Shown here: positions 1 to 64,000 of the stretch, in pieces
How the letters are laid out: each line of letters begins with the position of its first letter
Numbering within the stretch: position 1 is the stretch's first letter
Assembly (NCBI GenBank): GCA_964423515.1
Contig: CAYRFL010000001.1
Coordinates: forward strand, 1 to 64,000
DNA from: an uncultured archaeon
Lineage (GTDB): Archaea > Thermoplasmatota > Penumbrarchaeia > JASLWR01
Reading direction: 5' to 3'
Length of the DNA stretch: 64,000 nt
Position numbers and translations under genes: made by a program
The notes under the pieces: generated by a model
Told to the model about the DNA's origin: nothing
Database searches by the model: none
What the model saw: the letters and a program-made list of their open reading frames with translations, nothing else

Positions 1-50
1 GTCCGCCGCCCGCGCGCCCGGCGCCGCACCGGCCATCCCCGGCCCGCGGC

Positions 51-76
51 GGGGGATGTGGATGTGGATGGTGAGG
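51..76. repeat. 26-bp direct repeat (copy 1 of 2), exact match to 3175..3200: gggggatgtggatgtggatggtgagg. Lies in the 5' leader of the first adhesin gene
   Basis: Direct read: 51-76 is identical to 3175-3200. Weaker similarity continues for about 15 bp (ttggggagag). Confidence 0.9.
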
Positions 77-118
77 GCGACGAGGAAAAATTGGGGAGAG
101 TACGCGCGGAGGGTGACG

Positions 119-3100
119 ATGAATAGGTTCGTCTGTCTCGCTACTGCCTTCCTGGTGGTACTGTGCTCCCTGCTAATGATGGGGGTGTCCACCTCGCATG
201 CGGGTGAAGCGCCGGGGGTGCGGGTGATGGGGAATACAATCGTGGTGAATGCATCTGGTGGAGGGGATTATACGCGGATACAGTGGGCGGTGGATAATGC
301 GAGCGAGGGGGATACGGTGTACGTGGAGGCGGGGATGTACTATGAAGATTTAGTCATTACCAAGAAACTTACCTTAATTGGGGCTGCCCGGATGAATACG
401 ACCATTGACGGTACTACAGATGATTTAATTAGACCGATTATCGATGTCCTTGCAGATTTTGTGAATCTCCGTGGATTTCATATAATCTCGGACACATGGG
501 GAGAGGGGATTAATGTATCTAGTTCAAATGAAACGTTCATATCGGATTGTTCATCAATAAATGGATCGTATGGAGTAATGATTGATTCATCGCATAAGGT
601 TACTGTTGCGAACAGTGCATTCAGTCAATGTAAAGATGGAATTAGAATTTGCGATTCATCCCATTGCACAATTGAAAATAACACCTGTGATTCGAATGGT
701 TATTACTTTGGTGGAATGGATGATCTTGCTGGTTGTGGGATATCTGTTTTTCGTTCAAATCACAATTGGATCTCGAACAACACTTGTTGTTTTAATATGT
801 GTGGTTTTCCGTTTGATGACCAGGCATGTGGCATTTCTGTCTCCGGTTCTAATAATATAATAATCGACAATAACTGTTCTAACAATGAAAACTATGGGAT
901 CTACATAGATAATAGTGTTAATTGCATTATAGTCAATAATACATGCAATAACAATTTAAATTCCGGGATTGACGGAAGTAGCAATGAAAACATAATAGAA
1001 GAAAATATGTGCAATGACAATACACATGGCGTCGTCTTGCACGGTTCCAACAATCTAATAATGAAAAATAAATGTAATAACAATTCATATTTAGGTATTG
1101 AGACAAACGGAAATGGAAATGTAATGAAAAATAGTACCTGTAATCAAAACAGCTGTGGCATTGTCCTACATGGTTCCAATAATCTGGTACAAAACAACAC
1201 ATTCAGTTTGAATACATATGGTATTTATCTTGACGATTTTCATTTAAACAATATTATCAATAATACACTTAACAACAACTCCCAAGATGCCATATATATG
1301 AAAGACTCATATTCAAACCAAATTTATTCGAACCAGTTTCATGAAAATACTCGATATGCGGTTAAATTGGACATAGGGACTTCCGATAATATTGTCCATC
1401 ATAACAACTTCTATGGAAATAATGGCGAACAGGAACAGGCCGAGGACAATGGATATGGTAATCGATGGAATACACCAAATGAGGGGAACTATTGGTCCGA
1501 TTGGACCTCTCCAGATTCAAACGGCGATGGGGTAGTCGATCAACCTTACAATATATCTGGACCGAGCAATGTCAGGGATATCCATCCACTGAGTCAGCCA
1601 TTTTTTGGATTTAGACCCATTGCCGACGCAGGACCTGACGTTACCATCGAGCAACATGACATCGTTCATCTTAACGGTTCTGGTTCCAATGGACATCCAT
1701 TCATCACGGATTATACGTGGTCATTTTCCTATAACTCCACTCTGATTCAGATTCATGGTCCAACGAATATATTTACATTCGCCTTAGCTGGAAGCTATGA
1801 AGTGTTATTGACCGTAACAGACTCGAAGGGATACGAGGATGCCGACCTGAAGATGGTCCATGTTCTCGATATCGAACTTCCCCGTGCTAAAGCAGGTCCG
1901 GATGTGATCATCGAGTTGGGACAGACATACTTTTTTAACGGCAGTTTGAGTATTGATAACACGGAAATTGCGAACTACACCTGGATTTTCTTGTATGATG
2001 AAACGGTAATTCACCTCTACGAGTGTTCTACCTCATTCACATTTCACACTCTTGGACAATATGAAGTTACTCTTAATATCACAGATACGAGGGGGAATTG
2101 GGCTACGGATACCATGAATATAACTGTACGGGATTCTTACGGACCGATTGCCAATGCCGGTGATGATGTCATCGTCAACCAGCATGAGCTGGTCCATTTC
2201 AACGGCAGCGCAAGTTACGATAACGTAGAGATCACGAATTATTCCTGGACGTTCACGATAAATGAGAAAGAAATTCAACTTTACGGAGTTGAACTTAGTT
2301 TTCAATTCGATAACGCGGGACATTTCCAGATTCAATTGAATGTTTCCGATGCCGTTGGAAACTGGGCCACCGATACGGTAAATGTAACCGTCCTCGATAT
2401 CACCCCGCCCTCAGCGGATGCCGGCGGGGACATCGCCATACACGCGGGGGGCACGGCCTTCTTCGACGGCAGCGCCAGCCGTGACAACGTTGCGGTTGTC
2501 AATTACACCTGGGAGTTTGTGTATAACCACACCGAATACAAGCTGTACGGAGTCGGGCAATCCTTTACTTTCGCCATTCCCGATACCTACAACGTCACCC
2601 TAATGGTCCGTGACTTTGAAGGGAATCAGGGTAGGGACAGCCTGACCGTTACAGTTGTCGGGAAATCAACTCCCGAACAGCCCGATAATGGTGAAATAGA
2701 CACCGACGAGGACGGCTATAACGATACTTTCGAGAACGCATCTGGATCGAATCCCTTCGATGGGAACTCAACTCCATTGGACCTCGACGGCGATGGCTGG
2801 AACAATACGATGGAGGCAGCGGCGGGCTCAGACCCATTCAACCCCCTCTCCACTCCCATAGACTTAGATGGCGACACCTTCATCAACACCTACGAACTCG
2901 CATCCGGCTCCGATCCCCTCAACTTTTCATCAGTACCGACCGACCGCGATGGGGACGGGCGTCCCAACGACGAGGACGCGTATCCCGACGATCCCGCGAG
3001 GTGGGAGTGGGAGCTGGAGGACGACGATCCGCCGGATGATGAGGATGAGACCGGGGGTGGGATAGGTGCGAGGTACGTTTGGGCGGGGGTAAGCCTTGCT

Positions 3101-3256
3101 GGGGTGTTGATTGCGGGGATAATTATCTTCCTGCACTTCTGGAATGGTAGAAAAGAAGATATCAGGGATGTGGAGGGGGATGTGGATGTGGATGGTGAGG
3201 ACAAGTTGGGGAGAGTTGAGGTTGATGGTGAAGAGGAAGAGGGAGGTGGGGGGTGA
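119..3256 (+). CDS. Large cell-surface protein: signal peptide, right-handed parallel beta-helix (PbH1/NosD-like) repeats, 4 PKD-like domains, thrombospondin-type-3-like DxDxDG Ca-binding repeats, single TM, acidic cytoplasmic tail
   Basis: The ORF track gives 56..3256. A signal peptide (MNRFVCLATAFLVVLCSLLMMGVSTSHA) begins at the Met at 119, so the upstream MWMWMV extension is probably untranslated. Repeated N-x-[ST]/C-rich beta-helix rungs (NNTCNNN, NNIIxNN). Four PKD-like repeats, e.g. 'DAGPDVTIEQHDIVHLNGSGS', 'KAGPDVIIELGQTYFFNGSLS', 'NAGDDVIVNQHELVHFNGSASYD' and 'DAGGDIAIHAGGTAFFDGSASRD'. TSP3-like repeats 'DLDGDGWNNT', 'DLDGDTFINT' and 'DRDGDGRPND'. TM YVWAGVSLAGVLIAGIIIFLHFW. Confidence 0.75.
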   Translation: MNRFVCLATAFLVVLCSLLMMGVSTSHAGEAPGVRVMGNTIVVNASGGGDYTRIQWAVDNASEGDTVYVEAGMYYEDLVITKKLTLIGAARMNTTIDGTTDDLIRPIIDVLADFVNLRGFHIISDTWGEGINVSSSNETFISDCSSINGSYGVMIDSSHKVTVANSAFSQCKDGIRICDSSHCTIENNTCDSNGYYFGGMDDLAGCGISVFRSNHNWISNNTCCFNMCGFPFDDQACGISVSGSNNIIIDNNCSNNENYGIYIDNSVNCIIVNNTCNNNLNSGIDGSSNENIIEENMCNDNTHGVVLHGSNNLIMKNKCNNNSYLGIETNGNGNVMKNSTCNQNSCGIVLHGSNNLVQNNTFSLNTYGIYLDDFHLNNIINNTLNNNSQDAIYMKDSYSNQIYSNQFHENTRYAVKLDIGTSDNIVHHNNFYGNNGEQEQAEDNGYGNRWNTPNEGNYWSDWTSPDSNGDGVVDQPYNISGPSNVRDIHPLSQPFFGFRPIADAGPDVTIEQHDIVHLNGSGSNGHPFITDYTWSFSYNSTLIQIHGPTNIFTFALAGSYEVLLTVTDSKGYEDADLKMVHVLDIELPRAKAGPDVIIELGQTYFFNGSLSIDNTEIANYTWIFLYDETVIHLYECSTSFTFHTLGQYEVTLNITDTRGNWATDTMNITVRDSYGPIANAGDDVIVNQHELVHFNGSASYDNVEITNYSWTFTINEKEIQLYGVELSFQFDNAGHFQIQLNVSDAVGNWATDTVNVTVLDITPPSADAGGDIAIHAGGTAFFDGSASRDNVAVVNYTWEFVYNHTEYKLYGVGQSFTFAIPDTYNVTLMVRDFEGNQGRDSLTVTVVGKSTPEQPDNGEIDTDEDGYNDTFENASGSNPFDGNSTPLDLDGDGWNNTMEAAAGSDPFNPLSTPIDLDGDTFINTYELASGSDPLNFSSVPTDRDGDGRPNDEDAYPDDPARWEWELEDDDPPDDEDETGGGIGARYVWAGVSLAGVLIAGIIIFLHFWNGRKEDIRDVEGDVDVDGEDKLGRVEVDGEEEEGGGG
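3175..3200. repeat. 26-bp direct repeat (copy 2 of 2) embedded in the 3' coding end of the adhesin gene
   Basis: Identical to 51-76. Here it is translated as GDVDVDGEDKLGRVEV. Confidence 0.9.
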
Positions 3257-3289
3257 ATCTCGGTTCTCAACAATTATAAATAACTGTAC

Positions 3290-3667
3290 ATGGATATGGA
3301 AACTGCCATCTATACGGCATCATCAAGCATATGGACCACGGGAGGTGAGCAATTGGACCGAAAGGAAGTAGCAGAAGAATTCGCGCGCTCCATCAGAGAG
3401 AACCACGGGGCGAGCATCGAAGAGGTCATTCTGTTCGGGTCAGTTGCGAGGGGCGAGGATGGAGTCGATTCCGATATCGATATCGTCGTGGTCGGTAATG
3501 GGGATCGGTTCCGGTTGAGAAGGATGATCATGATCGACGTTATGAGATTCTTGCTGGAGTACGGTGTCTATATTTCCACGAAGGTGCTCACGAGGGAGTT
3601 GAAGGAGGATATCGGGGACAGCGGTTTCATGCAAACGATTCGAAGGGAAGGAATACCCATTGGATGA
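3290..3667 (+). CDS. Minimal nucleotidyltransferase (MNT-type, Pol-beta superfamily), the NTase partner of an NTase/HEPN pair
   Basis: hG[GS] and [DE]h[DE]h motifs: 'LFGSVARGEDGVDSDIDIVVV'. About 125 aa, the size typical of MNT antitoxin/NTase. Confidence 0.8.
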   Translation: MDMETAIYTASSSIWTTGGEQLDRKEVAEEFARSIRENHGASIEEVILFGSVARGEDGVDSDIDIVVVGNGDRFRLRRMIMIDVMRFLLEYGVYISTKVLTRELKEDIGDSGFMQTIRREGIPIG

Positions 3668-3701
3668 ATCGAGTGAACTACTGGCAAGGAGCCACTAGAA
3701 A

Positions 3702-4082
3702 TTGAGCTCGGCAAGACTTCTCTTTCAAAACCAGTTTTACGGAGATTGCGTTAGTCGGGCTTATTATGCCATGTTCTATGCCGCCAGGTCACTGTTGGCG
3801 CTCAAGAAGATATACCCCAAGACCCACGGAGGGGTCATAAGGGCTCTGGGACTCGAGTTCGTGACAAAGGGCTATCTCGATGAGATCTCGGGAAGGGCCA
3901 TTGCCAATGCGAAAGAGAATCGGGAGGAAGCCGATTACGGGATCCTCCTGAGCATGAGCAGGGAAGAAACCGAAAGGACCCTTGACGATGCGGAGGATTT
4001 CATCGAGAAGGTGGAACGGGCAAGTCATTTGACAAAAAACGAGATCGCCGGCGATCAGGATGTCCATCATGCAGGGGATTAA
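3702..4082 (+). CDS. HEPN domain protein, partner of the upstream NTase (HEPN/MNT module)
   Basis: 'YYAMFYAARSLLALK...KTHGGV...REEADYG' matches the HEPN (PF05168-type) R-x4-6-H/ADY signature. TTG start. Lies 35 bp after the NTase gene. Confidence 0.7.
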   Translation: MSSARLLFQNQFYGDCVSRAYYAMFYAARSLLALKKIYPKTHGGVIRALGLEFVTKGYLDEISGRAIANAKENREEADYGILLSMSREETERTLDDAEDFIEKVERASHLTKNEIAGDQDVHHAGD

Positions 4083-4156
4083 GACCGGAGTTTTTTCGAA
4101 CATCGTCATAAACATTTGAAATACTCACGATTCCCTGCTTGTTCCAGTAGGGGCAT

Positions 4157-4420
4157 TTGTTCATGAGATTTCGTATCACCAGAACGGTTGTATGCATCAT
4201 CCTCGTGCAGATGATGTTGATTGGATTCCTGCCGGTGATGGAAAGTACGACCTCTGCTGATGGCGTTTTCGTCCCATCAAGAAGACCCATCGTGGTGAAC
4301 GCGTCCGGTGGAGGGGATTACACACACATCCGATGGGCCATCGACGATGCGAGCGAGTGAGATACGGTTTGCGTGGAGGCGGGAACGTATAGAGAGAACG
4401 TGGTTATTGATAAAACGACA
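4157..4420 (+). pseudogene. Truncated 5' fragment of a paralogue of the 119..3256 beta-helix adhesin (signal peptide plus first beta-helix rung), interrupted by an in-frame TGA at 4358-4360
   Basis: Fragment reads 'VVNASGGGDYTHIRWAIDDASE*DTVCVEAGTYRENVVID'; gene 1 reads 'VVNASGGGDYTRIQWAVDNASEGDTVYVEAGMYYEDLVIT'. Homology continues after the stop, then is lost before the convergent gene at 4514. Confidence 0.6.
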
Positions 4421-4513
4421 GACCTGATCCCGCAAAAAGACACGGAGCGGCAAACCGAAAAAAGAAAAGAGAAAAAGTCGGAAGAACGGCTCCTGTGCAG
4501 TAACCCGCCCGGC

Positions 4514-7500
4514 TCAGTCTCCCCGGCTCATCTTGTTTAGATCGCTCTCGATGACGTCGATTATCTTCTGGGCGCGGAAATCCAGATTCTCGGTCCCGAC
4601 CTCGCTTCGAAGCTCCATTGCCACGTCGATGGCCCGTTCTATATATTCCTGGGCCTTCTTGTAGAACTTCATCTCAAGGGCAGGTTTCAGAAGGGTGATC
4701 TCCTCCGTGATCTCGTCATCCCCGATACCCAGATCCGCCAGCTCGGCCAGCAGCTCGTCCAGTTCCTCGAGCCCGTTCATTATCTTGTCCGATAGGTCTA
4801 TTTTGCCCTCGCTCACGACGTCCATGCGGGCACTCTTCATGATCTCGATGGACCTCTTGAGGTCTCCATCCTCGTATCGTGGTTTCGTGGAGATGAGAAG
4901 ATTCCCCACGCTCTCCTCGCTCTCCCCCGCCTGCGGCTTCCGCTTCCTCGTCTCCATGATCTTCTTCCACGTCTGTAATATCTCATCGTCCGACGGGGAC
5001 TCGATTATAAGGCCCCTCATCTTCTGAAGCTCCTTTATTATCACCGCCAGATTCCCCTTCTCGAGAAGCTGGTTGATCCTCTGGAGGTCCTCCATCATAT
5101 CCTCCACCGGAGCCTCCATCTCGGAGGACCTTTCCTCTATGAGCTTCTTCGTGTTGAACAGCAGGTCCCGGGCCATCATCTCCACCAGGGGATTGCTCTT
5201 CTCGAAGAGTGTAAGGCTCTCCGGGAGCTCCTCCAGGGTGAAATCCGCCATCTCCAGATCGCCCTGGTCCTTGAGGTCCGCCACTATCTCCGATATGAGG
5301 TTGCGTATTCCCATGAAATCCAGTCCCACGTCCTCCTGGGGAGCGTATCGGAGCGGAGCGTAGTCATAGGCTCGAGTGGGCTCCACGTACCTGCCCACCG
5401 CCTTCCCATCGTCCCTCAGCTTCTGCCTGCACGATTCCCTCAGCTTCTTGGCCTGTTCGTAATCCTCGTTGAGGGCCAGGGCACGGTTGCAGTACTGTAT
5501 GGCCTCAACGCTACGGTCCAGGTTCTTGAGTATCACCGCTTTGTTGTAGAGCAGTTTCTCATCCCTGGGCTGTATCTTCAGCGATTTGTTGAAATATTTC
5601 AATGCTCCCTTGTAGTCGCCCTTCTTGAAGAGCTCCACGGCCTTCTTCTTCAGATCCCGCAGCTTCAGAGCCTTGTCCTTCTTGAACAGCAGCACCTCTT
5701 CCTCCATCCTCGATATCACACGCTCCACCAGGGAGGCCGCCTTCCTTATGTCCCCATCCCCCAGGGCGTTGTAAACCTTCTGTATGAGCCTCCAGATACC
5801 CGGTGAAGAAATGCCTTCCATCTCCAGCTTCGAAAGTTTCTTTTCCAGCTCGTTCACCTTGGTCCTCAATTCGGATCCCTTCTTCAGGTCCAGGGCGATC
5901 TGAAGACATTCCTGCACGTAACCCATGGCGGTCACGTATGATTTGGCCTTCAGGTCGCTGTCTATGATGGGTTTGTAGGATACAATTTTTTTCTTAACTG
6001 CGCTGACGTCGATCCCTTTCTCCTCCAGCTCCTCAATTAGCTCCACCGCACTCTCCAGTTCCTCTATGATCCTCTCGTACTGGTCCACCGCATCCAGTTC
6101 CTCTATGGCCTTGTTGATGATCTTGGTGGCCATCTTGAAATCCTGCTCGTCGAATGAAAGCTTGGCCCGGATGATGAGCTTCTTCTCCTCGTCGATATTC
6201 ACGTCCTTCTCCTCGAGCCAACGCAGTTTCCCCTCTGCATTGCGGAGCCTTTCGAGGAACTTCTTCTCGAAGATGGCCAACCTCATCTTTCGCAGCCTCT
6301 CCATGGCGCTCTCCGGCTCCCCCCGGTCCAGCACCCATTCTATCTCCTCCAGCGCCTCCAGCTGCTCGTCCTTGGGGCCTGTGAGCTCCTCGCCCGTGGT
6401 CTCGATTATTCGTCTCGTGGAAATGACCAGGTACCTTCCCTTGGCCTCGAGAAGTATCTTGTAGGCCAGTTCCGATTTCGAGGTGGCCCTCTGATAATTT
6501 CCCTGGCGAAAGCTTATCACACCATCCCGAAGGAGGGGATTGACGTCGATCACATCCATTCCGAGCTCCTTGCATTCCTCGGCGATCCTGCCCGCGCTCT
6601 CGATCATCTCCATGGCCTTCATCATCTCGTCGGCGTCCTCGCGGTCGTCGCAAAATCCCTGTATTTCGTCGCTGAGTTCGGAGACCAGCTCGTAATCCCC
6701 GGCCTTGAGGGCATCGTCCATCACCCCCAGGAGATACATCATGGGCTGGACATCCTTGGTACTTCTCTTTGTCTCCTCGATCCTTAGTGTGGCTCTCTCG
6801 AACTTCAACCGGGCTCTCTCGTGAAATTCCTTCAATTCGCTTATGGTGGATTCAAGGTCCTCGATAAGATGTTTCGCCTCGTATATATCGTACCTTGATA
6901 GAGCCTCCTCCACCTCGGCCAGGCCCTCGTTGATGGCGGGAGTTATCTTGATCCCCAGGGTAAGTATCTCATCCATCTTCTCTCCGAACTTGTCCAACCT
7001 GGCCTGTATCTCGGAGAGGGAATCCTCGTGTGCCCTCGTGGCGACATCCCCGATCTCCTGGATCTTCAACCAGATCCCCTTCAGGCTGTCAAAGTGGGTC
7101 TGGATCACGTCCTGGGCCAGCTTTGCCCTGTCCAGGGCGAGCTCGTACTCCTCCCCTTCCTCGGCCTCCTTTGCATCGTCGAGAAGGGCTCGCGCACGGG
7201 TCACTTCCCATCCCATGGGAGCTGCGTTCTTCATGAGCTGCCAGGCTTCCTTGATGGCATTGTCCGCTTCCTCGTAGAGGCTCTTCTTCCTGTTCAGCAG
7301 GTCCCTGCATGCGGCTGCCTTCGATTTTGCCTCGATATACTCTGCATTCTTGAACAGGTCTATGACCCTGCTGAACTTGTCCTCCACCTCCTCCAGGGGA
7401 ACCTTCCCCGTCTTGAGCACGCTGATCCTGTCCTGTAACTGGATGACCTCGTCCCTCACGTCCTCGAACAGCACTTCGGTCTCCTCGAGATACGTCAGGC

Positions 7501-8884
7501 ATTCCCTGCCCAGTTTGGTGGCATCGAGATAGCGTCCATTCTCGATATCAGCAGTTATATTTGCCATGTAAGAGTTGATGGGATTTGGCGGGAGCACCAT
7601 CCCCTTGCGCCTGATGCGGGATATCAATCCCTTGATCTCCCTGATGACGTTCTCGGCCTTGGTCTTGTACTTGTCCTCAGGTATATTTCCCAGGAATTCC
7701 TGATCGTCCCGTACCTCCTCCCCTTCAGTCGTTTCGACCTCGGTCTTAACCATTTCCGAGATCGCGGCCTCTTCCTCGTACACGACGGAGGTATCTTCCG
7801 ATACAATTTCTTCGCTTACCGAACCGTAAGAACCCGCCTCGGGGGGGATGGGTTCCTCCCGGATCACATCGGCCTGGATCGACTGCTGCTGCATCTGGTC
7901 GAAATCTTCCGGGCTAATGGGTCGCTCGCTCTCCTTTTCCTCGAACTTGAGATCATCCCGGGAATACTGGAAATTATCGAAAGCTGCCTCCATCTGGGTG
8001 GTCCTCATCTGGTTATAGCGCCATTCCCGCTTCTTTCTCTCTTCCTCGTTATAGTCGACCTGAGCACTGCCGTTTGGATCGGATTCGGTGAACTGATCGA
8101 AATAATCTTGGGCGGTTTCAGGCTGCACGGTCGGAAAGGGAGAACCGGCCATGGCCTGAGGCTGCATTTCCAGAGGGTATTGGGATGCATCGTGGGATGG
8201 AGCGGGCAGCATCGGAAGGGCATCGGGCGTCCCGAGATCCCTCCCGGCATCCCCCTCGTCGACAGCGAATTCAGAAGGTGGAGGCGGTTGGACCGGGATC
8301 ATCTCCGGCGTGATCTGCGGAGGTTCCACACAGAGTGGATAATCCTCATCCAAACCGTTTCCGTTGTCCGGGACCGGGGATTGTTGAAGCCCCTCGGTGA
8401 AACCCATCCTCTTGTGAATATTGACCACGTCGCACGAGATAACGTCGAAACCGAGCATCTGAGATAAACCCTGTACGGTCATCTGGGTATCCCGCACGAT
8501 ACTGGACTGAAAGGAGCGGACGTTGGGCTCCATGGGATATTTCAATGACACCTGCTTGGTTGTGGTCCGTATCAGTTTTTCCAGTGTGCTCTTGAGCGCC
8601 TGGATATCGCCACCCACGGATTTTACAGCCAGTTCCGGATCCCGCAACCTGACCACCGTCTCCATCTCCAGCATCAGGGATGTACCGGTGTTATCGGTCA
8701 CAGTGAGACCGGGTATGTTCAACACCATGGGCGCGGTGGAGATCTTGTAAACGTTCTTCCACGGGGTCAGCCAATATTTCGGATTCTTCTGAGAAGTATG
8801 TACGAACTGCCCTTTACCAGTATTAACGATGTGCACCTCATCCGGGGGCACTACCACTACCTTGAACTTTTTGGCCATAATCAT
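4514..8884 (-). CDS. Giant (1456 aa) SPFH/band-7 domain protein fused to a Pro/acidic linker and about 1100 aa of alpha-helical coiled-coil/TPR-like repeats (flotillin-like architecture). No TM segment
   Basis: N-terminal 'VVVVPPDEVHIVNTGKG...TVTDNTGTSLMLEMETVVRLRDPELAV...VISCDVVNI' fits the SPFH fold consensus. A clear TPR ('LFKKGDYKGALKYFNKSLKIQPRDEKLLYNKAVILKNLDRSVEAIQYCNRALALNEDYEQAKKL') and long heptad-rich helical modules follow. Confidence 0.65.
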   Translation of the reverse strand: MIMAKKFKVVVVPPDEVHIVNTGKGQFVHTSQKNPKYWLTPWKNVYKISTAPMVLNIPGLTVTDNTGTSLMLEMETVVRLRDPELAVKSVGGDIQALKSTLEKLIRTTTKQVSLKYPMEPNVRSFQSSIVRDTQMTVQGLSQMLGFDVISCDVVNIHKRMGFTEGLQQSPVPDNGNGLDEDYPLCVEPPQITPEMIPVQPPPPSEFAVDEGDAGRDLGTPDALPMLPAPSHDASQYPLEMQPQAMAGSPFPTVQPETAQDYFDQFTESDPNGSAQVDYNEEERKKREWRYNQMRTTQMEAAFDNFQYSRDDLKFEEKESERPISPEDFDQMQQQSIQADVIREEPIPPEAGSYGSVSEEIVSEDTSVVYEEEAAISEMVKTEVETTEGEEVRDDQEFLGNIPEDKYKTKAENVIREIKGLISRIRRKGMVLPPNPINSYMANITADIENGRYLDATKLGRECLTYLEETEVLFEDVRDEVIQLQDRISVLKTGKVPLEEVEDKFSRVIDLFKNAEYIEAKSKAAACRDLLNRKKSLYEEADNAIKEAWQLMKNAAPMGWEVTRARALLDDAKEAEEGEEYELALDRAKLAQDVIQTHFDSLKGIWLKIQEIGDVATRAHEDSLSEIQARLDKFGEKMDEILTLGIKITPAINEGLAEVEEALSRYDIYEAKHLIEDLESTISELKEFHERARLKFERATLRIEETKRSTKDVQPMMYLLGVMDDALKAGDYELVSELSDEIQGFCDDREDADEMMKAMEMIESAGRIAEECKELGMDVIDVNPLLRDGVISFRQGNYQRATSKSELAYKILLEAKGRYLVISTRRIIETTGEELTGPKDEQLEALEEIEWVLDRGEPESAMERLRKMRLAIFEKKFLERLRNAEGKLRWLEEKDVNIDEEKKLIIRAKLSFDEQDFKMATKIINKAIEELDAVDQYERIIEELESAVELIEELEEKGIDVSAVKKKIVSYKPIIDSDLKAKSYVTAMGYVQECLQIALDLKKGSELRTKVNELEKKLSKLEMEGISSPGIWRLIQKVYNALGDGDIRKAASLVERVISRMEEEVLLFKKDKALKLRDLKKKAVELFKKGDYKGALKYFNKSLKIQPRDEKLLYNKAVILKNLDRSVEAIQYCNRALALNEDYEQAKKLRESCRQKLRDDGKAVGRYVEPTRAYDYAPLRYAPQEDVGLDFMGIRNLISEIVADLKDQGDLEMADFTLEELPESLTLFEKSNPLVEMMARDLLFNTKKLIEERSSEMEAPVEDMMEDLQRINQLLEKGNLAVIIKELQKMRGLIIESPSDDEILQTWKKIMETRKRKPQAGESEESVGNLLISTKPRYEDGDLKRSIEIMKSARMDVVSEGKIDLSDKIMNGLEELDELLAELADLGIGDDEITEEITLLKPALEMKFYKKAQEYIERAIDVAMELRSEVGTENLDFRAQKIIDVIESDLNKMSRGD

Positions 8885-8954
8885 CCCTCTGGCTCTGCCA
8901 TGTTATCGAAAGGAATCCTCCCTCCAGTGGATATCCTTTACTTAAAAACTGCTA

Positions 8955-9690
8955 CAAGAACGCCAGTGTCTTTAGGCACTGGATGAATTGTAGCGCCGAA
9001 AATTTAAACCGGTTGAGTCCATTCCCGTTTTGAAAGCCACAATACGAAGGTCGACTTGACCGTCAGACGCTAAATTTTCGGCGCGCCTCTCGGCGAGGCA
9101 GTCCATGAACAGCGTAGGCTTTCAAATAGTTTTCGGAGGTCTACAATATGAACCGTTTAGCGAGAGCAAGACACAGTTTCGGAGGATGTAATTTCCATAT
9201 GCAGTTCACGCCGAAGTACAGACGCCAGATTTTCAAGTACCCGAAAGTCCAGGCCATTTGCCGGGAGTTGATGGAAAAGAAAGCAAGGAAGTTGGGCATA
9301 CGAATCGGAGCCATGGAATTCGGGCCGGATCATGCCCATGTATTTTTAGTGGGATGCAAAAATTACAGTGCATCGTATCTTGCATCACAATTGAAAGGCT
9401 ACACGTCCTATGGTATTCGCAATAGGTGCTGGGACACGGTCAAGAAGCATTTGTGGGGAGGTTCCTTTTGGAGTGATGGATACTTCTTTGAATCGGTTGG
9501 ACGGGTCACGACTGAGATGGTGGAATTCTACATTGAGAGGCAACAACATAAGCATTGGCAAGGAGATGACTATGACTATTTCAAAGTGAGGAAGACCGTA
9601 CGGTTGACGGGCCAAACTTCCTTGACTGACTTTGCCTAAAAACAACGGCACTACACATAAAACGCCAGCTCCTTTAGGGGCTGGTAGTTT
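8955..9690 (+). mobile_element. IS200/IS605-family insertion sequence, tnpA only with no tnpB, with subterminal hairpins at both ends
   Basis: Left hairpin at 8962-8982 (cgccagtgtc TTTAGG cactgg). Right hairpin at 9663-9684 (cgccagctcc TTTAGG ggctgg). Both are preceded by 'acgccag'. The Y1 HUH transposase ORF lies between them. An internal long palindrome gcgccgaaaattta ... taaattttcggcgc sits at 8992-9085. Confidence 0.75.
9148..9639 (+). CDS. tnpA: IS200-like Y1 (HUH) transposase TnpA
   Basis: HUH motif 'DHAHVFL'. Catalytic Tyr region 'WSDGYFFESVG'. N-terminus 'FHMQFTPKYRRQIF' is typical of IS200 TnpA. Confidence 0.9.
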   Translation: MNRLARARHSFGGCNFHMQFTPKYRRQIFKYPKVQAICRELMEKKARKLGIRIGAMEFGPDHAHVFLVGCKNYSASYLASQLKGYTSYGIRNRCWDTVKKHLWGGSFWSDGYFFESVGRVTTEMVEFYIERQQHKHWQGDDYDYFKVRKTVRLTGQTSLTDFA

Positions 9691-9851
9691 ACATTCTATA
9701 TGAAAATCTATAGCTCTGGTGAACGATTATAAACGGTTTTCCTACTTATAACATTTTTGGTTTGTTGAAATATATGGGGAACGGGCTGAAAAAAACACCC
9801 CACTGCACCCTATCAATTGTGGCAATGTCATCCTATACGGAGATACGTCAT

Positions 9852-10541
9852 TTACAGCGATAAACGGAGTTTCCGGATATTGTCTTCCACGGAACCCGCT
9901 TTGTTGAAGATCGCGCTGCCGGCAACTATCACGTCCGCTCCCGCATCGAGAACGGAGTGTATGGTGGATGGATTTACACCTCCATCGACCTCGATGATCG
10001 TATCAAGGCACCGGCTCGAAATCATAGCCTTTATTTGCCTGATCTTATCGAGAGTTTCCGGTATCAGTCGCTGACCTCCAAAACCGGGATGGACGGACAT
10101 GACCAAAACGAGGTCCAGTTCAGGAAGAAGACCCCCTACTGAGGCAGCGGGAGTATCCGGATTTATGGACAATCCCACCCGGCGGCCCATCTTTCGAATA
10201 TGATGTATGATGTCCTCGATAGGGCCCGAGGACTCGTAATGGATCGTGATGAGATCGGCCCCTGCCTTCGAAAAGGCTTCCACGAATTTCCCGGGTTCCT
10301 CTATCATCAGATGGACGTCCTTCCAGATGTCGCTCCCGGAGGATACCGCCTTAAGGACAAGTGGACCGATGGTGATGTTCGGTACGAAATGGCCGTCCAT
10401 CACATCGATGTGAAGCCATCGTATGCCTGCCTTCTCCACTTCCCGGATATCCCTACCGAGATCCCAAAAATCCGCAGAGAGGATGGAAGGTGCCAGTATG
10501 GGACGCTCACCGATCAGCTTACTCCATATCTCATCTGACAT
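9852..10541 (-). CDS. rpe: Ribulose-phosphate 3-epimerase
   Basis: 'PSILSADFWDLGRDIREVEKAGIRWLHIDVMDGHFVPNITIGP' and 'HLMI' are canonical RPE motifs. Confidence 0.85.
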   Translation of the reverse strand: MSDEIWSKLIGERPILAPSILSADFWDLGRDIREVEKAGIRWLHIDVMDGHFVPNITIGPLVLKAVSSGSDIWKDVHLMIEEPGKFVEAFSKAGADLITIHYESSGPIEDIIHHIRKMGRRVGLSINPDTPAASVGGLLPELDLVLVMSVHPGFGGQRLIPETLDKIRQIKAMISSRCLDTIIEVDGGVNPSTIHSVLDAGADVIVAGSAIFNKAGSVEDNIRKLRLSL

Positions 10542-11547
10542 CGTTTTCCCCCTCCTTGCTGATACCGATGCCTGTCTGGTTCAGCTGAAGCCGATAGGCG
10601 GGAATATTGAATCGCCGCAGGGATTCCACGGTCTTTCCAGGCTCATCCGTTACCGCTATGACGCTGCCGCCGCCACCGGCACCCGTTATCTTCGCACCGT
10701 ACGAATGTCTTCGAAGGGCCTTCAGAAGCTTCTCGATTCTCGGATGGCTGACGCCGAGTATGGCCAACAGCCGGTGATTCTCATCCATCAGTTCGCCGAT
10801 GCGCACCGGGTCGTTTCTTCCCATGGTCTCGACCCCCTCCTCCACCAGTTGACCGATCTCCTTTATTATTTCCATTCCAAAGGAGCTTCTTTCCACGAAG
10901 CGAGCAACCTTTTTTACCTGGAGATGGGTGGTCGATTTAATACCGGTATTTCCGATAACCAGGGATATCTCCGGTACGTTCATGTGATGAATGAACCAGC
11001 TTCTATCCCCCCGTGATGTCTTCCATAGAAGCTTTTCCGCCGGTGATTTCCTCAAAACGATCCCCCGTCCATGTGTAGCTGCCGATGTATCGATGGGAGA
11101 GGCTCTGCCCTGGGTAAGGTATTCGACCGAGAAGGCCCGTTTTGCAACGAGGGATTCCAGCTTGACCCGGACGGGATCGGTGGGATCTTTAGAAAGTACC
11201 TGTTCTACCTTCTTGGTGGAACTTTCTACATCGTCCTTTTTCAGCAAGGTCAACAGGAATGATGTACATACGGAAAGTGCGGCTGACGAGCCCATCCCGG
11301 CCGAGGACGGGATGTTGGAATGAAGACCGAATTCGAGCTTCCTTCCTTCCCAATAATTTTCCAGAGCGGTATATACGTATGAATGATGTTTCTTCGTCAG
11401 CGGATATCCGTTCACACGGTTTTTCGGTCCGTACCTTGCGGACATTTTCATTCCTAGGTTGACCGCTACTGCCGCTGCCGGTTCACCGTATACCACGGCA
11501 TGCTCGCCAAAGATGATCACCTTCCCGGGAGCGGAAACCTCCACCAT
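10531..11547 (-). CDS. mvk: Mevalonate kinase (GHMP kinase family)
   Basis: N-terminal 'SAPGKVIIFGEHAVVYGEPAAAVAV'. GHMP ATP-binding motif 'PSSAGMGSSAALSV'. Start overlaps the rpe end by 11 bp, suggesting an operon. Confidence 0.85.
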   Translation of the reverse strand: MVEVSAPGKVIIFGEHAVVYGEPAAAVAVNLGMKMSARYGPKNRVNGYPLTKKHHSYVYTALENYWEGRKLEFGLHSNIPSSAGMGSSAALSVCTSFLLTLLKKDDVESSTKKVEQVLSKDPTDPVRVKLESLVAKRAFSVEYLTQGRASPIDTSAATHGRGIVLRKSPAEKLLWKTSRGDRSWFIHHMNVPEISLVIGNTGIKSTTHLQVKKVARFVERSSFGMEIIKEIGQLVEEGVETMGRNDPVRIGELMDENHRLLAILGVSHPRIEKLLKALRRHSYGAKITGAGGGGSVIAVTDEPGKTVESLRRFNIPAYRLQLNQTGIGISKEGENDVR

Positions 11548-11654
11548 GCTGCATTCAACGACGAACAGATAAAAGAACCCTTTCCTGTTAATGCTCGATC
11601 ATTTACCCGGTCGATCCATTTTTTTCTGCCTCGCAATGGGGAAGGAATAATACA

Positions 11655-14600
11655 TCAATCCGCCCAGGCCCAATCATCATCCGATTCCGAACGATCGGAT
11701 GACCTACGCTTGAATGTGACAGTTTCAACCTCATGTACGGAGTCCATTTCGAAGGTTTCCTTCACGTCCGGCTTCGAACCGTCTCCCCTACCGTACCGGG
11801 GCATCGCTCCATTCGTATCCGGGTCTATCTCCGATGATACTTCCTGATCATCTTGAAAATCAAAATCTCCGTACTCATCCGCCACTTCGTCCTCTTCCTG
11901 TTCATATTCTTCCTCCGGACCCTCCTCCTCAAATTCCTCGTAATCCTCCAATTCCGAATCATGGTCATGTATCCCTCCGTCCGCATATCCCGCACCGGAT
12001 TCTCCACGATCGTAGACGTCAGGACGATCTCCCTCGTTCACCTGATCCGTATCATACTCCTCGTCCTCCCCATCCCATGCACCATTGTCGTCCATATCAT
12101 CATTCCAATGTGCTTCTTCCTCGTCTTCTTCTATGGTAGTGAAGACCACTTCCTCATGGTCTTCCATTTCGTGCTCTACGACATCTCCGGCACTTCCAAT
12201 ACCGAATTCACCATCGTATTCGACCACGTTGTCCAGGCCGTAGTAGTCAACCTCATCATCATAGGTCGGTATCTCATCGCTCCTGGCGGTAAAGTCGATC
12301 TTATCGCCCGAGGCGATCCTTTTCCGTATCTGTCTTTCCGCCTCCTCGTAGGATCTCTTGATCTCCTTCTTGCGGATCTCATCTCTCAGGTTATCCTGCT
12401 CAAGTCTCAGGTTTCGATAGGTCCCCCTCTTCTTCTCCCTCCTGGCCTTGATAAGGAAGGTGAAACCTATCAGCAGAACTCCCAGAACGGAGACGATCCA
12501 TATCCAGTACTCCTTGATGAGTCCTCGTTGCTCATCGATCCCGGTACCGTTCCCATCCTTCTCGTCTCTCTCGGTTACGACGATGGAGAGTATGATGGAA
12601 TCGGTAATCATGTCATCGTCCGTTACAACGAGGATAACTGTGAATATGCCCTCCTCCGTGAATTGATAACTCACCTGTTTTCCGGATATCACCACGCTTC
12701 CGGGGAAATGCCATGCGTATTCCAGCTCGAGTATCTCATCATCATCGGGATCGGTAGTGCCGGCGGAGGTGAATGAGACGTTCCCTCCCTCCTCTACCTC
12801 CGTCCTGTTGCTCCTGCCATAGGCAACGGGAGGAAGATTGCTTACCCTTATCTCCTTTCTGGCAGGTGGTGAGATCATCCCCCGATCATCCTTGACGATC
12901 AGGCTAACGGTGTATCGGATGTCATCATCGAACTTCCGCGATATTGTTTTGGGCTCCTTCGTGATATTGTCGTATCTGCCATCCGAGAAGGACCATCGAT
13001 ACTCCACGATCTCAGCATTATCGGGGGAATAGGAACTCTTTGGCGATAGAGCGACGAGAGTATCGACAGTAATATTCTCCAAAAAGTCGTGTAGGGAGAT
13101 TATTGCCACCGGTTTCTTGGGTGGCGGAGGTGGGGTTATAACCTTCAATTCATGAACGGACGAGTTGTCCGAGATCTGCCCGTAGGTATCCCGAATCATG
13201 CAAGACAGGTAAAATGTGCCAGTCTCATTGTAAATACGGTTAACCACTGCCTCGGACAGCCATTCTGACACGGTTCCATCGCCGAAATCGAACCGGTATT
13301 CGATCTCGAGGGTGTCTGCCTTTGATGCGGAAGCGTTCAATGTGACGGACCCACCGACGACGATGACGGTCTCATCCACGGTGAGCCGGGCAACAGGGAA
13401 CGTCGGTTTGGGCACAACCTCGATGGGATCGTATTGGTAATTGTTGGATTCGCTAGATTCATACAGCTCGTTGAACGGGTCCACATGCACCTCGAGGTAT
13501 CGGCTGCCCTGGAGAGCCATCCAGGTGAAGTTCAACTCGACGGTCTCATTATACTGGATGGTCGATATTCGCCTCTCGGCCTTCTTCACGAAATCGAGAT
13601 AGAAGGTCACCAGAACATCCTCGGCAGTCTTAAGGTCCAGATTATAAACCAAAATCCTGCTTGTCATTTCCATTCCGTGATAGGGATCATCATGGCTGTG
13701 ATCGAAATCGGAGACGGCGAGGTCGGAGAAACCCACCCGTAGTGTGAGACACTTACCGTTCTCGATATTCACCTCTTCCCGAAGATAACCCCATTGCTCC
13801 GATTCGTGGTAGAACAGGTAGCTGTCAAAGACGGAGGTGGTCGTACCCTCCATCGTCCGGTTCATGATGGCGATGTTCATCCCACCATCGGGACCGGTCC
13901 GGAACGAGTAGGACGGTCCTCCGTATATCTCCTGGACATCCAGCTCTAAGCCGACCAGAGGAGCGTCGCCGAAGTCCTTGACAATCAGGCTCATTCTTAC
14001 GAACATGAAGAGCGTGCAATCCTCCACGAGAAAGACCTTATCGTAATCCAAGGAGACGTTTATGGCATCCACCAGGGAGTGACGAAGCTGCAAATTCCAG
14101 CCCTGAGTGATGATGGAGGAATCCCGGAGGTCCATGTTCATGCTGAAGAGGTCGATCCCGTGGGTACAATCGCCGATAGTGACATTATCCATATGCAGGG
14201 TATCGTCCGATCCCTCGACCGTGACGGGCGAATCGCAGCCAAGGAAGTCGCAATGAGAGATGACAGACCAGTCCGACAGGTCAAAATTGGCATAGAGCTC
14301 GATACCATCGTTACAATCCTCGAAAGTGCAATCGGTAATGAAAAACTCCGTCTGGATCAATGTCAGGGGGCAATACCAGTTGTAAAATCTCGCATCCTTC
14401 AGCGTCAGATTGGAATTCTCGATAGTGTTTCTCTCGGCACTCATATTTTCATTGAAGAAGATGGCCCCATCCATCAGGACCTGGCAGTTGTAGAAAGTAA
14501 GACCTGCGGATAGATTGTAGAACACGTTCTCCAGGAGCGACAAGGGTACGGCCCGAAAGGTGATGGATGAAACATTGTAGAATATGCTGTTGTTCAACCG

Positions 14601-15713
14601 GTACAGAGGAACGTCGCTGTCTCTCAGACCATCTCTCCCATCCTGATCGTTGTCTATACCTCCGTCACCGATGTGATCCATTGTCTCGTCAAGGGTATTG
14701 GCAAAGATACACCCGGCGATAGATATTTGGTGATTGTTCATGAGAAAATCATTGCCATTTCGGAGGAACGCGATATCATAGATATCTATTTCGGACCCGA
14801 GCATCGAAATGCTCGATATCGCTTCAACGTTCGAATAGAAACATGACGCCCGTATCGTGCAGACGGAAGAAGAAATGCATAATCCGCACCCCAGGTTCGA
14901 AAATGCACAGTAGGTGACGTTCAATGTGGAATCCTGAAAGGATAGCATCCCCGTAGTGGTCCCGTTGATGTGGCTTCCCGATAGATCGACCGTGCTCCTG
15001 TCCAGTGTAAGGGTATCCGTAAGCCTCGAGATGTAGCTGCGATTCAAGATAAATGAACTGAGTATGATGTCCTCGCCCTGAAGCTCCGCAACGTACGAGT
15101 TCATGAAAGTGAGGTTGGATTCCAGGGAATACAATCGGAGAGGGATATCCGAATCCACCGTAACGTTCAAGAGAGTGAGCGATGATTGACCCGTAAGGGT
15201 TATGTAGGGGTCCGAACCGGCGAAATTGAAATGTATGGTCGAATTCTCGATGATAAGCTCGGTACCGGAATCTATCTCCAGGCTGCCGTTGATGTTTATC
15301 ATCTTGTGCGAAACGAATGCACTACCGCCTGAGCCGAATGTGTAATCGGAGGAATGATTGGAATACTCAAGATTACCCCCCGGAAGCTGAGCGGGATTCG
15401 CATCCAGCAGACTCAACCGCGACGCGTAGGAATCCCTCACTCGATAGGCGGATTCCACTTTTCCCAGGATCCCCACGGTATCATCCCGTTTCCCATGATC
15501 ATCGGTCCCTCTATCGGTTGCATCGGCCTCGGAGAACCGTCCTTTCGGGGATGTTATTTCATACGGTCGGACTGAGCCCGTGGTGTGATTTTCGTTTATA
15601 TGAAATATTGACAGGGGTAAAAGGATTAACATCAGCACCGTCAAGCAAGCCAGCAATTTCATCCGATGTTCTATTTGAAAGGGCATATTTAATTTTATCC
15701 TATGTATTTCCAT
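11655..15713 (-). CDS. Large (1352 aa) cell-surface protein: N-terminal signal/TM, parallel beta-helix region, 3 PKD-like domains, TM, then a roughly 260-aa extremely acidic cytoplasmic tail
   Basis: Beta-helix rungs rich in N/S/T/C (e.g. 'NSTIHFNFAGSDPYITLTGQSSLTLLNVTV'). PKD-like segments ('DFGDGTVSEW', 'YRWSFSDGRYDN', 'YAWHFPGSVVISGKQVSYQF'). TM 'YWIWIVSVLGVLLIGFTFLIKA'. D/E-rich tail. Confidence 0.75.
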   Translation of the reverse strand: MEIHRIKLNMPFQIEHRMKLLACLTVLMLILLPLSIFHINENHTTGSVRPYEITSPKGRFSEADATDRGTDDHGKRDDTVGILGKVESAYRVRDSYASRLSLLDANPAQLPGGNLEYSNHSSDYTFGSGGSAFVSHKMININGSLEIDSGTELIIENSTIHFNFAGSDPYITLTGQSSLTLLNVTVDSDIPLRLYSLESNLTFMNSYVAELQGEDIILSSFILNRSYISRLTDTLTLDRSTVDLSGSHINGTTTGMLSFQDSTLNVTYCAFSNLGCGLCISSSVCTIRASCFYSNVEAISSISMLGSEIDIYDIAFLRNGNDFLMNNHQISIAGCIFANTLDETMDHIGDGGIDNDQDGRDGLRDSDVPLYRLNNSIFYNVSSITFRAVPLSLLENVFYNLSAGLTFYNCQVLMDGAIFFNENMSAERNTIENSNLTLKDARFYNWYCPLTLIQTEFFITDCTFEDCNDGIELYANFDLSDWSVISHCDFLGCDSPVTVEGSDDTLHMDNVTIGDCTHGIDLFSMNMDLRDSSIITQGWNLQLRHSLVDAINVSLDYDKVFLVEDCTLFMFVRMSLIVKDFGDAPLVGLELDVQEIYGGPSYSFRTGPDGGMNIAIMNRTMEGTTTSVFDSYLFYHESEQWGYLREEVNIENGKCLTLRVGFSDLAVSDFDHSHDDPYHGMEMTSRILVYNLDLKTAEDVLVTFYLDFVKKAERRISTIQYNETVELNFTWMALQGSRYLEVHVDPFNELYESSESNNYQYDPIEVVPKPTFPVARLTVDETVIVVGGSVTLNASASKADTLEIEYRFDFGDGTVSEWLSEAVVNRIYNETGTFYLSCMIRDTYGQISDNSSVHELKVITPPPPPKKPVAIISLHDFLENITVDTLVALSPKSSYSPDNAEIVEYRWSFSDGRYDNITKEPKTISRKFDDDIRYTVSLIVKDDRGMISPPARKEIRVSNLPPVAYGRSNRTEVEEGGNVSFTSAGTTDPDDDEILELEYAWHFPGSVVISGKQVSYQFTEEGIFTVILVVTDDDMITDSIILSIVVTERDEKDGNGTGIDEQRGLIKEYWIWIVSVLGVLLIGFTFLIKARREKKRGTYRNLRLEQDNLRDEIRKKEIKRSYEEAERQIRKRIASGDKIDFTARSDEIPTYDDEVDYYGLDNVVEYDGEFGIGSAGDVVEHEMEDHEEVVFTTIEEDEEEAHWNDDMDDNGAWDGEDEEYDTDQVNEGDRPDVYDRGESGAGYADGGIHDHDSELEDYEEFEEEGPEEEYEQEEDEVADEYGDFDFQDDQEVSSEIDPDTNGAMPRYGRGDGSKPDVKETFEMDSVHEVETVTFKRRSSDRSESDDDWAWAD

Positions 15714-15922
15714 GTATTAATCCGGATTCGATCATGAAACGGTTGCATAGTCAAGGGTACTGATGCAATGATCGTTCCTGTCACCTCACAACATCCTCAA
15801 GCTTCGAATAGGAGCGATTCCACGGGGTCCCATTGCCATTTCCAGAACGCGAACAGAAAATTGTATAAATCTCAACTACCTCTTGAATCAATCAATTAAC
15901 GACCTACCGTGGGGGTTCAAGA

Positions 15923-17188
15923 ATGGGAAATGTCGGGTCCGAAGGGAGGGAGAAGAGAAAGAGAAAAACGCAGGTCATCACAGCATTATCCATCATCGCC
16001 GTGGTCGTACTTGGGATAATAGGGTTGGCCCTCACCCGGGATGGCGACAATAACGACGGCAGTATACCGGAATTGAAACCGGGAGAGGAATGGTGGTACT
16101 CAAGCTCCCGGGCGGGTGGAGGGACCCAGGGGACCTACGTGACGGTAAAAGTTACAGGTACCAAGGTAATGGGGGGAGATCATTACTATACCCTGGAGGA
16201 GAACCGCTGGGAAAACTCAACCAAGATCGGGAGCGAAGAGTTGCTGGCGTCCATGGGGAACCTCTCCCTATGTGATACGGAGGGGATCCCCTTGTCCCAG
16301 CCGTTCTCCTTCCCGCTGCATGAGGGTAAGGAATGGGTGGGGGTCATGGAAGGTATCGAAGGTCATGTGTTCAAATGTTCACGATTCTACGATCTCAAGA
16401 CACCAGCGGGGACTTTTGACGGATACAAGATAGACTCAAAGGGGCCGGCGGGTGATTTCATCTTCTGGTATTCTCCGGAGGTCCGATACATCGTGGCCAT
16501 GGAGTATTCTCCACTGGATGATGCCGCTGGGGGTGATAATGCATACAGAAGGGAATTGGTGGGATTCGGAGGTAGGGATGGCGACTCGGATGGAATGACG
16601 GACAAGGGGGAGGGGATCCTGGGATGCAACCCGTCCAACAGGGACACTGATAAGGACGGCGTTCCTGATGGAACCGACCTGAATCCACTCATCGACCTTG
16701 GCTTTACCCTTGAGCTGATCCACCTCACCATCGAGGAAAGGACGGATGTGATATCCGACCCGGACGTATATATTTGGATCCAGATTTCCGCCGGGAGCGA
16801 GTTTCTGTCCGAGAGTACCGACACATACAGAAATCAACACGATATCGCGTTGAACCTCGCCTATGTGCTGGACATATCGGATGACGGTGAGGCGGGACCA
16901 ATGATCATAGGAGGTGCGGTGAACTTCTGGGAACAGAAAGAGCCTGCCGAACTCGGCATTGCATTGGACGTGTGCGGGGATAGCACCGAGGTTGACGGAT
17001 TCCATTTTTACTTCACGTACGATCTGAACACAGGACAATGGAGGTTATATCCACAAAATCCCTTCTGGGGATCTCCTTCATATCTTACCGGTGACGGAGA
17101 ATACACCGTAACGGGCCTGGATGATGGGTTCTCCCTCATGGAGGAAAGGCCCGTTCAGGATGCGACACTGACGTTCGACATGTATTAA
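15923..17188 (+). CDS. Type-II membrane-anchored protein with thrombospondin-type-3-like Ca-binding repeats. Function unknown
   Basis: N-terminal TM 'VITALSIIAVVVLGIIGLAL'. 'GGRDGDSDGMTDKGEGILGCNPSNRDTDKDGVPDGTDLNP' is a DxDxDG TSP3-type repeat. Confidence 0.5.
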   Translation: MGNVGSEGREKRKRKTQVITALSIIAVVVLGIIGLALTRDGDNNDGSIPELKPGEEWWYSSSRAGGGTQGTYVTVKVTGTKVMGGDHYYTLEENRWENSTKIGSEELLASMGNLSLCDTEGIPLSQPFSFPLHEGKEWVGVMEGIEGHVFKCSRFYDLKTPAGTFDGYKIDSKGPAGDFIFWYSPEVRYIVAMEYSPLDDAAGGDNAYRRELVGFGGRDGDSDGMTDKGEGILGCNPSNRDTDKDGVPDGTDLNPLIDLGFTLELIHLTIEERTDVISDPDVYIWIQISAGSEFLSESTDTYRNQHDIALNLAYVLDISDDGEAGPMIIGGAVNFWEQKEPAELGIALDVCGDSTEVDGFHFYFTYDLNTGQWRLYPQNPFWGSPSYLTGDGEYTVTGLDDGFSLMEERPVQDATLTFDMY

Positions 17189-17365
17189 GCGTTATTGATA
17201 TCGAAACCCACGGATAAATGGAATGACGCCCAGATTCAGGGAGTGAATTAAGATAAAGATGATAAGAATGCACGAAGGATTTATCTATTAAGATTATTAT
17301 CGGGCTCGTGCGGTTCAAAGTATGCTGATTAATGCCTGAAGAAACCCATCGATGATGTCGGAGGA

Positions 17366-19513
17366 TTGACGCCTATGGACGAGATGCCAGAACGAAGTAT
17401 GGAAAAGAGCTTCAAGTATAAGGAAAGCCAGGTCGAATGCGGATATGCGGGACGGACCCTTTATGTGAACGTGGGGACGGGCGTCGTGAAGGAAAAAGCA
17501 GTTTCGGAGGAGATGAAGGAGAAGTTCATTGGGGGAAAGGGATTCGACCTCTGGTTGATGTGGAACTCGCTTCCATTTCAAAGGGCGGTAAAATGGGATG
17601 ATGAGGAGAACGTAATCGCCATCTCTTCGGGTCCTCTGGGCGGAACCACGTTCTATCCGGGCAGCGGGAAGAGCATTGTCACGACGATATCTCCTCTGAC
17701 CGGGTCTATTATCGATTCCAACGTGGGCGGATATTTCGGACCGTACCTGAAGTTTTCCGGATTCGATGCAATGGAGGTCCAGGGAAAGAGCCCGGACGAC
17801 GTCGTCATCTTCATCGACGGGATCGAGAGGGTTGTTTCCATCGAGAAGGTCGAAGGGCTTCCCCATGACAGCTACGCGCTTGCAACCGGGCTTACATCCC
17901 TGTACGGAGGTGAGGATCCCCGCTCGATATCGGTGATTTCCGCGGGACCGGGAGCAGAGCATTCCCTCATTGGCTGTCTGAACTTCAGCTGGTATGACCT
18001 CGGAAGGAAGATAGTAAGGTACAAGCAGGCGGGCAGGGGAGGCATAGGCTCGGTATTCAGGGACAAGCGGATCGCTGCCATCGTGATCAGGAGCCCGACG
18101 ATATCCTCCAAGAGCAACAATCCGTCGGATCTCGATTCTCTCAGAAAGGTCGGAAGGGCACACAGCCAGGAGATCACGACGCTCGATCCCATCCAGAACG
18201 AGATGGCAACGGTCGGTACGACACATCTCGTCACGATAATGAACGATTACGACCTGCTTCCCACCAACAACTACCAGTTCGGCAGCCACCCCGAGGCTCC
18301 TGCAATGGGGGCGGAGGTATACCGAAAGAAGTTCCACAAGGGATTCGACGGCTGCTGGATGGGTTGCAGCGTGGCCTGCGCTCACGGAGTGAAGGATTTC
18401 ATACCCACTTCGGGACCCTATAGGGGGCAGAAGGTATTTGTGGACGGCCCGGAATACGAGACCATCGCAGGGTGCGGAAGCAACTGCGGGATATTCGATG
18501 CTGACCACGTGATCGAGATGAACTTCTACTGCGACGCATACGGGGTGGATACCATCTCCGCCGGCACTGCCACGGCCTTTGCGATGGAATGCTTCGAGAG
18601 GGGCCTTATTGATGTGAAGGATACGGGGGGGATCGAACTGGGATTCGGTTCCAGGGAAGCGGCCCTGGAGATACTGCATCAGATGGCCCGCGGAGAGGGA
18701 TTCGGAGCCATGGTGGGCCAGGGCATACGTAGGATGAAGCGGATTTTCGCAGAGGAGTTCGGTGCGGATAGAAACCTTGTGAACGATATCGGAATGGAGG
18801 CGAAGGGGCTGGAATTTTCCGAGTACATGACGAAGGAATCTCTGGCGCAGCAGGGTGGATACGGCCTTGCCCTCAAGGGACCCCAGCATGACGAAGCATG
18901 GCTGATATTCCTGGACATGGTCCATAAATATATGCCGACATTCGAACAGAAGGCGGAGGCCCTCCACTGGTTCCCCATGTGGAGAACGTGGTTCGGCCTA
19001 TGCGGCCTGTGCAAACTGCCCTGGAACGACATAGTCCCCGAGGATAACAAGGACACTTTGGAACCCGCCAAGGTGATGAAGCACGTGAGATGGTACTCCG
19101 ATTATTTTACCGCCGTCACCGGCAGAAATGTTGAGCCGGAGGATCTCATCTCCATGAGCGAGAGAGTGTATAATTTCCAGAGGATCTTCAATCTCAGACT
19201 GGGTTTCGGAAGAAGAGAACACGATGACATTCCCTACCGTGCAGTGGGCCCCGTCTCTGAGGAAGAATACCTGTCCCGACAGGAGAGATACGACGGTCAG
19301 CTGAGGGAGATCACGAATGAGGACGTCGAGAATTTGGATGTCCCCGGGAGGATCGCCATATTGCGCGAATACCGGGAAGGGCGTTACGAAAAATTGAAGG
19401 ATGCCGTGTACAGGCGGAGGGGATGGACCATGGACGGTGTTCCCACTCTTGACAAGACAAGGGAACTGGGCTTGGATTACCCGAGCGTCGTCTCCCTGAT
19501 AGAAAATGCGTAG
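17366..19513 (+). CDS. aor: Aldehyde:ferredoxin oxidoreductase family (tungsto/molybdopterin enzyme)
   Basis: AOR_N 'GYAGRTLYVNVGTGVVKEKAVSEEMKEKFIGGKGFDLWLMW'. Conserved AOR core ('DGPEYETIAGCGSNCGIFD', 'EMNFYCDAYGVDTISAGTATAF'). The true start may be the Met at about 17399. Confidence 0.85.
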   Translation: MTPMDEMPERSMEKSFKYKESQVECGYAGRTLYVNVGTGVVKEKAVSEEMKEKFIGGKGFDLWLMWNSLPFQRAVKWDDEENVIAISSGPLGGTTFYPGSGKSIVTTISPLTGSIIDSNVGGYFGPYLKFSGFDAMEVQGKSPDDVVIFIDGIERVVSIEKVEGLPHDSYALATGLTSLYGGEDPRSISVISAGPGAEHSLIGCLNFSWYDLGRKIVRYKQAGRGGIGSVFRDKRIAAIVIRSPTISSKSNNPSDLDSLRKVGRAHSQEITTLDPIQNEMATVGTTHLVTIMNDYDLLPTNNYQFGSHPEAPAMGAEVYRKKFHKGFDGCWMGCSVACAHGVKDFIPTSGPYRGQKVFVDGPEYETIAGCGSNCGIFDADHVIEMNFYCDAYGVDTISAGTATAFAMECFERGLIDVKDTGGIELGFGSREAALEILHQMARGEGFGAMVGQGIRRMKRIFAEEFGADRNLVNDIGMEAKGLEFSEYMTKESLAQQGGYGLALKGPQHDEAWLIFLDMVHKYMPTFEQKAEALHWFPMWRTWFGLCGLCKLPWNDIVPEDNKDTLEPAKVMKHVRWYSDYFTAVTGRNVEPEDLISMSERVYNFQRIFNLRLGFGRREHDDIPYRAVGPVSEEEYLSRQERYDGQLREITNEDVENLDVPGRIAILREYREGRYEKLKDAVYRRRGWTMDGVPTLDKTRELGLDYPSVVSLIENA

Positions 19514-19704
19514 GTTCCGCAATCGGAGGAGCTTGGCCCGTGAAAAGGTAAATTGACCATAAGACCACTAATACCTGAACGTCCTGTCCAGAAAGCGGAA
19601 CTTGAAAGAAGGAAAATGGAAAAATATAAATAGCTTTCCGTTTTTAATGAAATCCCATTCAAATCACTATAGAGTAGCATTATACTAATAATACCGGTGC
19701 CTGG

Positions 19705-21828
19705 ATGACCTCGAAGCAGTATCTAAAATTGGTCAAGACAGCCAAGAGCTCCAACATCAAGAAGAGCCTCCAGGCCCTTGAAGAGCTGGAATCCCTCACA
19801 AGGTCCCTTCCGCCGCATCTCAGAGGTCTCTCCAGGGAGTTGGCACCTCTTTTGGAGAGCAGCAATGAGAGAGTGAAATTCCTTGCTTCCGTGATCATCA
19901 GACGGGAATCCGAACTGGCACCCAAGGAGATGATCAAGCAATTCCGGTTCTTTCTGGATGTTCTTGAAAAGATTTTCACATCAAAGAGCCAATCATCGTT
20001 CAATCACTGGAAACCATACACGAATATCATGTTTGCCTTGAGTAACATAGCAAACGAGTATCCGAAACTGGGAGACAAGATATCCCCTGTCATTGGAAAA
20101 GCGTTGATGTATCCCCTTTACAGCCCCCAGAATCCCACAAAGGAGAGGGCCCTTCTTTATGTTACCGCCGTAAAAACGCTGGGAAGGATAGGAAAGAAGA
20201 ACCCCCAATCCGTGGACGGCTCGATACAGCACATCTATAAAGGCATGGTGGATTCATACCAGTTCGATTTCTGGAAGAAGGCCAAATCCGACCCTGAGAC
20301 GAACATGCGTCTTCATGCCGCAAATACACTCAAGAGAATAGGCCGCGAGGACCCCGCCAGGGTGGTACCGAGAGTGATACCCGCCCTCAACGAAAAGAAC
20401 AAGAAAGCGGTAAGTGTGGGAAAGGACATTCTACTCTACCTGTCAAAGGACATAAAGAGCCTATTACCAGCTCTAATAAAATCCATGAACTCGGACAAGA
20501 TCGATGAGAGGGAACGCGTAACAGAATTCATGGTGGAGCTGGGGAACAAGCATCCTGTCGTCGTAATGCCGATATTAACACGGGCGGTAACCGACAGCCG
20601 AAAGAATGTCCGCATCCAGGCCATCTCAGCCATGGGCTCGCTGCTTACCAATCAGACCAAATACATACCGAAGGTCCTCCCGGTTCTGATAAAATGCCTC
20701 CTTGAGGAGAATGACAACGAGATCAAGCATTCCATAGCCGACAGTATCGCGATAGTGAGCTTTCTCAATATCAACGTCTTTCAGAAATACATGTCCCATG
20801 TGATCAAGTTCATGAACGACGATTACTATCACGTTCGCTGGAGGATGTACCAGATCATCAAGAACATAGGCATATTCAAGCCCCAGGCCGTGGTGGATAC
20901 GATACCGCATCTTATCAACGGACTCACCGATCCGCACGGTCACGTGCAGGACAAGGCCAAGGAGGCTCTGGCCGCTCTCAAGGTGAACAAACACGAATAC
21001 CTCCAGGCCATCAAGTATATCGCGAGCGGAACGAGAGCTCTCGAGAAGGCCAAGCAGAACGGTATCGAATGCATGCAGGGACAGAACGCCCTGATGGATG
21101 CGATAAAGGCCGCGAAGGAATACAAGTTCCTGGAGTCCATCAGCCTTTCCTCAGGAGCTCTCGATCTGATGGAAGCCTCCGGTGTCTCGTTATCGAGATA
21201 CGACGCAGCGTCCAAATACGTATCGGGACCGTATATAGGTGTATCCGGAGAGAGGCCCGATATACCCTCACAACCCTTTGGTTACAGGGATGTGGAGGAT
21301 CTGCCCTTACCTCCACCTCCCGAAGAATCCATTCCACTTCCGCCGCCGGCACCGGAGAGTGGACAACCTTCCGGCGGCATTATGCCGGCCAAGGAGGTAT
21401 CGATCTCCGAATCCAAGAAGGGATTTGGCATCGATGAGATATTCCTCATGACCACATACGGGATACTTATAGACCATTACGTTGCATCGAAGAAGAGCAA
21501 GGTGGACGAGGAGATACTGGCCGGCATGCTGGTGGCAGTGAAGAGCTTTATCACCGACTCCTTCGACCTGCCGGATGCCGTGGGAGGCGGCAAGATGCAC
21601 CTCAATAACATCGATTTCGGTGATTTCTCGGTCATTCTCTCCAGCGGAAAGTTCCTGACCATGGTCGCCATAACCACCTCCGGGAACAAGGATACCATAT
21701 ACGGCCATCTGACAGACGGAGTCAGCAAGATAGAGGAAAAATACCACGGCATCCTGAAAACCTGGGACGGAGACATGGAAGCCCTGGGGGACCTTCCGGA
21801 TTTTATGAAAACCGTGGTCCTGGAATAA
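19705..21828 (+). CDS. HEAT/PBS-lyase-like repeat protein (about 430 aa of repeats), Pro-rich linker, C-terminal roughly 110-aa roadblock/LC7-like domain
   Basis: Repeated helix pairs with 'ALxxIGxxxP' spacing (e.g. 'RLHAANTLKRIGREDPARVVPRVIPAL'). Linker 'LPLPPPPEESIPLPPPAPESGQPSGG'. C-terminus 'ILAGMLVAVKSFITDS...GGGKMHLNNIDFGDFSVILSSGKFLTMVAITT' resembles a roadblock fold, low confidence. Confidence 0.55.
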   Translation: MTSKQYLKLVKTAKSSNIKKSLQALEELESLTRSLPPHLRGLSRELAPLLESSNERVKFLASVIIRRESELAPKEMIKQFRFFLDVLEKIFTSKSQSSFNHWKPYTNIMFALSNIANEYPKLGDKISPVIGKALMYPLYSPQNPTKERALLYVTAVKTLGRIGKKNPQSVDGSIQHIYKGMVDSYQFDFWKKAKSDPETNMRLHAANTLKRIGREDPARVVPRVIPALNEKNKKAVSVGKDILLYLSKDIKSLLPALIKSMNSDKIDERERVTEFMVELGNKHPVVVMPILTRAVTDSRKNVRIQAISAMGSLLTNQTKYIPKVLPVLIKCLLEENDNEIKHSIADSIAIVSFLNINVFQKYMSHVIKFMNDDYYHVRWRMYQIIKNIGIFKPQAVVDTIPHLINGLTDPHGHVQDKAKEALAALKVNKHEYLQAIKYIASGTRALEKAKQNGIECMQGQNALMDAIKAAKEYKFLESISLSSGALDLMEASGVSLSRYDAASKYVSGPYIGVSGERPDIPSQPFGYRDVEDLPLPPPPEESIPLPPPAPESGQPSGGIMPAKEVSISESKKGFGIDEIFLMTTYGILIDHYVASKKSKVDEEILAGMLVAVKSFITDSFDLPDAVGGGKMHLNNIDFGDFSVILSSGKFLTMVAITTSGNKDTIYGHLTDGVSKIEEKYHGILKTWDGDMEALGDLPDFMKTVVLE

Positions 21829-21852
21829 TATTGCGGAGTCATCCGCGAGAGC

Positions 21853-22260
21853 ATGACCGTAATGGACATCACCTTTGGACGGGAATCGACCACAATTCAA
21901 TCGGGGTTGGATGCCATGGATGAAAAGAAATCGATAATCACGCCGATTCTGGAACAGTCCCTCGGAGAGATGCTGAACGCCGAGGCCCTTCTCTACGACG
22001 TATTTCGGGATATGTTGAAGGAGGAACTGAAGAAATTCGTCCTGGCCCGCCTGGAGGAGAATCCCGAGCTCAAGGATGAGCTGAAGAAGGCCATCACCAT
22101 GTACCTCGAGGCAAAGGTCCGGGAGATGTACGCGGGCATTTTACTGGCCAAATCGAGCGCCAAACTGGGTTACGAGCTGGTCCCGGAGAACCTGAAGAAG
22201 GACCTTCGCCGGGAGATCGAATCGGAAATGGGAAGGCTCATCGAGAGAACCTTCAAATAG
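21853..22260 (+). CDS. Small helical hypothetical protein, probably co-transcribed with the HEAT-repeat gene (25-bp gap)
   Basis: ORF with archaeal-like composition. No recognisable motif. Confidence 0.4.
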   Translation: MTVMDITFGRESTTIQSGLDAMDEKKSIITPILEQSLGEMLNAEALLYDVFRDMLKEELKKFVLARLEENPELKDELKKAITMYLEAKVREMYAGILLAKSSAKLGYELVPENLKKDLRREIESEMGRLIERTFK

Positions 22261-22571
22261 CTATCGAACTCGACATAATCATTAGATGAGTTCTCTTCAA
22301 ACAAAAGGGCTCGGTAGCCGGGGTGGGGAACAGGGGTGGTGTAGGCGAATACGAGCCCGATACAGTAAAAATACGAGTTAGTACAATCGGTAGAAAGAAC
22401 GAGGGCATTTGCCCTCGTGGTCGGCATCCTGCCGACCCTTAATATAAATAATTTTATAGAACTCTAGCGAGGGCAAGCGTTGACTGTCGTTCGCTCGCCC
22501 TCTAAACCACACGATGTCCCTACTTGTATCTGCATTCCACTCTCGATAACACAGAACACCGAACGAGAAAC

Positions 22572-25433
22572 TCAGTCCCAGAACTGGCGGGTCCTGGCAT
22601 ACTCGATCTCCGCCCGGAGTATCTCCCTTAGAAAATCCTCCTCGAACTCAAATGGCTGCGGCAGGATACGAATTGCCCTTCTGGGCCCGATCCCCCTTCC
22701 CATCAGCGTCATCACGCCCTTTCTCCCGTGCTCCGCCACGATGGACGCGCTGGCAAAGAACCTGTCCAGCTGCTTCCGTTCCTTTGCCGTCATTGTGTTC
22801 CGGTCCTTCTTGAGCAGGGATATCCTCTCCAGTTCATGGTCATGCAGCACGGCAAGGTAGGTCCCTCCGCAGTTCCAGCATTCGTTGTGCCCTCTCTCGG
22901 GTATATCGGCAACGGTCTTGTGTGAGAACTTGCCGCAGTTCATACAGACCAGGATGACCGACTGCTTCAGGAGGCGCGATCTCAATGCCTCGAGCACTGT
23001 TGAATCCGCCTTGTACGGGCTCATGACAGAGGCCCGGTCGTCAAGACCCTCAAGGGATATGGGAGAGAGGCCCGTAGCGGTCAGAACCTCCATGGTGCCA
23101 TCCCTGATGCCTAGAAAGACCTTCGCGAGGCTTTCCGTATCAAGGTAGTCCTCCAGAACGCGCGCTATCGTTTCCTCGAGTATGAGCGAATCACCATAGC
23201 TTCGCGCGAGATAGCCCAGATTGACCGAGCCGATGTCAGCATCCTTGCGGATGGCACCGAACTTCTTCGCCATATAGACGAAATACCCGCGGGCCCGGGA
23301 GGAGTTCTTCAGGACCACGGATAGTATGCGCTCGACGTCGCCGGGGACAATGGTAGTCAACAGTTCGACCAAGATATTCGTACTCAGGGTATGGGGAACT
23401 TCAAGCACGATACGATAGGCATCGGTGGAGGTCTCCAATCCCCTTCCCAGTCGGGAAGCCAGGAGGGACGACAACAGGAGCGAGAGGGTCTCATTGCATC
23501 TCGTTCCGAAGCAGGTATTTATCACCACCGTACTTCCCTCTCTCTCCACCAGTATTGTATTGGAGATTGGTACTACGCCAACCTTTGTCTGTTCCCGGAT
23601 ATAATCGACATACCTCTCGAGAGCCGCCTCGCTCATTTGATATCCTGCCCTGAATGCTTCGAGAGCCGCAATCTTTTCCCCTTCATTTCTTTCCAATGCC
23701 GAGCAGAGGGCCTCCCTGGCCCTGCCTACCTCCTGGGCCACGTCGAACGGAACGGGGATCTCCTCACCGATCCAGGAAGGGATGGCCCCTATGTCATCCC
23801 CGGGAGATACCAGGATGGATTCCCCGCTCATCTCGACCACTACCCAGGCCCGCCCCCTCATTATGAACTTGACGCCGTCCCCGAGATATGCGGAAACGAA
23901 CTCCTCATCAAGCGTTCCAATCGACCTTCTCGTGGCGATATCTATTATCCTGTAGACCTTCTCGTCCCTTATCATCGAGATATTGTCATAGAAGTAGTCC
24001 ATTGCCCTCTTCCTTCGCGAAAGCTCGCCGCTGTCGGGGTCCCATCTAATCAGACCGAGCTTCGAAAGCTCATCGAGAAGGCGGTAGTATAATCCCTTTT
24101 CGAGTGTGGAGAAAGGATAGGATCGCTTGACGATCTCAAAGAAGGCTTCGTCCATACCCTTGTGCATTTTACGGCCACTCTCCATGGTGGAGGCGATTAT
24201 CTGGTTGCTCAGCACAGCCAGCGGATTCCGGACCGCCCTTATCGTTTCCAGTTCGCCGGAAACGGCCCTTCTCACGATGACACCGCTCTCCATGATGTCA
24301 TCCGGCCTTGTGGCCAGCACCTGCCCCATTGATATCTCGCCGACGCGGTGGCCAGCCCTGCCGATCCTCTGGACGAGGCGCGTGACCTCTCGCGGGGATG
24401 AGAACTGGATGACGTGTTTCACGAATCCGACATCGATCCCAAGCTCCAGCGAGGAAGTGCAGATCAAACCCTTCAGCGCCCCTCCCTTGAAATCGTCCTC
24501 CATGCTCGTCCGTACTTCCTTGGATAATGAACCGTGATGTATCCCAACGGGAAAATCCGGATCGATAAGAGCGATCCTGGAGGCCAGGACCTCCGCGGTC
24601 TGCCTCGTGTTGACGAAGAACAGAACGGGCTGGGCCTCCTTCATGAGCTCAAGCGAGGTCAGGATTGATTCAAGCTCCTCCCCCGTGCATGCCAGCTCGG
24701 CCTCGAGGGCCTTTTGACCGGGAGCGGATCGCGGCGTCACCACGGTGAGCTGCATCTCCTTTCCCGTTTCGATCCTTTCGACCTTCACGCTTCGCCCCAT
24801 CCCACCAAGAAAGGTGGCAACCTCGATGACCGAATCCATTCCCACCGTGGCCGACAATCCCACCCGCACGGGCGGATGACGGGTTATTCTCTCGAGCCTT
24901 TCAAGTACCACGGAAAGCTGGGCACCCCGAAGATTGCCGCATATGTCGTGAACCTCATCCATTATGACGTATCGAACAGTTCTCAGATGCTCGATGAGCC
25001 TGCTTCCGGTGAACAGGATCTGGAAGGTCTCCGGCGTGGTTATGAGGAAATCGGGCGGATCGCGGGATTGGCGGGTCCTCTCGGAACGCGGCGTGTCCCC
25101 GTGTCTCAGACCCACACGGATGCCGAGATATTCGCCCCATTTCCGAAGACGAGAGATGATATCTCGGTTCAATGCACGGAGCGGGGTTGTATAGATGACC
25201 CGAAATCCCCTGTTCTCCGATGCAGGCACACCTTCTCTAATAAGGGATTCGAACACGGGAATTGCCGCGGCTTCCGTCTTTCCGATCCCGGTGGGAGCGA
25301 GGAGAAGGGTATGCTCTCCTTTCAGTATATGCCCGAGGGACCGCTCCTGGGCAGCGGTCGGGGAAATGATACCAACCTGCTTGAGCAGTTCCCTCAACCG
25401 GGGATGTAGAGTTTCGAAAACGGACATCGGCAC
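22572..25433 (-). CDS. lhr: Lhr-type large ATP-dependent helicase (SF2, DEAD/DEAH box)
   Basis: Walker A 'LAPTGIGKTEAAAIP'. DEVH box 'IMDEVHDI'. 'SATVG'. C-terminal Lhr-specific domain with C4 cluster 'CMNCGKF...CWNCGG'. Confidence 0.85.
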   Translation of the reverse strand: MPMSVFETLHPRLRELLKQVGIISPTAAQERSLGHILKGEHTLLLAPTGIGKTEAAAIPVFESLIREGVPASENRGFRVIYTTPLRALNRDIISRLRKWGEYLGIRVGLRHGDTPRSERTRQSRDPPDFLITTPETFQILFTGSRLIEHLRTVRYVIMDEVHDICGNLRGAQLSVVLERLERITRHPPVRVGLSATVGMDSVIEVATFLGGMGRSVKVERIETGKEMQLTVVTPRSAPGQKALEAELACTGEELESILTSLELMKEAQPVLFFVNTRQTAEVLASRIALIDPDFPVGIHHGSLSKEVRTSMEDDFKGGALKGLICTSSLELGIDVGFVKHVIQFSSPREVTRLVQRIGRAGHRVGEISMGQVLATRPDDIMESGVIVRRAVSGELETIRAVRNPLAVLSNQIIASTMESGRKMHKGMDEAFFEIVKRSYPFSTLEKGLYYRLLDELSKLGLIRWDPDSGELSRRKRAMDYFYDNISMIRDEKVYRIIDIATRRSIGTLDEEFVSAYLGDGVKFIMRGRAWVVVEMSGESILVSPGDDIGAIPSWIGEEIPVPFDVAQEVGRAREALCSALERNEGEKIAALEAFRAGYQMSEAALERYVDYIREQTKVGVVPISNTILVEREGSTVVINTCFGTRCNETLSLLLSSLLASRLGRGLETSTDAYRIVLEVPHTLSTNILVELLTTIVPGDVERILSVVLKNSSRARGYFVYMAKKFGAIRKDADIGSVNLGYLARSYGDSLILEETIARVLEDYLDTESLAKVFLGIRDGTMEVLTATGLSPISLEGLDDRASVMSPYKADSTVLEALRSRLLKQSVILVCMNCGKFSHKTVADIPERGHNECWNCGGTYLAVLHDHELERISLLKKDRNTMTAKERKQLDRFFASASIVAEHGRKGVMTLMGRGIGPRRAIRILPQPFEFEEDFLREILRAEIEYARTRQFWD

Positions 25434-25632
25434 GCAGCTCTCCCCTTCTGAACATTATGAATCGCAAATCTCCGCTATGATCTAAAATTCTTGATGGCAC
25501 ATGTGCTTTTTCCCATAGTGGATTCACTCCATGCTCGACTGATAATTACCTTATTTTATAAAATAAGAATCGTTGGACAATTAATAAATAAGGTACTTTC
25601 CATAATATCGTCCCAGTTCAGGAGTTGTTCGG

Positions 25633-25851
25633 ATGGGTTTCAACGACCTTAGTGAGGTTGAGATGCGGCTGTTCGAGTACATAAAAGATGGGGATTTCGA
25701 AGGCAAGAAATGGTCCTCCAAGGATGCTGCGGAACAGATGGGGATCGAGTTAGAGGATATCTATCTCGCCCTTTCGAACATGTCGAAACACATTAGAGAC
25801 AATATCTACATTCATTACAAGGATGGCGGTTTGAGGATCTCCGCCGAATAA
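25633..25851 (+). CDS. Small protein, possibly a winged-helix DNA-binding protein
   Basis: 'SKDAAEQMGIELEDIYLALSNMSKHIRDNIYIHYKDGGLRIS' has an HTH+wing-like pattern. Weak. Confidence 0.35.
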   Translation: MGFNDLSEVEMRLFEYIKDGDFEGKKWSSKDAAEQMGIELEDIYLALSNMSKHIRDNIYIHYKDGGLRISAE

Positions 25852-25853
25852 AC

Positions 25854-26054
25854 ATGGGGGATGACGTCTTGGCGCAAAAGATAAAGGACTTTTCCCTGAC
25901 CACATTCGAAGTGTGGTGCTACAAAGCGAAGGATTACTTCTCGAAGATGGGGGATGACGTTGGTCTCAAGAAGATCGAGGACGCCCTTCAGATGGTAGAC
26001 ATATTCCGGCAATACGACGGAGAGCTGTTCTTCCTTGAGAGCAACGGGAAATGA
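25854..26054 (+). CDS. Small hypothetical protein (66 aa)
   Basis: ORF only. Starts 3 bp after the previous small ORF. Both begin MG(F/D)(N/D)D. Confidence 0.3.
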   Translation: MGDDVLAQKIKDFSLTTFEVWCYKAKDYFSKMGDDVGLKKIEDALQMVDIFRQYDGELFFLESNGK

Positions 26055-26109
26055 ATGGAGCTCACATCGTCGTGTCCGTTGGTTTATACGCTAGTACAGG
26101 GGATGTGAA

Positions 26110-27390
26110 ATGTCCGATACGGATGATGCGGTTCCGGTAGGTGTTACTCGAAGGGACGAGGTCAGTTTCGACGATCAGTCGGAGGCCTATTACAGGCTCA
26201 ACCGGCTCAACGCGAACCTGATGGAGAGGAATTATTCCCTGATGATGGAAAAATTGGAAATGGAGAAGAGGGTCAGGGAGCTCACCGGTGCCTACAAGGA
26301 CCTTAAAAAGAAGAACGGCAAGATGGCATCCGAGTTGAAGAACTTCAGAACGCCCCCCTTCATAGTGGGAGAAGTGATCGACGTTCTGGAAAAGAACCGG
26401 ATACTCGTCAAGAACGGTATCGGACATTATTACGTCGTGAAGAACCTGGGGAAGGAAAAGATAGAGGAGGAGGTGGAGATAGGGAAGCGGGTGATGATGG
26501 ATTACAAGAACCTCAACGTAGTGGACCTTCTTCCTCCGTCCCGGGATCCCATCGTTTCCGGTGCCCAGATGATGGAGAGGCCGGATGTCACATATGATGA
26601 TATCGGGGGACTTCTTGAGCAGAAGCAGGATATTCAGGAAACCGTGGAACTACCCCTCATCAAACCCGATATATACCGTCAGATAGGGATAGATCCTCCC
26701 AAGGGCATACTTCTCGTCGGACCTCCCGGAAACGGCAAGACGCTTCTGGCACGGGCAGTTGCCAACAAGACGAACGCCGTCTTCATCCATCTCGTGGGAT
26801 CCGAACTCGTCCAGAAGTTCATCGGTGAAGGCGGGAGGCTCGTGCGGGAGTTGTTCCAGCTTGCACGGGAAAAGGCACCCAGCATAGTATTCCTCGACGA
26901 GATCGATGCCATCGGTGCGCGGCGCCTCGGTATGGACACCTCGGGAGACCGGGAGGTCCAGCGAACACTGATGCAGCTGCTGGCGGAAATGGACGGATTC
27001 AACCCTCTGGACAATGTGTCCATAATCGCCGCGACCAACCGACCGGACATCCTGGACAAGGCTCTTCTGAGGCCCGGTAGATTCGACAGGATTATCGACA
27101 TCCCTCTCCCCGACAAGAAGGGAGTGCGTCAGATAATTAACATCCACTCGAGGAAAATGAAGCTGGACTGGCGGGTCAAAAAAGAGATGGACGAACTGGC
27201 ACGGTTGTGCGACGGGTTCAGCGGGGCGGAGATCAAGAACGTGTGCACGGAGGCGGGAATGTTCGCCGTCAGGGCCGAGGGGAAGAGGGTCACCCTGAAA
27301 CATTTCAGGGAGGCCATAGAGAAGGTGAGCAAGAAGAGGAAGGAGGACGGGGGTAAGCTGGACAGCGAGAAGAGCAAGATATACGGGTGA
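26110..27390 (+). CDS. pan: Proteasome-activating nucleotidase (AAA+ ATPase)
   Basis: Coiled-coil N-terminus. OB region. Walker A 'GPPGNGKTLLARAVA'. Walker B 'IVFLDEIDAIG'. C-terminal hydrophobic-Tyr-X ('IYG'). Confidence 0.9.
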   Translation: MSDTDDAVPVGVTRRDEVSFDDQSEAYYRLNRLNANLMERNYSLMMEKLEMEKRVRELTGAYKDLKKKNGKMASELKNFRTPPFIVGEVIDVLEKNRILVKNGIGHYYVVKNLGKEKIEEEVEIGKRVMMDYKNLNVVDLLPPSRDPIVSGAQMMERPDVTYDDIGGLLEQKQDIQETVELPLIKPDIYRQIGIDPPKGILLVGPPGNGKTLLARAVANKTNAVFIHLVGSELVQKFIGEGGRLVRELFQLAREKAPSIVFLDEIDAIGARRLGMDTSGDREVQRTLMQLLAEMDGFNPLDNVSIIAATNRPDILDKALLRPGRFDRIIDIPLPDKKGVRQIINIHSRKMKLDWRVKKEMDELARLCDGFSGAEIKNVCTEAGMFAVRAEGKRVTLKHFREAIEKVSKKRKEDGGKLDSEKSKIYG

Positions 27391-27488
27391 TCAGGCCGCG
27401 TACCATATATTTCTCCAATGCCTTTGCAGCGATTCCATATGTCCCTAGTTTTATCTTCTTGACCGTTTTATGGTGATATCATCTCACA

Positions 27489-28025
27489 TCATCGGGTTCT
27501 GTGACTGCTTTGATGGGGGGGCGCGTTTTCGCACTTACGTAAAACCCTGTTCACCACTCTTCTGAAGCCTTCGATGTGAAAATCGGGAAGGGAGGCACAG
27601 TCGAAGAAAGCGGCCTCCAATGCATCTCCGCCCGCAGCCAGCTCGCCTTCTTCGAAATTGAGCAGATAGGCGATGATCAATACGTCGCCGTAGATATCGC
27701 TGCGGATATGGAAGATGTCCAGAAGCTTTTCTACAGATGTTCTCAACCCGGTCTCTTCCATCACTTCTCGTACGCACCCTTCCTTCGGGGTCTCACCGGA
27801 CTCGATAAAGCCCGAAGGGAGGGCCCAATGCCCCTTGGCGGGTTCCACCCCCCTTTTGATGAGGAGCAGTTTTCCTTCCAATACCAATACCCCTGCTGCC
27901 GATGGAAGGGGATTTATATAGTGGACGAAACCGCATTCCGGGCAGTGGCCCCTCTCCCTTCCCTCGATGAAACTACTTTTTAGCTCATGGGAGCATTGGG
28001 GGCAATAGATATACTTCACGGTCAT
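27489..28025 (-). CDS. NUDIX hydrolase with N-terminal C4 zinc ribbon (NudC-like NADH pyrophosphatase architecture)
   Basis: Zn ribbon 'CPQCSHEL...HCPECG'. Nudix box 'GFIESGETPKEGCVREVMEETGL'. Confidence 0.8.
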   Translation of the reverse strand: MTVKYIYCPQCSHELKSSFIEGRERGHCPECGFVHYINPLPSAAGVLVLEGKLLLIKRGVEPAKGHWALPSGFIESGETPKEGCVREVMEETGLRTSVEKLLDIFHIRSDIYGDVLIIAYLLNFEEGELAAGGDALEAAFFDCASLPDFHIEGFRRVVNRVLRKCENAPPHQSSHRTR

Positions 28026-28336
28026 CTCGCCGAGTTATTCTCCTACTTGCATTTATGTTTATTCCACAGGGTATTGTGCCGGTCTCGAAAACCCCAGGGC
28101 GAACTCCAGGAATTGGAACATGTTGCTCTCATCCTGACGGGTGGAATACGGAAGAAACCAAGGAGCGGTATGGATGTTCCATGATATGTCACGTTACCTT
28201 CCGGACCACCATTGGCAGTTATGGACAACACAAACAACTCGAAATAATTAAATAACAGCTGAATAATCGATTGAAGGAAAGGTTTATATTTCATGGCAAG
28301 CGGGATACAGATGATTATATATAGTCTCCAACAGAT

Positions 28337-29812
28337 ATGATGGATGGGGGTCGGGGCGGGGAAAAAACCGAGGCAACGTATATATCGAATCAACAGGATT
28401 ACGGAAACGAAACCAAGGCCGGTGAGACAATGGAACCGAAGGACAAGAAGAGGATCATCAAGATCGTGGCAGTAGCGGTAATAATCATCGTTATCACGGC
28501 AATAACCATTGCGATCCTGATGGCGGATGACGGGATCGATTTAATATATGTCATAGTGGACAAGGTGGATGACGGTCTTCGTGTCAGGGCCATCGCAGAT
28601 CCTAGCGGAATGGGGGAGGTTAATGGTGACGGGAATATCGTGATCGAACATGACGGAAACATCGTCTATGAAGGAAAGATAGGTTTCAAGAACGATAATG
28701 CCGATGAGACCGTTGGTTTCCAGGATTTCGTCGAAGGAAACGGCGAATACATAGTCACGGTATCATACAACGACAAATCGGGTAGCAGGACGTACGACGT
28801 TGACTGGGTGACCGAATATATCTACGTCTACGGTTTTCTACACGACATCACTCCTATAACAACTCCGGATGGTAGCTCAATGCTGGGAATCGAGAAGGGA
28901 AAACTGTCCCTCTACATCACTCCCATCAAAAGCGAAGGGATCAAGTTGTTCACCATTGCCACCTCATTCAAGAGCGAACTGGATAACTACCGCATATCCG
29001 ATGATCTGATCGATGAATTCAAGGGAAACGGAAAATCCATCTCCGTTGAAGATAATTTTGGCGTCATCTCGATGAATGATGACGAATGGCTGATAACCAA
29101 CAATATCATGCTGTACCTGATCCGTGAAGAGGGGAGCGGTCTCTCGGTGTACCAGTGGAGCAGCGGCCTCGAGGCAGCACCGGAGAACGTGGAGGTCGAC
29201 CTGGAGATATACTATGAGGGAGCCAGGCAACACGAGGAGTCCTTCGCTCTGACATCCACGATGAAAACATACGAGAAATTTGATTACTATACCACCGGTG
29301 CCGGGGATTACGAGTTCCGGATAACTGCGATCAATACACAGATCAAACCGGATAGCGCAATTTACGATGGAGTTACCTCTACTCAGAAGAAATTCCTCAA
29401 TCACCGTCCCTGGGCGAGCCTCGATTTCGATAAATACCCCGAAGATAACGAGAAACATCAGAGCAGGACGGTGGAAGTGACATCCTCGCAGGCCAGTGCG
29501 GGGTACGAGATCACATTCGATGCGGGGGAATCCATAAACGACGGGCCACTGGAGTACGCGTGGGATTGGGATTATTATAACGATAGGGTGGAGGAGGAGG
29601 AACCGTTCGACGTGGAGGACACAGGTGAGAAGGTGGCCCACACGTTCAACCCCGATCTCTCCCTCATTTCTCCGAACGATCATTACTACATCGGCCTTCA
29701 GGTGACGGGAGAGGAGGATGTGGAGGTCCAAGACGACGTGGATGGTTCAATGCATATCGAGAAGGAAAGTCATACGATCATAATCCACATACATTTCAAG
29801 TTGACGTTCTAG
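28337..29812 (+). CDS. Type-II membrane protein with a large extracytoplasmic domain of unknown function
   Basis: Lys-rich leader, then TM 'IIKIVAVAVIIIVITAITIAILM'. The real start may be the Met at about 28426. No recognised domain. Confidence 0.5.
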   Translation: MMDGGRGGEKTEATYISNQQDYGNETKAGETMEPKDKKRIIKIVAVAVIIIVITAITIAILMADDGIDLIYVIVDKVDDGLRVRAIADPSGMGEVNGDGNIVIEHDGNIVYEGKIGFKNDNADETVGFQDFVEGNGEYIVTVSYNDKSGSRTYDVDWVTEYIYVYGFLHDITPITTPDGSSMLGIEKGKLSLYITPIKSEGIKLFTIATSFKSELDNYRISDDLIDEFKGNGKSISVEDNFGVISMNDDEWLITNNIMLYLIREEGSGLSVYQWSSGLEAAPENVEVDLEIYYEGARQHEESFALTSTMKTYEKFDYYTTGAGDYEFRITAINTQIKPDSAIYDGVTSTQKKFLNHRPWASLDFDKYPEDNEKHQSRTVEVTSSQASAGYEITFDAGESINDGPLEYAWDWDYYNDRVEEEEPFDVEDTGEKVAHTFNPDLSLISPNDHYYIGLQVTGEEDVEVQDDVDGSMHIEKESHTIIIHIHFKLTF

Positions 29813-29831
29813 TCCGATAACTCGGCGATGA

Positions 29832-30590
29832 GTGGATCGGCCTTGCGAAATGGAGAATTCGCAGATTGATGAGGCCAGGGAATTCGGGCCGGATGATAAG
29901 GAAATACAGGTGTTATCGATGCTTTGTCCATTGTGCAGCATAGAGGTAGCCCACGGGGAGGAGAACTGCCCCGAATGCGGAACATACCTCGTAACTGAAA
30001 GTCATGAGGAATCCTTCAACGGGACGGAGAGCAGTGATTACGAGGAGAACATCACTCCCTTCGTATTCGAGGAAGACCCGGAGAGCGAAGCTCCCCTGGA
30101 GGCCGAGGTCACCTCGTCGGAGGGACCATCGGAAGGAGAGGATGATGAGCGGGCTGATGGAAATGCGGCGGAAACCAATGGGGACGATATCGATGCCGAG
30201 ATGGCGGTCATCAAGAAGAAGATGAAAAAGGCAAGGCTCTATTACAGGAACAAAAAGATGCCCAAAAAGAAATATATGCGACTTATCAAGGGTTACAAGA
30301 AGAAATTACACCGACTGAAGGAAATGAAACAGAGTCTCAAGATGCCAGTGGAGGAGGAGGAGGAGACCCCTCAAGAGATGGTGGTCGAGGAAATGATCAC
30401 GCAACCGCAGGTCGATCACAGGTCCCAGCTCAACACCGAGGACCTGTATATGCCCATCCAGGAAGATCAATCATGGATAGACCCGCTTCTCATCACCGAG
30501 TATGAAACGGCAACGCGGGATTGCCCTAACTGCGGGGATCTGGTCAGGACCCACTGGATTGTGTGCCCGGCCTGCAGAAGCGATCTTTAG
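29832..30590 (+). CDS. Double zinc-ribbon protein: N- and C-terminal C4 ribbons flanking an acidic and Lys-rich region
   Basis: 'CPLCSIEVAHGEENCPECG' and 'CPNCGDLVRTHWIVCPACRS'. Lys-rich stretch 'KKKMKKARLYYRNKKMPKKKYMRLIKGYKKKLHRLKEMK'. Confidence 0.5.
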   Translation: MDRPCEMENSQIDEAREFGPDDKEIQVLSMLCPLCSIEVAHGEENCPECGTYLVTESHEESFNGTESSDYEENITPFVFEEDPESEAPLEAEVTSSEGPSEGEDDERADGNAAETNGDDIDAEMAVIKKKMKKARLYYRNKKMPKKKYMRLIKGYKKKLHRLKEMKQSLKMPVEEEEETPQEMVVEEMITQPQVDHRSQLNTEDLYMPIQEDQSWIDPLLITEYETATRDCPNCGDLVRTHWIVCPACRSDL

Positions 30591-30722
30591 GCGGACGACA
30601 GGGTAACGGAGCCCTTTGGGTCCATGGGAGCTAAATGAATCCCTTGTCCGTGGGAATCTATTTCTATCCGCGAAGACCGGCGTACAAGTGCCCCGTAAAT
30701 TTGTCATCACGAGAGCGTCATT

Positions 30723-33700
30723 CTAGACAATGATGGGATCAATGAGGTTTTTCATCTGCATCATCATTTCCCGATCCTTGGCAGAGATCGCATCATCCTC
30801 ATCGCTCAATTCCAACAACCAATTTATCTTTTGGATCGTAATTGAATAGGCTGTTTCCTTGGAGAGTATTCCCTTACTGACCAAGTCCTTGTAAAGGGTA
30901 TGTATCTTGTAGGTATTCTGTACAAATACATCATAGTCCGCCTCATCGACCGGCTCATACATTTTCAGGGCACCGGCCACCAGCATGGTATAGTCCTGTA
31001 ATGCCTGTACTATTGGCTTGGTTGCCTTCTTAAGCGCGATTTCAGTGGCCTTGTCTCCCTTGGCAAGTGCATCTTTAAGGGCGGCTTTCACCCAGTCGTA
31101 GGCGGCCAGAGCGGATTCCTTCAATGGGACGGCCTGCTGAGAATTCAAAACGCCCTTGTCAACCAACGTATCGATGGATGTACCCATCTTTGCCATCTTG
31201 TCCTTCTGCATCCAGTTGCCAAGGGTTTTTACGGATATGCCGCCGTTTTCAATTTCATTGACGCCTATCTTTGTCTTTTCGTAAGCATCCGGTGTCACAC
31301 TTGCCGACGTAATGCCCGCCACAGCGCATAAGGCTGCAATGAATGGGCTGTTGGATACGCCCATTCCGCAGAATCCCACTTCCTTACCCTGTCTGATAGC
31401 CTCGAATATTATGGCCAGCATCTGCTGAACCACCGACGGGTCCTCTTCATCATACACATCCTGAAGCTTTGCAAGGTCCCTATCGGTCATCAACACGCCC
31501 TGGGTAAGGTCGTTGCTGCCTATGGAAAATCCGTCAATGTCCCTCAGGAAGGACCTTGGATTTTGACCGACCGAGGGTATCTCCGCCATGACAAACAGTT
31601 TCAGACCTTTATCTCCTCTTTCGATCCCGTTTGCCTGGAGGCTGGCAGTTGTTTCGATGAGCTCCTGCTCGGTTCTGACGAATGGCAGCATGATATGGAG
31701 GTTTATGGCACCGTACTGGTCCCTGGCCTTCTTGAAAGCCTCTGCCTCCCAGGCATCGATCCCCCTGGATACGCCTCTGAATCCCAGCATGGGATTGTCC
31801 TCATCCGGTTCAAACAGAATTCCGCCCAGAAGACCCTGATATTCATTGGATTTGTAATCCGTCGTTCTGTAAATGATATCTTTGCCGTCAAAGGCCTTGG
31901 CAAACAATGCGATCTGCTGGGAAAGCATTTCCGTGTAGAACTCATGACCGCTGGAATAACCTGCAACCTGGAGCCTTGTTTCGATCTCGGTCTTTGTTTT
32001 TTCTAGTACGTCCACCAGATTATCACCGTTATTGGCACCACCGGTTGCATACATGGACATCAACAGAAGCTCTCCTTCTGTTTTTTCTACTTCATTCTTT
32101 TCAGAAAGGGCCTTCATAGCTTCCTTTATCTCACCATTTTTTATCAGTTCGAGAAGTTTGTCAAATATGTTGGCATCATAGGCCTTCAGTGCCTGATAAT
32201 GAACACCGATGGCTCCAAGCACGAACTCGGCACGTAGAAGACCAACCTTGAAATCAGGGATATTCTTCAACTGACTAAGCTTCTTGGCAGCATTCACATC
32301 CGCCAATATCAGACCCACCGAGGTATTTGTTGGATAGTCATTTATTATCTTGTTGGTATCAATGTCCTCGCCCTTTTCTTCCAAGATCACTTCACCTTTT
32401 ATCAGATGCCCGTTGGATCCATCCACGGTTATGACCTTTCCATCCAGGGATTTCAACAATTCAATATCTCCAACACCGATAACCGCCGGAATGTTCAGTT
32501 CCCTCGATGTGATCGCCGCATGGGAGGTTCTCCCGCCAACATTTGCCACGATGGCTCCGGCAATGTTCATCAAGGGCAGGAAATCAGGGTCCGTCCTTTC
32601 CGCTGCCAGGATATCGCCTTTCTTGAAATTGATGAATGCTTCTTTATTGATCTCATGTATGAATTTCACTTCACCTGTAGCAGCCCCGGCAGACGCACCA
32701 TCTCCTGTTTTCATGATAAGTCCTTCCTTCACAGCGTTTTTCATGGCTGCATCGGTAACTTCTTTTTTCCTCATGGGAATGATGCCGGGGTGTAATTCCA
32801 TTACCTCATTCCAGTTGGTTTCCGGCCTGGCCTGGACCATATATATTCCGGAATCGTCAATGGCAAATTCGATATCCATGTATTTTCCATATCTATTGTG
32901 AATTATCACTGCCATTCTGAGGATCTCGTCCTCTTCCTCTTTGGACAGTACCCAGGAGGTCCTCTCTTCTAGGGATGTCTCGGTCTCATGGGAGCCGACT
33001 CCCTCCTCGTTTCTGATGATCTTGATCTCCTTTGCCCCCAGGGTTCTAACCCTGAGTTTCCCGTCAAATCCTCTGAGAATATTGTCGGGAGTCGTAAGTC
33101 CGCCGACCACTGATTCGCCTATTCCATAATTAACATCTATCTGTACTACCCCTTCCATACCGGTATTCGTTTCAACTGTGAAAACGGTACCGGCCTTGGT
33201 GGAATGTACCATTCTGTGAAGTACAACACTCACAGCAATATTGTCAAAATCAAAAGATCTCAGAGCTCTTTCCCTCGTGGCTCCCTCGTCAAATTCCACT
33301 CCCGCTTTTTCGGCCTTAATTCTGGCTTTCTCGATAGCCTTGTTTATCTGACTGATTCTGTATTCAAGGGATCTAACATTGAATCCCGATGCAAAGTCCC
33401 TTTGAACATGCTCAATTACATTCTCAGTTCCATATATGTATACATAGGTATCCTGTGCTCCGGCAAAGGCCGCATCATCGCTGTCCTCACCAACAGCAGA
33501 ACTCCTGACCGCGACCTCAACATCTTCGATACCGGACCTGTCGCAGATATCCTTGTATCCGGCAGCTATGTCCCTTTTAAGATCTTCTGCCATTTCAACT
33601 GAAAGTATGGCGATCTGTGCAGCTATGGACAGACTGATCTTGGCGTCATACAATGCTGCTTCATCATTACCTTTTTCGGCCAATAATTTTTTGGTCTCGG

Positions 33701-34082
33701 AAATTTTCCGGTTGATGAACTGTCTAATTGTAATAGCATTCTCCTCTGGGACGCCTTCTGAATGTCTTCTTCTGCATTCTCTACCCTTCTTGTAGACAAA
33801 TTTCGGCTGTGATAACTCCTGACTTCCATATTCGGCAATCGCCTTCTTAACGAATTGGTCAAGGTAAACTGAATCAACAATCGCATTGTCGAGATGTTTA
33901 TTGTAAGCGGTAGCAGATACTGCACAGAAGGCTGCAGTATTTACTCCCACCAAGTTTTCCAGAATGGCCAAATTATAGTTTTTTCCTCCAACCAACTTCA
34001 GTCCGGTTCGTCCCAGTTTTTCTATTTCCGCACCCGAAAGAACGTTTTTCTGCACAATTATATTATTTTCCATGGTATTCAC
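30723..34082 (-). CDS. ppsA: Phosphoenolpyruvate synthase-like (pyruvate, water dikinase family), unusually long at 1119 aa with a roughly 190-aa C-terminal helical extension
   Basis: N-terminal ATP-grasp 'LVGGKNYNLAIL'. Phosphohistidine domain 'GGRTSHAAITSRELNIPAVIGVG'. C-terminal TIM 'FSIGSNDLTQ'. The domain order matches PpsA. Confidence 0.8.
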   Translation of the reverse strand: MNTMENNIIVQKNVLSGAEIEKLGRTGLKLVGGKNYNLAILENLVGVNTAAFCAVSATAYNKHLDNAIVDSVYLDQFVKKAIAEYGSQELSQPKFVYKKGRECRRRHSEGVPEENAITIRQFINRKISETKKLLAEKGNDEAALYDAKISLSIAAQIAILSVEMAEDLKRDIAAGYKDICDRSGIEDVEVAVRSSAVGEDSDDAAFAGAQDTYVYIYGTENVIEHVQRDFASGFNVRSLEYRISQINKAIEKARIKAEKAGVEFDEGATRERALRSFDFDNIAVSVVLHRMVHSTKAGTVFTVETNTGMEGVVQIDVNYGIGESVVGGLTTPDNILRGFDGKLRVRTLGAKEIKIIRNEEGVGSHETETSLEERTSWVLSKEEEDEILRMAVIIHNRYGKYMDIEFAIDDSGIYMVQARPETNWNEVMELHPGIIPMRKKEVTDAAMKNAVKEGLIMKTGDGASAGAATGEVKFIHEINKEAFINFKKGDILAAERTDPDFLPLMNIAGAIVANVGGRTSHAAITSRELNIPAVIGVGDIELLKSLDGKVITVDGSNGHLIKGEVILEEKGEDIDTNKIINDYPTNTSVGLILADVNAAKKLSQLKNIPDFKVGLLRAEFVLGAIGVHYQALKAYDANIFDKLLELIKNGEIKEAMKALSEKNEVEKTEGELLLMSMYATGGANNGDNLVDVLEKTKTEIETRLQVAGYSSGHEFYTEMLSQQIALFAKAFDGKDIIYRTTDYKSNEYQGLLGGILFEPDEDNPMLGFRGVSRGIDAWEAEAFKKARDQYGAINLHIMLPFVRTEQELIETTASLQANGIERGDKGLKLFVMAEIPSVGQNPRSFLRDIDGFSIGSNDLTQGVLMTDRDLAKLQDVYDEEDPSVVQQMLAIIFEAIRQGKEVGFCGMGVSNSPFIAALCAVAGITSASVTPDAYEKTKIGVNEIENGGISVKTLGNWMQKDKMAKMGTSIDTLVDKGVLNSQQAVPLKESALAAYDWVKAALKDALAKGDKATEIALKKATKPIVQALQDYTMLVAGALKMYEPVDEADYDVFVQNTYKIHTLYKDLVSKGILSKETAYSITIQKINWLLELSDEDDAISAKDREMMMQMKNLIDPIIV

Positions 34083-34261
34083 TTCGATTTCTGTTTTCTT
34101 GAGTTAATAATTTTCAACGGTAAGTGTAGGAGTTAGTATAAAAAATTTAGCGGATTGTTGGTTGATTTGGATAGTCTACGGGATTTAATTTTCTGCATAT
34201 GCAGTATTGATTCTAGTTACCCACCCTCATTTCTATTCGAATATCATCCCGTTTACCGCAG

Positions 34262-35785
34262 TTACTTCTTCCCGAATATCTCATTTCTGATGTAGCGGAT
34301 CATCTCCACCGGATTCACCACTTTCATGATGTATCGGATATCCTTCATGGGCAGTTGGCCCAGAGCCATCATCGCCGCGAAATATATCGGAGCTCCTATG
34401 GCCGCGTAGATGAGAAAATCATATATCCTCTCTATCGGATAGATGTCATACAGAACGAAGCGCAGGAAAAGGACCATGACAGAGGCCGCAATGAGGTTGA
34501 ATACGAGCCTCCAGTTGCTCTTTACCCCGGTGACCTTCTTGTATATGACGATGCGGACGAAGATGGTGTACAATACGGATGATGCCAGCGTCCCTATGGC
34601 CGCTCCGAGCCCCTTCAATCCAAGAAGAGTGATACCAAATATCGCCGGAGGAATAAGCAGCATATTGAAAATTATATTGAGGATTGCCTTGGGAACCCCG
34701 ATGGCGGCTGCCATTTTCGGTCTGTTGGCACCGGCGAACTGTATCGCATAGGGCACGTTGAGAGCGGTAATGAGGCCGTGAACGCTGAAAACGGCGAGTA
34801 TCGCGGCGGCCGGCAGGAACTTCTCGCTCATCATGATGAGAATTATATCCCTCGGGAAGAAAATGATGAAGAAGCAGATGGGCGTTAGAAGCAGCGCGAT
34901 GTACTTCTCGGCGGACCACGTGAGGTCCTGTATGTAATGCTTCTTGTTCTTTGAATACAACTCGGATATGGTGGGGAAGACGAGCTTCCTTGCGGCCATA
35001 CCGAAGAAAGTGAGGAAGGCGGTGAATCTCATGGCCGCGAAATAGTGGCCCACATCTGCCGAGCCCCAGAAGAACTGGATCATAACCCTGTCCGTGGTCA
35101 TTGCCAGCTTCGCCGCCATGGTCACGAAAACGAGTGGAAGGGCGAATTTCATGTAATTCTTGGCAAGGACCCAGCGGGGCCTGCCTATCTTGACTCCCCT
35201 GAAGAGTATGAGAGATGCCAGAAAATAGGAGAGCATGCTTATGTTCCACGTCACCGCAAGTCCGAATATGCCGAGCTGGAAATAGAGAACTATGAGAACC
35301 GCGGCGAGCCTGCTGATGGTGGATAGGAGCATGCCAATCTGGACCTTGGCAACCTCCTTTTTCGCTTCGTAGGTCGCCACGAATACACCGTTGAAGGAGG
35401 TCAGGATGAAATTGACCAACAGAATATATATGGCCACCTCGTGCTGGGGGGACTCGAATCCCTTGCCCAGCAGATGTTTCCACCCGAACAAGCTTGAGAG
35501 AACCACGATTATGAACACCGCGGTCAGCACGAATTTGATTGCCAGGTACGTCCCGACGCATTCACCCTCGTCCATACCCTCGGAAATACGCTTGATATGA
35601 GCCGTATCGGTCCCGGGATTGAGGATGAAGGCGTACATTCCGAGAAGACCCAGGCCGAAGGCGACAACCCCATATGTGTAATCGGCGTCGTAAAGGTAAT
35701 TTGCTATGGCAAACAGGATGACGAAACCGAGTACGCCTCCGGCGGCGTTATTGGCAAGGATCAATAATGTCTTTCGCGCAAGCAA
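34262..35785 (-). CDS. MOP-superfamily polysaccharide/oligosaccharide flippase (Wzx/MATE-like), 12-14 TM
   Basis: 'MLARKTLLILANNAAGGVLGFVILFAIANYL' is a typical Polysacc_synt N-terminus. Polytopic hydrophobic profile. Confidence 0.75.
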   Translation of the reverse strand: MLARKTLLILANNAAGGVLGFVILFAIANYLYDADYTYGVVAFGLGLLGMYAFILNPGTDTAHIKRISEGMDEGECVGTYLAIKFVLTAVFIIVVLSSLFGWKHLLGKGFESPQHEVAIYILLVNFILTSFNGVFVATYEAKKEVAKVQIGMLLSTISRLAAVLIVLYFQLGIFGLAVTWNISMLSYFLASLILFRGVKIGRPRWVLAKNYMKFALPLVFVTMAAKLAMTTDRVMIQFFWGSADVGHYFAAMRFTAFLTFFGMAARKLVFPTISELYSKNKKHYIQDLTWSAEKYIALLLTPICFFIIFFPRDIILIMMSEKFLPAAAILAVFSVHGLITALNVPYAIQFAGANRPKMAAAIGVPKAILNIIFNMLLIPPAIFGITLLGLKGLGAAIGTLASSVLYTIFVRIVIYKKVTGVKSNWRLVFNLIAASVMVLFLRFVLYDIYPIERIYDFLIYAAIGAPIYFAAMMALGQLPMKDIRYIMKVVNPVEMIRYIRNEIFGKK

Positions 35786-35961
35786 CGGTACACCGGGTCG
35801 GGTAAGGGGATATTAGGATATAAAAAAATTGGTATATTGCATAAGTAAGCGGGTGTTGAATGAAAATATCCCACCCGATCCGCACACATGGCCACTGGAG
35901 AAGGACAAAGGGGAACCGAGTAACAAAGACATATAATTCAAAAGCGCATTTTGGGGAGAGA

Positions 35962-37065
35962 ATGGCCACGATAAAGGAGCAGATAGAACAGCTCGAGGAA
36001 GAGATAAAGAACACGAAGTACAACAAGGCCACTCAACATCATATCGGAAAGCTGAAAGCGAAGATTGCGCGGCTCAAGGAGGACCTTGAGAAACACCGTG
36101 CATCGGGAAGGAAGGGAGGTGGTGGATACCAGGTCAAGAAGAGCGGGAATGCAACGGTATCCATAGTTGGATTTCCCTCGGTGGGGAAATCCACCCTTCT
36201 GAACATGATCACCGATGCAGACAGCGAGGTCGGCGATTACGAGTTCACCACCCTGGAGGTGGTTCCCGGAACGCTCGATTACAGGGGGGCCAAGATCCAG
36301 CTCCTCGACCTGCCGGGTCTCATCAAGGGGGCCTCCAAGGGAAAGGGACGCGGAAGGGAGGTCATCAGCGCGGCGCGAAGCTCCGACATGATCATTCTCA
36401 TGATAGACGTTTTCTCACCGGATCTCAAGATAATTATCCATGAGCTCAGCGAGTCGAAGATACGCCTGAACGAGAGACCCGCTTCCATCAACATAACCGT
36501 GGGTGATTCCGGAGGTATAGAGATCGCCACCACGTGCGACCAACCCTATATGGGGGAAGAGCTGATGCGTGACATGATCAGGAGCTACGGATACGTCAAC
36601 GCTACCGCGGTGGTCCGCACCCCCATCCGTCCCTATCAGCTGATAGACCGGCTTACGGGGGGCGTTCGTTACACACAGTCAATACTCCTCATCAACAAGA
36701 TGGACCTGGCCGACGAGATACTACAGGACAAGATCATCGGTAGATATCGAAGATACAATCCCGTTGCCATATCCCTGAAGGAGCAGCTCGGGATAGATGA
36801 GATCAAGGAGAGGATATTTCACAGGTTGAGGTTCATACGGATATATCTGAAACCCCAGGGTTCGAAGGCCGACATGGATGAGCCCCTCGTTGTGAAGAAG
36901 GGCAGCGACGTTGAAGCGGTGTGCAACAATATTCACCGGGATTTCGTGGAGAATTTTCGATATGCCAGGGTATGGGGCCCGAGCTCCAAGTTTCCCGGCC
37001 AGAAGGTGGGGCTCTCCCACGGACTAAGGGACAGGGACGTTCTATCCATCGTCATAAAAAGATAG
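35962..37065 (+). CDS. Drg/Obg-family GTP-binding protein (OBG-type G domain plus C-terminal TGS domain)
   Basis: G1 'GFPSVGKSTLLN'. G3 'DLPG'. G4 'NKMD'. N-terminal coiled helix 'MATIKEQIEQLEEEIKNTKYNKATQHHIGKLKAKIARL' is typical of Drg/Rbg1. The start is chosen at 35962, where the ORF track gives 35860. Confidence 0.85.
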   Translation: MATIKEQIEQLEEEIKNTKYNKATQHHIGKLKAKIARLKEDLEKHRASGRKGGGGYQVKKSGNATVSIVGFPSVGKSTLLNMITDADSEVGDYEFTTLEVVPGTLDYRGAKIQLLDLPGLIKGASKGKGRGREVISAARSSDMIILMIDVFSPDLKIIIHELSESKIRLNERPASINITVGDSGGIEIATTCDQPYMGEELMRDMIRSYGYVNATAVVRTPIRPYQLIDRLTGGVRYTQSILLINKMDLADEILQDKIIGRYRRYNPVAISLKEQLGIDEIKERIFHRLRFIRIYLKPQGSKADMDEPLVVKKGSDVEAVCNNIHRDFVENFRYARVWGPSSKFPGQKVGLSHGLRDRDVLSIVIKR

Positions 37066-37192
37066 GCCGGATTACTGGGACCATTAATGTTAATAACAAC
37101 GATCCTTATGCATAATGCGCAGCGCCTCATACGTCTGCCCAGAGATATCGAATTGGTCTTCCCAATGCATCATGTAACAGGAGACTGACCGG

Positions 37193-37741
37193 ATGATAAA
37201 GAAGATATACATCTCTGCCAACGAACTGCTGGAGAAATCCTTCGAACTGGCCAGAAAGGTATGGGACGACGGCTATTACCCGAATTTCCTCATCGGGATA
37301 TGGCGCGGGGGAACCCCCCCCGGGATCGTCATACACGAGTTCTTCGATTTCAAGGGCGTCGGTCTGTATCACACCGCCATCAAGACCCAGTCATACACGG
37401 GCATAATGACCGCCGGACCCGTAGAGATCAAGGGCATGGAGCACGTGGTGGACATCGTCAACAGCGAGGACAGGATGCTGATCGTGGACGACGTTTTCGA
37501 CAGCGGCCTGACCATGGTTGAGGTGATCAAGGCCATAAGGAGGAAAGCCCGCAAGAACTCTCCCGAGATACGGGTCGCCACCGTCTATTACAAGCCGTCC
37601 CGTAACAAGACGGACATAACGCCTGATTACTACGTCTGCGAGAACGATAACTGGTTGGTGTTCCCCCATGAACTGTCAGGTCTCACGCGAGAGGAGATAA
37701 AGAGCAAGAATCCGAACGTGCACGGACTTCTCTTCGATTAG
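37193..37741 (+). CDS. Purine phosphoribosyltransferase (type I PRT, xanthine/hypoxanthine-guanine-like)
   Basis: PRPP-binding motif 'LIVDDVFDSGLTM'. Confidence 0.7.
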   Translation: MIKKIYISANELLEKSFELARKVWDDGYYPNFLIGIWRGGTPPGIVIHEFFDFKGVGLYHTAIKTQSYTGIMTAGPVEIKGMEHVVDIVNSEDRMLIVDDVFDSGLTMVEVIKAIRRKARKNSPEIRVATVYYKPSRNKTDITPDYYVCENDNWLVFPHELSGLTREEIKSKNPNVHGLLFD

Positions 37742-37745
37742 ATAT

Positions 37746-38618
37746 TCAAACCGAACCCAGAACGTCCTTCGCGATTGTCATAGATCCGATGGCGGCGGGA
37801 TCCCTGCCCCTTCTTACGGATATTATCTCGGCCATGATGGCCACCGCTATCTCCTCGGGCGTCTCTGCACCGATATCGAGTCCAATGGGAGTGTGCACCC
37901 TTCTCAACTTGTCGGGTGAAACACCCGATCCCGCTGCCGAGCGGAGACAGGAGCCCACCTTGCTGCGTGAACCGATCATTCCCACGTAGCGAACCTGCTG
38001 CCAATCCCTGCCCCCGAGCGCTTCGAGTACGTCCCCGTCCCACCTGTGACCGTGAGTTATGATGACGACGTAGGTCGGTATCTCAAGTGGTATTGTCGTG
38101 AACACGTCGGAATACTCGCCGAGCAAGACCTCTGCACCGGGAAATCTCTCCGCCGATGCGAACTCCCCCCGGTTGTCCACCACGGTGAGCCCGAGGTCCA
38201 TGTTCCTGACTATGTTGTGGATGGCAAGTGCCACATGCCCTCCTCCCGCCAGCACGAGCCTGTCGTACGGATAATAACACTGGACGAAGACGGACATGCT
38301 GCCGCCGCATATGGCGCCGGTGTCCTCCGTGGGCTCCCCCGCCCCGTGACCCCCGTGTCCTGTCATGCGTTCCGCATCGCCAAGGGAATAATCCAGGAGG
38401 CGCGTTTCCAGGGACCCCTCGAGCATCTCCACCGCGGCGAGGCCCACCCTTCTCTCCACCTCCCCTCCGCCTATGGTGCCCATCTGTTTTCCATCTGCAA
38501 GGACCAGCATGGAGGCGCCCACCTTGCGGGGGGTGCTGCTGTCGGCACGCACCACGGTAGCCGCAGCAAAGGGTCTTCCTTGGTCCTTGAGATGTTTCAT
38601 CCGGTCTATGATCGACAT
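37746..38618 (-). CDS. xdhC: XdhC/CoxI-family molybdenum-cofactor insertion chaperone
   Basis: 'AAATVVRADSSTPRKVGASMLVLADGKQMGTIGGGEVE' (XdhC_CoxI N-terminal) and Rossmann 'LAGGGHVALAI'. The ORF track extends to 38699; the start is probably the Met at 38618. Confidence 0.7.
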   Translation of the reverse strand: MSIIDRMKHLKDQGRPFAAATVVRADSSTPRKVGASMLVLADGKQMGTIGGGEVERRVGLAAVEMLEGSLETRLLDYSLGDAERMTGHGGHGAGEPTEDTGAICGGSMSVFVQCYYPYDRLVLAGGGHVALAIHNIVRNMDLGLTVVDNRGEFASAERFPGAEVLLGEYSDVFTTIPLEIPTYVVIITHGHRWDGDVLEALGGRDWQQVRYVGMIGSRSKVGSCLRSAAGSGVSPDKLRRVHTPIGLDIGAETPEEIAVAIMAEIISVRRGRDPAAIGSMTIAKDVLGSV

Positions 38619-39304
38619 GTCTGCACACCTGCTATCGACGTTCGGCTCCCGGGTACGATACATCGTCGTCCCTGCACGGAATAGATGTTCCGCATACAAG
38701 GGATAAAATGCTACTCAGACTGCCCGTCTTACATCATGGATCAGTAACATAGTCGTCATCATCGTAGCCTGGGGAAAATGGTCCTTCTCGTAGATAATCT
38801 TTATCGGGCGGTAAACCGATCCGGATTTTTGCGTTTTCGAGGGATCCGATACAAGCGAACCGATTCAACTCATGATTTGGAACAGAAAAGAGGGCGGCTC
38901 CCATTGCATTCCGGTGTAACCTTCGGTCACACCAGAGCCCTCGGTTAGTGAACCTACGGGCAGCCAGCAGGCATTGGCCGCCCTCGCTAGAGCCCTATCA
39001 CATCAAGATAAGGAACAAGGGTCGGTTCCCACTTCGTTCCGTGGCATCGAGTAGATGCCACTGAATCCTCGGCAGGTATGCCTACGGACAAATGCCGACC
39101 CCTGGGGCCGGCACGGCCCCTATTCGTAATGAATTTTTTTAATATTATTTTATTATAGTGGCGGGCTCGCGTGCGCCTATACCTCCCCTTTTCCACCCCC
39201 CGGCTATCGAGCCCGCTTAAGCCAGTTTCAATGGTTGAATCGGGTTTTTTGGTAATATCATTCGATAGTAACATAAGTATAACATCAGAAATTAAAAAAA
39301 AGGA

Positions 39305-39379
39305 GGGCCGAGACCGGGATTTGAACCCGGGCCAGAGGATCCACAGTCCCATATGCTACCAGGCTACACTATCTCAGCC
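39305..39379 (-). tRNA. tRNA-His (anticodon GTG) with genomically encoded G-1 and no encoded CCA
   Basis: Minus-strand read: G(-1)GCTGAGA TA GTGT AGCCTGGTA GCAT A TGGGA CTGTGGA TCCTC TGGC CCGGG TTCAAAT CCCGG TCTCGGC C. The 7-bp acceptor stem has one G·U pair. The T-loop is TTCAAAT. The anticodon loop CUGUGGA gives GUG. G-1 opposite C73 is a His identity element. Confidence 0.65.
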
Positions 39380-39427
39380 GAAATGTGCGGTGGCCAATAA
39401 TGGCCGATATTATTATTCTTTTGGTTC

Positions 39428-39462
39428 GAGTATGATAATAAAAAAGAGAGAGGGGTAATGAC
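39428..39462 (-). terminator. Hairpin plus oligo-T terminator-like element just downstream of the 2021-aa gene
   Basis: Minus-strand read after the stop: ggggtcattacccc (5-bp stem) followed by tctctcTTTTTTatt. Confidence 0.45.
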
Positions 39463-39474
39463 CCCTCGTACTCA

Positions 39475-42400
39475 TCATTTTTTCAACACAAGCTTCATAC
39501 CGCAGTCCTCGCACTCGAATTCCAGCGGACGTTTGGTAGAGGTGACCGTCTGTATGCTCTCGCATTTCGGACACTTGATCTTCACGCGTTTGGCAGGTGT
39601 CTTTTCCGCAGTGTCCTTCTTGGTGCTCTCGGGCAGGGCGGCTGGCGCCTTGCCCTTCGGCAGCGCCTTGGTCTTCAGGAGGTCCTTCTCGATGTCCTCC
39701 TTCTTGACCTTCTTGCCCGCCTTCTCCTCCTCCTCGGCCATCTCCTTCTCGGCCTCGGCCCTGGCCTTGGCTATCTCATCCTTGTATTCCTCGGGGACGG
39801 GCCTCTTTGGGCGCGACAGGATGAGGATGATGACGAATAGAAGGAGGAATCCCACCACTGCAATGAGTACATAGAACAGGGTGGCTGCCTTCCCTTCCGT
39901 TGCAATCTCCCATACGCCCTCTCCCTTCTCCTCCTCCTCTACCTCCACGGATATCTCCTCTTCCTCCTCGTCACCGGATGGTTCGTTGGTGAACATCACC
40001 TTGATCTTGTGCTTGCCATCGGTGACCTTGGCCTCGACCCATTCGAAGCGGAATATATCGGTGGTCTCGGGTTTCAGCGTGACGTCCACGTTCCCGATCA
40101 GTTTGTCGTTGTCATACACGTCCACTGACTTGTCTTCGATGTCGGCGGAACCTGCGTTCGTTAACTTGATGAGGATCACGTTCTCCTTTCCTGCCTCCAC
40201 TGTCTTCCCATCATCGTTGAGATCCTCAAAGGAGATCGGGGTATCTGGATCAAATTGGAGTATCGGTAGCTTGATGTTCACCTTGAACTCGTAGTATTCC
40301 ACGCTATCGTCCTCGCTCTCCGCCTTTATCTTGATATCATATCCATTGGTCCTCTCCTCCACGTCGTCGGGGGGCGTGATCTCTATTGTCACCGTCTCGG
40401 TATCGCCCCGAGCGATCTGTTTCGAAGCGGGCAATATGGTTATCGTCCAATCCTTGTTGGGCTTGGTCTTGACTGTCAAACTCACCTTGTCATCGGTATT
40501 TCCACTGTTGGTGATATCTATCTTGAAGTTAAGCTTGGAGTCCTCCGCAGGATTGAGGTCTTCCTCATCACCTTGACCGGATGATTCCAATTCCAACAGA
40601 TTTACCTTCTCGATCTCCAGGCTGAAGCTGTTTTCGATGTTCTCCACTGTGTCGTCTCCCAATGATATCGCCCTTAGGCCGATGGAATAATCCCCTGCTT
40701 CATACTCCTCGACGTCGGTGCCGATGGTGAAGACAACCTTCACCTCCAATTCCTCCCCCGCGTTTAGGTAATCTGTGGTGGAACCGCCCTCTATCGTCCC
40801 CCATTCCCGCTTGTCCCCGGTGAGATAGAACTTGAACTTGTCGGGTCCGTTGCCCTTGTTCTTCACCGTGAAATAGAAGTCCACATCCTCCGAGAGTGGG
40901 GTCTCGAGGTTATCGATCTTCCCGGAATTGCTCCAGTCCTGGCTCTCGATCTCAAGGGCATATTCCTGTGTGATGGTCGTGGTGAGCATGACGTTGACCT
41001 CGTACTCCTCGTCGCCCTCGCCGGCCGTGGAGGTGATATTCGTGTGATAGGTCCCCCGAAGGGCCTTGGAGTAATCGCTCGACAGCTTCACGGTGATGGT
41101 GACATCGGCGGATTCACCAGAGGGCAGGGTGATGCTGGAGGGCGAGACAGTCCTGGTGCCCCACTTGATCACCTCGTCGGGTAGGGTGACCGTGATGGTA
41201 TCGTCCCCGTTGCCCTTGTTCTTCACCGTCAGGGTGTACGTCAGGCTCTCACCGGGCTGGCCCTCCTTGGTGGTCTGCAATGCGGTGACCTTTATCTCGT
41301 GTATGGCGGTGACGTCGACAGTGAAGGTTATGGTCTCCACTATGTCCTCTGCCTCGTCATAGAGGGTGTCGTCGCCCCTCGATATCACCTTTATCCTGAT
41401 GTCGTAATCCCCCACCGGTTCGTCCCGGTCTATGTTCACTGTAAGCCTGAAGGTCTGGGATTGGTCCTCGGCCAGATCCATGGTCTCGTTATCGATGGAG
41501 ATGTCGTCCCATCCCTTCGGCTTGTCGTCGATCTCCAGCTTCACGATGTCGTCGCCCGTCCCGATGTTGGTAACCTTGAAGGGGAACTCCAGGGTCCTCT
41601 TCAGGGACGAGGAGGATTCGAGCTCTCCGGTCTCCTTCCTCTTCTTGGAGGCCGCCAGCTCGAGGCCGTAGGCGGTCTCGATGACGGTGTAGAGCGTCAC
41701 GTTCGTCCCGATGTCGTCAACAGTCCCGCTGTTCTCACCGGGTGAATAGACGTATATGATCGTCTTGAAACCATCAGGCCCCGTGGGCTCCTGATTGTTT
41801 GGTATCTCTACGGTAATGGTCACCGTGGCGTCCCCGTCGGCATCCAGGGAACTGATGGTCTTGGTGGAGCGGGTGACCCAGCTTGCATGGTCCGATTCGC
41901 CCGCCACGACCTCGATCTTGAAGTTGTCCTTGTCGGTTCCCTTGTTGGTCACCTTCACCGAGTAGCTCACCTTGGCCTTGGTTCCGCTTAGGTTCGGCGT
42001 AACCTCCTTCCTGTCCTCGGTCACTTCAAGGGCCACGTCCCTCTTGGGGTTCACGTGGGTGGTGGTGATTATCTTCTCGGTCACACCGTCGGGATCGTTC
42101 TGCGATTCCGCTTTCAGGACGACCTTGTAATCACCCACCTCTTGGTCCTCCGGGGGCGTCACGTTGATGGTGACCCTGAAAGAACGTCCGGGCCGGAGGT
42201 CGAAGCCCAGCATGTTTGCGGGGATCTCAGCCCAGCTGGAATAGGCGCCGTCGCTTCCCTCGGTTACGATGGAGACCTCGATGCGATCGTCGCCCGTACC
42301 GTCGTTCTTCACGTCGATAAGGTACTTTACCATGGCCCCGGGGTCGGTCTCCTCGTTGAGGTCGTTGCTGGAAAGGCGTATGGCAAACTCCTGTTTCACT

Positions 42401-45400
42401 GTGGTGAGGAGTTCGACGCGATCGACGATACTGTCGTTGCCGCGGGACGTCACGTTGATGCTCATGGGGAAGGTCATGGGCTCGATGGAATGAGGTATCG
42501 AGATATTCACCTTGACTGTGGCGACCTCCCCTGCCTCCAGGGTGAGGGTGGAGGTCTCCAGCGTGACCCAACCCATGTAGGTGTTATTGCCGTATTTCTC
42601 TATGTCATAGGTATCTTCGCCGTTGCCCTCGTTCTCCACTTCCACCTCGTAGATGGTCCATTCCTGAGGAGCTATCTCGTCGGTCCTGTCGCTGCAGGTG
42701 AGCCGGACCCCGTAATTCTGAAGCACCTCCATCTTGAGCTGTAGCGTTGCCACCACTTCATCGCCCTTGGAAAGTATCCGATCCGGTCCTGCGGAGCGGA
42801 GCGACAGGTTGAAATAGAAATCTCCCACGTTGGCATCCTCATCGATGAGCACCTCGATCCGGAACTCCAGGCTGTCAGACGCGTTTATCTCGGCGACGGA
42901 GGGAGTTATGGTAACATCGTCGAAGGGACAGTCCTTCTCGTCCAGTCCGAATATATCGCTGGCGGCGGATCCGGTGTTCTTGACCTCTACCAGATAGTTC
43001 ACCGTATCTCCCGGAAGTGCCTTATCGAAATCGTTGTCCGTGGTTATGGAGCCGTCGTACTTGGCCTTTACCGTGGTCTTGAAACCGAGATCGAAAGTTG
43101 ACGTGGGGTCCCCTCGCGACTGTGCCGAGATCGTGACGGTTCCGGAAGTGATCCCGGGGTATTTCTCGTGGGCATCGGCCGGAATGGTCACCACGAACGA
43201 TATCTTCTTGATCCCGTTCCTCTCCAGGTTGGTAATGGTATAGTTCTCGTAGGCCATGCTTACCCAGTTGGTAAAGGGGAACTCTCCCGAAAAGGACATG
43301 TCGAAGGTATCCACGGCAAGCCCCCGGTTCTGGACGCCAAGAAGATATGTCACGGCATCTCCCGCATCGGCCTCCGATACGTTTCCGCCGTCCGCGAACA
43401 GGTACACCTCGTAGAGCGGCTTGACCTGGGTCCTCGTGGCCAGTGTGTCGGACTTGTCCACCCCCTTGTCCTCGGCTCCCTTGGATTTCGCCGTCACGTT
43501 CACGTAATAGTAACCCGCCGGCTGATTGACGGGAATGCTCACGGTCAGATTTACAGTGGAATGGGCATTCGGCTGCAGCGTATAAAGGGTCTCGTTCACC
43601 GAGCTCCAGTCCGCATTGTCCCCGGCATCGATGGATATCTCGATGAGGTCCTCTGCGTTCCCATCGTTGGTTATGGTTATGATATAGTATATGGTATCCT
43701 CTGGATAGCCCTTCTGGTTGGCATTCTTGCATGTCAGTATAACGTTGTAATTCTTCTGAATATTGATTATTATCTTGCTCGAGTTGTCCTTGGCGTTGGC
43801 ATCTCCATCGGAGACCGCTATGAGCTCAACCTCCATGGGGCCGAAATTCTCGTAATCGCCCGGAACCGTAACTGTCAGTCTTACGGTTTCCTCGGCTCCC
43901 GCTTCCAGCGTCACGCTGCTATCCGAGAGGGCCCAGGACCATCCAGCGAGGATGCCGGTCTGTGAGATATCGATGGTGTCCTCACCATTTCCCTTGTTCT
44001 TCACCGTGAAATTGTATGTTTCGGTGTTTCCCGGATATACATCCTTGGAGTTGGAGCCGGGGATGCTGACCTGAACCGCGAAGTCCTGCTCGACGTCCAC
44101 CGTCACCGTGGAGTTGGTTACTGCGTCCTCATCGTCCCGCGATTTGGCGGTTACCAGCAGGCTAAAACCCTCGTGCAGTGCATCCGCAGGCACGGTCTGC
44201 ACAATGGTGAACTGGCCCGTGGCTTCGGAGGCCAGGGCAAAATAGGTGGGTGAGATATTTGGAGAGGACCATCCCTGCGGGGGGATTGCGGTTATGTCTA
44301 TTCGGTCCTGCCCGTTGCCGGAATTTGTCACGGTGAACGTGAAGGTGGCGGTTCCGCCCTGGGGGGCCTCCACCGACGAGTTGTCGACGCTGAGCGATAG
44401 ATATCTTTCCTGAAGAATGGTCGTTATGGTATATGCCATCTCATTCTGGCTGGCGTTGTTCTGGGAGGCCACGGTAACGTTGACCTTGCCCTGGTCGGAG
44501 TCCTTTGCATTTATGGGGGCCGTTACATACAGAGATACATTGTAGGCATCCCCGGCATTGACCTGGGGCGTGGTGGACGTCCCCAGGGTGGCGGTCCAGC
44601 CCACCGATTTATTTCCGTCGTCCACCGCCAGGGTGAAACGATCTCGAGCATTGCCGATGTTGGATATCTCCAGTGTGTACGTCACCCTTCCACCGGGCAG
44701 CGCATCGAGGTTTCCGCTTGGCAGCGTGCTCACCGAGAGACCGTAGACGGCCGTGACGGTGACGGTCAATGTCTTGGTCGTGTAGGTAACGGTATCCTCG
44801 GAGGTACCCCGCAGGGTAATGCTGTAGGTACCCGTGGAAGCTCCATCGGGTATGTATATTGCAACCACCAGGTCTGCCACTGTGAAGGGTTGAAGGTTCT
44901 TGGTGGAATCGTAGGATACGGCCCAGGTCGGCGGAGCTCCGGTATCGGTGAAGGCGGTGGTGTCTATGCCATTGCCCGTATTGTTGACTGGAAGGGTAAA
45001 TGTCACCGTATTGTCAGGTTCCGAGGATTGGATGGTATTGGCCGTCTCGAAGAGAAGCCCATAGACCTGATCCACGTTCACACGGCAGGTATCCTGCTTG
45101 TTGTTCGTCGTGTCCTTTATCGTTATCGATGCGGAATCTGTGTCGCCGGCATTCGCAGGAATGCTTACGGTCAATATCTCCACCTGATGGCTTCCGGCGC
45201 TCAGTGTGAAATCACTTCCGGTGAGCGTTGTGGTCCAGCCGTTCGGAGTACCGATGATCGTCAGGTTGATGGTGGCTATGGCATCGCCGTTGTTCTCGAT
45301 CCTGACGTCGAACAGTATATCGTCCCCGGGGTCGCCGCTCTCGATGGAACCACCGCTTTCCTGGCCCGTGATCTCAAGCGTTACGATGGGACCCGCGCTG

Positions 45401-45540
45401 ACGTTCTTCGCCATGAATACTAGTACGGACAGCGAAGACATGATCAATGTTATCGCAATGAACACGTTCATCATTCTTTTTATGATATCTTTGGACATTT
45501 TATCTTCCTCTGGTACATTTATTGTATCCCTGATTGCCAA
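39475..45540 (-). CDS. Giant (2021 aa) cell-surface protein: signal peptide, about 17 tandem CARDB/NEW3-like Ig-fold repeats, TM, Lys/Glu-rich cytoplasmic tail ending in a C4 zinc ribbon
   Basis: Repeat signature [FY]x[LFV]xVxNxGNxxDxhxh recurs about 17 times (e.g. 'YTLEISNIGNARDRFTL', 'FTFTVTNSGNGQDRIDI', 'YNFTVKNKGNGEDTIDI', 'YTLTVKNKGNGDDTITV', 'FYFTVKNKGNGPDKFKF'). TM 'LFYVLIAVVGFLLLFVIILILS'. C-terminus 'CPKCESIQTVTSTKRPLEFECEDCG'. The likely start is the Met at about 45498. Confidence 0.8.
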   Translation of the reverse strand: MAIRDTINVPEEDKMSKDIIKRMMNVFIAITLIMSSLSVLVFMAKNVSAGPIVTLEITGQESGGSIESGDPGDDILFDVRIENNGDAIATINLTIIGTPNGWTTTLTGSDFTLSAGSHQVEILTVSIPANAGDTDSASITIKDTTNNKQDTCRVNVDQVYGLLFETANTIQSSEPDNTVTFTLPVNNTGNGIDTTAFTDTGAPPTWAVSYDSTKNLQPFTVADLVVAIYIPDGASTGTYSITLRGTSEDTVTYTTKTLTVTVTAVYGLSVSTLPSGNLDALPGGRVTYTLEISNIGNARDRFTLAVDDGNKSVGWTATLGTSTTPQVNAGDAYNVSLYVTAPINAKDSDQGKVNVTVASQNNASQNEMAYTITTILQERYLSLSVDNSSVEAPQGGTATFTFTVTNSGNGQDRIDITAIPPQGWSSPNISPTYFALASEATGQFTIVQTVPADALHEGFSLLVTAKSRDDEDAVTNSTVTVDVEQDFAVQVSIPGSNSKDVYPGNTETYNFTVKNKGNGEDTIDISQTGILAGWSWALSDSSVTLEAGAEETVRLTVTVPGDYENFGPMEVELIAVSDGDANAKDNSSKIIINIQKNYNVILTCKNANQKGYPEDTIYYIITITNDGNAEDLIEISIDAGDNADWSSVNETLYTLQPNAHSTVNLTVSIPVNQPAGYYYVNVTAKSKGAEDKGVDKSDTLATRTQVKPLYEVYLFADGGNVSEADAGDAVTYLLGVQNRGLAVDTFDMSFSGEFPFTNWVSMAYENYTITNLERNGIKKISFVVTIPADAHEKYPGITSGTVTISAQSRGDPTSTFDLGFKTTVKAKYDGSITTDNDFDKALPGDTVNYLVEVKNTGSAASDIFGLDEKDCPFDDVTITPSVAEINASDSLEFRIEVLIDEDANVGDFYFNLSLRSAGPDRILSKGDEVVATLQLKMEVLQNYGVRLTCSDRTDEIAPQEWTIYEVEVENEGNGEDTYDIEKYGNNTYMGWVTLETSTLTLEAGEVATVKVNISIPHSIEPMTFPMSINVTSRGNDSIVDRVELLTTVKQEFAIRLSSNDLNEETDPGAMVKYLIDVKNDGTGDDRIEVSIVTEGSDGAYSSWAEIPANMLGFDLRPGRSFRVTINVTPPEDQEVGDYKVVLKAESQNDPDGVTEKIITTTHVNPKRDVALEVTEDRKEVTPNLSGTKAKVSYSVKVTNKGTDKDNFKIEVVAGESDHASWVTRSTKTISSLDADGDATVTITVEIPNNQEPTGPDGFKTIIYVYSPGENSGTVDDIGTNVTLYTVIETAYGLELAASKKRKETGELESSSSLKRTLEFPFKVTNIGTGDDIVKLEIDDKPKGWDDISIDNETMDLAEDQSQTFRLTVNIDRDEPVGDYDIRIKVISRGDDTLYDEAEDIVETITFTVDVTAIHEIKVTALQTTKEGQPGESLTYTLTVKNKGNGDDTITVTLPDEVIKWGTRTVSPSSITLPSGESADVTITVKLSSDYSKALRGTYHTNITSTAGEGDEEYEVNVMLTTTITQEYALEIESQDWSNSGKIDNLETPLSEDVDFYFTVKNKGNGPDKFKFYLTGDKREWGTIEGGSTTDYLNAGEELEVKVVFTIGTDVEEYEAGDYSIGLRAISLGDDTVENIENSFSLEIEKVNLLELESSGQGDEEDLNPAEDSKLNFKIDITNSGNTDDKVSLTVKTKPNKDWTITILPASKQIARGDTETVTIEITPPDDVEERTNGYDIKIKAESEDDSVEYYEFKVNIKLPILQFDPDTPISFEDLNDDGKTVEAGKENVILIKLTNAGSADIEDKSVDVYDNDKLIGNVDVTLKPETTDIFRFEWVEAKVTDGKHKIKVMFTNEPSGDEEEEEISVEVEEEEKGEGVWEIATEGKAATLFYVLIAVVGFLLLFVIILILSRPKRPVPEEYKDEIAKARAEAEKEMAEEEEKAGKKVKKEDIEKDLLKTKALPKGKAPAALPESTKKDTAEKTPAKRVKIKCPKCESIQTVTSTKRPLEFECEDCGMKLVLKK

Positions 45541-45671
45541 TGCCTGGATATAAACATTTCGTCATGGAAATTAAACGTAAATCAATATATATGAGTTACG
45601 TTCGTTCAGACATTATTATGAACATACGTTTAACGATTATTATACTGTAAATGAATGGTGAGGAATGAAAT

Positions 45672-46421
45672 ATGCCAAAAGTCATGTTTGCAATGAAGGT
45701 CCCATCCAAATTGAAGAGGACCATGGAGGTCATCTCGAAGGAATCGGGACATCCCCTGTCGAAGGTCTTTTTCAAGGAGATACAGACCTCGACACATCTG
45801 TATCTGGGCGCCGTGCTCCTTCACAATCTGGATATTATTAATGTAAAGGAGAAGACGGACCCCCGGGAATTGAAGAACCTTCCACACCTCGATATGTATT
45901 TCAAGAAGAGGAACATCACGTCCGTTCATGAGTTCATCTCCCTGATGGAAAGTGCTGAGGTCCGGAGCAGGATGATGAAGATATTTCCCGGCCTCGATAT
46001 CGCCGAGGGTTTTTTCTCCTATGACAGCGTGGATGTTCGTGAATTGTGCCGGTACGTCGGTAAGAGATATCAGAATACGAACAAGGACATGGTAATGGTG
46101 GATCTGGATGCGGTCAAGGACATATTCCTTGATGTCATGCTGAAAGAATATTTCAATTGCATGGCCGTGGGTACCAAGACACAGCTTGACCTCGAGTGGT
46201 CCAGGGGGCAGGGAAGAATGGAATTGTTGAAAAGGGAGCTTTTGAGGGATTTCGATGAGACATTCCAATCGATGATTGTCGAGCCGATCATCGTCGAAGA
46301 GGAGATGGAAGAGGTCACTCTGGAGACAACCACCGGCAGGAAGAGGATTCCCGCTCCGGGGCAGAAAGCGGTGGAATCGTCGAAGAAAACGACGAAGAAA
46401 AGAAGGGTAAGATCGAGATAG
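45672..46421 (+). CDS. Hypothetical protein (249 aa) with Lys-rich C-terminus, divergent from the giant surface-protein gene
   Basis: Archaeal-like composition. The antisense 345-aa ORF is Arg/His-rich low complexity, which favours this strand. Confidence 0.45.
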   Translation: MPKVMFAMKVPSKLKRTMEVISKESGHPLSKVFFKEIQTSTHLYLGAVLLHNLDIINVKEKTDPRELKNLPHLDMYFKKRNITSVHEFISLMESAEVRSRMMKIFPGLDIAEGFFSYDSVDVRELCRYVGKRYQNTNKDMVMVDLDAVKDIFLDVMLKEYFNCMAVGTKTQLDLEWSRGQGRMELLKRELLRDFDETFQSMIVEPIIVEEEMEEVTLETTTGRKRIPAPGQKAVESSKKTTKKRRVRSR

Positions 46422-46450
46422 GCTCAAAGCAGCGTTTCCGGTCATCCCGC

Positions 46451-47023
46451 CTATGCCCTGCCCGATGTAACGTTTCTCTTCAAGATAGTTCCTATCATAT
46501 GTGCCATCCTCAACGGCTCGGGTATGCCTCCCTGAACGGTGAAGGTACGTATGAAATCTCCTGCCTCGATCCTGTCCGTACCGGACATTTTCATGTAAAT
46601 TTCGATGTCGTCGTTCAAGATGGGCTCCAGGCTGCCCCGGGAGATGAGGTCGAAACGATCTTCCCAATCTACGAAATGCTTCTCGAGTGCGTGTCGGATG
46701 GAACCGAAGTCAGGAAATTTCCTTGAGACCGTTATCACCGGAACACCCAGTTCCTGGGATATTAGATCGATATCGAACACGTTGAAGCCGCCCACAGAGC
46801 CCCCGTCAACGAAGACCACGTTGATCTGCTCGAGGTAACCGGTCCCCCGGATCATACGGACGATCCTCTGGGTGGAATCAGTGCCATCAACCGTGACACG
46901 ATCCCGCATGATTGCTTCCACGTATTGAGGACCCCGGCACAGCACGCCTACGAGATCTGCATGTTCATCCCCAAAGGAGAAAGGTCCGTCATCTATGCCC
47001 AGCGCCCTGATGTTCACCTTCAT
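46451..47023 (-). CDS. UPF0215/DUF99-family protein
   Basis: N-terminus 'MKVNIRALGIDDGPF' and overall length (190 aa) match my recollection of the DUF99 family. Not verifiable here. Confidence 0.5.
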   Translation of the reverse strand: MKVNIRALGIDDGPFSFGDEHADLVGVLCRGPQYVEAIMRDRVTVDGTDSTQRIVRMIRGTGYLEQINVVFVDGGSVGGFNVFDIDLISQELGVPVITVSRKFPDFGSIRHALEKHFVDWEDRFDLISRGSLEPILNDDIEIYMKMSGTDRIEAGDFIRTFTVQGGIPEPLRMAHMIGTILKRNVTSGRA

Positions 47024-47136
47024 TCTACACTCACCACCATATTCGCACTGTCCGATAGACCCATGGAATCCCGACTCGCCAAGGGCACTGTCCTGACGTG
47101 CGAATCAGATCCTACGGACGGGGGTACGCTACCACT

Positions 47137-47490
47137 TCATACGAGCTTCAATTCCCCGGTCAGATCATCCAGTATGCTCTCTTTGTCCGGACCCAATCCG
47201 ATACATGTGATGGTTCCCGGTTCCACCTCGGTCCTTCCTGCATCGGTGACAACGTGGAATATTATGTCGCTTCTCCTGGCCTTTTCCTTGAGGTCAAAGA
47301 TCTCCCTGATCGTCGCAACCTTCACCACCACCTTCTTCTGTCCCTGTTCCAACCATCCGGAGAAGATCCTCGGAAGTCTCTTCTGACATTCCAGGGTGCA
47401 GCCCACCGCAGCATGTGCGACCTGAACCGCCATCTTCCCATGTGACAGCTTAAGGTCCTTTCTCACCGCGATCATCAACTTGTATTCCAT
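47137..47490 (-). CDS. pth2: Peptidyl-tRNA hydrolase, archaeal/eukaryotic type (Pth2)
   Basis: 'KLMIAVRKDLKLSHGKMAVQVAHAAV...ITCIGLGP' over 117 aa is characteristic of PTH2. Confidence 0.85.
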   Translation of the reverse strand: MEYKLMIAVRKDLKLSHGKMAVQVAHAAVGCTLECQKRLPRIFSGWLEQGQKKVVVKVATIREIFDLKEKARRSDIIFHVVTDAGRTEVEPGTITCIGLGPDKESILDDLTGELKLV

Positions 47491-47679
47491 TAATAGCTCC
47501 TCCAGAACAACTCGTTCATTTTTTTGGAAATTTATCTTGTTCGCCGATGCGCGGTGCGGGTATCCGTTCCCGATCCGGCCTTTCTGATCACCATCCCGCC
47601 GAAGTCATCGGAGTCGATGTGCATAGAAATACCGGAACCCTGTGCCTCCTACCGGCCATCGAAAGGAGGGAGAAAGAGG

Positions 47680-47779
47680 TGCCGGGGGCGGGGTTCGAAC
47701 CCGCGACCTTCGGATAGCCCAGGAGCTCATGTAAGATCCCTATGAGTCCGACGCTCCAACCAGGCTGAGCCACCCCGGC
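47680..47779 (-). tRNA. Elongator tRNA-Met (anticodon CAT) interrupted by a roughly 25-nt intron at the canonical 37/38 position. A CAU tRNA-Ile2 cannot be excluded
   Basis: Minus-strand read: GCCGGGG TG GCTC AGCCTGGTTG GAGC G TCGGA CTCATA[GGGATCTTACATGAGCTCCTGGGCT]A TCCGA AGGTC GCGGG TTCGAAC CCCGC CCCCGGC A. All four stems are Watson-Crick. G1-C72 excludes an initiator. Intron CATGAG pairs with exon CTCATG (bulge-helix-bulge-like). Confidence 0.75.
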
Positions 47780-47868
47780 CCCAAGTACGCGATTTTAGGG
47801 CGAGTATTCCATTTCTTTAAAATTGTTTTGGTGTAAAACAACAATACCATCAGATTTAAATCGCTCTA

Positions 47869-48582
47869 TCACGGAATATTAAGGTCAGGGAACAGCCCGG
47901 TGATTATGTCGATGAATCCCGCCCCGAAGGATCTGGGGGATATGATACGGGCAGCCTTCTTCGCATCGTCCGTGGCATTGCCAACGGCCGCCCCGATACC
48001 GCATTCTCGGATCATCTCCAGATCATTCTGGGAATCCCCCACTGCCAGCGCGTTCCGGGGGTCCAATCCCAGCAATCCCAGGGCCTCCCGGACTCCCGAG
48101 TACTTGCCGATTCCGGTCTGCGAGATATGATAGGCGAATTTCGTATCCTCCACCGTCAATCCCGCCTTTCCAGCCAGTGATGACAGGATCTCATAGTCCA
48201 CGTTCCTATCCAGCACCACCTCGCTCTCCCTCCATGAATCGCTTGTAAGCGGTAGAAGGCCGTATCGATCCCTGAGCTCCATGAAGAATTCATAGGGCCC
48301 GTCGCGTGAACCCAGCACCAACTTTATATTCTTCGTCTCCCAGGCCACCACGCCGCCGTTCTCCGCAACGATGGGGGCATCGATACCCATGTACTTCGCC
48401 AGATAGAGCACCACCGGATAGGCATTTCCGGATGCCAGGACGGTGGGGATTCCCGCTTTCCCGAGCCTTCTGATGACCTCGATGGTCCCAAGGTCCAGTT
48501 TACGATCGTGGTCGGTCAGGGTCCCGTCAACGTCGGTAACCAATACCCGGACCTCCGGAAAATGAGGTCTTCTGCCGCTCAT
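47869..48582 (-). CDS. HAD-superfamily phosphatase, archaeal phosphoglycolate-phosphatase-like (HAD-IIB)
   Basis: Motif I 'VLVTDVDGTLTD'. Motif III/IV 'AVGDSQNDLEM'. The ORF track extends to 48627; the start is probably the Met at 48582. Confidence 0.7.
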   Translation of the reverse strand: MSGRRPHFPEVRVLVTDVDGTLTDHDRKLDLGTIEVIRRLGKAGIPTVLASGNAYPVVLYLAKYMGIDAPIVAENGGVVAWETKNIKLVLGSRDGPYEFFMELRDRYGLLPLTSDSWRESEVVLDRNVDYEILSSLAGKAGLTVEDTKFAYHISQTGIGKYSGVREALGLLGLDPRNALAVGDSQNDLEMIRECGIGAAVGNATDDAKKAARIISPRSFGAGFIDIITGLFPDLNIP

Positions 48583-48598
48583 CGTGTCCAACACCGGC

Positions 48599-49246
48599 TC
48601 ACCCCGTTCTCTTGCTGATGCTACCATCCTTCAGGAATACTCTCCTTGAAGCCTTCGCAGCCATTTCCCTGTCGTGGGTCACGACGACGATCGTGACTCC
48701 CTTCTCCCTGTTCAGCATCGTCAGCAGGTCCCCTATCTTTCGGCTCGTCTTCGAGTCCAGTTCCCCGGTCGGTTCGTCGGCCAGAATGACCCGGGGCTCA
48801 TTTGCCAGCGCCCTGGCTATGGCGATCCTCTGCTGCTCTCCTCCCGATAACTGGTTCGGAAAATGTCTTTCCCGGTGCAGGAGGTCCACCATGTCCAGCA
48901 CCTCCCTCGCCCGCTCCTTTCTCTTCTTTCGCCCCAACCCGGCCTCCTTCATTGGAAGTGTTATGTTCTCTATGGCCCTCAGGGTCGGGATCAGGTAGAA
49001 CTGCTGGAATATGAATCCTATCTTCCTCAGTCTGAGGCGGCTGAGGTATGAATCCCTCCTGTCGGTGATATCCTCTCCGTCGAAGATCACCCTGCCGTGG
49101 GTCGGTCGGTCTATACAACCCAGCAGATTGAGTAGGGTGGATTTCCCGGAACCGGATGTGCCCTCGATGGCCAGGAATATACCCTCGGGAACATCGAGAG
49201 TGAAATCCCGGAGAGCATATACCTTGCGCCCCCCCATCTCATACAC
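48599..49246 (-). CDS. ABC transporter ATP-binding protein (MacB/LolD/FtsE-like)
   Basis: Walker A 'GTSGSGKST'. Signature 'LSGGEQQR'. Walker B 'ILADEPTGELD'. H-loop 'VVTHD'. The GTG start appears N-terminally short, and no canonical start codon lies upstream. Confidence 0.8.
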   Translation of the reverse strand: MYEMGGRKVYALRDFTLDVPEGIFLAIEGTSGSGKSTLLNLLGCIDRPTHGRVIFDGEDITDRRDSYLSRLRLRKIGFIFQQFYLIPTLRAIENITLPMKEAGLGRKKRKERAREVLDMVDLLHRERHFPNQLSGGEQQRIAIARALANEPRVILADEPTGELDSKTSRKIGDLLTMLNREKGVTIVVVTHDREMAAKASRRVFLKDGSISKRTG

Positions 49247-49320
49247 CTTAGTAAGGCCCTCTGCCCGGATTATGTTCTTTACCAGCGTGAATCACCTTCG
49301 GTCCATTCTAATCGGGATAG

Positions 49321-49890
49321 TCAAAGGCTCCATCTACCGTAATCATCGGCGATCTTTCTCTTCAATACGATCTCGCACTCGCCACATACCAGTCGACCGT
49401 TATCACACATAAGAGTCGCCGTGCACTTGTGACATTCTGACTTGATGATACCGAGTTCCTTCTCGGCCGTGGATATCTCCAGACTGGGCTCGGTCTGGAT
49501 CACCCTGCCCCTTATAATGTCGTTCTCGGAGAAGACCTGATAGGTATCTTTGACGAATTCTACGGATATCTTCGATATATGAAGTCTGGCATATCTATTT
49601 CCGGCGATATTCCTATCTTCGCCTCTTCTGGAGAACAGGTCTACGTACACATACCCCTTGGCAATCCTGACCACACGACCTATCACAATGTTCCCCTCAC
49701 GGAGAATGACCGGTGATGAGCCCTCGGGGACGATCTTCGCGGTCATCTCGCTCATGCACAGGTCCAATCTACCCGGGACCGCCGCATATATCCTACCCAT
49801 TTCTTCATACGTTCCCTCATCCGGAATGAACTCCTCCGTCGTCGCGATATAATCACCGGGCAGAAGCACTCTTCCTTCTTCATCGTCCAT
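49321..49890 (-). CDS. csl4: Exosome complex RNA-binding subunit Csl4 (S1 domain plus C-terminal zinc ribbon)
   Basis: S1 'GNIVIGRVVRIAKGYVYVDL'. Zn ribbon 'CHKCTATLMCDNGRLVCGEC'. The start is moved to the Met at 49890. Confidence 0.75.
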   Translation of the reverse strand: MDDEEGRVLLPGDYIATTEEFIPDEGTYEEMGRIYAAVPGRLDLCMSEMTAKIVPEGSSPVILREGNIVIGRVVRIAKGYVYVDLFSRRGEDRNIAGNRYARLHISKISVEFVKDTYQVFSENDIIRGRVIQTEPSLEISTAEKELGIIKSECHKCTATLMCDNGRLVCGECEIVLKRKIADDYGRWSL

Positions 49891-50202
49891 TCGGTTCACT
49901 TCTTCTTCAGCTTTCAGCAAGAGAACTTTCTTCTTGCTATAAAAAAAATTGGTCAAAAAAGGAAAAACCTCTCGCTCTACTGATCCTTTATAGGTGAAGA
50001 CGAGGCTTGCTGGCCCGTCTTCTTGGTAAAGTCGAGCCAGGAGGGCTCGGCTTTACACGTTAGGCCAGGAGTCTCGAATATTCCGCTTGACATCGGGTGT
50101 GAATTGAAGGCGAGGATAATTATTAAATAGCATTACCTTTTTGTATGGATTTTAATTATGCCATGATCGTCTGTAGATGATTATTGGGTAAGGTGGTTTC
50201 AT

Positions 50203-53200
50203 ATGAACCGGGATGAATTGAGAAAACGTTTCAAGCTCGACAAATGGGCCAGGGTCTCCTTCTCCCTGGTCGCGGTGCTCGTACTTCTGCTCTCGACCAT
50301 AAGCGTCGTCTATATCGCCTATATTAACCGAATCCAGAGGGAACGGGAACAGGAGGATGAGATCACATCCAACATGGAATACAAGGTGAGCGTTGCCCAG
50401 GCGGACGTGGAAACGCAGGCGTATCTGATAGGAATGGACGCGATATTCGAGGCCACCCAGAAGGAGAACGATCAGAATCGGATAGTCCCCATATTCGAAG
50501 AGAAGTTCGACGAATACATGGAGAAATATACGAACGAGGGCGGCCACACCGAGGGAGATTATACAATCACGGTGGATGATTACGACGTGGACCTCGGCCT
50601 AGATTCCAAGATGACCGACGATTTCATACCCGTTGCCGGCCCGGGTGCTTCCGACGGGGAGAGCCTGGAGGACATCGACATGGGATCGGTGGAGGAGACG
50701 GAGGAATCTCCAACCAATTGCTATTACAGGGTCGATGCGGAGATCAAATACACGGTGGACCACAAGGATACGGGCAAGAAGCTCGACAAGAACATGACGT
50801 TCTCCAAGACCATCGAGACCCCTTATCCGATAATTCAGAACAAGTTCAGCCAGTTCCAGAGCGCCGCGGAGATGGGATCCAGCGAGCTTGGCCGAATGGT
50901 CCAGTACATTCTCGTCACCATTGCCCAGTACCGCGTTCTTCAGGGGTATGGCGCATCGGAGATCGATGGAAATAAGTTCGGGGGAGGGACCACCGATGAG
51001 ATAATTACCACCAAGGACGTGGAGCTTGCGGTGAACCTGGCCGTTCTTCTCGAGAGTGCAAAGCTATACAGGGACTTCGACAAGGGATTCCTGGCGGAAT
51101 TCGAGGTCAACAACGAGGGGACCGATACGACCATGGCATCCCTGATAAACACCTGGATAATCGAGGAACAGATCGATCCCGCGGACATAATCGCCATTTA
51201 CCAGGGAGTGGAGGACGAAGAGCTGCACCTCGAGGTGATACTGGGGCAGGCGATATATGCCCTTACCGATCAGTTCGTCATGAAATACCTCTCCTATTTC
51301 GGATTCGACAAGGTCCTGGACGTGGTATGGCAGGTGGCCCAGATAGGCAAGAATGCTCTCGAGGGCTTCTTCGAGTGGGTATCGGGCCTGTTCCCGGAGG
51401 AAGAGGACAAGCGTGCGGAGGTGGTGAAGAGCTGGGTGGGCGAACAGTTCGAAAGGGCGGAGATCGATACCGAGTTCATGTACGATACCACCGTTAACAT
51501 CGATGAGAAGACGTATCCGGTGGGTTTCCACAAGGACGGCACCTGTTCGCACAACGAGGATACTGACGGCGACCCGGAGACGGGAAAGGAACCCGTGAGC
51601 TATAAATGGGACGTTGATACCAGATACACCGTCGTGATACCCTCGGGGACGGAGACAGCCGATTTCGATCAGAAGGACATATTCCGTGAAGAGGTGGACT
51701 GGATTTGGGAGAATTTCTACGATCATTATTTCACCAAGGACAACGAGAAGAACGTGGTCAAGAGCCTGTCCGAGACGCTAAAGGACATATCCGTGGCAAT
51801 TGCCGCAAATTTCGCCCAGATAGACGGTCTCAGCGAGATATTCGACGACTACAGATACCTCCCCACGGGCGCACTCGTTCCCAGCGATAACGTCTCTCTC
51901 ATGGAGACCATACAGCTACACGTCGTCGGTTTAATGACCGAGGTCATCGACTTCTTCAAGGGCGATCAGGGGAAGGACGGCATCAAGGCGCTCATACTGG
52001 ATTTCATATCCGACCACAACGATATGCTCTACGGCCTGCGGGATGAAATAACCGCTTACTTCGACGAGTTCGTGGCCAAGGACATGAACATCGACCTGGC
52101 CACCGAGAGGCTGACGGAAAATCTCATGAGCGCCGCATACGTCAGGAACGGAGAGGGGAACATAGTGGAGGTGGACAATCCCGAGGAGATCAAGTACCCC
52201 GACGTTCCGCCGCAGCCGAACCAGGACCCGGGAATGCTTCCCCGGAACGTTCCCTACATACATCAGGTGATCGATACTCCCGGATGGTTCAACGGGGACT
52301 GGGCCTGCGGGGCCACATCGGCCATGATGGCCCTTGCCTATTACGGGATCCTGCCTGCGGAAAGATGGGACAACGACATATGCGAGGAATACACCTACAA
52401 CGGCTTCACCTTCAATCAGGTGGCCAACGATCCAAGCGGCACCCCTGCCAAGGGCGGGTACGGCTACATCTGCCAGAACAACTGGGAGAACACAAAGGCC
52501 CACATGGCGGGATATGCCCAGAAGCACGGCCTTACCTCATCGGTGGATTGGTCCCCCACTTGGGGCGAGCTGACCACTGAGATAGATGCCGGTCATCCGG
52601 TTGTACTTCTAACGAGCCTTACGGGCCCGGGGCATTATGTCCTTGCCATCGGATACAGGCCCGACACCAGGGTCGTGGTGGTGAACGATCCCTACGGCAA
52701 CAAGAACCTGGGATACGTGAACTATCACGGGGCGGCGGCCGAGTATGACTGGCCCGGTTACAATTACGGGAACTCGAACATGAACACGCTCCACTGCTTC
52801 ATCTATTTCAAGGGTACCCCCCCGGGAACCCGGGGCGGGGTCACACCGGATGAATGGCAGGTGATGCAGTGCCCCTACGAGGAGCATCCTCCCCTGGACG
52901 CAGGCAGCCTGCCCAAATACTCGGAGGAGGAGATACTCGCGAAATTCTCGGAGAAATGGAGATGCGATGTGGAGGCCTATTCCCGAAGCCTCGTTACCGC
53001 GGCCTACGAGGAAGTGAAGAACGAGGAGCTCAGGATCTTGAAGGAAGCGGTAAGCGAACTCGCCAAGACCACCGGAAATGAGATACTGGACATGATCGTG
53101 GACGGAGCGGCCACGATCGGACAGGCATCCGGGCTCGTGCCCGTGGCCTGCGCATTCGTGACCACCGTGGCGGCGGATATCATCCACTCGTCCGACATCA

Positions 53201-56052
53201 GGAACTTCAACTACTTCATGCCCCTGTCCATGGGGAAGAAGTTCAACTTCTGGAGCGGCGAGCTGAGCCTTATCGATGCCAAGAAGAAGGGGAAGGCGTA
53301 CTTTGAAGAGATTAACGTCGATATGAAACCGGACTATCTCGTCAACGGCAGCGAGTTGGAGATAGTCATTGAGGAGCCCTCGGGGGTTCACTACACCAAC
53401 CTGACCGAATTCCACGCAAGACCCTTCGAGACCACCTGGAACATAGTTGTCACCGGCTCCTTCACCCTCACGACCAAGAGCGTCAGCAAGGGTCTGATGG
53501 TGGACGGAAAGCATCGTTCCGCTGTCAAGACAGACAAGATCGAGCTGAACATATCGTCCCCCATCATCGTCTATTCGGGGTGGAACCTCGAGGGAGTGGA
53601 TTACTGGGAGACCAGCACGCTCTGGGGCGATATCGCGGAGATCATAATGAAGTTCCTCTCCATGGTCTGGGATGCCATCACCGGGGTCATTGGATGGCTT
53701 ATCGACGGGTTGATGAAGATAGTGACGGTCCTTGTGAACATCATTCACGCGATAGTGAACTTCGCATCCAAGGTGATAAAGATCATCGTGGACGTTTTCA
53801 CGTGGATCATCGAGAAGATACGGACCTTCATCCAGGAATCGCTGGACCTGGTGGCCAAGGCGATCATGGGGGTGGCCTACCTACTGGGAGACGGTTTCAA
53901 CTTCACGGCTTTCGGAATACTTTTCAATGTTACGACGAAGTTCGAGGACGGCGACATGCCGGCGGAGGGCTGGGAATGGATGACCCGGATATCCTCCCGG
54001 TTGAACGTTAAGGACTTCGGGTTGGGATTCGACCTCAACGTGGTCAGGAAGAACGGGACCGACGATTACGACATACTGGTGACGTCAGGTCTGAAGGTCG
54101 GCGATTTTATACTGGAGGTTGCAATGGACCCGTTGATGGCGGTCTGGCCGAGGTTCATCGAGGGGCACGGAATATACCTCAACGAGACCGGACAGGGATT
54201 CGCACTTGATTTTACCAGCCCGGAGATCGACACAGGCTGGTCCGTCCTCGGTTCGATCAAGTTTGCCAAAGGCTACGTCAAGAAGGTGGTGAAGATACCT
54301 GCCAGCAAGATAACCATTCCCCACGTCGGAACCGCCCAGGCGGAGCTGGGCATCAAGCTGAGCTGGCCGAAGAGCATAAGGGTGGACGGAAAGACCATCG
54401 GAGCCAAGGTGAACGAGACCTTCTACGAGGTATGGCACGGTCTTGGCGGCAGGTTCCCCATGGACGGCGATGTGATCGACCAGTACTCCAAGAAGCTGGC
54501 GGAGAGCCTGAAGGAGAACCTGGCCCCGGTCCTGGTCGATCTCGGAAGCGACGTGAAGATCGAGATATGGTTGAAGCTCGAGATAAAACCGTTCGGCGGG
54601 CGTTTCAAGGTTGCGGGCCTGAGCGGTTACACGGTCTGGAGAACCACTCTCAAGTTCGACATGAACCTGGGTAAGGATTTTGTCAAGACCATGGATTATT
54701 TCAAGGCCTATTCAAGCAAGTATCTCGAGAATCCCGGAGAGCGTCCCAAGAAGGAACCGCTGCCCGAAACGGGTATCGACGTCAAGTTCAGCACCGAGGT
54801 AAAGGTGCAGGTGAAGAAGATATTCAGCTCACCGGTACAGATCCCGCTCATAGGGGTCGATGCCAAGGGAGAGGTGGGAGCTTCCATATCCTGCAAGTAC
54901 ACGTATAGAGAGGAGGCCACGCAGGCCTGGGATGACATCAAATCGGACCTCGATGCCGATTGGGAATCCGCAAAGGCCGGGGAGGCCATGAAACGCCTGG
55001 GCGACAAGATAGGGGGCTTAGTCGGCTATCTCGGGGACAATACCGAGGTGAAGACCTGGGTCAAGCTGCATCTTTCGAAGGAGTTCGGGAGCTACGGGGA
55101 CCTGGCATCCACCATTAACGTCGCATTCACCATAAAGGGCAAGGATACCGTCGTTGACGGATACAACTGGATAAAGAGCAATATCGACAAGTATCTGCTG
55201 AAACCGGGCGAGAATATCACAGCGTCCCCGCCCCCCAACGTCAAGATACGGATATACGTGACCACCGAGCTCGGACTGAAGCACAAGGTCGCAAAGATAC
55301 CGATCCCCGCCATCGGGTGCACGGCCGACGTTACCATAGGGTTCAGATTCACCCTGAAGTTCTCCACGACTACGAACCTGTCTGAGTTCATCGACTTCAT
55401 GAACATGTCCTTCGACGAGGTGGACCGGGAGACGAACGATACTCCCCGGGATCAGGGCCTGATAGAGATCTACTCCCAGAAGATAATCGTTAAATTGAAG
55501 GAGGCCCTGGATTACGTTCTGGACAACGGACAGATATCCTTCTACGTCAGATTCGACCTGGACGTGGGTGGGCTCGACGCACTTGAGGCCGGGATCGTCC
55601 TGAAGTTCATTATGAAATGCAGTCTCAGAGGTCTTTGGGAGGTTATGAAATGGGTAATGGGAAGCGTTGGAGCCTTCGTCAACAACGTGCTCAATCCCGC
55701 AAACGCCGCCAAATCCCCCGACGTTCCCAAGGAGTATCTTGAGAAGATACATATCGAGTTCGAGGCCTTCCTCCAGGCCGGGCTGCCCGATATGATAAAG
55801 GATGTCACCGGAGGTCATGTGGGATTCAAGGCCAGGCTTTCCCTCATAATCAGGACCAATCTCCCCATGCTTGCCGCGATATTCGGCCAGGATTGGGGGA
55901 GGTTCAGCGCCAGTTTTGGAGTGGTGCTGAAACTCGATCTGACGCTGAAGTTCGGTTTGGAGGACCTCTTTGGATTCATGGATGCGGAGATGCATCCCCA
56001 CGCCTGGTTCCGCCTCTGGTTCTTCTATGCGAGAATATATGAGATAGAATAG
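50203..56052 (+). CDS. Giant (1949 aa) type-II membrane-anchored protein containing an internal Peptidase_C39-like (PF13529-type, papain-fold) cysteine peptidase domain
   Basis: N-terminal signal-anchor 'VSFSLVAVLVLLLSTISVVYIAYI'. C39-like domain near nt 52240-52720: 'VPYIHQVIDTPGWFNGDWACGATSAMMALAYYGI...DAGHPVVLLTS...GPGHYVLAIGYRPDTRVVVVNDPYG' carries a Q/C/H/D catalytic set. The rest has no recognisable domains. C-terminal region has amphipathic hydrophobic helices. Confidence 0.8.
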   Translation: MNRDELRKRFKLDKWARVSFSLVAVLVLLLSTISVVYIAYINRIQREREQEDEITSNMEYKVSVAQADVETQAYLIGMDAIFEATQKENDQNRIVPIFEEKFDEYMEKYTNEGGHTEGDYTITVDDYDVDLGLDSKMTDDFIPVAGPGASDGESLEDIDMGSVEETEESPTNCYYRVDAEIKYTVDHKDTGKKLDKNMTFSKTIETPYPIIQNKFSQFQSAAEMGSSELGRMVQYILVTIAQYRVLQGYGASEIDGNKFGGGTTDEIITTKDVELAVNLAVLLESAKLYRDFDKGFLAEFEVNNEGTDTTMASLINTWIIEEQIDPADIIAIYQGVEDEELHLEVILGQAIYALTDQFVMKYLSYFGFDKVLDVVWQVAQIGKNALEGFFEWVSGLFPEEEDKRAEVVKSWVGEQFERAEIDTEFMYDTTVNIDEKTYPVGFHKDGTCSHNEDTDGDPETGKEPVSYKWDVDTRYTVVIPSGTETADFDQKDIFREEVDWIWENFYDHYFTKDNEKNVVKSLSETLKDISVAIAANFAQIDGLSEIFDDYRYLPTGALVPSDNVSLMETIQLHVVGLMTEVIDFFKGDQGKDGIKALILDFISDHNDMLYGLRDEITAYFDEFVAKDMNIDLATERLTENLMSAAYVRNGEGNIVEVDNPEEIKYPDVPPQPNQDPGMLPRNVPYIHQVIDTPGWFNGDWACGATSAMMALAYYGILPAERWDNDICEEYTYNGFTFNQVANDPSGTPAKGGYGYICQNNWENTKAHMAGYAQKHGLTSSVDWSPTWGELTTEIDAGHPVVLLTSLTGPGHYVLAIGYRPDTRVVVVNDPYGNKNLGYVNYHGAAAEYDWPGYNYGNSNMNTLHCFIYFKGTPPGTRGGVTPDEWQVMQCPYEEHPPLDAGSLPKYSEEEILAKFSEKWRCDVEAYSRSLVTAAYEEVKNEELRILKEAVSELAKTTGNEILDMIVDGAATIGQASGLVPVACAFVTTVAADIIHSSDIRNFNYFMPLSMGKKFNFWSGELSLIDAKKKGKAYFEEINVDMKPDYLVNGSELEIVIEEPSGVHYTNLTEFHARPFETTWNIVVTGSFTLTTKSVSKGLMVDGKHRSAVKTDKIELNISSPIIVYSGWNLEGVDYWETSTLWGDIAEIIMKFLSMVWDAITGVIGWLIDGLMKIVTVLVNIIHAIVNFASKVIKIIVDVFTWIIEKIRTFIQESLDLVAKAIMGVAYLLGDGFNFTAFGILFNVTTKFEDGDMPAEGWEWMTRISSRLNVKDFGLGFDLNVVRKNGTDDYDILVTSGLKVGDFILEVAMDPLMAVWPRFIEGHGIYLNETGQGFALDFTSPEIDTGWSVLGSIKFAKGYVKKVVKIPASKITIPHVGTAQAELGIKLSWPKSIRVDGKTIGAKVNETFYEVWHGLGGRFPMDGDVIDQYSKKLAESLKENLAPVLVDLGSDVKIEIWLKLEIKPFGGRFKVAGLSGYTVWRTTLKFDMNLGKDFVKTMDYFKAYSSKYLENPGERPKKEPLPETGIDVKFSTEVKVQVKKIFSSPVQIPLIGVDAKGEVGASISCKYTYREEATQAWDDIKSDLDADWESAKAGEAMKRLGDKIGGLVGYLGDNTEVKTWVKLHLSKEFGSYGDLASTINVAFTIKGKDTVVDGYNWIKSNIDKYLLKPGENITASPPPNVKIRIYVTTELGLKHKVAKIPIPAIGCTADVTIGFRFTLKFSTTTNLSEFIDFMNMSFDEVDRETNDTPRDQGLIEIYSQKIIVKLKEALDYVLDNGQISFYVRFDLDVGGLDALEAGIVLKFIMKCSLRGLWEVMKWVMGSVGAFVNNVLNPANAAKSPDVPKEYLEKIHIEFEAFLQAGLPDMIKDVTGGHVGFKARLSLIIRTNLPMLAAIFGQDWGRFSASFGVVLKLDLTLKFGLEDLFGFMDAEMHPHAWFRLWFFYARIYEIE

Positions 56053-56162
56053 GGACCGCGGCGGGAATCATCGCCCTTGACGGACCGGGGACGACGTCCC
56101 CGGCTTGTATTTTTATTAAAAGGGTACTCTCTTGATTTCAAGGATAAAAATGATACGGCACT

Positions 56163-57473
56163 TCACTCCTTCTTGTTGAGAAGATCGTCCTTCAGCTTGT
56201 TGAAATCGTCCGGACCTATAAGTCCCTTCTCCCTCCACCCGATAAGCTTCTCCATCTTCGAGAACCTGTCGTCACCGGACATCTCGACCGTATCCGCAGG
56301 GGATTTCTCGTGCCCCGGGCCCACCGGAGACCTGAGGCCGGATGCCCCTTTTTCCGCGATGCTGTCGGATGCACCCTTGATGGGTAAGCCTCGGCTCTTC
56401 CACAGACCCTCGACATCCATCTCGATCCCATCCTTCCCGCCGCCCTTCCCACCGTCCTTCCCACCACCCTTCTTGCCGTCCTTCCCACCGCCATTAACAT
56501 CCTCCTTCTCCGTTTTATCACCGCCTCCTTGAGCCTCCCCTTCCTTAGCTTCGTCCTCGCCTCCTCCGGTTTTCCCGCTCTGATCGCCCGTTCCCGGAAT
56601 GGATACCTTCCTCGTTACCAGCTTCTTTTTACGGACCGTCTTTCGTGCCTTGCCGAGCTCCTCTTCGAATCTCAGGAACTGGTTGAAGAGATGGGCAAGG
56701 ATCTCCTTGATATTGTCCCTCTTCAATCCGTCGCTGGATTCCATTATCTCTCCCAGGAGCGGTTTGATGGCCTTGTCGCCGAACTTCTTGAGTATCTCCT
56801 TGGCCGCAGTCCTGGCCCTTTCATTGGTCTCGTCGCCTCCAAGGATGCCGATGAGAGGCTCGATGGTCTTTGTGGAGCGGAAATTTCCCAGGGCATGGAC
56901 GACCTCCTCCCGTACCTGCTCGTCCTGGTCCCTGAGCATGTTCACCAGGGGTTCTATGGACGAGGGGGCACGTAATGCGCCCAGGGCCGAAATGACGCTC
57001 TTCTGAACATTGATGTCCGGATCCTTCAATGTCTCGATGAGCGGACCCACCGCCGCGCCGTCCCCGATGTCCTTAAGGAGCGAGATGACCTGAAGCCTGA
57101 CGCTGCGATCCTTGTCGGAAAGAAGGGCTATCAGAGGACTGACTGCCCTGGTCTCATGCGAGAGCGCCTCCACTGCCGCCTGACGCACCATCTTGTCCCT
57201 GTCCTTCAGCGCCTCGATCAGCGGCTCCAGGGCCTTCTCGGTCCCGAACAGCTCCAGGGCTTCAGCAGCTGCTTTCTGGACCCTCCACTCCCGGTCGTAT
57301 CTTACCACCTCCAGAAGATGTCTCACGACACGGGGATCTCCGGTCTCACCCAGCATCTTTACGGTCCTCTCGCGTATCACGACGTTATCATCCTGAAGGA
57401 GAGAAAACAGCTCCTCCAGTTCATCTTTAGTAGATTTCCCACCGACATCGACCTTTTCCCCATCGGGCTCCAT
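56163..57473 (-). CDS. Cytoplasmic PBS-lyase/HEAT-like repeat protein with a Gly/Lys low-complexity region and a C-terminal SHOCT-like domain
   Basis: At least 7 repeats of the type 'DxDxxVRxxAxxALGxhGxxxAhxPLIxxL'. The '(GGKDGKK)n' tract is encoded by tandem 15-21-bp DNA repeats at 56440-56520. C-terminus 'RFSKMEKLIGWREKGLIGPDDFNKLKDDLL' is SHOCT-like. Confidence 0.6.
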   Translation of the reverse strand: MEPDGEKVDVGGKSTKDELEELFSLLQDDNVVIRERTVKMLGETGDPRVVRHLLEVVRYDREWRVQKAAAEALELFGTEKALEPLIEALKDRDKMVRQAAVEALSHETRAVSPLIALLSDKDRSVRLQVISLLKDIGDGAAVGPLIETLKDPDINVQKSVISALGALRAPSSIEPLVNMLRDQDEQVREEVVHALGNFRSTKTIEPLIGILGGDETNERARTAAKEILKKFGDKAIKPLLGEIMESSDGLKRDNIKEILAHLFNQFLRFEEELGKARKTVRKKKLVTRKVSIPGTGDQSGKTGGGEDEAKEGEAQGGGDKTEKEDVNGGGKDGKKGGGKDGGKGGGKDGIEMDVEGLWKSRGLPIKGASDSIAEKGASGLRSPVGPGHEKSPADTVEMSGDDRFSKMEKLIGWREKGLIGPDDFNKLKDDLLNKKE

Positions 57474-57561
57474 ATCGCTTCACACTCCTTTTCGGGGTTC
57501 CCCCCGTACGATGACCCATTTTCCAAAATCATATAATTTACTTTTCTTCAGAAATCAAAAA

Positions 57562-58731
57562 TCAATAATCCCATTCGTCCCATCTTTCACTTCCGTGATC
57601 ATCATAACGATGAGGGGTGGAGGAGCTCGGACGAAAACGAATACCCCTGCATCTCTCGCATGTCCATCTTCTGGAATCGGGATCGTAAACCTGCTCTTCC
57701 GAACATTTCGGGCACAGGGGGGACCACAGTCGTTTTCCCTTTCCAGCCGCCGACACTTCCTTTCTTCGATGGGGGGAGAAGAAAAAGTCATCCCTCGGGT
57801 CTAATGAACCACGGCCCGTTAGCCACAGCTCATCGTCCGCTTCCCCTCGTCGTTGTGTATCCTCGGGCTTACGAGAACGCGGCTTTTTCATCACTGAGTT
57901 CAGGACCAGACCGACAATGGCAATAAGGAGGAATATAAAAAATAGGACCAGGCCAGGATGCTCCTCCATGAGATATTGCACAGGATTACGGGATCCCCCT
58001 TCCTCATCGGGATCGTATTGTTCGCCGGTGAACTCTATAACGGTGACGACCGCGTCCAGATACTCCGGAGGAATGTCCCCTATGCCCCAGTCCGACCCGG
58101 TGGTCTCTGCATAATAATATTCCTTTCCATTGTGAATGACATTGGTACCGGAAAGGTCGCTTCCCGCCACCCCCACGGCCATGTGACCAGGTTCATCCAC
58201 GGTTCCCGGGATCAGAAAGAGGACCGCATCGTATTCCAGAAGTATGATAAGGGTGGCAAAGAGTATGGATGTATCCTCGCAATCACCTCCCCGGTCGGCC
58301 AGGGTTTCCAGGGGAAAGCGCGGGTACTCGTCATAACCGGTCGTTACCTTGTCCGATGTATAATCGAGGCTCTGGATGAACGAGAGGACGAAGCTCACCT
58401 CTTTCTCTCCATCGTAGCCCTTCCTCCGGCTGGCATTGTGAAATTCCCCGGCCGCCTCCACGAGAGTATCGTCCCTCGTGGTTATCATGCGTCCGTAGTT
58501 CCTTCTCTTTTCCACTGCGAAATCCTTGTATGAGTTCAGACGCTGGAGAGATATATTGAAATCCCAGCTCCACTGGATCGTGGATAGTTGAGATTCCTTG
58601 AACTCCCACTCGTAATGAAGGACTATCTCATCCTCGGCGACTGCCGTGGCCCACGGACCTGCCGACAACAGACAGAATACGATCAATCCCAATGAGAAGA
58701 GTTCCAGGGAACGGCAACTCCATCGCCCCAT
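57562..58731 (-). CDS. Secreted/membrane-anchored transglutaminase-like (papain-fold Cys-His) domain protein with TM and cytoplasmic C4 zinc ribbon
   Basis: Signal peptide. 'GGDCEDTSILFATLIILLEYDAVLFL' (Cys, C-x-x-x-x-x-F-A pattern). 'GHMAVGV' (His). 'YYYAETTGSDWGIGD' (Asp/Glu). TM 'LVLFFIFLLIAIVGLVL'. Tail 'CPKCSEEQVYDPDSRRWTCERC'. Confidence 0.55.
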   Translation of the reverse strand: MGRWSCRSLELFSLGLIVFCLLSAGPWATAVAEDEIVLHYEWEFKESQLSTIQWSWDFNISLQRLNSYKDFAVEKRRNYGRMITTRDDTLVEAAGEFHNASRRKGYDGEKEVSFVLSFIQSLDYTSDKVTTGYDEYPRFPLETLADRGGDCEDTSILFATLIILLEYDAVLFLIPGTVDEPGHMAVGVAGSDLSGTNVIHNGKEYYYAETTGSDWGIGDIPPEYLDAVVTVIEFTGEQYDPDEEGGSRNPVQYLMEEHPGLVLFFIFLLIAIVGLVLNSVMKKPRSRKPEDTQRRGEADDELWLTGRGSLDPRDDFFFSPHRRKEVSAAGKGKRLWSPLCPKCSEEQVYDPDSRRWTCERCRGIRFRPSSSTPHRYDDHGSERWDEWDY

Positions 58732-58791
58732 GGAACCTGGTGTCCGAAAGGATTCCCCGCTGAGCCAGCCAGACAAGTATTTACCCCCTTT

Positions 58792-59352
58792 CTATAGAAA
58801 ACCGGTGACCTTCTGAGTGTGATCGAAATCCACCGAGAAATCACACAGGGGAAAGGAGATGTGAACCCGACCTATGACGCGTATAAATGCGGTATCGTCC
58901 TTGAGAATATTTACGGCATCCCCGGGTGATGTTAGTTCCTTCAAATAAAAATCGACAGGTACCTTGGTACTACCCCGCGAGGGAACCTCGAAGGGTTCCA
59001 ATATCTCGAAATCGCCGATGTAGTCATTCTCACCGGGCTCGACATCGTCAAGATATACCTTCCCCTCGACCCTTGATATGGAGGCACCGAGGTAGTTATC
59101 ATTCCCTATTAGTAGCCTCAGTTTTATGTAGAGGCCGGGCCGTGGGATCGGCCCGGAATTGTCCCAGGAGACATTCTCGATCTTGACGGATTCAACGTCC
59201 ACATCCGGTTCGGCGGGCCACAAACAGTAAATCCCCGCAGCAATGACAAGGAAGATTATTATGATCACCAGAAGCGGGACCAATATCCTCCTGCCTCGAC
59301 GTGAACGGGTTCCTCCCGAGTCCGATCCGGAATCTCCTGCCATGGAGTCCAC
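58792..59352 (-). CDS. N-terminally membrane-anchored LEA_2/WHy(NDR1-HIN1)-like beta-sandwich domain protein
   Basis: TM 'ILVPLLVIIIIFLVIAAGIYCL', followed by 'VDVESVKIENVSWD...LIGNDNYLGASISRVEGKVYLDD...VPVDF' resembling LEA14/LEA_2. Moderate to low. Confidence 0.4.
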   Translation of the reverse strand: MDSMAGDSGSDSGGTRSRRGRRILVPLLVIIIIFLVIAAGIYCLWPAEPDVDVESVKIENVSWDNSGPIPRPGLYIKLRLLIGNDNYLGASISRVEGKVYLDDVEPGENDYIGDFEILEPFEVPSRGSTKVPVDFYLKELTSPGDAVNILKDDTAFIRVIGRVHISFPLCDFSVDFDHTQKVTGFL

Positions 59353-59361
59353 ACCATTGAA

Positions 59362-60534
59362 CTAAGATCGTTCTCTCCTTCGAAGGAGAGCCACGGTGAA
59401 AAGTACTAAAAGAACGGCGAGGGCCTCGATGATGCCGAAACCGGGGAGCATGCTCCTCTGGCCCCCCTTTCCCACATCCGCTCCATCCTTCGCCATCTGG
59501 AAGTCCATGACAGTGGTTATATTATTATTGGCTGCATCCGTTGCCGTTATGGTTATATTGTAATCTCCCTTCCTGAAGTCCTTCAGGCTGGCCTCGAAAT
59601 GATGCCTGTACTCACCCCCATCATTGACCGGGTTGGAATCGTCGACCTTTGCGAACTCGTATCGCTCGTCATCGTCAACAATCTCGTCATCATGGCGGTT
59701 GACGACGAAAAAGACATCCTTGAAATCGCTGTTATCGTAGAGATACAGATCTATGGCATCCCTGTCCTCATCGTAGTAGGGGGGCGAATCCTCCCTGAGG
59801 ACCGGACGCCTGTTCTCACCGGCGATGATGAAGCTACCCGCTGCCTTCTTCTCGTTCTCCCCCGAATCTATGGCGCGGATCTCATAGAGTATGGGAAGGG
59901 GGCCCGTTCCGTTGGACTGCTTCGCCACTATCCTGCCAACTATATCACGCGGCAGGAGGAATGAATAGGCGCTGTTACCCGATTTTTTCATCTGATAGGT
60001 GGTTTTGATGGGAACGATGCCGCTGCCCTGAGGAAATGTGACTGTGCACGTCTCTTCCTCGAGGCGGTAATTGTCACGAATGACCGCCCTTATCTCGACG
60101 GTGTCCGCGGTGGCGTTGAACTCCTGCATATCAAGTGTCCGATCCTCCAGGATGGGATCTGCAAAGTCGGAGAAAGGAGGGTTCAGAGAGATGATGACCA
60201 CCGCAAGCCAGGCCAGGGAGAATGCGAAAACGAAATTGAACCAGCTCTTCTTGTTCATGGAATTGAGGTCGACCTTGAACCGGGGAAGTATGAGGTAAAG
60301 TGCAGCCAGACCCAATGCTCCGGGTATGAATATGATCTGCCACGTATCCTGATAGAAGAAGAAGATGAGGAATGTTAGCGCTCCCATCACCACGGCCCAA
60401 CCGACCGATACGAAGACCCCCTTTCCGATACTCACCTGTTCTTTAAGGTATTCCGTCTCGTCGAACTCGGGAAGTTCGAAGGGAACGTCCTGTTTCATAT
60501 CCTTGTATTTTCTCTTGCTCGCCAATTTGGTCAC
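59362..60534 (-). CDS. Polytopic membrane protein (3 N-terminal TMs), extracytoplasmic domain, C-terminal PGF-CTERM-like archaeosortase sorting signal
   Basis: C-terminus 'LPGFGIIEALAVLLVLFTVALLRRRERS' is PGF plus a TM helix plus a basic tail. N-terminal TMs 'VFVSVGWAVVMGALTFLIFFFY', 'IIFIPGALGLAALYLILP' and 'WFNFVFAFSLAWLAVVIISL'. Confidence 0.55.
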   Translation of the reverse strand: MTKLASKRKYKDMKQDVPFELPEFDETEYLKEQVSIGKGVFVSVGWAVVMGALTFLIFFFYQDTWQIIFIPGALGLAALYLILPRFKVDLNSMNKKSWFNFVFAFSLAWLAVVIISLNPPFSDFADPILEDRTLDMQEFNATADTVEIRAVIRDNYRLEEETCTVTFPQGSGIVPIKTTYQMKKSGNSAYSFLLPRDIVGRIVAKQSNGTGPLPILYEIRAIDSGENEKKAAGSFIIAGENRRPVLREDSPPYYDEDRDAIDLYLYDNSDFKDVFFVVNRHDDEIVDDDERYEFAKVDDSNPVNDGGEYRHHFEASLKDFRKGDYNITITATDAANNNITTVMDFQMAKDGADVGKGGQRSMLPGFGIIEALAVLLVLFTVALLRRRERS

Positions 60535-60933
60535 CTTCCGAGAGGGAACAGTGATGATGCGAAATGTCGCTATGAGACCTGACCGCCCGCTCTGCGCCGG
60601 TTACAGGGGCAGATTGGAATTCGGTCCGGTCCAATTATCGATTCCCCCACAGCAGATATACTCCGCCGGATGGGAGGTCATCCGTATATGCCAACCTTAT
60701 TATTTAATGTGTTATGCTTTTTCATCATCTAAGAAATTCAAAGCATCCAGTCGTTTTTTCTTTTATACATTCCGCAATCCCTTATCGACCGCAGGGAGCC
60801 TATCCCGAAGGGATGATGGGGGGTTGGTGGGTACCGCATTTTCGCAGAAAATGTGGTTTTCCACGGGCATACGCCCTCTATATCAATGTGAAGATGATAC
60901 CGATGGCCATAACCTCTCTGCAAGCAAAAAATG

Positions 60934-61054
60934 CTTTACGATATGCTATGCTCTCCTTACCGGCGGAAATACACTTTACGATATGCTATGGCCGACCTAC
61001 CGGCAGAAGTGTAATTCACGATATGGTAAGGTCACTCTACCAGCGGGAAGCTCC
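60934..61054. repeat. Three imperfect tandem repeats of about 40 bp (core TTACGATATGSTAWGG...TACCRGCRG) at the agmatinase 3' end, in the upstream region of the 4-gene minus operon
   Basis: Unit 1 is 60934-60973. Unit 2 is 60974-61015. Unit 3 is 61016-61054, more diverged, and overlaps the last agmatinase codons. Confidence 0.7.
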
Positions 61055-61949
61055 CCCGATACGCCATGGCCTCCCCGATCAATCTGCATGCCAGTGCCGA
61101 TGTGTTCCCGTTGTCGAAGGGAGGGCATATCTCGACGACATCCATTCCCACGAGCCTTTCGGCGATCTTCTCTATGATGGCCAACACATGCAATGGGGCC
61201 AGACCGAAGGGCTCGGGAGTACCCACTCCCGGCGCATACGCGGGATCTATCCCGTCCATGTCGATGGTCAGATATACCGGGCAATCCCCTATGAAATGAT
61301 CGATGGCAAGCAGTGCTTCATCCAGTCCACCTTCCAGGATCGAAAAGCTATCGATCCATCCAAGGCCCATCTCCTTGGCCTCCCGGAACTCATCCCTATC
61401 GAAGGATCTGACACCGACAGGAAGTACGGATCCCATACCGACGACGGCGCTCGCATTTCGCATGGCGGAGGCATGGGAATTGGTCTCCCCGAGGTATGAT
61501 TCTCTGAAATCCAGGTGAGCGTCTATTGAAACGACCTTGATGATCCCACTGGCACGTTCCGTATGATTCTTACAGACCTCCCTCAGAACGAAGGGGGTTA
61601 TACTGTGCTCTCCGCCCAGGACGATGGGAAATGCCCCCGCATCGGCGATCTCCGTGAAACGCTCCACGAGGAGGTCCGATAGATCCGAGAAGTCCGTGGG
61701 ATGGATGGTCCCGATATCGCATATCTTCACGTCCCTCACATCGAAATCCTGTCGGAAATGATACGTCTCGATGTTGTAGGACTCCTCCCGTATCGAATGG
61801 GGCGCCTTTGAGGTTCCCTTTCTGTGAGAGACTGTTTTCTCGAAGGCAACACCCAGTATTGCGTAGTCCGCGTCTTCCAGGATCGAATCCGCATCGGCGT
61901 ACAGAAGGGAGCCCTTCCCGGGCTCCATCGACAGTTCGTTCTCACACAA
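61032..61949 (-). CDS. speB: Agmatinase (ureohydrolase/arginase family)
   Basis: Mn-binding motifs 'GGEHSITPF', 'VSIDAHLDF' and 'TIDMDGIDPAYAPGVGTPEPFG'. Confidence 0.85.
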   Translation of the reverse strand: MCENELSMEPGKGSLLYADADSILEDADYAILGVAFEKTVSHRKGTSKAPHSIREESYNIETYHFRQDFDVRDVKICDIGTIHPTDFSDLSDLLVERFTEIADAGAFPIVLGGEHSITPFVLREVCKNHTERASGIIKVVSIDAHLDFRESYLGETNSHASAMRNASAVVGMGSVLPVGVRSFDRDEFREAKEMGLGWIDSFSILEGGLDEALLAIDHFIGDCPVYLTIDMDGIDPAYAPGVGTPEPFGLAPLHVLAIIEKIAERLVGMDVVEICPPFDNGNTSALACRLIGEAMAYRGSFPLVE

Positions 61950-62000
61950 AGACTATCCCTCCTCTTTTCCACTTGAACTCGGGAATTCCATTGACTCGTC

Positions 62001-62072
62001 CAACCGTCATATCCCATCCAATCGTCATATCCCATCCAACCGTCATATTCCATCCAACCGTCATATAACATC
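62001..62072. repeat. Four tandem 18-bp repeats (CAACCGTCATATCCCATC and variants) immediately upstream of the agmatinase start
   Basis: Units: 62001-18 caaccgtcatatcccatc. 62019-36 caatcgtcatatcccatc. 62037-54 caaccgtcatattccatc. 62055-72 caaccgtcatataacatc. Confidence 0.85.
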
Positions 62073-62104
62073 CAGTTTCGGTGTTTGGATCATTTGTGAT
62101 CTCA

Positions 62105-63358
62105 TCACTTGTTCATGGCATCCACCACCCTGAGCCGGGAAGCCTTCAAGGCCGGGATCAAGGCGAAGAAACAGCCGACTACCAATACATAGGCAAGGCA
62201 TTTAACAACGAGAGAAAGGGTAAATGACGTGAAGTCGAGATCCAGACCGTATTTTTCCGACATGAAGGAACCCATATATTCCGAACCGAAGTAGCCCGGG
62301 ATTATTCCCAGAGACGCACCCAGGAAGATGAGTATCAGTGATTCAAAAAAGATGCTTCCAAATATCGTTCTTTTCGAGATGCCGATGGCGCGAAGGATGC
62401 CGATGTCCTTCTGACGCTCGTAAATGCTGATTATCATGATACAGGCTACGAAGAGCAGCCCGATCACAAGAGATACCGAACCGGCTGACGTATAGAAGAT
62501 ATCGGCGATATCACTTCTCTCTTCCACCCTTGTCAACCTGTCGTTCTTGGTCAGGACCATGAAGAGGGGATATCTCTCCTTGATGGAAAATGCTATATCA
62601 CCTATATCCCCCGAGGTCTTCCTGTCCTCGTTCACCGATATGATAATGGAAGATGAACGGTCGTCCACCTCGCCAGTATCGGTGAGCAGATGTGCCCCGA
62701 TCAGGGATTGAAGCTCGCTGAGATGCAGCAGGACGATACCTTTGATCACCATACCGAATATACCCTTGCCGGTCAGGGGGGTGGTAAAAGTGCCTTTCAC
62801 CGTGAAGTTCCTCTCAACCGTACCGCTCTGACCCAAGAGCAACATATCTCCCGTCCCGGAGTCGAGAGATTCTGAAAGATGGCTGCTGATCAGGGCCTCT
62901 CCCGTGAAACTGCCGTTATAGGAATCGTTGAAATAGGGATCTTTCCCGGTACCGAACCATTCGGCAAAGCTCATCTCGAGGCCGAACAGGTCCACTTTCC
63001 GGTCCTCCGACATGAAAGCTTCCATCTTCTCAGGTATGAAACCGATGGCGATTATCGGATACCATTTTTCCCCGTGGCGAAGTCCCACGGAGGATACCAG
63101 TACGGGAGCTGCAACGGAGATGTTCTCGGCGTCCTCCTCGAGAATGGAGGTGAGCCTTCTCGTGTTCCTGATGCCTCCCCGATAACCCACTGCGGTGATG
63201 ACGATGTCCTGATCGCTCTCCGCGAGACTGCTCGTTTGCCTGGACCTCATACCTTCGGTAATGGACAGCATAGATATCAGGAGCGAGGTGGATATCATCA
63301 CCGCCGTGATCGTCAGAATGCTGCGGCCCGGTCTCTTGATAAGAGAGTTCAACAACAT
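62105..63358 (-). CDS. ABC transporter permease, FtsX/MacB-like (4 TM plus large periplasmic loop)
   Basis: N-terminus 'GRSILTITAVMISTSLLISMLSITEG' and C-terminal FtsX-type TM triplet with 'ILRAIGISKRTIF'. Confidence 0.75.
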   Translation of the reverse strand: MLLNSLIKRPGRSILTITAVMISTSLLISMLSITEGMRSRQTSSLAESDQDIVITAVGYRGGIRNTRRLTSILEEDAENISVAAPVLVSSVGLRHGEKWYPIIAIGFIPEKMEAFMSEDRKVDLFGLEMSFAEWFGTGKDPYFNDSYNGSFTGEALISSHLSESLDSGTGDMLLLGQSGTVERNFTVKGTFTTPLTGKGIFGMVIKGIVLLHLSELQSLIGAHLLTDTGEVDDRSSSIIISVNEDRKTSGDIGDIAFSIKERYPLFMVLTKNDRLTRVEERSDIADIFYTSAGSVSLVIGLLFVACIMIISIYERQKDIGILRAIGISKRTIFGSIFFESLILIFLGASLGIIPGYFGSEYMGSFMSEKYGLDLDFTSFTLSLVVKCLAYVLVVGCFFALIPALKASRLRVVDAMNK

Positions 63359-63359
63359 C

Positions 63360-64000
63360 TCACACCCTCCTTATGGCTGTTATAGGGGGTATCTTTCCCG
63401 TGAAATAGGAGGGGAATACACTTCCCAGGACGGATATCAAGAACGCATATAACGTCACTTTTCCGATCACCAGTGGCGTGATCTTCGTTATCTCTATGCT
63501 TGCAGGTATCGAATCGTAATATGTCAGGATCATGAAATCGACTATATGCGTTCCAACGAAACCCAGTATCAGTCCCAACAAGTACCCGAGGAGACAGAGG
63601 AGGAAGGTCTCGGCGACGAACATTATGATTATACTCTTGTTCGGGATGCCTATGGCTTTGAGAATTCCTATCTCATTTGTTCTCTCCTTTACCGATATAA
63701 CCACCACCGTTGCCACGAATATCACGGATACCACGGTCGTTATAATGGTGATCATCTCTCCGAAACTCTTCATTACTTCGGAAAAATGGATCAGATCCGC
63801 CTCGTATTCCTCCTTCGTGTACGCCGAGATCTTTCCATGGTAGGGAGACTCTTCATCGATCCACTTGCTCGTTGCCCCCGGATCCGCTCCATCCCGTAAC
63901 TCGACGAATATCTTCGTGGCACCGTCGAATTTCGTCAGTCCCAACATATACTGAAGCTCGCTGAGATGTACGATGCAGCTCAACATGTCCCTGGTCTCAT
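63360..64000 (-). CDS. Second FtsX-like ABC permease. C-terminal part only, as the gene continues beyond the window end
   Basis: 'ILKAIGIPNKSII...' FtsX C-terminal TM region. The ORF is open to the window edge. Confidence 0.65.
   Translation of the reverse strand, partial: ETRDMLSCIVHLSELQYMLGLTKFDGATKIFVELRDGADPGATSKWIDEESPYHGKISAYTKEEYEADLIHFSEVMKSFGEMITIITTVVSVIFVATVVVISVKERTNEIGILKAIGIPNKSIIIMFVAETFLLCLLGYLLGLILGFVGTHIVDFMILTYYDSIPASIEITKITPLVIGKVTLYAFLISVLGSVFPSYFTGKIPPITAIRRV

Follow-up and report, generated by a model that had tools for sequence, protein, structure and literature searches.

An exact 26-bp repeat marks the 3' coding tail common to two adjacent paralogues of a putative surface-protein family in an uncultured archaeon

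Background

Bacterial contingency or cassette loci for surface antigens include tandem families, such as those of the vsp/vlp type, with conserved 5' ends. Among archaea, haloarchaea have clusters of genes for large surface glycoproteins that differ between co-occurring lineages and whose diversity is reported to come from homologous recombination and mobile elements. Proteins in MAGs of Thermoplasmatota and other archaea that combine NosD-like beta-helices with PKD domains are annotated, for example, as 'PKD domain-containing protein [Candidatus Thermoplasmatota archaeon]'. Finally, HEPN/MNT (HepT/MntA) pairs are known as type VII toxin-antitoxin modules (PMC7641770; PMC2701414).

Here we analyse the first kilobases of a 64-kb stretch of DNA (hereafter the window, 64,000 nucleotides), whose host is probably an uncultured marine archaeon of the Thermoplasmatota. 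A first-pass annotation had noticed an exact 26-bp repeat on both sides of an adhesin-like gene (gene 1).

Results

The 26-mer GGGGGATGTGGATGTGGATGGTGAGG indeed brackets gene 1, its two copies matching each other without a single mismatch:

51..76, + strand: repeat copy 1, coding for GDVDVDGE in the tail of an upstream gene and holding a GGATGT array at 54-70
3175..3200, + strand: repeat copy 2, lying within a longer GGATGT array at 3166-3194 and sharing the codon phase of copy 1

These are the only copies in the 64 kb: in a check on the repeat as a dispersed motif, no third copy was found in the window with up to three mismatches allowed, where shuffled sequences expect none, and the 20-nt core was searched as well. 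The copies are direct, and their coordinates place them in equal codon phase (codons start at 52 and 3176). The identical stretch consists of a non-repetitive GGGG, the short hexamer array that forms its core (2.8 copies of GGATGT in the first case and 4.8 in the second) and GATGGTGAGG. The weak similarity said to continue past the repeat amounts to 72.5% identity over 80 columns (48-127 against 3172-3242), and the reported translation of copy 2 as GDVDVDGE within the 3' coding end of gene 1 is correct in that gene's frame.

Gene 1 and its parts are as follows:

119..3256, + strand: gene 1, 1045 aa (Pfam; NCBI gene call P0001, 1045 aa, starting at 119)
119..345, + strand: conserved 5' module (signal peptide and first beta-helix rung), GC3 0.60-0.66
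419..2368, + strand: divergent core (beta-helix and PKD1-3), GC3 0.28-0.52 against 0.52-0.76 in the window's other genes
2369..3256, + strand: conserved 3' module (PKD4, TSP3-like stalk, membrane helix and tail), GC3 0.58-0.74
3203..3217, + strand: KLGRV tail motif of gene 1 (tail HMM, homologue tails)

The encoded protein runs from a signal-peptide-like N-terminus through a NosD-type parallel beta-helix, four PKD domains and TSP3-like acidic repeats to a hydrophobic membrane helix (located by eye at approximately 3074-3142) and a cytoplasmic tail, with Pfam matches to PF05048 (E 5e-33), PF13229 (E 1e-29) and PF18911 (E 1e-39, four stretches); beta-helix followed by PKD domains is the order of its family. 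The start codon is supported by homologues that begin with MNK or MNR at the equivalent residue. Its location at the surface, its signal peptide and its membrane helix remain putative, being read from domain content and sequence, and domain content likewise suggests a possible adhesin function or surface exposure. Among matches spanning most of its length, the closest are P0003 (44% identity over 68% of the query) and P0002 (40% over 79%).

Identity is distributed unevenly along the gene. The 5' module shares 57-65% of its amino acids with several homologues and 74-81% of its DNA with two further metagenome contigs (L004 and L008), and the ends of the protein reach about 60%, whereas the best match to the beta-helix is just 37% identical and the best homologue changes from segment to segment. 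The GC3 trough of gene 1 is found likewise in P0003, P0015 and P0054. Judged from these sequences, gene 1 is a mosaic, conserved at both ends and divergent, with low GC3, in its centre, and its homologues show the same pattern. Of 120 homologues, at least 33 carry the LGRV motif, most of the closest ones among them, and the tail beyond the membrane helix is conserved in dozens of homologues from other genomes, among them genes without a downstream neighbour. The C-terminus of gene 1 is hence native and not the read-through into a former leader that had been proposed, an acidic LGRV tail past the membrane helix being the normal ending of the family.

The bases preceding gene 1 proved to be coding as well:

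1..126, + strand: 3'-terminal part of a preceding surface-protein paralogue, truncated where the window begins; translation in frame 1 gives VRRPRARRRTGHPRPAAGDVDVDGEGDEEKLGRVRAEGDDE up to TAG at 124-126
88..102, + strand: KLGRV tail motif of the upstream gene, read from sequence (family motif [DE][DE]LGRV)
119..126, + strand: 8-bp stop/start overlap ATGAATAG, where gene 1 begins at ATG before the upstream gene has ended at TAG

Between base 1 and this TAG, frame 1 contains no other stop, and its peptide, which ends in GDVDVDGEGDEEKLGRVRAEGDDE, resembles the sequence that closes gene 1 on the cytoplasmic side (GDVDVDGEDKLGRVEVDGEEEEGGGG) as well as the tails of many homologues; the upstream peptide and gene 1 alike carry a C-terminal hydrophobic helix, a basic patch and an acidic [DE][DE]LGRV tail. 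An HMM of the tails of 36 homologues, run against the window's 1698 six-frame peptides, recovered gene 1 with E 5e-6 and placed the peptide of 1-123 second of the 1698 with E 0.011, a modest match of 12 bits, the next best having E 1.1. The frame containing copy 1 finishes with the family tail and extends past the ATG of gene 1, so that there is no leader at 51-76; what had been taken for the leader of gene 1 is the end of the preceding paralogue's coding sequence, and the repeat marks a 3' tail common to two adjacent paralogues. The upstream gene is visible as its last 41 codons, its body lying beyond the window edge. No assembly that we found reaches further upstream, the independent assembly L001 beginning at base 71 and matching the window without mismatch over the shared bases 71-126, and the 41-aa tail peptide had no match in the protein collection.

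The same arrangement is present elsewhere. L004 carries three tandem paralogues with the 8-bp stop/start overlap ATGAATAA twice, and L008 carries two with a 4-bp ATGA overlap. Tail, overlap and start of the next gene align contiguously to the window in three cases, namely L008 11722-12008 with window 60-345 (77.8% DNA identity), L004 1017-1289 with 73-345 (74%) and L004 4707-4946 with 75-314 (75.8%). The window shares with these contigs the tandem order, the stop/start overlap and the conserved junction block.

Downstream of gene 1 the locus contains the following features:

3290..3667, + strand: minimal nucleotidyltransferase (NTase, MNT-type), PF01909 E 9e-12 and PF18765, motif GSVARGEDGVDSDIDIV
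3660..4082, + strand: HEPN gene of the PF05168 type, about 140 aa if intact, with an in-frame TAG at 3696-3698
4163..4429, + strand: pseudogene stub derived from a further family member (signal peptide and first rung), with TGA at 4358-4360
4514..8884, - strand: gene for a 1456-aa SPFH/Band7, coiled-coil, TPR protein, convergent, bounding the locus on the right and outside the array

A toxin-antitoxin-like NTase/HEPN pair past the second repeat, as first described, was borne out by both domains (for HEPN, PF05168 with E 6e-16 over 3702-4082, with a possible restart at TTG 3702). The NTase carries a GS...DxD motif and the Pfam NTP_transf_2 domain and is preceded by an AT-rich, TATA-like box, AATTATAAAT, at 3272-3281; it matches PDC-S09 in PADLOC and scores 27.7 bits against the MntA model NF047752, below that model's cut-off of 60. 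The HEPN translation has no NCBIfam or PADLOC match and no R with H at +5 to +7 as in the RNase motif Rx4-6H, the conserved position reading NREEADYG. When X is put at the TAG, the Pfam alignment reaches profile position 3 and its score rises from 59.1 to 64.3 bits; as this stop falls inside the HEPN domain alignment, the pair does not form an intact two-gene operon. The TAG site is the same in every strain contig that covers it. Around the NTase homologue P0151, a 138-aa HEPN protein overlaps the end of the NTase.

The pair had also been interpreted as a mobile insertion, which our results do not sustain. Neither a target-site duplication nor terminal inverted repeats flank 3257-4156, no integrase or transposase gene adjoins it, its GC3 (0.61-0.63) is like that of host genes, and the nearest non-self relative of the NTase is 56% identical. 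The nearest transposase gene, of IS200 type (9148-9639), lies 5 kb off beyond a large gene. The pair is present in all same-species contigs, and we found no related genome lacking it, the sole species-representative relative being a 2.3-kb contig without the flank.

The stub aligns to residues 3-87 of gene 1 with 47.7% amino acid identity (tblastn E 3e-14), and at the DNA level 4289-4389 matches 239-339 with 79% identity, over only the first rung that is conserved family-wide; homology is lost past about 4430. On these alignments the stub (about 90 codons) is a decayed family member and not a close copy of gene 1, to which it is less similar than to other members (51-57%). A paralogue interrupted by TGA and then lost was thus rightly recognised, its close relationship to gene 1 not.

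Comparison of strain contigs agreed with the suggestion of recombination and strain heterogeneity at this locus, in the form of clustered SNPs and a 13-bp deletion. L001 differs from the window at 5 SNPs, 4 of them within 26 bp (2858-2883); L006 at 8, of which 5 fall in the stub; and L007 lacks the 13 bp at 3269-3281. The first 100 nt of L007 are an unrelated end joined inside gene 1, and this sole candidate recombinant looks like an assembly chimera, as it probably is. Among the strain contigs compared we observed neither a recombinant without gene 1 or with a swapped core nor variation in gene content, and there is no dedicated recombinase in 1-9 kb.

Discussion

We consider it highly probable that the window opens within an array of paralogous genes for cell-surface proteins, arranged head to tail, and that the repeat belongs to their common coding tail. 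Of the earlier proposal, the former tandem array of surface-protein paralogues with a decayed downstream member is retained, and the leader-junction repeats are not, copy 1 being in coding frame. Each gene of the array would have two conserved modules, 5' and 3', on either side of a divergent ectodomain core with low GC3, the 3' module comprising an acidic stalk, a membrane helix and a cytoplasmic tail that is basic and then acidic with [DE][DE]LGRV. Consecutive genes, abutting by the stop/start overlap, would probably be co-transcribed and translationally coupled. The repeat would be the part of the cytoplasmic-tail coding sequence still exactly common to the upstream gene and gene 1, made up of (GAT GTG)n, that is, an (Asp-Val)n micro-repeat, and the stretch behind it, and recent events between neighbours, whether duplication, gene conversion or slippage, may have preserved or homogenised it. 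Because the copies are direct and in equal codon phase, recombination between them would excise exactly 3124 bp, that is, gene 1, and create a hybrid tail that stays in frame. In a wider sense, the junction blocks of tail plus signal peptide (approximately 0.3 kb) may supply the homology for gain, loss and exchange of the variable cores, whose family-wide low GC3 may be due to exchange or to some other cause. Gene 1 would be the last intact member, with the NTase-HEPN pair and its prematurely stopped HEPN frame, together with the stub, marking the decaying end of the array.

The alternative of a non-coding leader repeat ahead of each adhesin gene, with read-through created by a mobile NTase-HEPN insertion and the deletion of a second copy, would accommodate the bracketing of gene 1. 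The last 22 nt around the stop of gene 1 match the overlap of L008 at 18 positions, with GTG replacing the ATG of the next gene, which is compatible with a lost downstream neighbour, and NTase-HEPN pairs are found in other genomic contexts. Against this stand the open frame and family tail of copy 1 overlapping the gene 1 ATG, the conservation of that tail in other genomes and the lack of insertion marks around the pair; moreover, the resemblance of the sequence after the stop to the start of a next gene is not significant, 697 and 275 of 5000 shuffles reaching its score (p ~0.14 and 0.055). Once the repeat is recognised as coding for the conserved C-terminal tail of two tandem paralogues, neither a leader nor read-through needs to be invoked, and we regard that alternative as very unlikely.

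The 26-bp identity could also be convergent, arising by independent slippage of (GGATGT)n in two diverged tails and without recent recombination or conversion. The unequal array lengths and flanks just ~60-70% identical are in keeping with this, as is the relative P0029, which has RRDEDVDSLGRI at the equivalent place and so indicates that acidic D-V runs recur in the family. Yet the identity extends to the non-repetitive bases before and behind the array, GDVDVDGE is absent from the tails of the 66 best homologues, and with a background identity of 72% one would hardly expect 26 matches in succession (a rough estimate gives ~0.01 over the tail), which makes convergence improbable. That the first ~76 bases are a spurious contig end generated from the repeat, with no upstream gene, is more doubtful still, and we give it hardly any credence. 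Assemblies do break here, with L001 starting inside the repeat and L007 bearing its foreign end, and the absence of the upstream peptide from the protein collection suggests that the source contig starts near base 1; but bases 77-126 differ from the tail of gene 1 and yet align to the junctions of L004 and L008, and an independent assembly agrees with the window there.

Returning to the array of coding paralogues, a bolder extension would make the junction block (~0.3 kb, 74-78%, at least three genomes) a portable recombination joint, by which beta-helix 'head' cassettes are swapped, gained and lost in arrays and between lineages of marine Thermoplasmatota, with the GC3 trough of the heads reflecting a horizontally circulating pool and the [DE][DE]LGRV tail acting as an undescribed sorting or anchoring signal. 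We advance this as a speculation that is rather unlikely to hold. To our knowledge the LGRV tail motif and the overlapping junction are undescribed, nothing on them having come up in literature searches aimed at other topics.

The layout is an ordinary one for a multigene family, and the locus as a whole is ordinary to moderately interesting. The result mostly corrects the logic of the annotation. Its by-products concern a poorly studied surface-protein family of uncultured marine archaea, namely the overlapping codons, the conserved junction block, the LGRV tail and the low-GC3 ectodomain cores, which together explain why assemblies break here; junction primers and the tail HMM offer handles for studies of surface diversity in these archaea.

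Compared with the known systems, the locus resembles bacterial contingency and cassette loci in having paralogues that are conserved at their ends and variable in between, together with short coding repeats able to slip or recombine, whereas silent cassettes, an invertible promoter, a site-specific recombinase or a homopolymeric switch were not found here. With the haloarchaeal clusters it has in common neighbouring surface-protein paralogues, one of them reduced to a pseudogene stub, patchy SNPs and an indel between strains, and the presence of an IS200-type transposase gene ~5 kb away; it departs from them in its strict head-to-tail array, its overlapping stop and start, its conserved tail-plus-signal-peptide junction block and its marine uncultured host, and alternative versions of the island were not recovered at this locus. 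As in HEPN/MNT modules, a small MNT-type nucleotidyltransferase lies beside a HEPN-domain protein on one strand in overlapping or abutting frames, but unlike HepT/MntA the HEPN protein is of the PF05168 type and not HepT, has R-EEAD-Y instead of Rx4-6H and carries a premature TAG. The nearest likeness in domain content is to the NosD-like beta-helix/PKD proteins of Thermoplasmatota and other archaeal MAGs (PF05048, PF13229, PF18911/PF00801, TSP3-like repeats): among matches spanning most of its length gene 1 has at most 44% overall identity to them, and it shares with them the N-terminal rung VVNASGGGDYTxIQWAxDNA, the C-terminal membrane helix and the LGRV tail.

A preceding paralogue at the start of the window

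No stop interrupts frame 1 of the window between base 1 and the TAG at 124-126 (translation VRRPRARRRTGHPRPAAGDVDVDGEGDEEKLGRVRAEGDDE, then stop), and because this frame ends in the tail of the surface-protein family and overlaps the ATG at 119, the first repeat copy is not the leader of gene 1 (the beta-helix/PKD surface-protein gene at 119-3256, + strand), as the first-pass annotation had proposed. The ATG at 56, considered as the start of gene 1, was replaced by the ATG at 119, where the NCBI gene call of the same protein (P0001, exactly 1045 aa) begins and where the homologues start with MNK or MNR. Given this start, the stop of the upstream frame and the start of gene 1 share 8 bp (ATGAATAG), and gene 1 therefore has no leader.

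Examination of the closest homologues showed that they end in a hydrophobic helix, followed by a basic patch and then by an acidic tail carrying [DE][DE]LGRV (for example P0011, ...DEDELGRVNAEGGNE; P0009, ...EDDLGRVEKSDESDSE; and P0029, ...GRKEDIRRDEDVDSLGRIGK). The motif was present in at least 33 of 120 matches, most of the best ones included, with FGRI, VGRV and MGRV as variants in archaeal beta-helix/PKD surface proteins. In the window it occurs twice:

88-102 (upstream reading frame) and 3203-3217 (gene 1), + strand: LGRV tail motif, also found in homologues P0003-P0061

The C-terminus of gene 1 (...FWNGRKEDIRDVEGDVDVDGEDKLGRVEVDGEEEEGGGG, then stop) is thus of the type in which its closest homologues end too, and the earlier view of it as a read-through into a former leader is abandoned. 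A tail HMM built from 36 homologue tails, gene 1 excluded, and scored on the 1698 stop-to-stop peptides of the window matched the gene 1 tail (E 5e-6) and then the frame-1 peptide of 1-123 (E 0.011), the next match having an E of 1.1. We know of no earlier description of this cytoplasmic tail motif, which might serve to sort or anchor these proteins.

Junctions of the same kind were found on two contigs with tandem paralogues. In L004 three paralogues lie head to tail, each stop sharing with the next start the 8 bp already seen in the window (ATGAATAA); the two junctions read ...DDVGRVRKEGANE, stop, MNKLGCL and ...DELGRVNAEGGNE, stop, MNKLGCL. In L008 the overlap between P0015 and P0054, the gene after it, is ATGA. 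The DNA of L008 11722-12008 aligns to window 60-345 with 77.8% identity over 288 nt, unbroken from the tail through the overlap into the next gene's signal peptide and first rung; L004 1017-1289 aligns to window 73-345 (74%) and L004 4707-4946 to window 75-314 (75.8%). We therefore take positions 1-126 to be the 3' end of the paralogue that precedes gene 1. The 41-aa upstream tail peptide gave no candidates in the protein collection searched. Neither the 26-mer repeat nor a degenerate junction pattern had a match in the genome and metagenome contig collections, which lack contigs bearing the locus, since the same-species contig L001 has the 26-mer and yet was not matched. Nor did exact look-ups of the gene 1 protein (from either start), of P0001 or of the 1454-aa neighbour lead to sequence upstream of the window.

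As a separate observation, P0054 (L008 11782-16026) has C-terminal winged-helix HTH domains (PF12840, PF13412) past a hydrophobic stretch; with the membrane helix read by eye, P0054 would combine a surface protein with a putative DNA-binding domain on the cytoplasmic side.

The exact 26-bp repeat

The exact repeat reported earlier was confirmed: the 26-mer (GGGGGATGTGGATGTGGATGGTGAGG) is present without mismatch at 51-76 and 3175-3200, in direct orientation and in the same codon phase (codon starts 52 and 3176). No further copy was found in the 64-kb window with up to three mismatches tolerated, none being expected by chance, and a search of the window with its 20-nt core had the same outcome. 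The weaker likeness described beyond the repeat also holds, extending 3' of the 26-mer with 72.5% identity between 48-127 and 3172-3242. The core of the 26-mer is a GGATGT hexamer array, of which Tandem Repeats Finder counted 2.8 copies at 54-70 and 4.8 at 3166-3194.

The 26-mer is accordingly a tail-coding stretch still exactly common to the upstream gene and gene 1. Its identity is particular to this gene pair because the encoded GDVDVDGE is not among the tails listed for the best 66 homologues, and such exactness suggests that duplication, conversion or slippage took place recently. Recombination between the two copies would excise 3124 bp, the reading frame being kept in a hybrid tail whose junction would read ...CCGCGGCGGGGGATGTGGATGTGGATGGTGAGGACAAGTTGGGGAGAG...

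Mosaic structure of gene 1

Gene 1 comprises a NosD-type beta-helix, four PKD domains and TSP3-like acidic repeats, and ends in a hydrophobic stretch read by eye as a helix (about 3074-3142) and then the tail. It is a mosaic, and which homologue is closest depends on the segment: for the N-terminal 95 residues P0037, P0007 and P0054 reach 57-65% identity, while the beta-helix is at most 37% identical to any homologue compared, PKD1-3 about 51% to P0008 and P0002, PKD4 and the stalk about 59% to P0007 and P0015, and the helix and tail 52% to P0029.

The GC3 of the gene is 0.60-0.66 at 119-418, 0.28-0.52 at 419-2368 and 0.58-0.74 at 2369-3256, the window's other genes ranging between 0.52 and 0.76. 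A foreign origin of this AT-rich core as an event specific to gene 1 was rejected: the trough recurs in P0003 (L004) and in P0015 and P0054 (L008), and is for this reason a property of the family. Low-GC3 cores were found in at least four genes on three contigs (window 419-2368, L004 4751-7618, L008 8165-16026), these beta-helix/PKD cores having GC3 values of 0.12-0.5 and their own ends and the neighbouring genes values of 0.6-0.8. Conceivably, the conserved junction block is a joint through which head cassettes of low GC3 are swapped, and the LGRV tail may act as a functional signal.

The downstream remnant and the NTase-HEPN pair

Gene 1 is followed by two domains, so that the NTase/HEPN pair noticed in the first pass is indeed present:

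3290-3667, + strand: NTase (PF01909)
3702-4082, + strand: HEPN domain (PF05168)

Beyond them lies the TGA-interrupted adhesin-like fragment, here delimited as a stub at 4163-4429, broken by the TGA at 4358-4360 and losing homology after about 4430. It is 47.7% identical in amino acids to gene 1 residues 3-87 and, as anticipated, aligns to gene 1 at the DNA level (79% over 101 nt). The stub holds the conserved 5' module only, ending near where the variable core of gene 1 begins. With 51-57% identity its nearest relatives are other members of the family, gene 1 being more distant, and the DNA match is therefore due to a first rung conserved throughout the family and not to a recent tandem copy.

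A vestige of a next gene start after the stop of gene 1 was sought in alignments to the L004, L008 and window junctions and rejected, since the score was reached by 697 and 275 of 5000 shuffles (p about 0.14 and 0.055), short of significance. Around this stop, 18 of 22 nt are identical to the L008 overlap, which has ATG where the window has GTG; this likeness is confounded by tail homology and gives at most a hint that the array may once have run on directly past gene 1.

The pair had been taken for a mobile module inserted into the array. No repeats flanking it were found, its GC3 resembles that of host genes, and the nearest non-self relative of the NTase is 56% identical and lies in an unrelated context; we see in these data no mark of recent mobile insertion. 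No relative with an empty NTase-HEPN site was found, the coiled-coil neighbour having as its only relative a single 2.3-kb contig (72% identity, from an uncultured archaeon MAG) that covers no flank.

The NTase is intact and has the GS...DxD motif, with a TATA-like, AT-rich box upstream of it (AATTATAAAT, 3272-3281). Scans for bacterial promoters and terminators were uninformative for an archaeon. An in-frame TAG at 3696-3698 lies within the HEPN coding region. Masking this TAG extends the Pfam alignment back to profile position 3 and lifts the score from 59.1 to 64.3 bits, and the NTase homologue P0151 is paired with a HEPN of 138 aa overlapping the NTase end, from which we conclude that the HEPN gene carries a premature stop. 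TAG also ends the upstream gene (124-126) and so acts here as a stop and not as a sense codon. Translation of the HEPN possibly restarts at TTG 3702. Strain contigs covering the site showed no variation at this TAG. The MntA model scored 27.7 bits on the NTase against a cut-off of 60, and the HEPN had no NCBIfam or PADLOC match and no readable Rx4-6H motif, so that we regard the pair as toxin-antitoxin-like at the domain level only.

Strain variation

Four other same-species metagenome contigs cover parts of the locus with 99.7-100% identity, and samples bearing it include JGI 3300009374, 3300009008 and 3300009332 and SAMN10231914 and SAMN10231903. Four of the five SNPs of L001 against the window fall inside a 26-bp stretch (2858-2883) in a TSP3-like repeat, turning STPIDLDGDTFINTYE into STPLDIDGDTFNNTYE, which looks like a conversion patch; five of the eight in L006 lie inside the stub (4261-4428). 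Such clustering resembles the outcome of gene conversion or of relaxed constraint.

L007 lacks 13 bp between gene 1 and the NTase (3269-3281, AACAATTATAAAT; L007 position 430), a deletion that removes the TATA-like box and brings a GTG overlapping the stop of gene 1 into frame with the NTase. Its positions 1-100 are unrelated to the window and joined near 2940 at DRDGDG codons, with three SNPs nearby. A real cassette swap is the less likely reading: the peptide is weakly GH116-like (PF04685, E 0.037) and the join lies at common DRDGDG codons, so that the 5' end of this contig is probably an assembly chimera. Assemblies break off in or close to conserved modules, as L001 does at 71 and L002 at 2926, and the window's source contig probably does likewise in starting at base 1.

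Genomic neighbourhood and comparison with known systems

The flanking region contains the following features:

4514-8884, - strand: 1456-aa protein with SPFH/Band7 at the N-terminus, TPR repeats at the C-terminus and a very long acidic, coiled-coil-like region (in L007 a 1-bp deletion splits it)
9148-9639: IS200-type Y1 transposase gene (PF01797, E 7e-28), beyond the coiled-coil gene
11655-15713: giant ORF, 1352 aa, PKD and CARDB
39475-45540: giant ORF, 2021 aa, many Ig-like, CARDB and NPCBM_assoc domains
47680-47779, - strand: 100-nt tRNA (Rfam; missed by ARAGORN)
50203-56052: giant ORF, 1949 aa, Peptidase_C39-like domain

None of the three giant ORFs is a paralogue of gene 1. The extra length of the tRNA suggests an intron, in keeping with an archaeal genome, and the homologues of gene 1 are recorded under the name Candidatus Thermoplasmatota archaeon. 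Taken with the MAG contig related to the coiled-coil neighbour, this suggests that the window comes from an uncultured marine archaeon.

Of the interpretation first offered, three parts stand (a tandem arrangement, a decayed member downstream and signs of recombination), and the leader and the read-through do not. The NTase-HEPN pair resembles HEPN/MNT modules (PMC7641770, PMC2701414) and departs from them in three defining features. The layout of the locus is like that of hypervariable archaeal cell-surface gene islands (PMC4535781) and like that of bacterial surface-protein families with conserved ends.

Follow-up and report, generated by a model that had tools for sequence, protein, structure and literature searches.

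Why does a seemingly intact C39-like peptidase domain lie in the middle of a 1949-aa archaeal protein, and what could it cut there? The question arose from a 64,000-nucleotide stretch of an uncultured archaeon of the Thermoplasmatota (contig CAYRFL010000001.1, positions 1 to 64,000; hereafter the window), in which an earlier note, made from the sequence alone, had placed a domain of the PF13529 type at 52240-52720 of a giant protein and had offered autoprocessing of the giant or a tethered enzyme as explanations. The features on which our answer is based are collected in Table 1.

Table 1. Features of the giant surface protein and their positions in the window
Feature	Position	Strand	Basis or remark
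Giant surface protein gene	50203..56052	+	1949 aa, stop codon included; ORF list
Predicted cytoplasmic tail rich in K/R (aa 1-18), followed by one transmembrane anchor (aa about 19-41)	50203..50325	+	Hydropathy, model
N-terminal scaffold module (aa 42-665)	50326..52197	+	Helices and long beta-hairpins; best-conserved region in the family
Permissive site 1, a disordered loop at a hairpin tip (aa 143-165)	50629..50697	+	pLDDT <50; GH25 here in orthologue P0004
Proline-rich linker 1 (aa 666-682; PDVPPQPNQDPGMLPRN)	52198..52248	+	Upstream insertion edge; boundary seen against P0009-P0011
Peptidase_C39_2 domain, papain-fold cysteine peptidase (aa 683-870)	52249..52812	+	
Gln688, predicted oxyanion-hole residue (VPYIHQ)	52264..52266	+	Invariant in 11-relative alignment; aligns with VPFIQQ of 3ERV
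Cys702, predicted catalytic nucleophile (WACGATS)	52306..52308	+	Invariant; aligns with Cys of 3ERV and of the PCAT protease 6MPZ
His811, predicted catalytic base (GHYVLAIGY)	52633..52635	+	Invariant; aligns with His of 3ERV and 9L5U
Asp829, predicted third catalytic residue (NDPYG)	52687..52689	+	Invariant; aligns with DP motif of 3ERV and 9L5U
Linker 2 (aa 871-905; GTPPGTRGGVTPDEWQVMQCPYEEHPPLDAGSLPK)	52813..52917	+	pLDDT <50 at aa 876-900
Middle scaffold module (aa 906-1390)	52918..54372	+	Aligns with P0009 aa 686-1169, right after aa 685
Conserved hydrophobic helical hairpin (aa 1141-1228)	53623..53886	+	Hydropathy; two long helices in both models, low confidence
Three related units of about 170 aa (1430-1600, 1601-1790, 1791-1949)	54490..56049	+	

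An intact predicted cysteine peptidase domain

When the Pfam search proposed in the earlier note was run, the giant matched PF13529 (Peptidase_C39_2) above the curated gathering threshold, with an E value of 1.1e-18 and 68.7 bits against a cut-off of 24. The match covers aa 682-831 (window 52246-52695) and profile positions 2-143 of 143, and so falls inside the interval first reported. The quoted motifs were found at aa 683-688 (VPYIHQ), 700-706 (WACGATS), 810-818 (GHYVLAIGY) and 827-833 (VNDPYGN). The fold extends past the reported end, to about aa 870 (window 52812), a limit placed by model confidence and by alignment with relatives. No other Pfam or NCBIfam family was significant across the 1949 aa, which agrees with the description of the flanks as lacking recognisable domains.

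The structure model was confident across the domain and showed a papain-like fold that can be superposed on a solved family member. The Gln, Cys, His and Asp residues follow in the order that the family requires, and Q688, C702, H811 and D829 are invariant in eight giants and about 10 other relatives. Judged from these residues, the domain is an intact predicted cysteine peptidase and is probably catalytically active. It is extremely unlikely that the papain-like fold has been kept as a non-catalytic binding module for adhesion. The inserts at the same site elsewhere in the family are adhesin-type Ig-like domains (PKD, Big_5), which would favour this explanation, but the four catalytic residues and their motifs are invariant across the giants (55-82% identity) and the relatives (33-64%).

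A membrane-anchored giant in a family that appears undescribed

The gene for the giant stands alone, divergent from a Csl4-like exosome gene at 49321-49956, and its neighbours are housekeeping or cellular genes. A MacB-type ABC ATPase gene (48599-49246) is nearby as a separate gene on the opposite strand. Homologues that match the giant over its full length share 55-82% identity with it, and in five homologue contexts no conserved partner gene was found beyond local synteny.

The N-terminus of the giant, which is conserved across the scaffold family, shows a hydropathy peak of 2.6 over aa 14-44, with seven K/R residues ahead of the hydrophobic stretch and a helix modelled at aa 20-87. These features support the type-II anchoring claimed in the earlier note, with a predicted N-in, C-out topology, and the remainder of the protein is predicted to lie outside the cell. 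Display at the surface is suggested by the positive-inside N-terminus with its one anchor, by the PKD, Big_5, lamin-tail and GH25 modules that homologues bear, and by the hydrophobic, signal-like N-termini of standalone relatives. The conserved N-terminus (D-x-x-A-R-V-S/P-F-A) might suggest a signal peptide of class III (pilin-like), but this reading was set aside, as Arg directly follows the would-be cleavage site and an Arg in this position is atypical.

Collinear N-terminal, middle and C-terminal modules, together with the N-terminal anchor, place the giant in a family of scaffold proteins (BLAST to P0009-P0024). With a profile of the N-terminal module, an exhaustive search of representatives found at least 348 clusters at 50% identity; a homologue search repeated from the family alignment had yielded hardly any further members. 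The taxa are only Thermoplasmata/Methanomassiliicoccales-type MAGs. There are 32 invariant columns among 22 family sequences, and invariant residues in the middle module include H1063, W1079, W1127, W1156, G1238 and D1309. We found this giant surface-protein family to be apparently undescribed. DUF7286 (PF23957) was rejected as unproven as its name, because the matches were sub-threshold and confined to the N-terminus: 3 of 22 relatives scored 18-21 bits against a cut-off of 27, with two matches covering the first 38-67 of 1000 profile positions. The giant itself had no DUF7286 match, and no literature on DUF7286 was found.

The scaffold has at least three permissive sites at which PKD/Big_5, lamin-tail, GH25 and C39_2 domains are swapped. 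PKD/Big_5 domains occupy the C39_2 site in other members, and lamin-tail domains occupy another site; at site 3 the gap is 410 aa in the giant compared with 65-90 or about 220 aa in other proteins. Local alignment against shuffled sequences related the C-terminal units to each other (z = 14.2 for units 1 and 2, z = 7.2 for units 2 and 3), and the first two units arose within this clade, by tandem duplication of the C-terminal unit of the family. The model of aa 906-1949 was poor (mean pLDDT 54), and this region was therefore not taken to the fold search.

The C39_2 domain is a lineage-specific insertion

Comparison with domain-less relatives shows that the C39_2 domain is a lineage-specific insertion in the scaffold. 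Related giants from Thermoplasmata/Methanomassiliicoccales match the scaffold on either side of it but have 6-45 residues in its place. In BLAST alignments, P0009 aa 7-685 corresponds to aa 13-672 of the giant and P0009 aa 686-1169 to aa 906-1390. In the multiple alignment the domain stands out as a sharply bounded block of about 240 aa; most of the domain-less aligned relatives have 5-29 residues there (153 in P0022). Family-wide, the gaps at this site, measured from HMM domains after a score filter, were about 6, 28-45, 267-281 (the giant's clade), 630-810 (PKD/Big_5) and 1396 aa. Among about 145 scaffold-family proteins fetched, C39_2 was confined to the giant's own cluster.

The insertion is old and retained, because its GC3 (0.755-0.758) equals that of the remaining gene (0.747-0.794 for most of it and 0.679 for the C-terminal unit); recent horizontal transfer was rejected on the same composition. 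Conservation of the domain (68-85%) equals or exceeds that of the scaffold (49-76%).

Both edges of the insert are predicted to be flexible, with pLDDT below 50 at aa 652-674 around linker 1. Linker 2 is predicted to be disordered, yet it is 74-89% conserved in orthologues and contains an invariant Cys890. It is missing from domain-less relatives and unmatched in standalone ones, whose alignments to the giant stop at or before aa ~893. Such a conserved but disordered segment would suit a cleavage or regulatory site, and the C39_2 domain could cut the giant, for example at aa 871-905, or further proteins on the surface of that cell, so that fragments are set free or activated. Several observations make this explanation quite improbable and count against the autoprocessing put forward in the earlier note. 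About 140 scaffold representatives lack a C39_2 domain, so maturation of the scaffold is independent of it. There are nine GG dipeptides in the giant, but the one adjoining the domain (RGGV, aa 877-880) is not conserved: of the seven orthologues aligned, five have RGDV there. ABC-exporter context is lacking, and neither PF03412 nor an ABC transporter domain was matched in the 1949 aa at E values up to 1 (Pfam). In addition, the GH25 domain co-inserted in orthologue P0004 plays no part in self-processing. The other option in the earlier note, a tethered enzyme, fits a domain that lies between two low-confidence linkers and is an optional module lacking in most scaffold members.

A likely link to peptidoglycan

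What such an enzyme could cut is suggested by the company that the domain keeps. The orthologue P0004, which is syntenic and 71% identical to the giant, also bears an intact GH25 muramidase (PF01183 at aa 172-349, E 5.5e-44), with BLAST breaks at query aa 150 and 159. This GH25 matches Cellosyl (1JFX) at an E value of 4e-32 and keeps the catalytic D and DxE. In P0025, the closest relative outside the family, an M23 domain is directly followed by C39_2, and gp9 of cyanophage S-CREM1 consists of Phage_lysozyme and C39_2. A BFVD structural search gave eight confident matches (probability 1.0, E 3e-5 to 2e-3), six of them named as lysozyme, endolysin or peptidoglycan-binding protein and two unnamed, and a PHROG 'endolysin' match to the giant was found at an E value of 4e-5. 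Phage lysins made of several domains are known to use PF13529 as a catalytic domain (PMC8310338, PMC8223927), so the view that domains of this kind normally stand alone or belong to ABC exporters was incomplete. The fold is not solely muralytic, as leader peptidases, toxins and acyltransferases also use it (PMC10318531). Within the giant, Pfam found neither a cell-wall-binding domain nor a second muralytic domain, and the GH25 evidence is that of the orthologue. Taken together, these associations suggest that the substrate is likely to be bacterial peptidoglycan.

The tethered cysteine peptidase could instead be a general extracellular protease. With no specificity for cell walls, it would digest detrital proteins and peptides at the surface, a way of feeding that has been proposed for sediment archaea. 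Numerous large proteins encoded in the window are secreted or located at the surface (NosD/PKD, CARDB, NPCBM_assoc), pointing to an organism well equipped for extracellular work. The giant lacks a wall-binding domain, and papain-fold enzymes are often broad proteases, with streptopain and staphopain among the structural matches. However, the partners of the domain in its relatives are specifically muralytic (GH25, M23, phage lysozyme) rather than general proteases, and wherever a confident viral structural match carries a name, the name is that of a lysin or a wall-binding protein. We consider a general protease unlikely.

Another candidate target is the pseudomurein of neighbouring methanogens, by analogy with the C39-fold endoisopeptidase PeiR from the Methanobrevibacter provirus phi-mru (PDB 8Z4H), which lyses methanogens that contain pseudomurein (PMC6189367). 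PeiR has the same fold as the C39_2 domain of the giant, and the hosts of the giant are related to Methanomassiliicoccales and could share habitats with Methanobacteriales. PeiR is, however, a viral, soluble protein with pseudomurein-binding repeats, which the giant lacks (Pfam), and its identity to the giant's domain is 17%, compared with 26% for a Bacillus C39-like protein. Furthermore, the GH25 partner in orthologue P0004 is a muramidase, and lysozymes of this type are not known to cut pseudomurein. A pseudomurein target would therefore be very unlikely.

A proposed tethered wall-cutting module

The identity of the domain, its intact catalytic residues, its fold, its insertion history and its association with muralytic domains are directly supported. 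The account that we favour, with a probability of about one half, is that C39_2 is a tethered accessory module, active at the cell surface, which cuts bacterial peptidoglycan peptides on contact. In one Thermoplasmata/Methanomassiliicoccales lineage, the domain was inserted into a conserved giant, at a junction that tolerates insertions and is exposed on the surface; the giant would be held in the membrane by one N-terminal helix with the remainder outside the cell. As the linkers are flexible at both ends of the domain, the peptidase would be held at the surface and not released, hanging on two flexible tethers as an active Cys-His enzyme. There it would cleave the peptide moiety of bacterial peptidoglycan wherever contact is made and, in at least one sister lineage, may work together with the GH25 muramidase grafted on the same scaffold. 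A wall-less archaeon with an intact, tethered, lysin-type peptidase would probably attack or digest bacterial walls by contact, and the purpose could be to harm the bacteria around it or to use their walls as food. It counts against this account that an enzyme tethered to the membrane can act on nothing beyond what is in contact with the cell.

The killing or digestion of bacteria by archaea has been documented only recently, and the known tools are small secreted hydrolases, which were found through pairs of catalytic and wall-binding domains (PMC12352652); searches of this kind would miss the design of the giant. This locus suggests a second, contact-only design, in which wall-cutting domains are carried on a native cell-anchored giant of wall-less Thermoplasmata. 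If the peptidoglycan reading is true, it would offer a way to test antagonism between archaea and bacteria, or feeding on necromass, in anoxic habitats, and the scaffold would be a natural display scaffold for enzymes.

Comparison with known systems

The solved protein 3ERV, a putative C39-like peptidase of Bacillus anthracis, has the same Gln/Cys/His/Asp order and aligns motif by motif with the domain of the giant. Proteins of the 3ERV type are small, secreted and single-domain, whereas the C39_2 domain described here lies, as an insert, within a membrane-anchored archaeal protein of 1949 aa. No functional data on YvpB were found in the literature. The PF03412 peptidases PCAT1 and ComA are fused to ABC exporters and cytoplasmic, and peptidases of this type have a double-glycine substrate site; in contrast, the C39_2 domain of the giant is predicted to be extracellular, in a protein without ABC transporter domains, and no conserved double-glycine site lies beside it.

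Phage tail tape-measure proteins may embed muralytic domains, as in T5 pb2. The giant resembles proteins of the T5 pb2 type in being very long and largely helical, with a hydrophobic hairpin and internal, putatively muralytic domains. PHROG tape-measure matches fell on the hairpin at an E value of 8e-6 in the giant and at the equivalent place in four of the five divergent relatives; the likeness is weak (E 1e-6 to 1e-3 over ~90 aa) and may be compositional. Beyond these ~90-aa hairpin matches, no significant full-length match and no tail-gene cluster were found, and the N-terminal membrane anchor, the cellular neighbours and the lack of phage tail gene context set the giant apart from tape-measure proteins. 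By analogy, the scaffold family as a whole could serve archaea in making contact with other cells, in the manner of a muralytic tape-measure protein, with a long membrane-anchored stalk and a conserved hydrophobic hairpin able to enter the membrane of another cell, armed in the giant's clade with C39_2 (and in a sister lineage with GH25) to breach bacterial peptidoglycan. This would be a long shot; if true, the family would be a weapon with which archaea attack bacteria on contact, or an apparatus for attachment or fusion.

Phage C39_2 lysins ('PET_C39' in PhaLP; S-CREM1 gp9) belong to the same domain family, with 26-28% identity between the giant's domain and the phage domains, and the muramidase paired with C39_2 in S-CREM1 gp9 is mirrored by GH25 and C39_2 in orthologue P0004. 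These lysins are soluble proteins of 200-500 aa that act from inside the host at lysis, whereas the giant is cellular, chromosomal and permanently tethered, in a host presumed to lack murein.

The archaeal peptidoglycan hydrolases that kill bacteria, described by Strock et al. (2025, PMC12352652), are similar to the giant in being archaeal enzymes whose usual substrate is found only in bacteria, with patchy, lineage-specific and apparently acquired domains. They are secreted, modular proteins that combine a catalytic and a wall-binding domain, and C39 is absent from the text of that paper. The giant falls outside their definition, having no LysM, PG_binding, SH3 or similar domain (Pfam), and differs from these hydrolases in that its enzymes are built into a giant scaffold that is native to the archaeon and anchored in the membrane.

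Integrity of the predicted catalytic domain

The earlier note had placed a C39-like peptidase domain inside the 1949-aa protein (the giant), and this was borne out by the Pfam scan it had proposed, with a significant match to PF13529 Peptidase_C39_2 (E 1.1e-18; 68.7 bits, cut-off 24); an NCBIfam scan of the giant gave no match. The motifs it had quoted were found in the giant and located the predicted catalytic residues Q688, C702, H811 and D829, and the alignment of relatives together with the structure model showed that the folded domain reaches approximately aa 870, a little past the end first assigned to it. VPYIHQ, W-ACG, GH(Y/I) and DPYG were preserved in every aligned sequence (8 giant homologues, 9 shorter relatives and P0025, the closest domain relative outside the scaffold family). 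This invariance of the catalytic residues contradicts the idea that the domain is inactive and serves adhesion only. Identity among orthologues was 68-85% in the C39_2 domain compared to 49-76% in the N-terminal scaffold, indicating that the domain is under purifying selection.

A profile built from the C39_2 alignment retrieved the solved 'putative C39-like peptidase' 3ERV, aligned motif by motif, and in profile alignment the predicted catalytic Cys also aligned with the Cys of the PCAT double-glycine protease. The superposition check suggested earlier held for the fold, as Foldseek matched the domain model to papain-like toxins and AvrRpt2 in the PDB (probability 0.99-1.0), while apposition of the Cys-His dyad is only inferred from these superpositions. 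By all features that could be tested, the domain is a PF13529 member. Identity as a bacteriocin-exporter C39 was ruled out, with no PF03412 match and no ABC fusion.

Features of the giant, of the window and of related loci
Feature	Sequence	Positions	Strand	Residues	Details
Giant ORF	window	50203..56052	+		1949 aa, from ORF list
PF13529 match	window	52246-52695	+	682-831	sole significant Pfam match in giant
Linker 2	window	52813-52917	+	871-905	VTPDEWxVMQCPYxEHPPxDAxSLPK; arrived with C39_2 insert
Site 1	giant			143-165	disordered hairpin-tip loop in model; GH25 here in P0004
Tandem duplication at site 3	window	54490-55572	+	1430-1790	~170-aa unit; local alignment against shuffles
tRNA	window	47680-47779	-		100 nt; Rfam tRNA model 58.2 bits; not listed by ARAGORN
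1456-aa protein	window	4514-8884	-		N-terminal SPFH/Band 7 domain; TPR repeats ~aa 1080-1150
2021-aa surface protein	window	39475-45540	-		repeated NPCBM_assoc, FixG_C-like Ig and CARDB domains
HEAT-repeat protein	window	56163-57473	-		436 aa; directly downstream of giant, opposite strand
404-aa protein	window	57562-58776	-		signal-like N-terminus; transglutaminase-like Cys-protease core GGDCEDTS ... GHMAV
P0025	L004 (GCA_036804745.1, DAIRRU010000037.1)	8001-17711			3236-aa Ig-rich giant: CARDB, M23, C39_2, I-set, fn3, Big_13, Big_9, Calx-beta
P0041	L006 (JGI 3300062347 contig Ga0606064_0039)	7001-7765			C39_2 relative, 254 aa; 39% identity to giant's domain

Insertion into a pre-existing scaffold

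The homologue search returned 8 homologues at 55-100% identity, all with PF13529 and 7 of them full-length, and approximately 15 further proteins without the C39_2 domain, which are 1300-1700 aa long and come from Thermoplasmata MAGs. By BLAST, collinearity between the giant and the domain-less proteins extends to both sides of C39_2; in P0009, for example, aa 7-685 correspond to giant aa 13-672 and aa 686-1169 to giant aa 906-1390. In the multiple alignment the giant clade carries a clean block of ~240 aa where most domain-less relatives have 5-29 residues, therefore C39_2 and both its linkers were inserted into a scaffold that already existed. An exhaustive search with the N-terminal-module profile found at least 348 representatives at 50% identity (274 at E <= 1e-10), and among the 150 matches listed and the earlier matches the C39_2 domain occurred only in the giant's own cluster. 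All genome matches for the scaffold family were Thermoplasmata/Methanomassiliicoccales-type MAGs.

Autoprocessing of the giant, one of the two roles first proposed, is unlikely, since nearly all scaffold members seen live without the domain and the adjoining Gly-Gly varies among orthologues in the alignment. Some self-interaction is favoured by linker 2, which came with the insert and is predicted to be disordered, yet shows 74-89% conservation across the orthologues and has an invariant Cys890. This linker was absent from domain-less relatives and unmatched in standalone C39_2 relatives, and may serve in regulation, cleavage or docking. The other proposed role, a tethered enzyme, agrees with the structure model, in which low-confidence segments (aa 652-674 and aa 876-900) border C39_2 so that it looks like a globular enzyme held by two tethers.

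Module HMMs were used to measure gap sizes. At the C39_2 position (site 2), many scaffold-family members have ~6 aa and others 28-45 aa, and the C39 clade has 267-281 aa; one clade, with PKD and Big_5 Ig-like domains as its inserts, has 630-810 aa, and a single protein has 1396 aa. Site 3 spans 65-90 aa, or ~220 aa where a lamin-tail domain is present. In the C39 clade it measures 410 aa, an expansion resulting from tandem duplication of the family's C-terminal ~170-aa unit (z = 14.2 between the copies against shuffles; z = 7.2 for their relation to that unit). The modules found at these sites are of types characteristic of extracytoplasmic proteins; together with a positive-inside N-terminus (7 K/R residues, then strongly hydrophobic aa 14-44), this supports a predicted N-in, C-out topology with nearly all of the giant extracellular.

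A conserved hydrophobic helical hairpin (aa 1141-1228) matched solely 'tail length tape measure protein' among PHROGs (E 8e-6 in the giant), with such matches at the corresponding position in 4 of 5 divergent relatives. This similarity may be compositional; it suggests a bolder but improbable reading, in which the giant would be a stalk that inserts into membranes and bears wall-cutting enzymes, by analogy with muralytic tape-measure proteins.

What the domain may cut

As no conserved neighbour gene was found in five homologue contexts, the substrate is judged from domain partners and relatives. The syntenic orthologue P0004, 71% identical to the giant, carries both C39_2 and GH25 (E 5.5e-44) in the same neighbourhood (large CARDB/NPCBM protein, Endo_dU, HAD hydrolase, ABC ATPase, Csl4). 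Characterised GH25 enzymes are muramidases acting on murein, and the P0004 domain matches the Streptomyces muramidase Cellosyl (E 4e-32), retaining its catalytic Asp and DxE motif. P0025, whose own C39_2 is directly preceded by an M23 peptidase, is by its predicted domains another giant surface protein with two wall-peptidase-type domains.

Viral relatives show similar partnerships: cyanophage S-CREM1 gp9 is a Phage_lysozyme and C39_2 fusion, and in phage DSL-LC02 a lysozyme gene lies two genes away from a C39 peptidase gene. Of 8 viral structural matches at probability 1.0, 6 were named lysozyme, endolysin or peptidoglycan-binding protein and 2 were unnamed; a PHROG 'endolysin' family also matched (E 4e-5). 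PF13529 is counted as a catalytic lysin domain in phage-lysin surveys (PMC8310338, PMC8223927, PMC5017753), and PeiR, a pseudomurein endoisopeptidase with the C39 fold, illustrates cell lysis through cleavage of a cross-link in the wall (PMC6189367). These independent associations agree that the substrate is probably peptidoglycan, by guilt by association. General proteolysis for feeding, which overlaps with digestion of bacterial walls, is a less likely alternative. By analogy with PeiR, pseudomurein is a possible target, but one that fits poorly with the GH25 partner.

A further, weak tie of this subfamily to muramidase-like genes comes from the locus of P0029, a standalone C39_2 relative, where the second gene downstream has a weak GH19 match (L032 1882-2427).

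Neighbouring genes and other loci

The window is archaeal, and also carries Csl4-type exosome and Endo_dU genes. The tRNA probably contains an intron, fitting this origin, as it was found by the Rfam model and not by ARAGORN. The 404-aa protein has a weak DUF553 match (E 0.01) and also contains a transmembrane segment and, at the C-terminus, a zinc-ribbon-like CxxC pair; its counterpart adjoins the giant on a JGI contig (L030) and is absent from the P0004 locus (L005), where a related ~2000-aa protein with domains similar to those of the 2021-aa surface protein lies upstream of the giant. Near its C-terminus, the HEAT-repeat protein has a low-complexity stretch rich in Gly and Lys, GGKDGKKGGGKDGGKGGGKDG, and the 1456-aa protein had no family match over most of its length.

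At the P0025 locus, one neighbour has a weak OMP_b-brl match. P0041 lies on a 92-kb contig among eukaryotic-looking neighbours (Cyclin_N, COG2, SMCHD1-like, C2) and may reflect the domain's transfer to a eukaryote.

Comparison with known systems

The anatomy and evolutionary history of the giant are solid, and its function is an in silico prediction. Archaeal modular peptidoglycan hydrolases are defined by a catalytic and a wall-binding domain (PMC12352652), and the giant falls outside this definition because it has no wall-binding domain. Both the modular scaffold family and the architecture, lysin-type domains inserted in a native archaeal giant membrane-anchored protein, appear to be new, as does the implication that an archaeon of the Thermoplasmata, which presumably do not synthesise murein, may carry out contact-dependent wall degradation.
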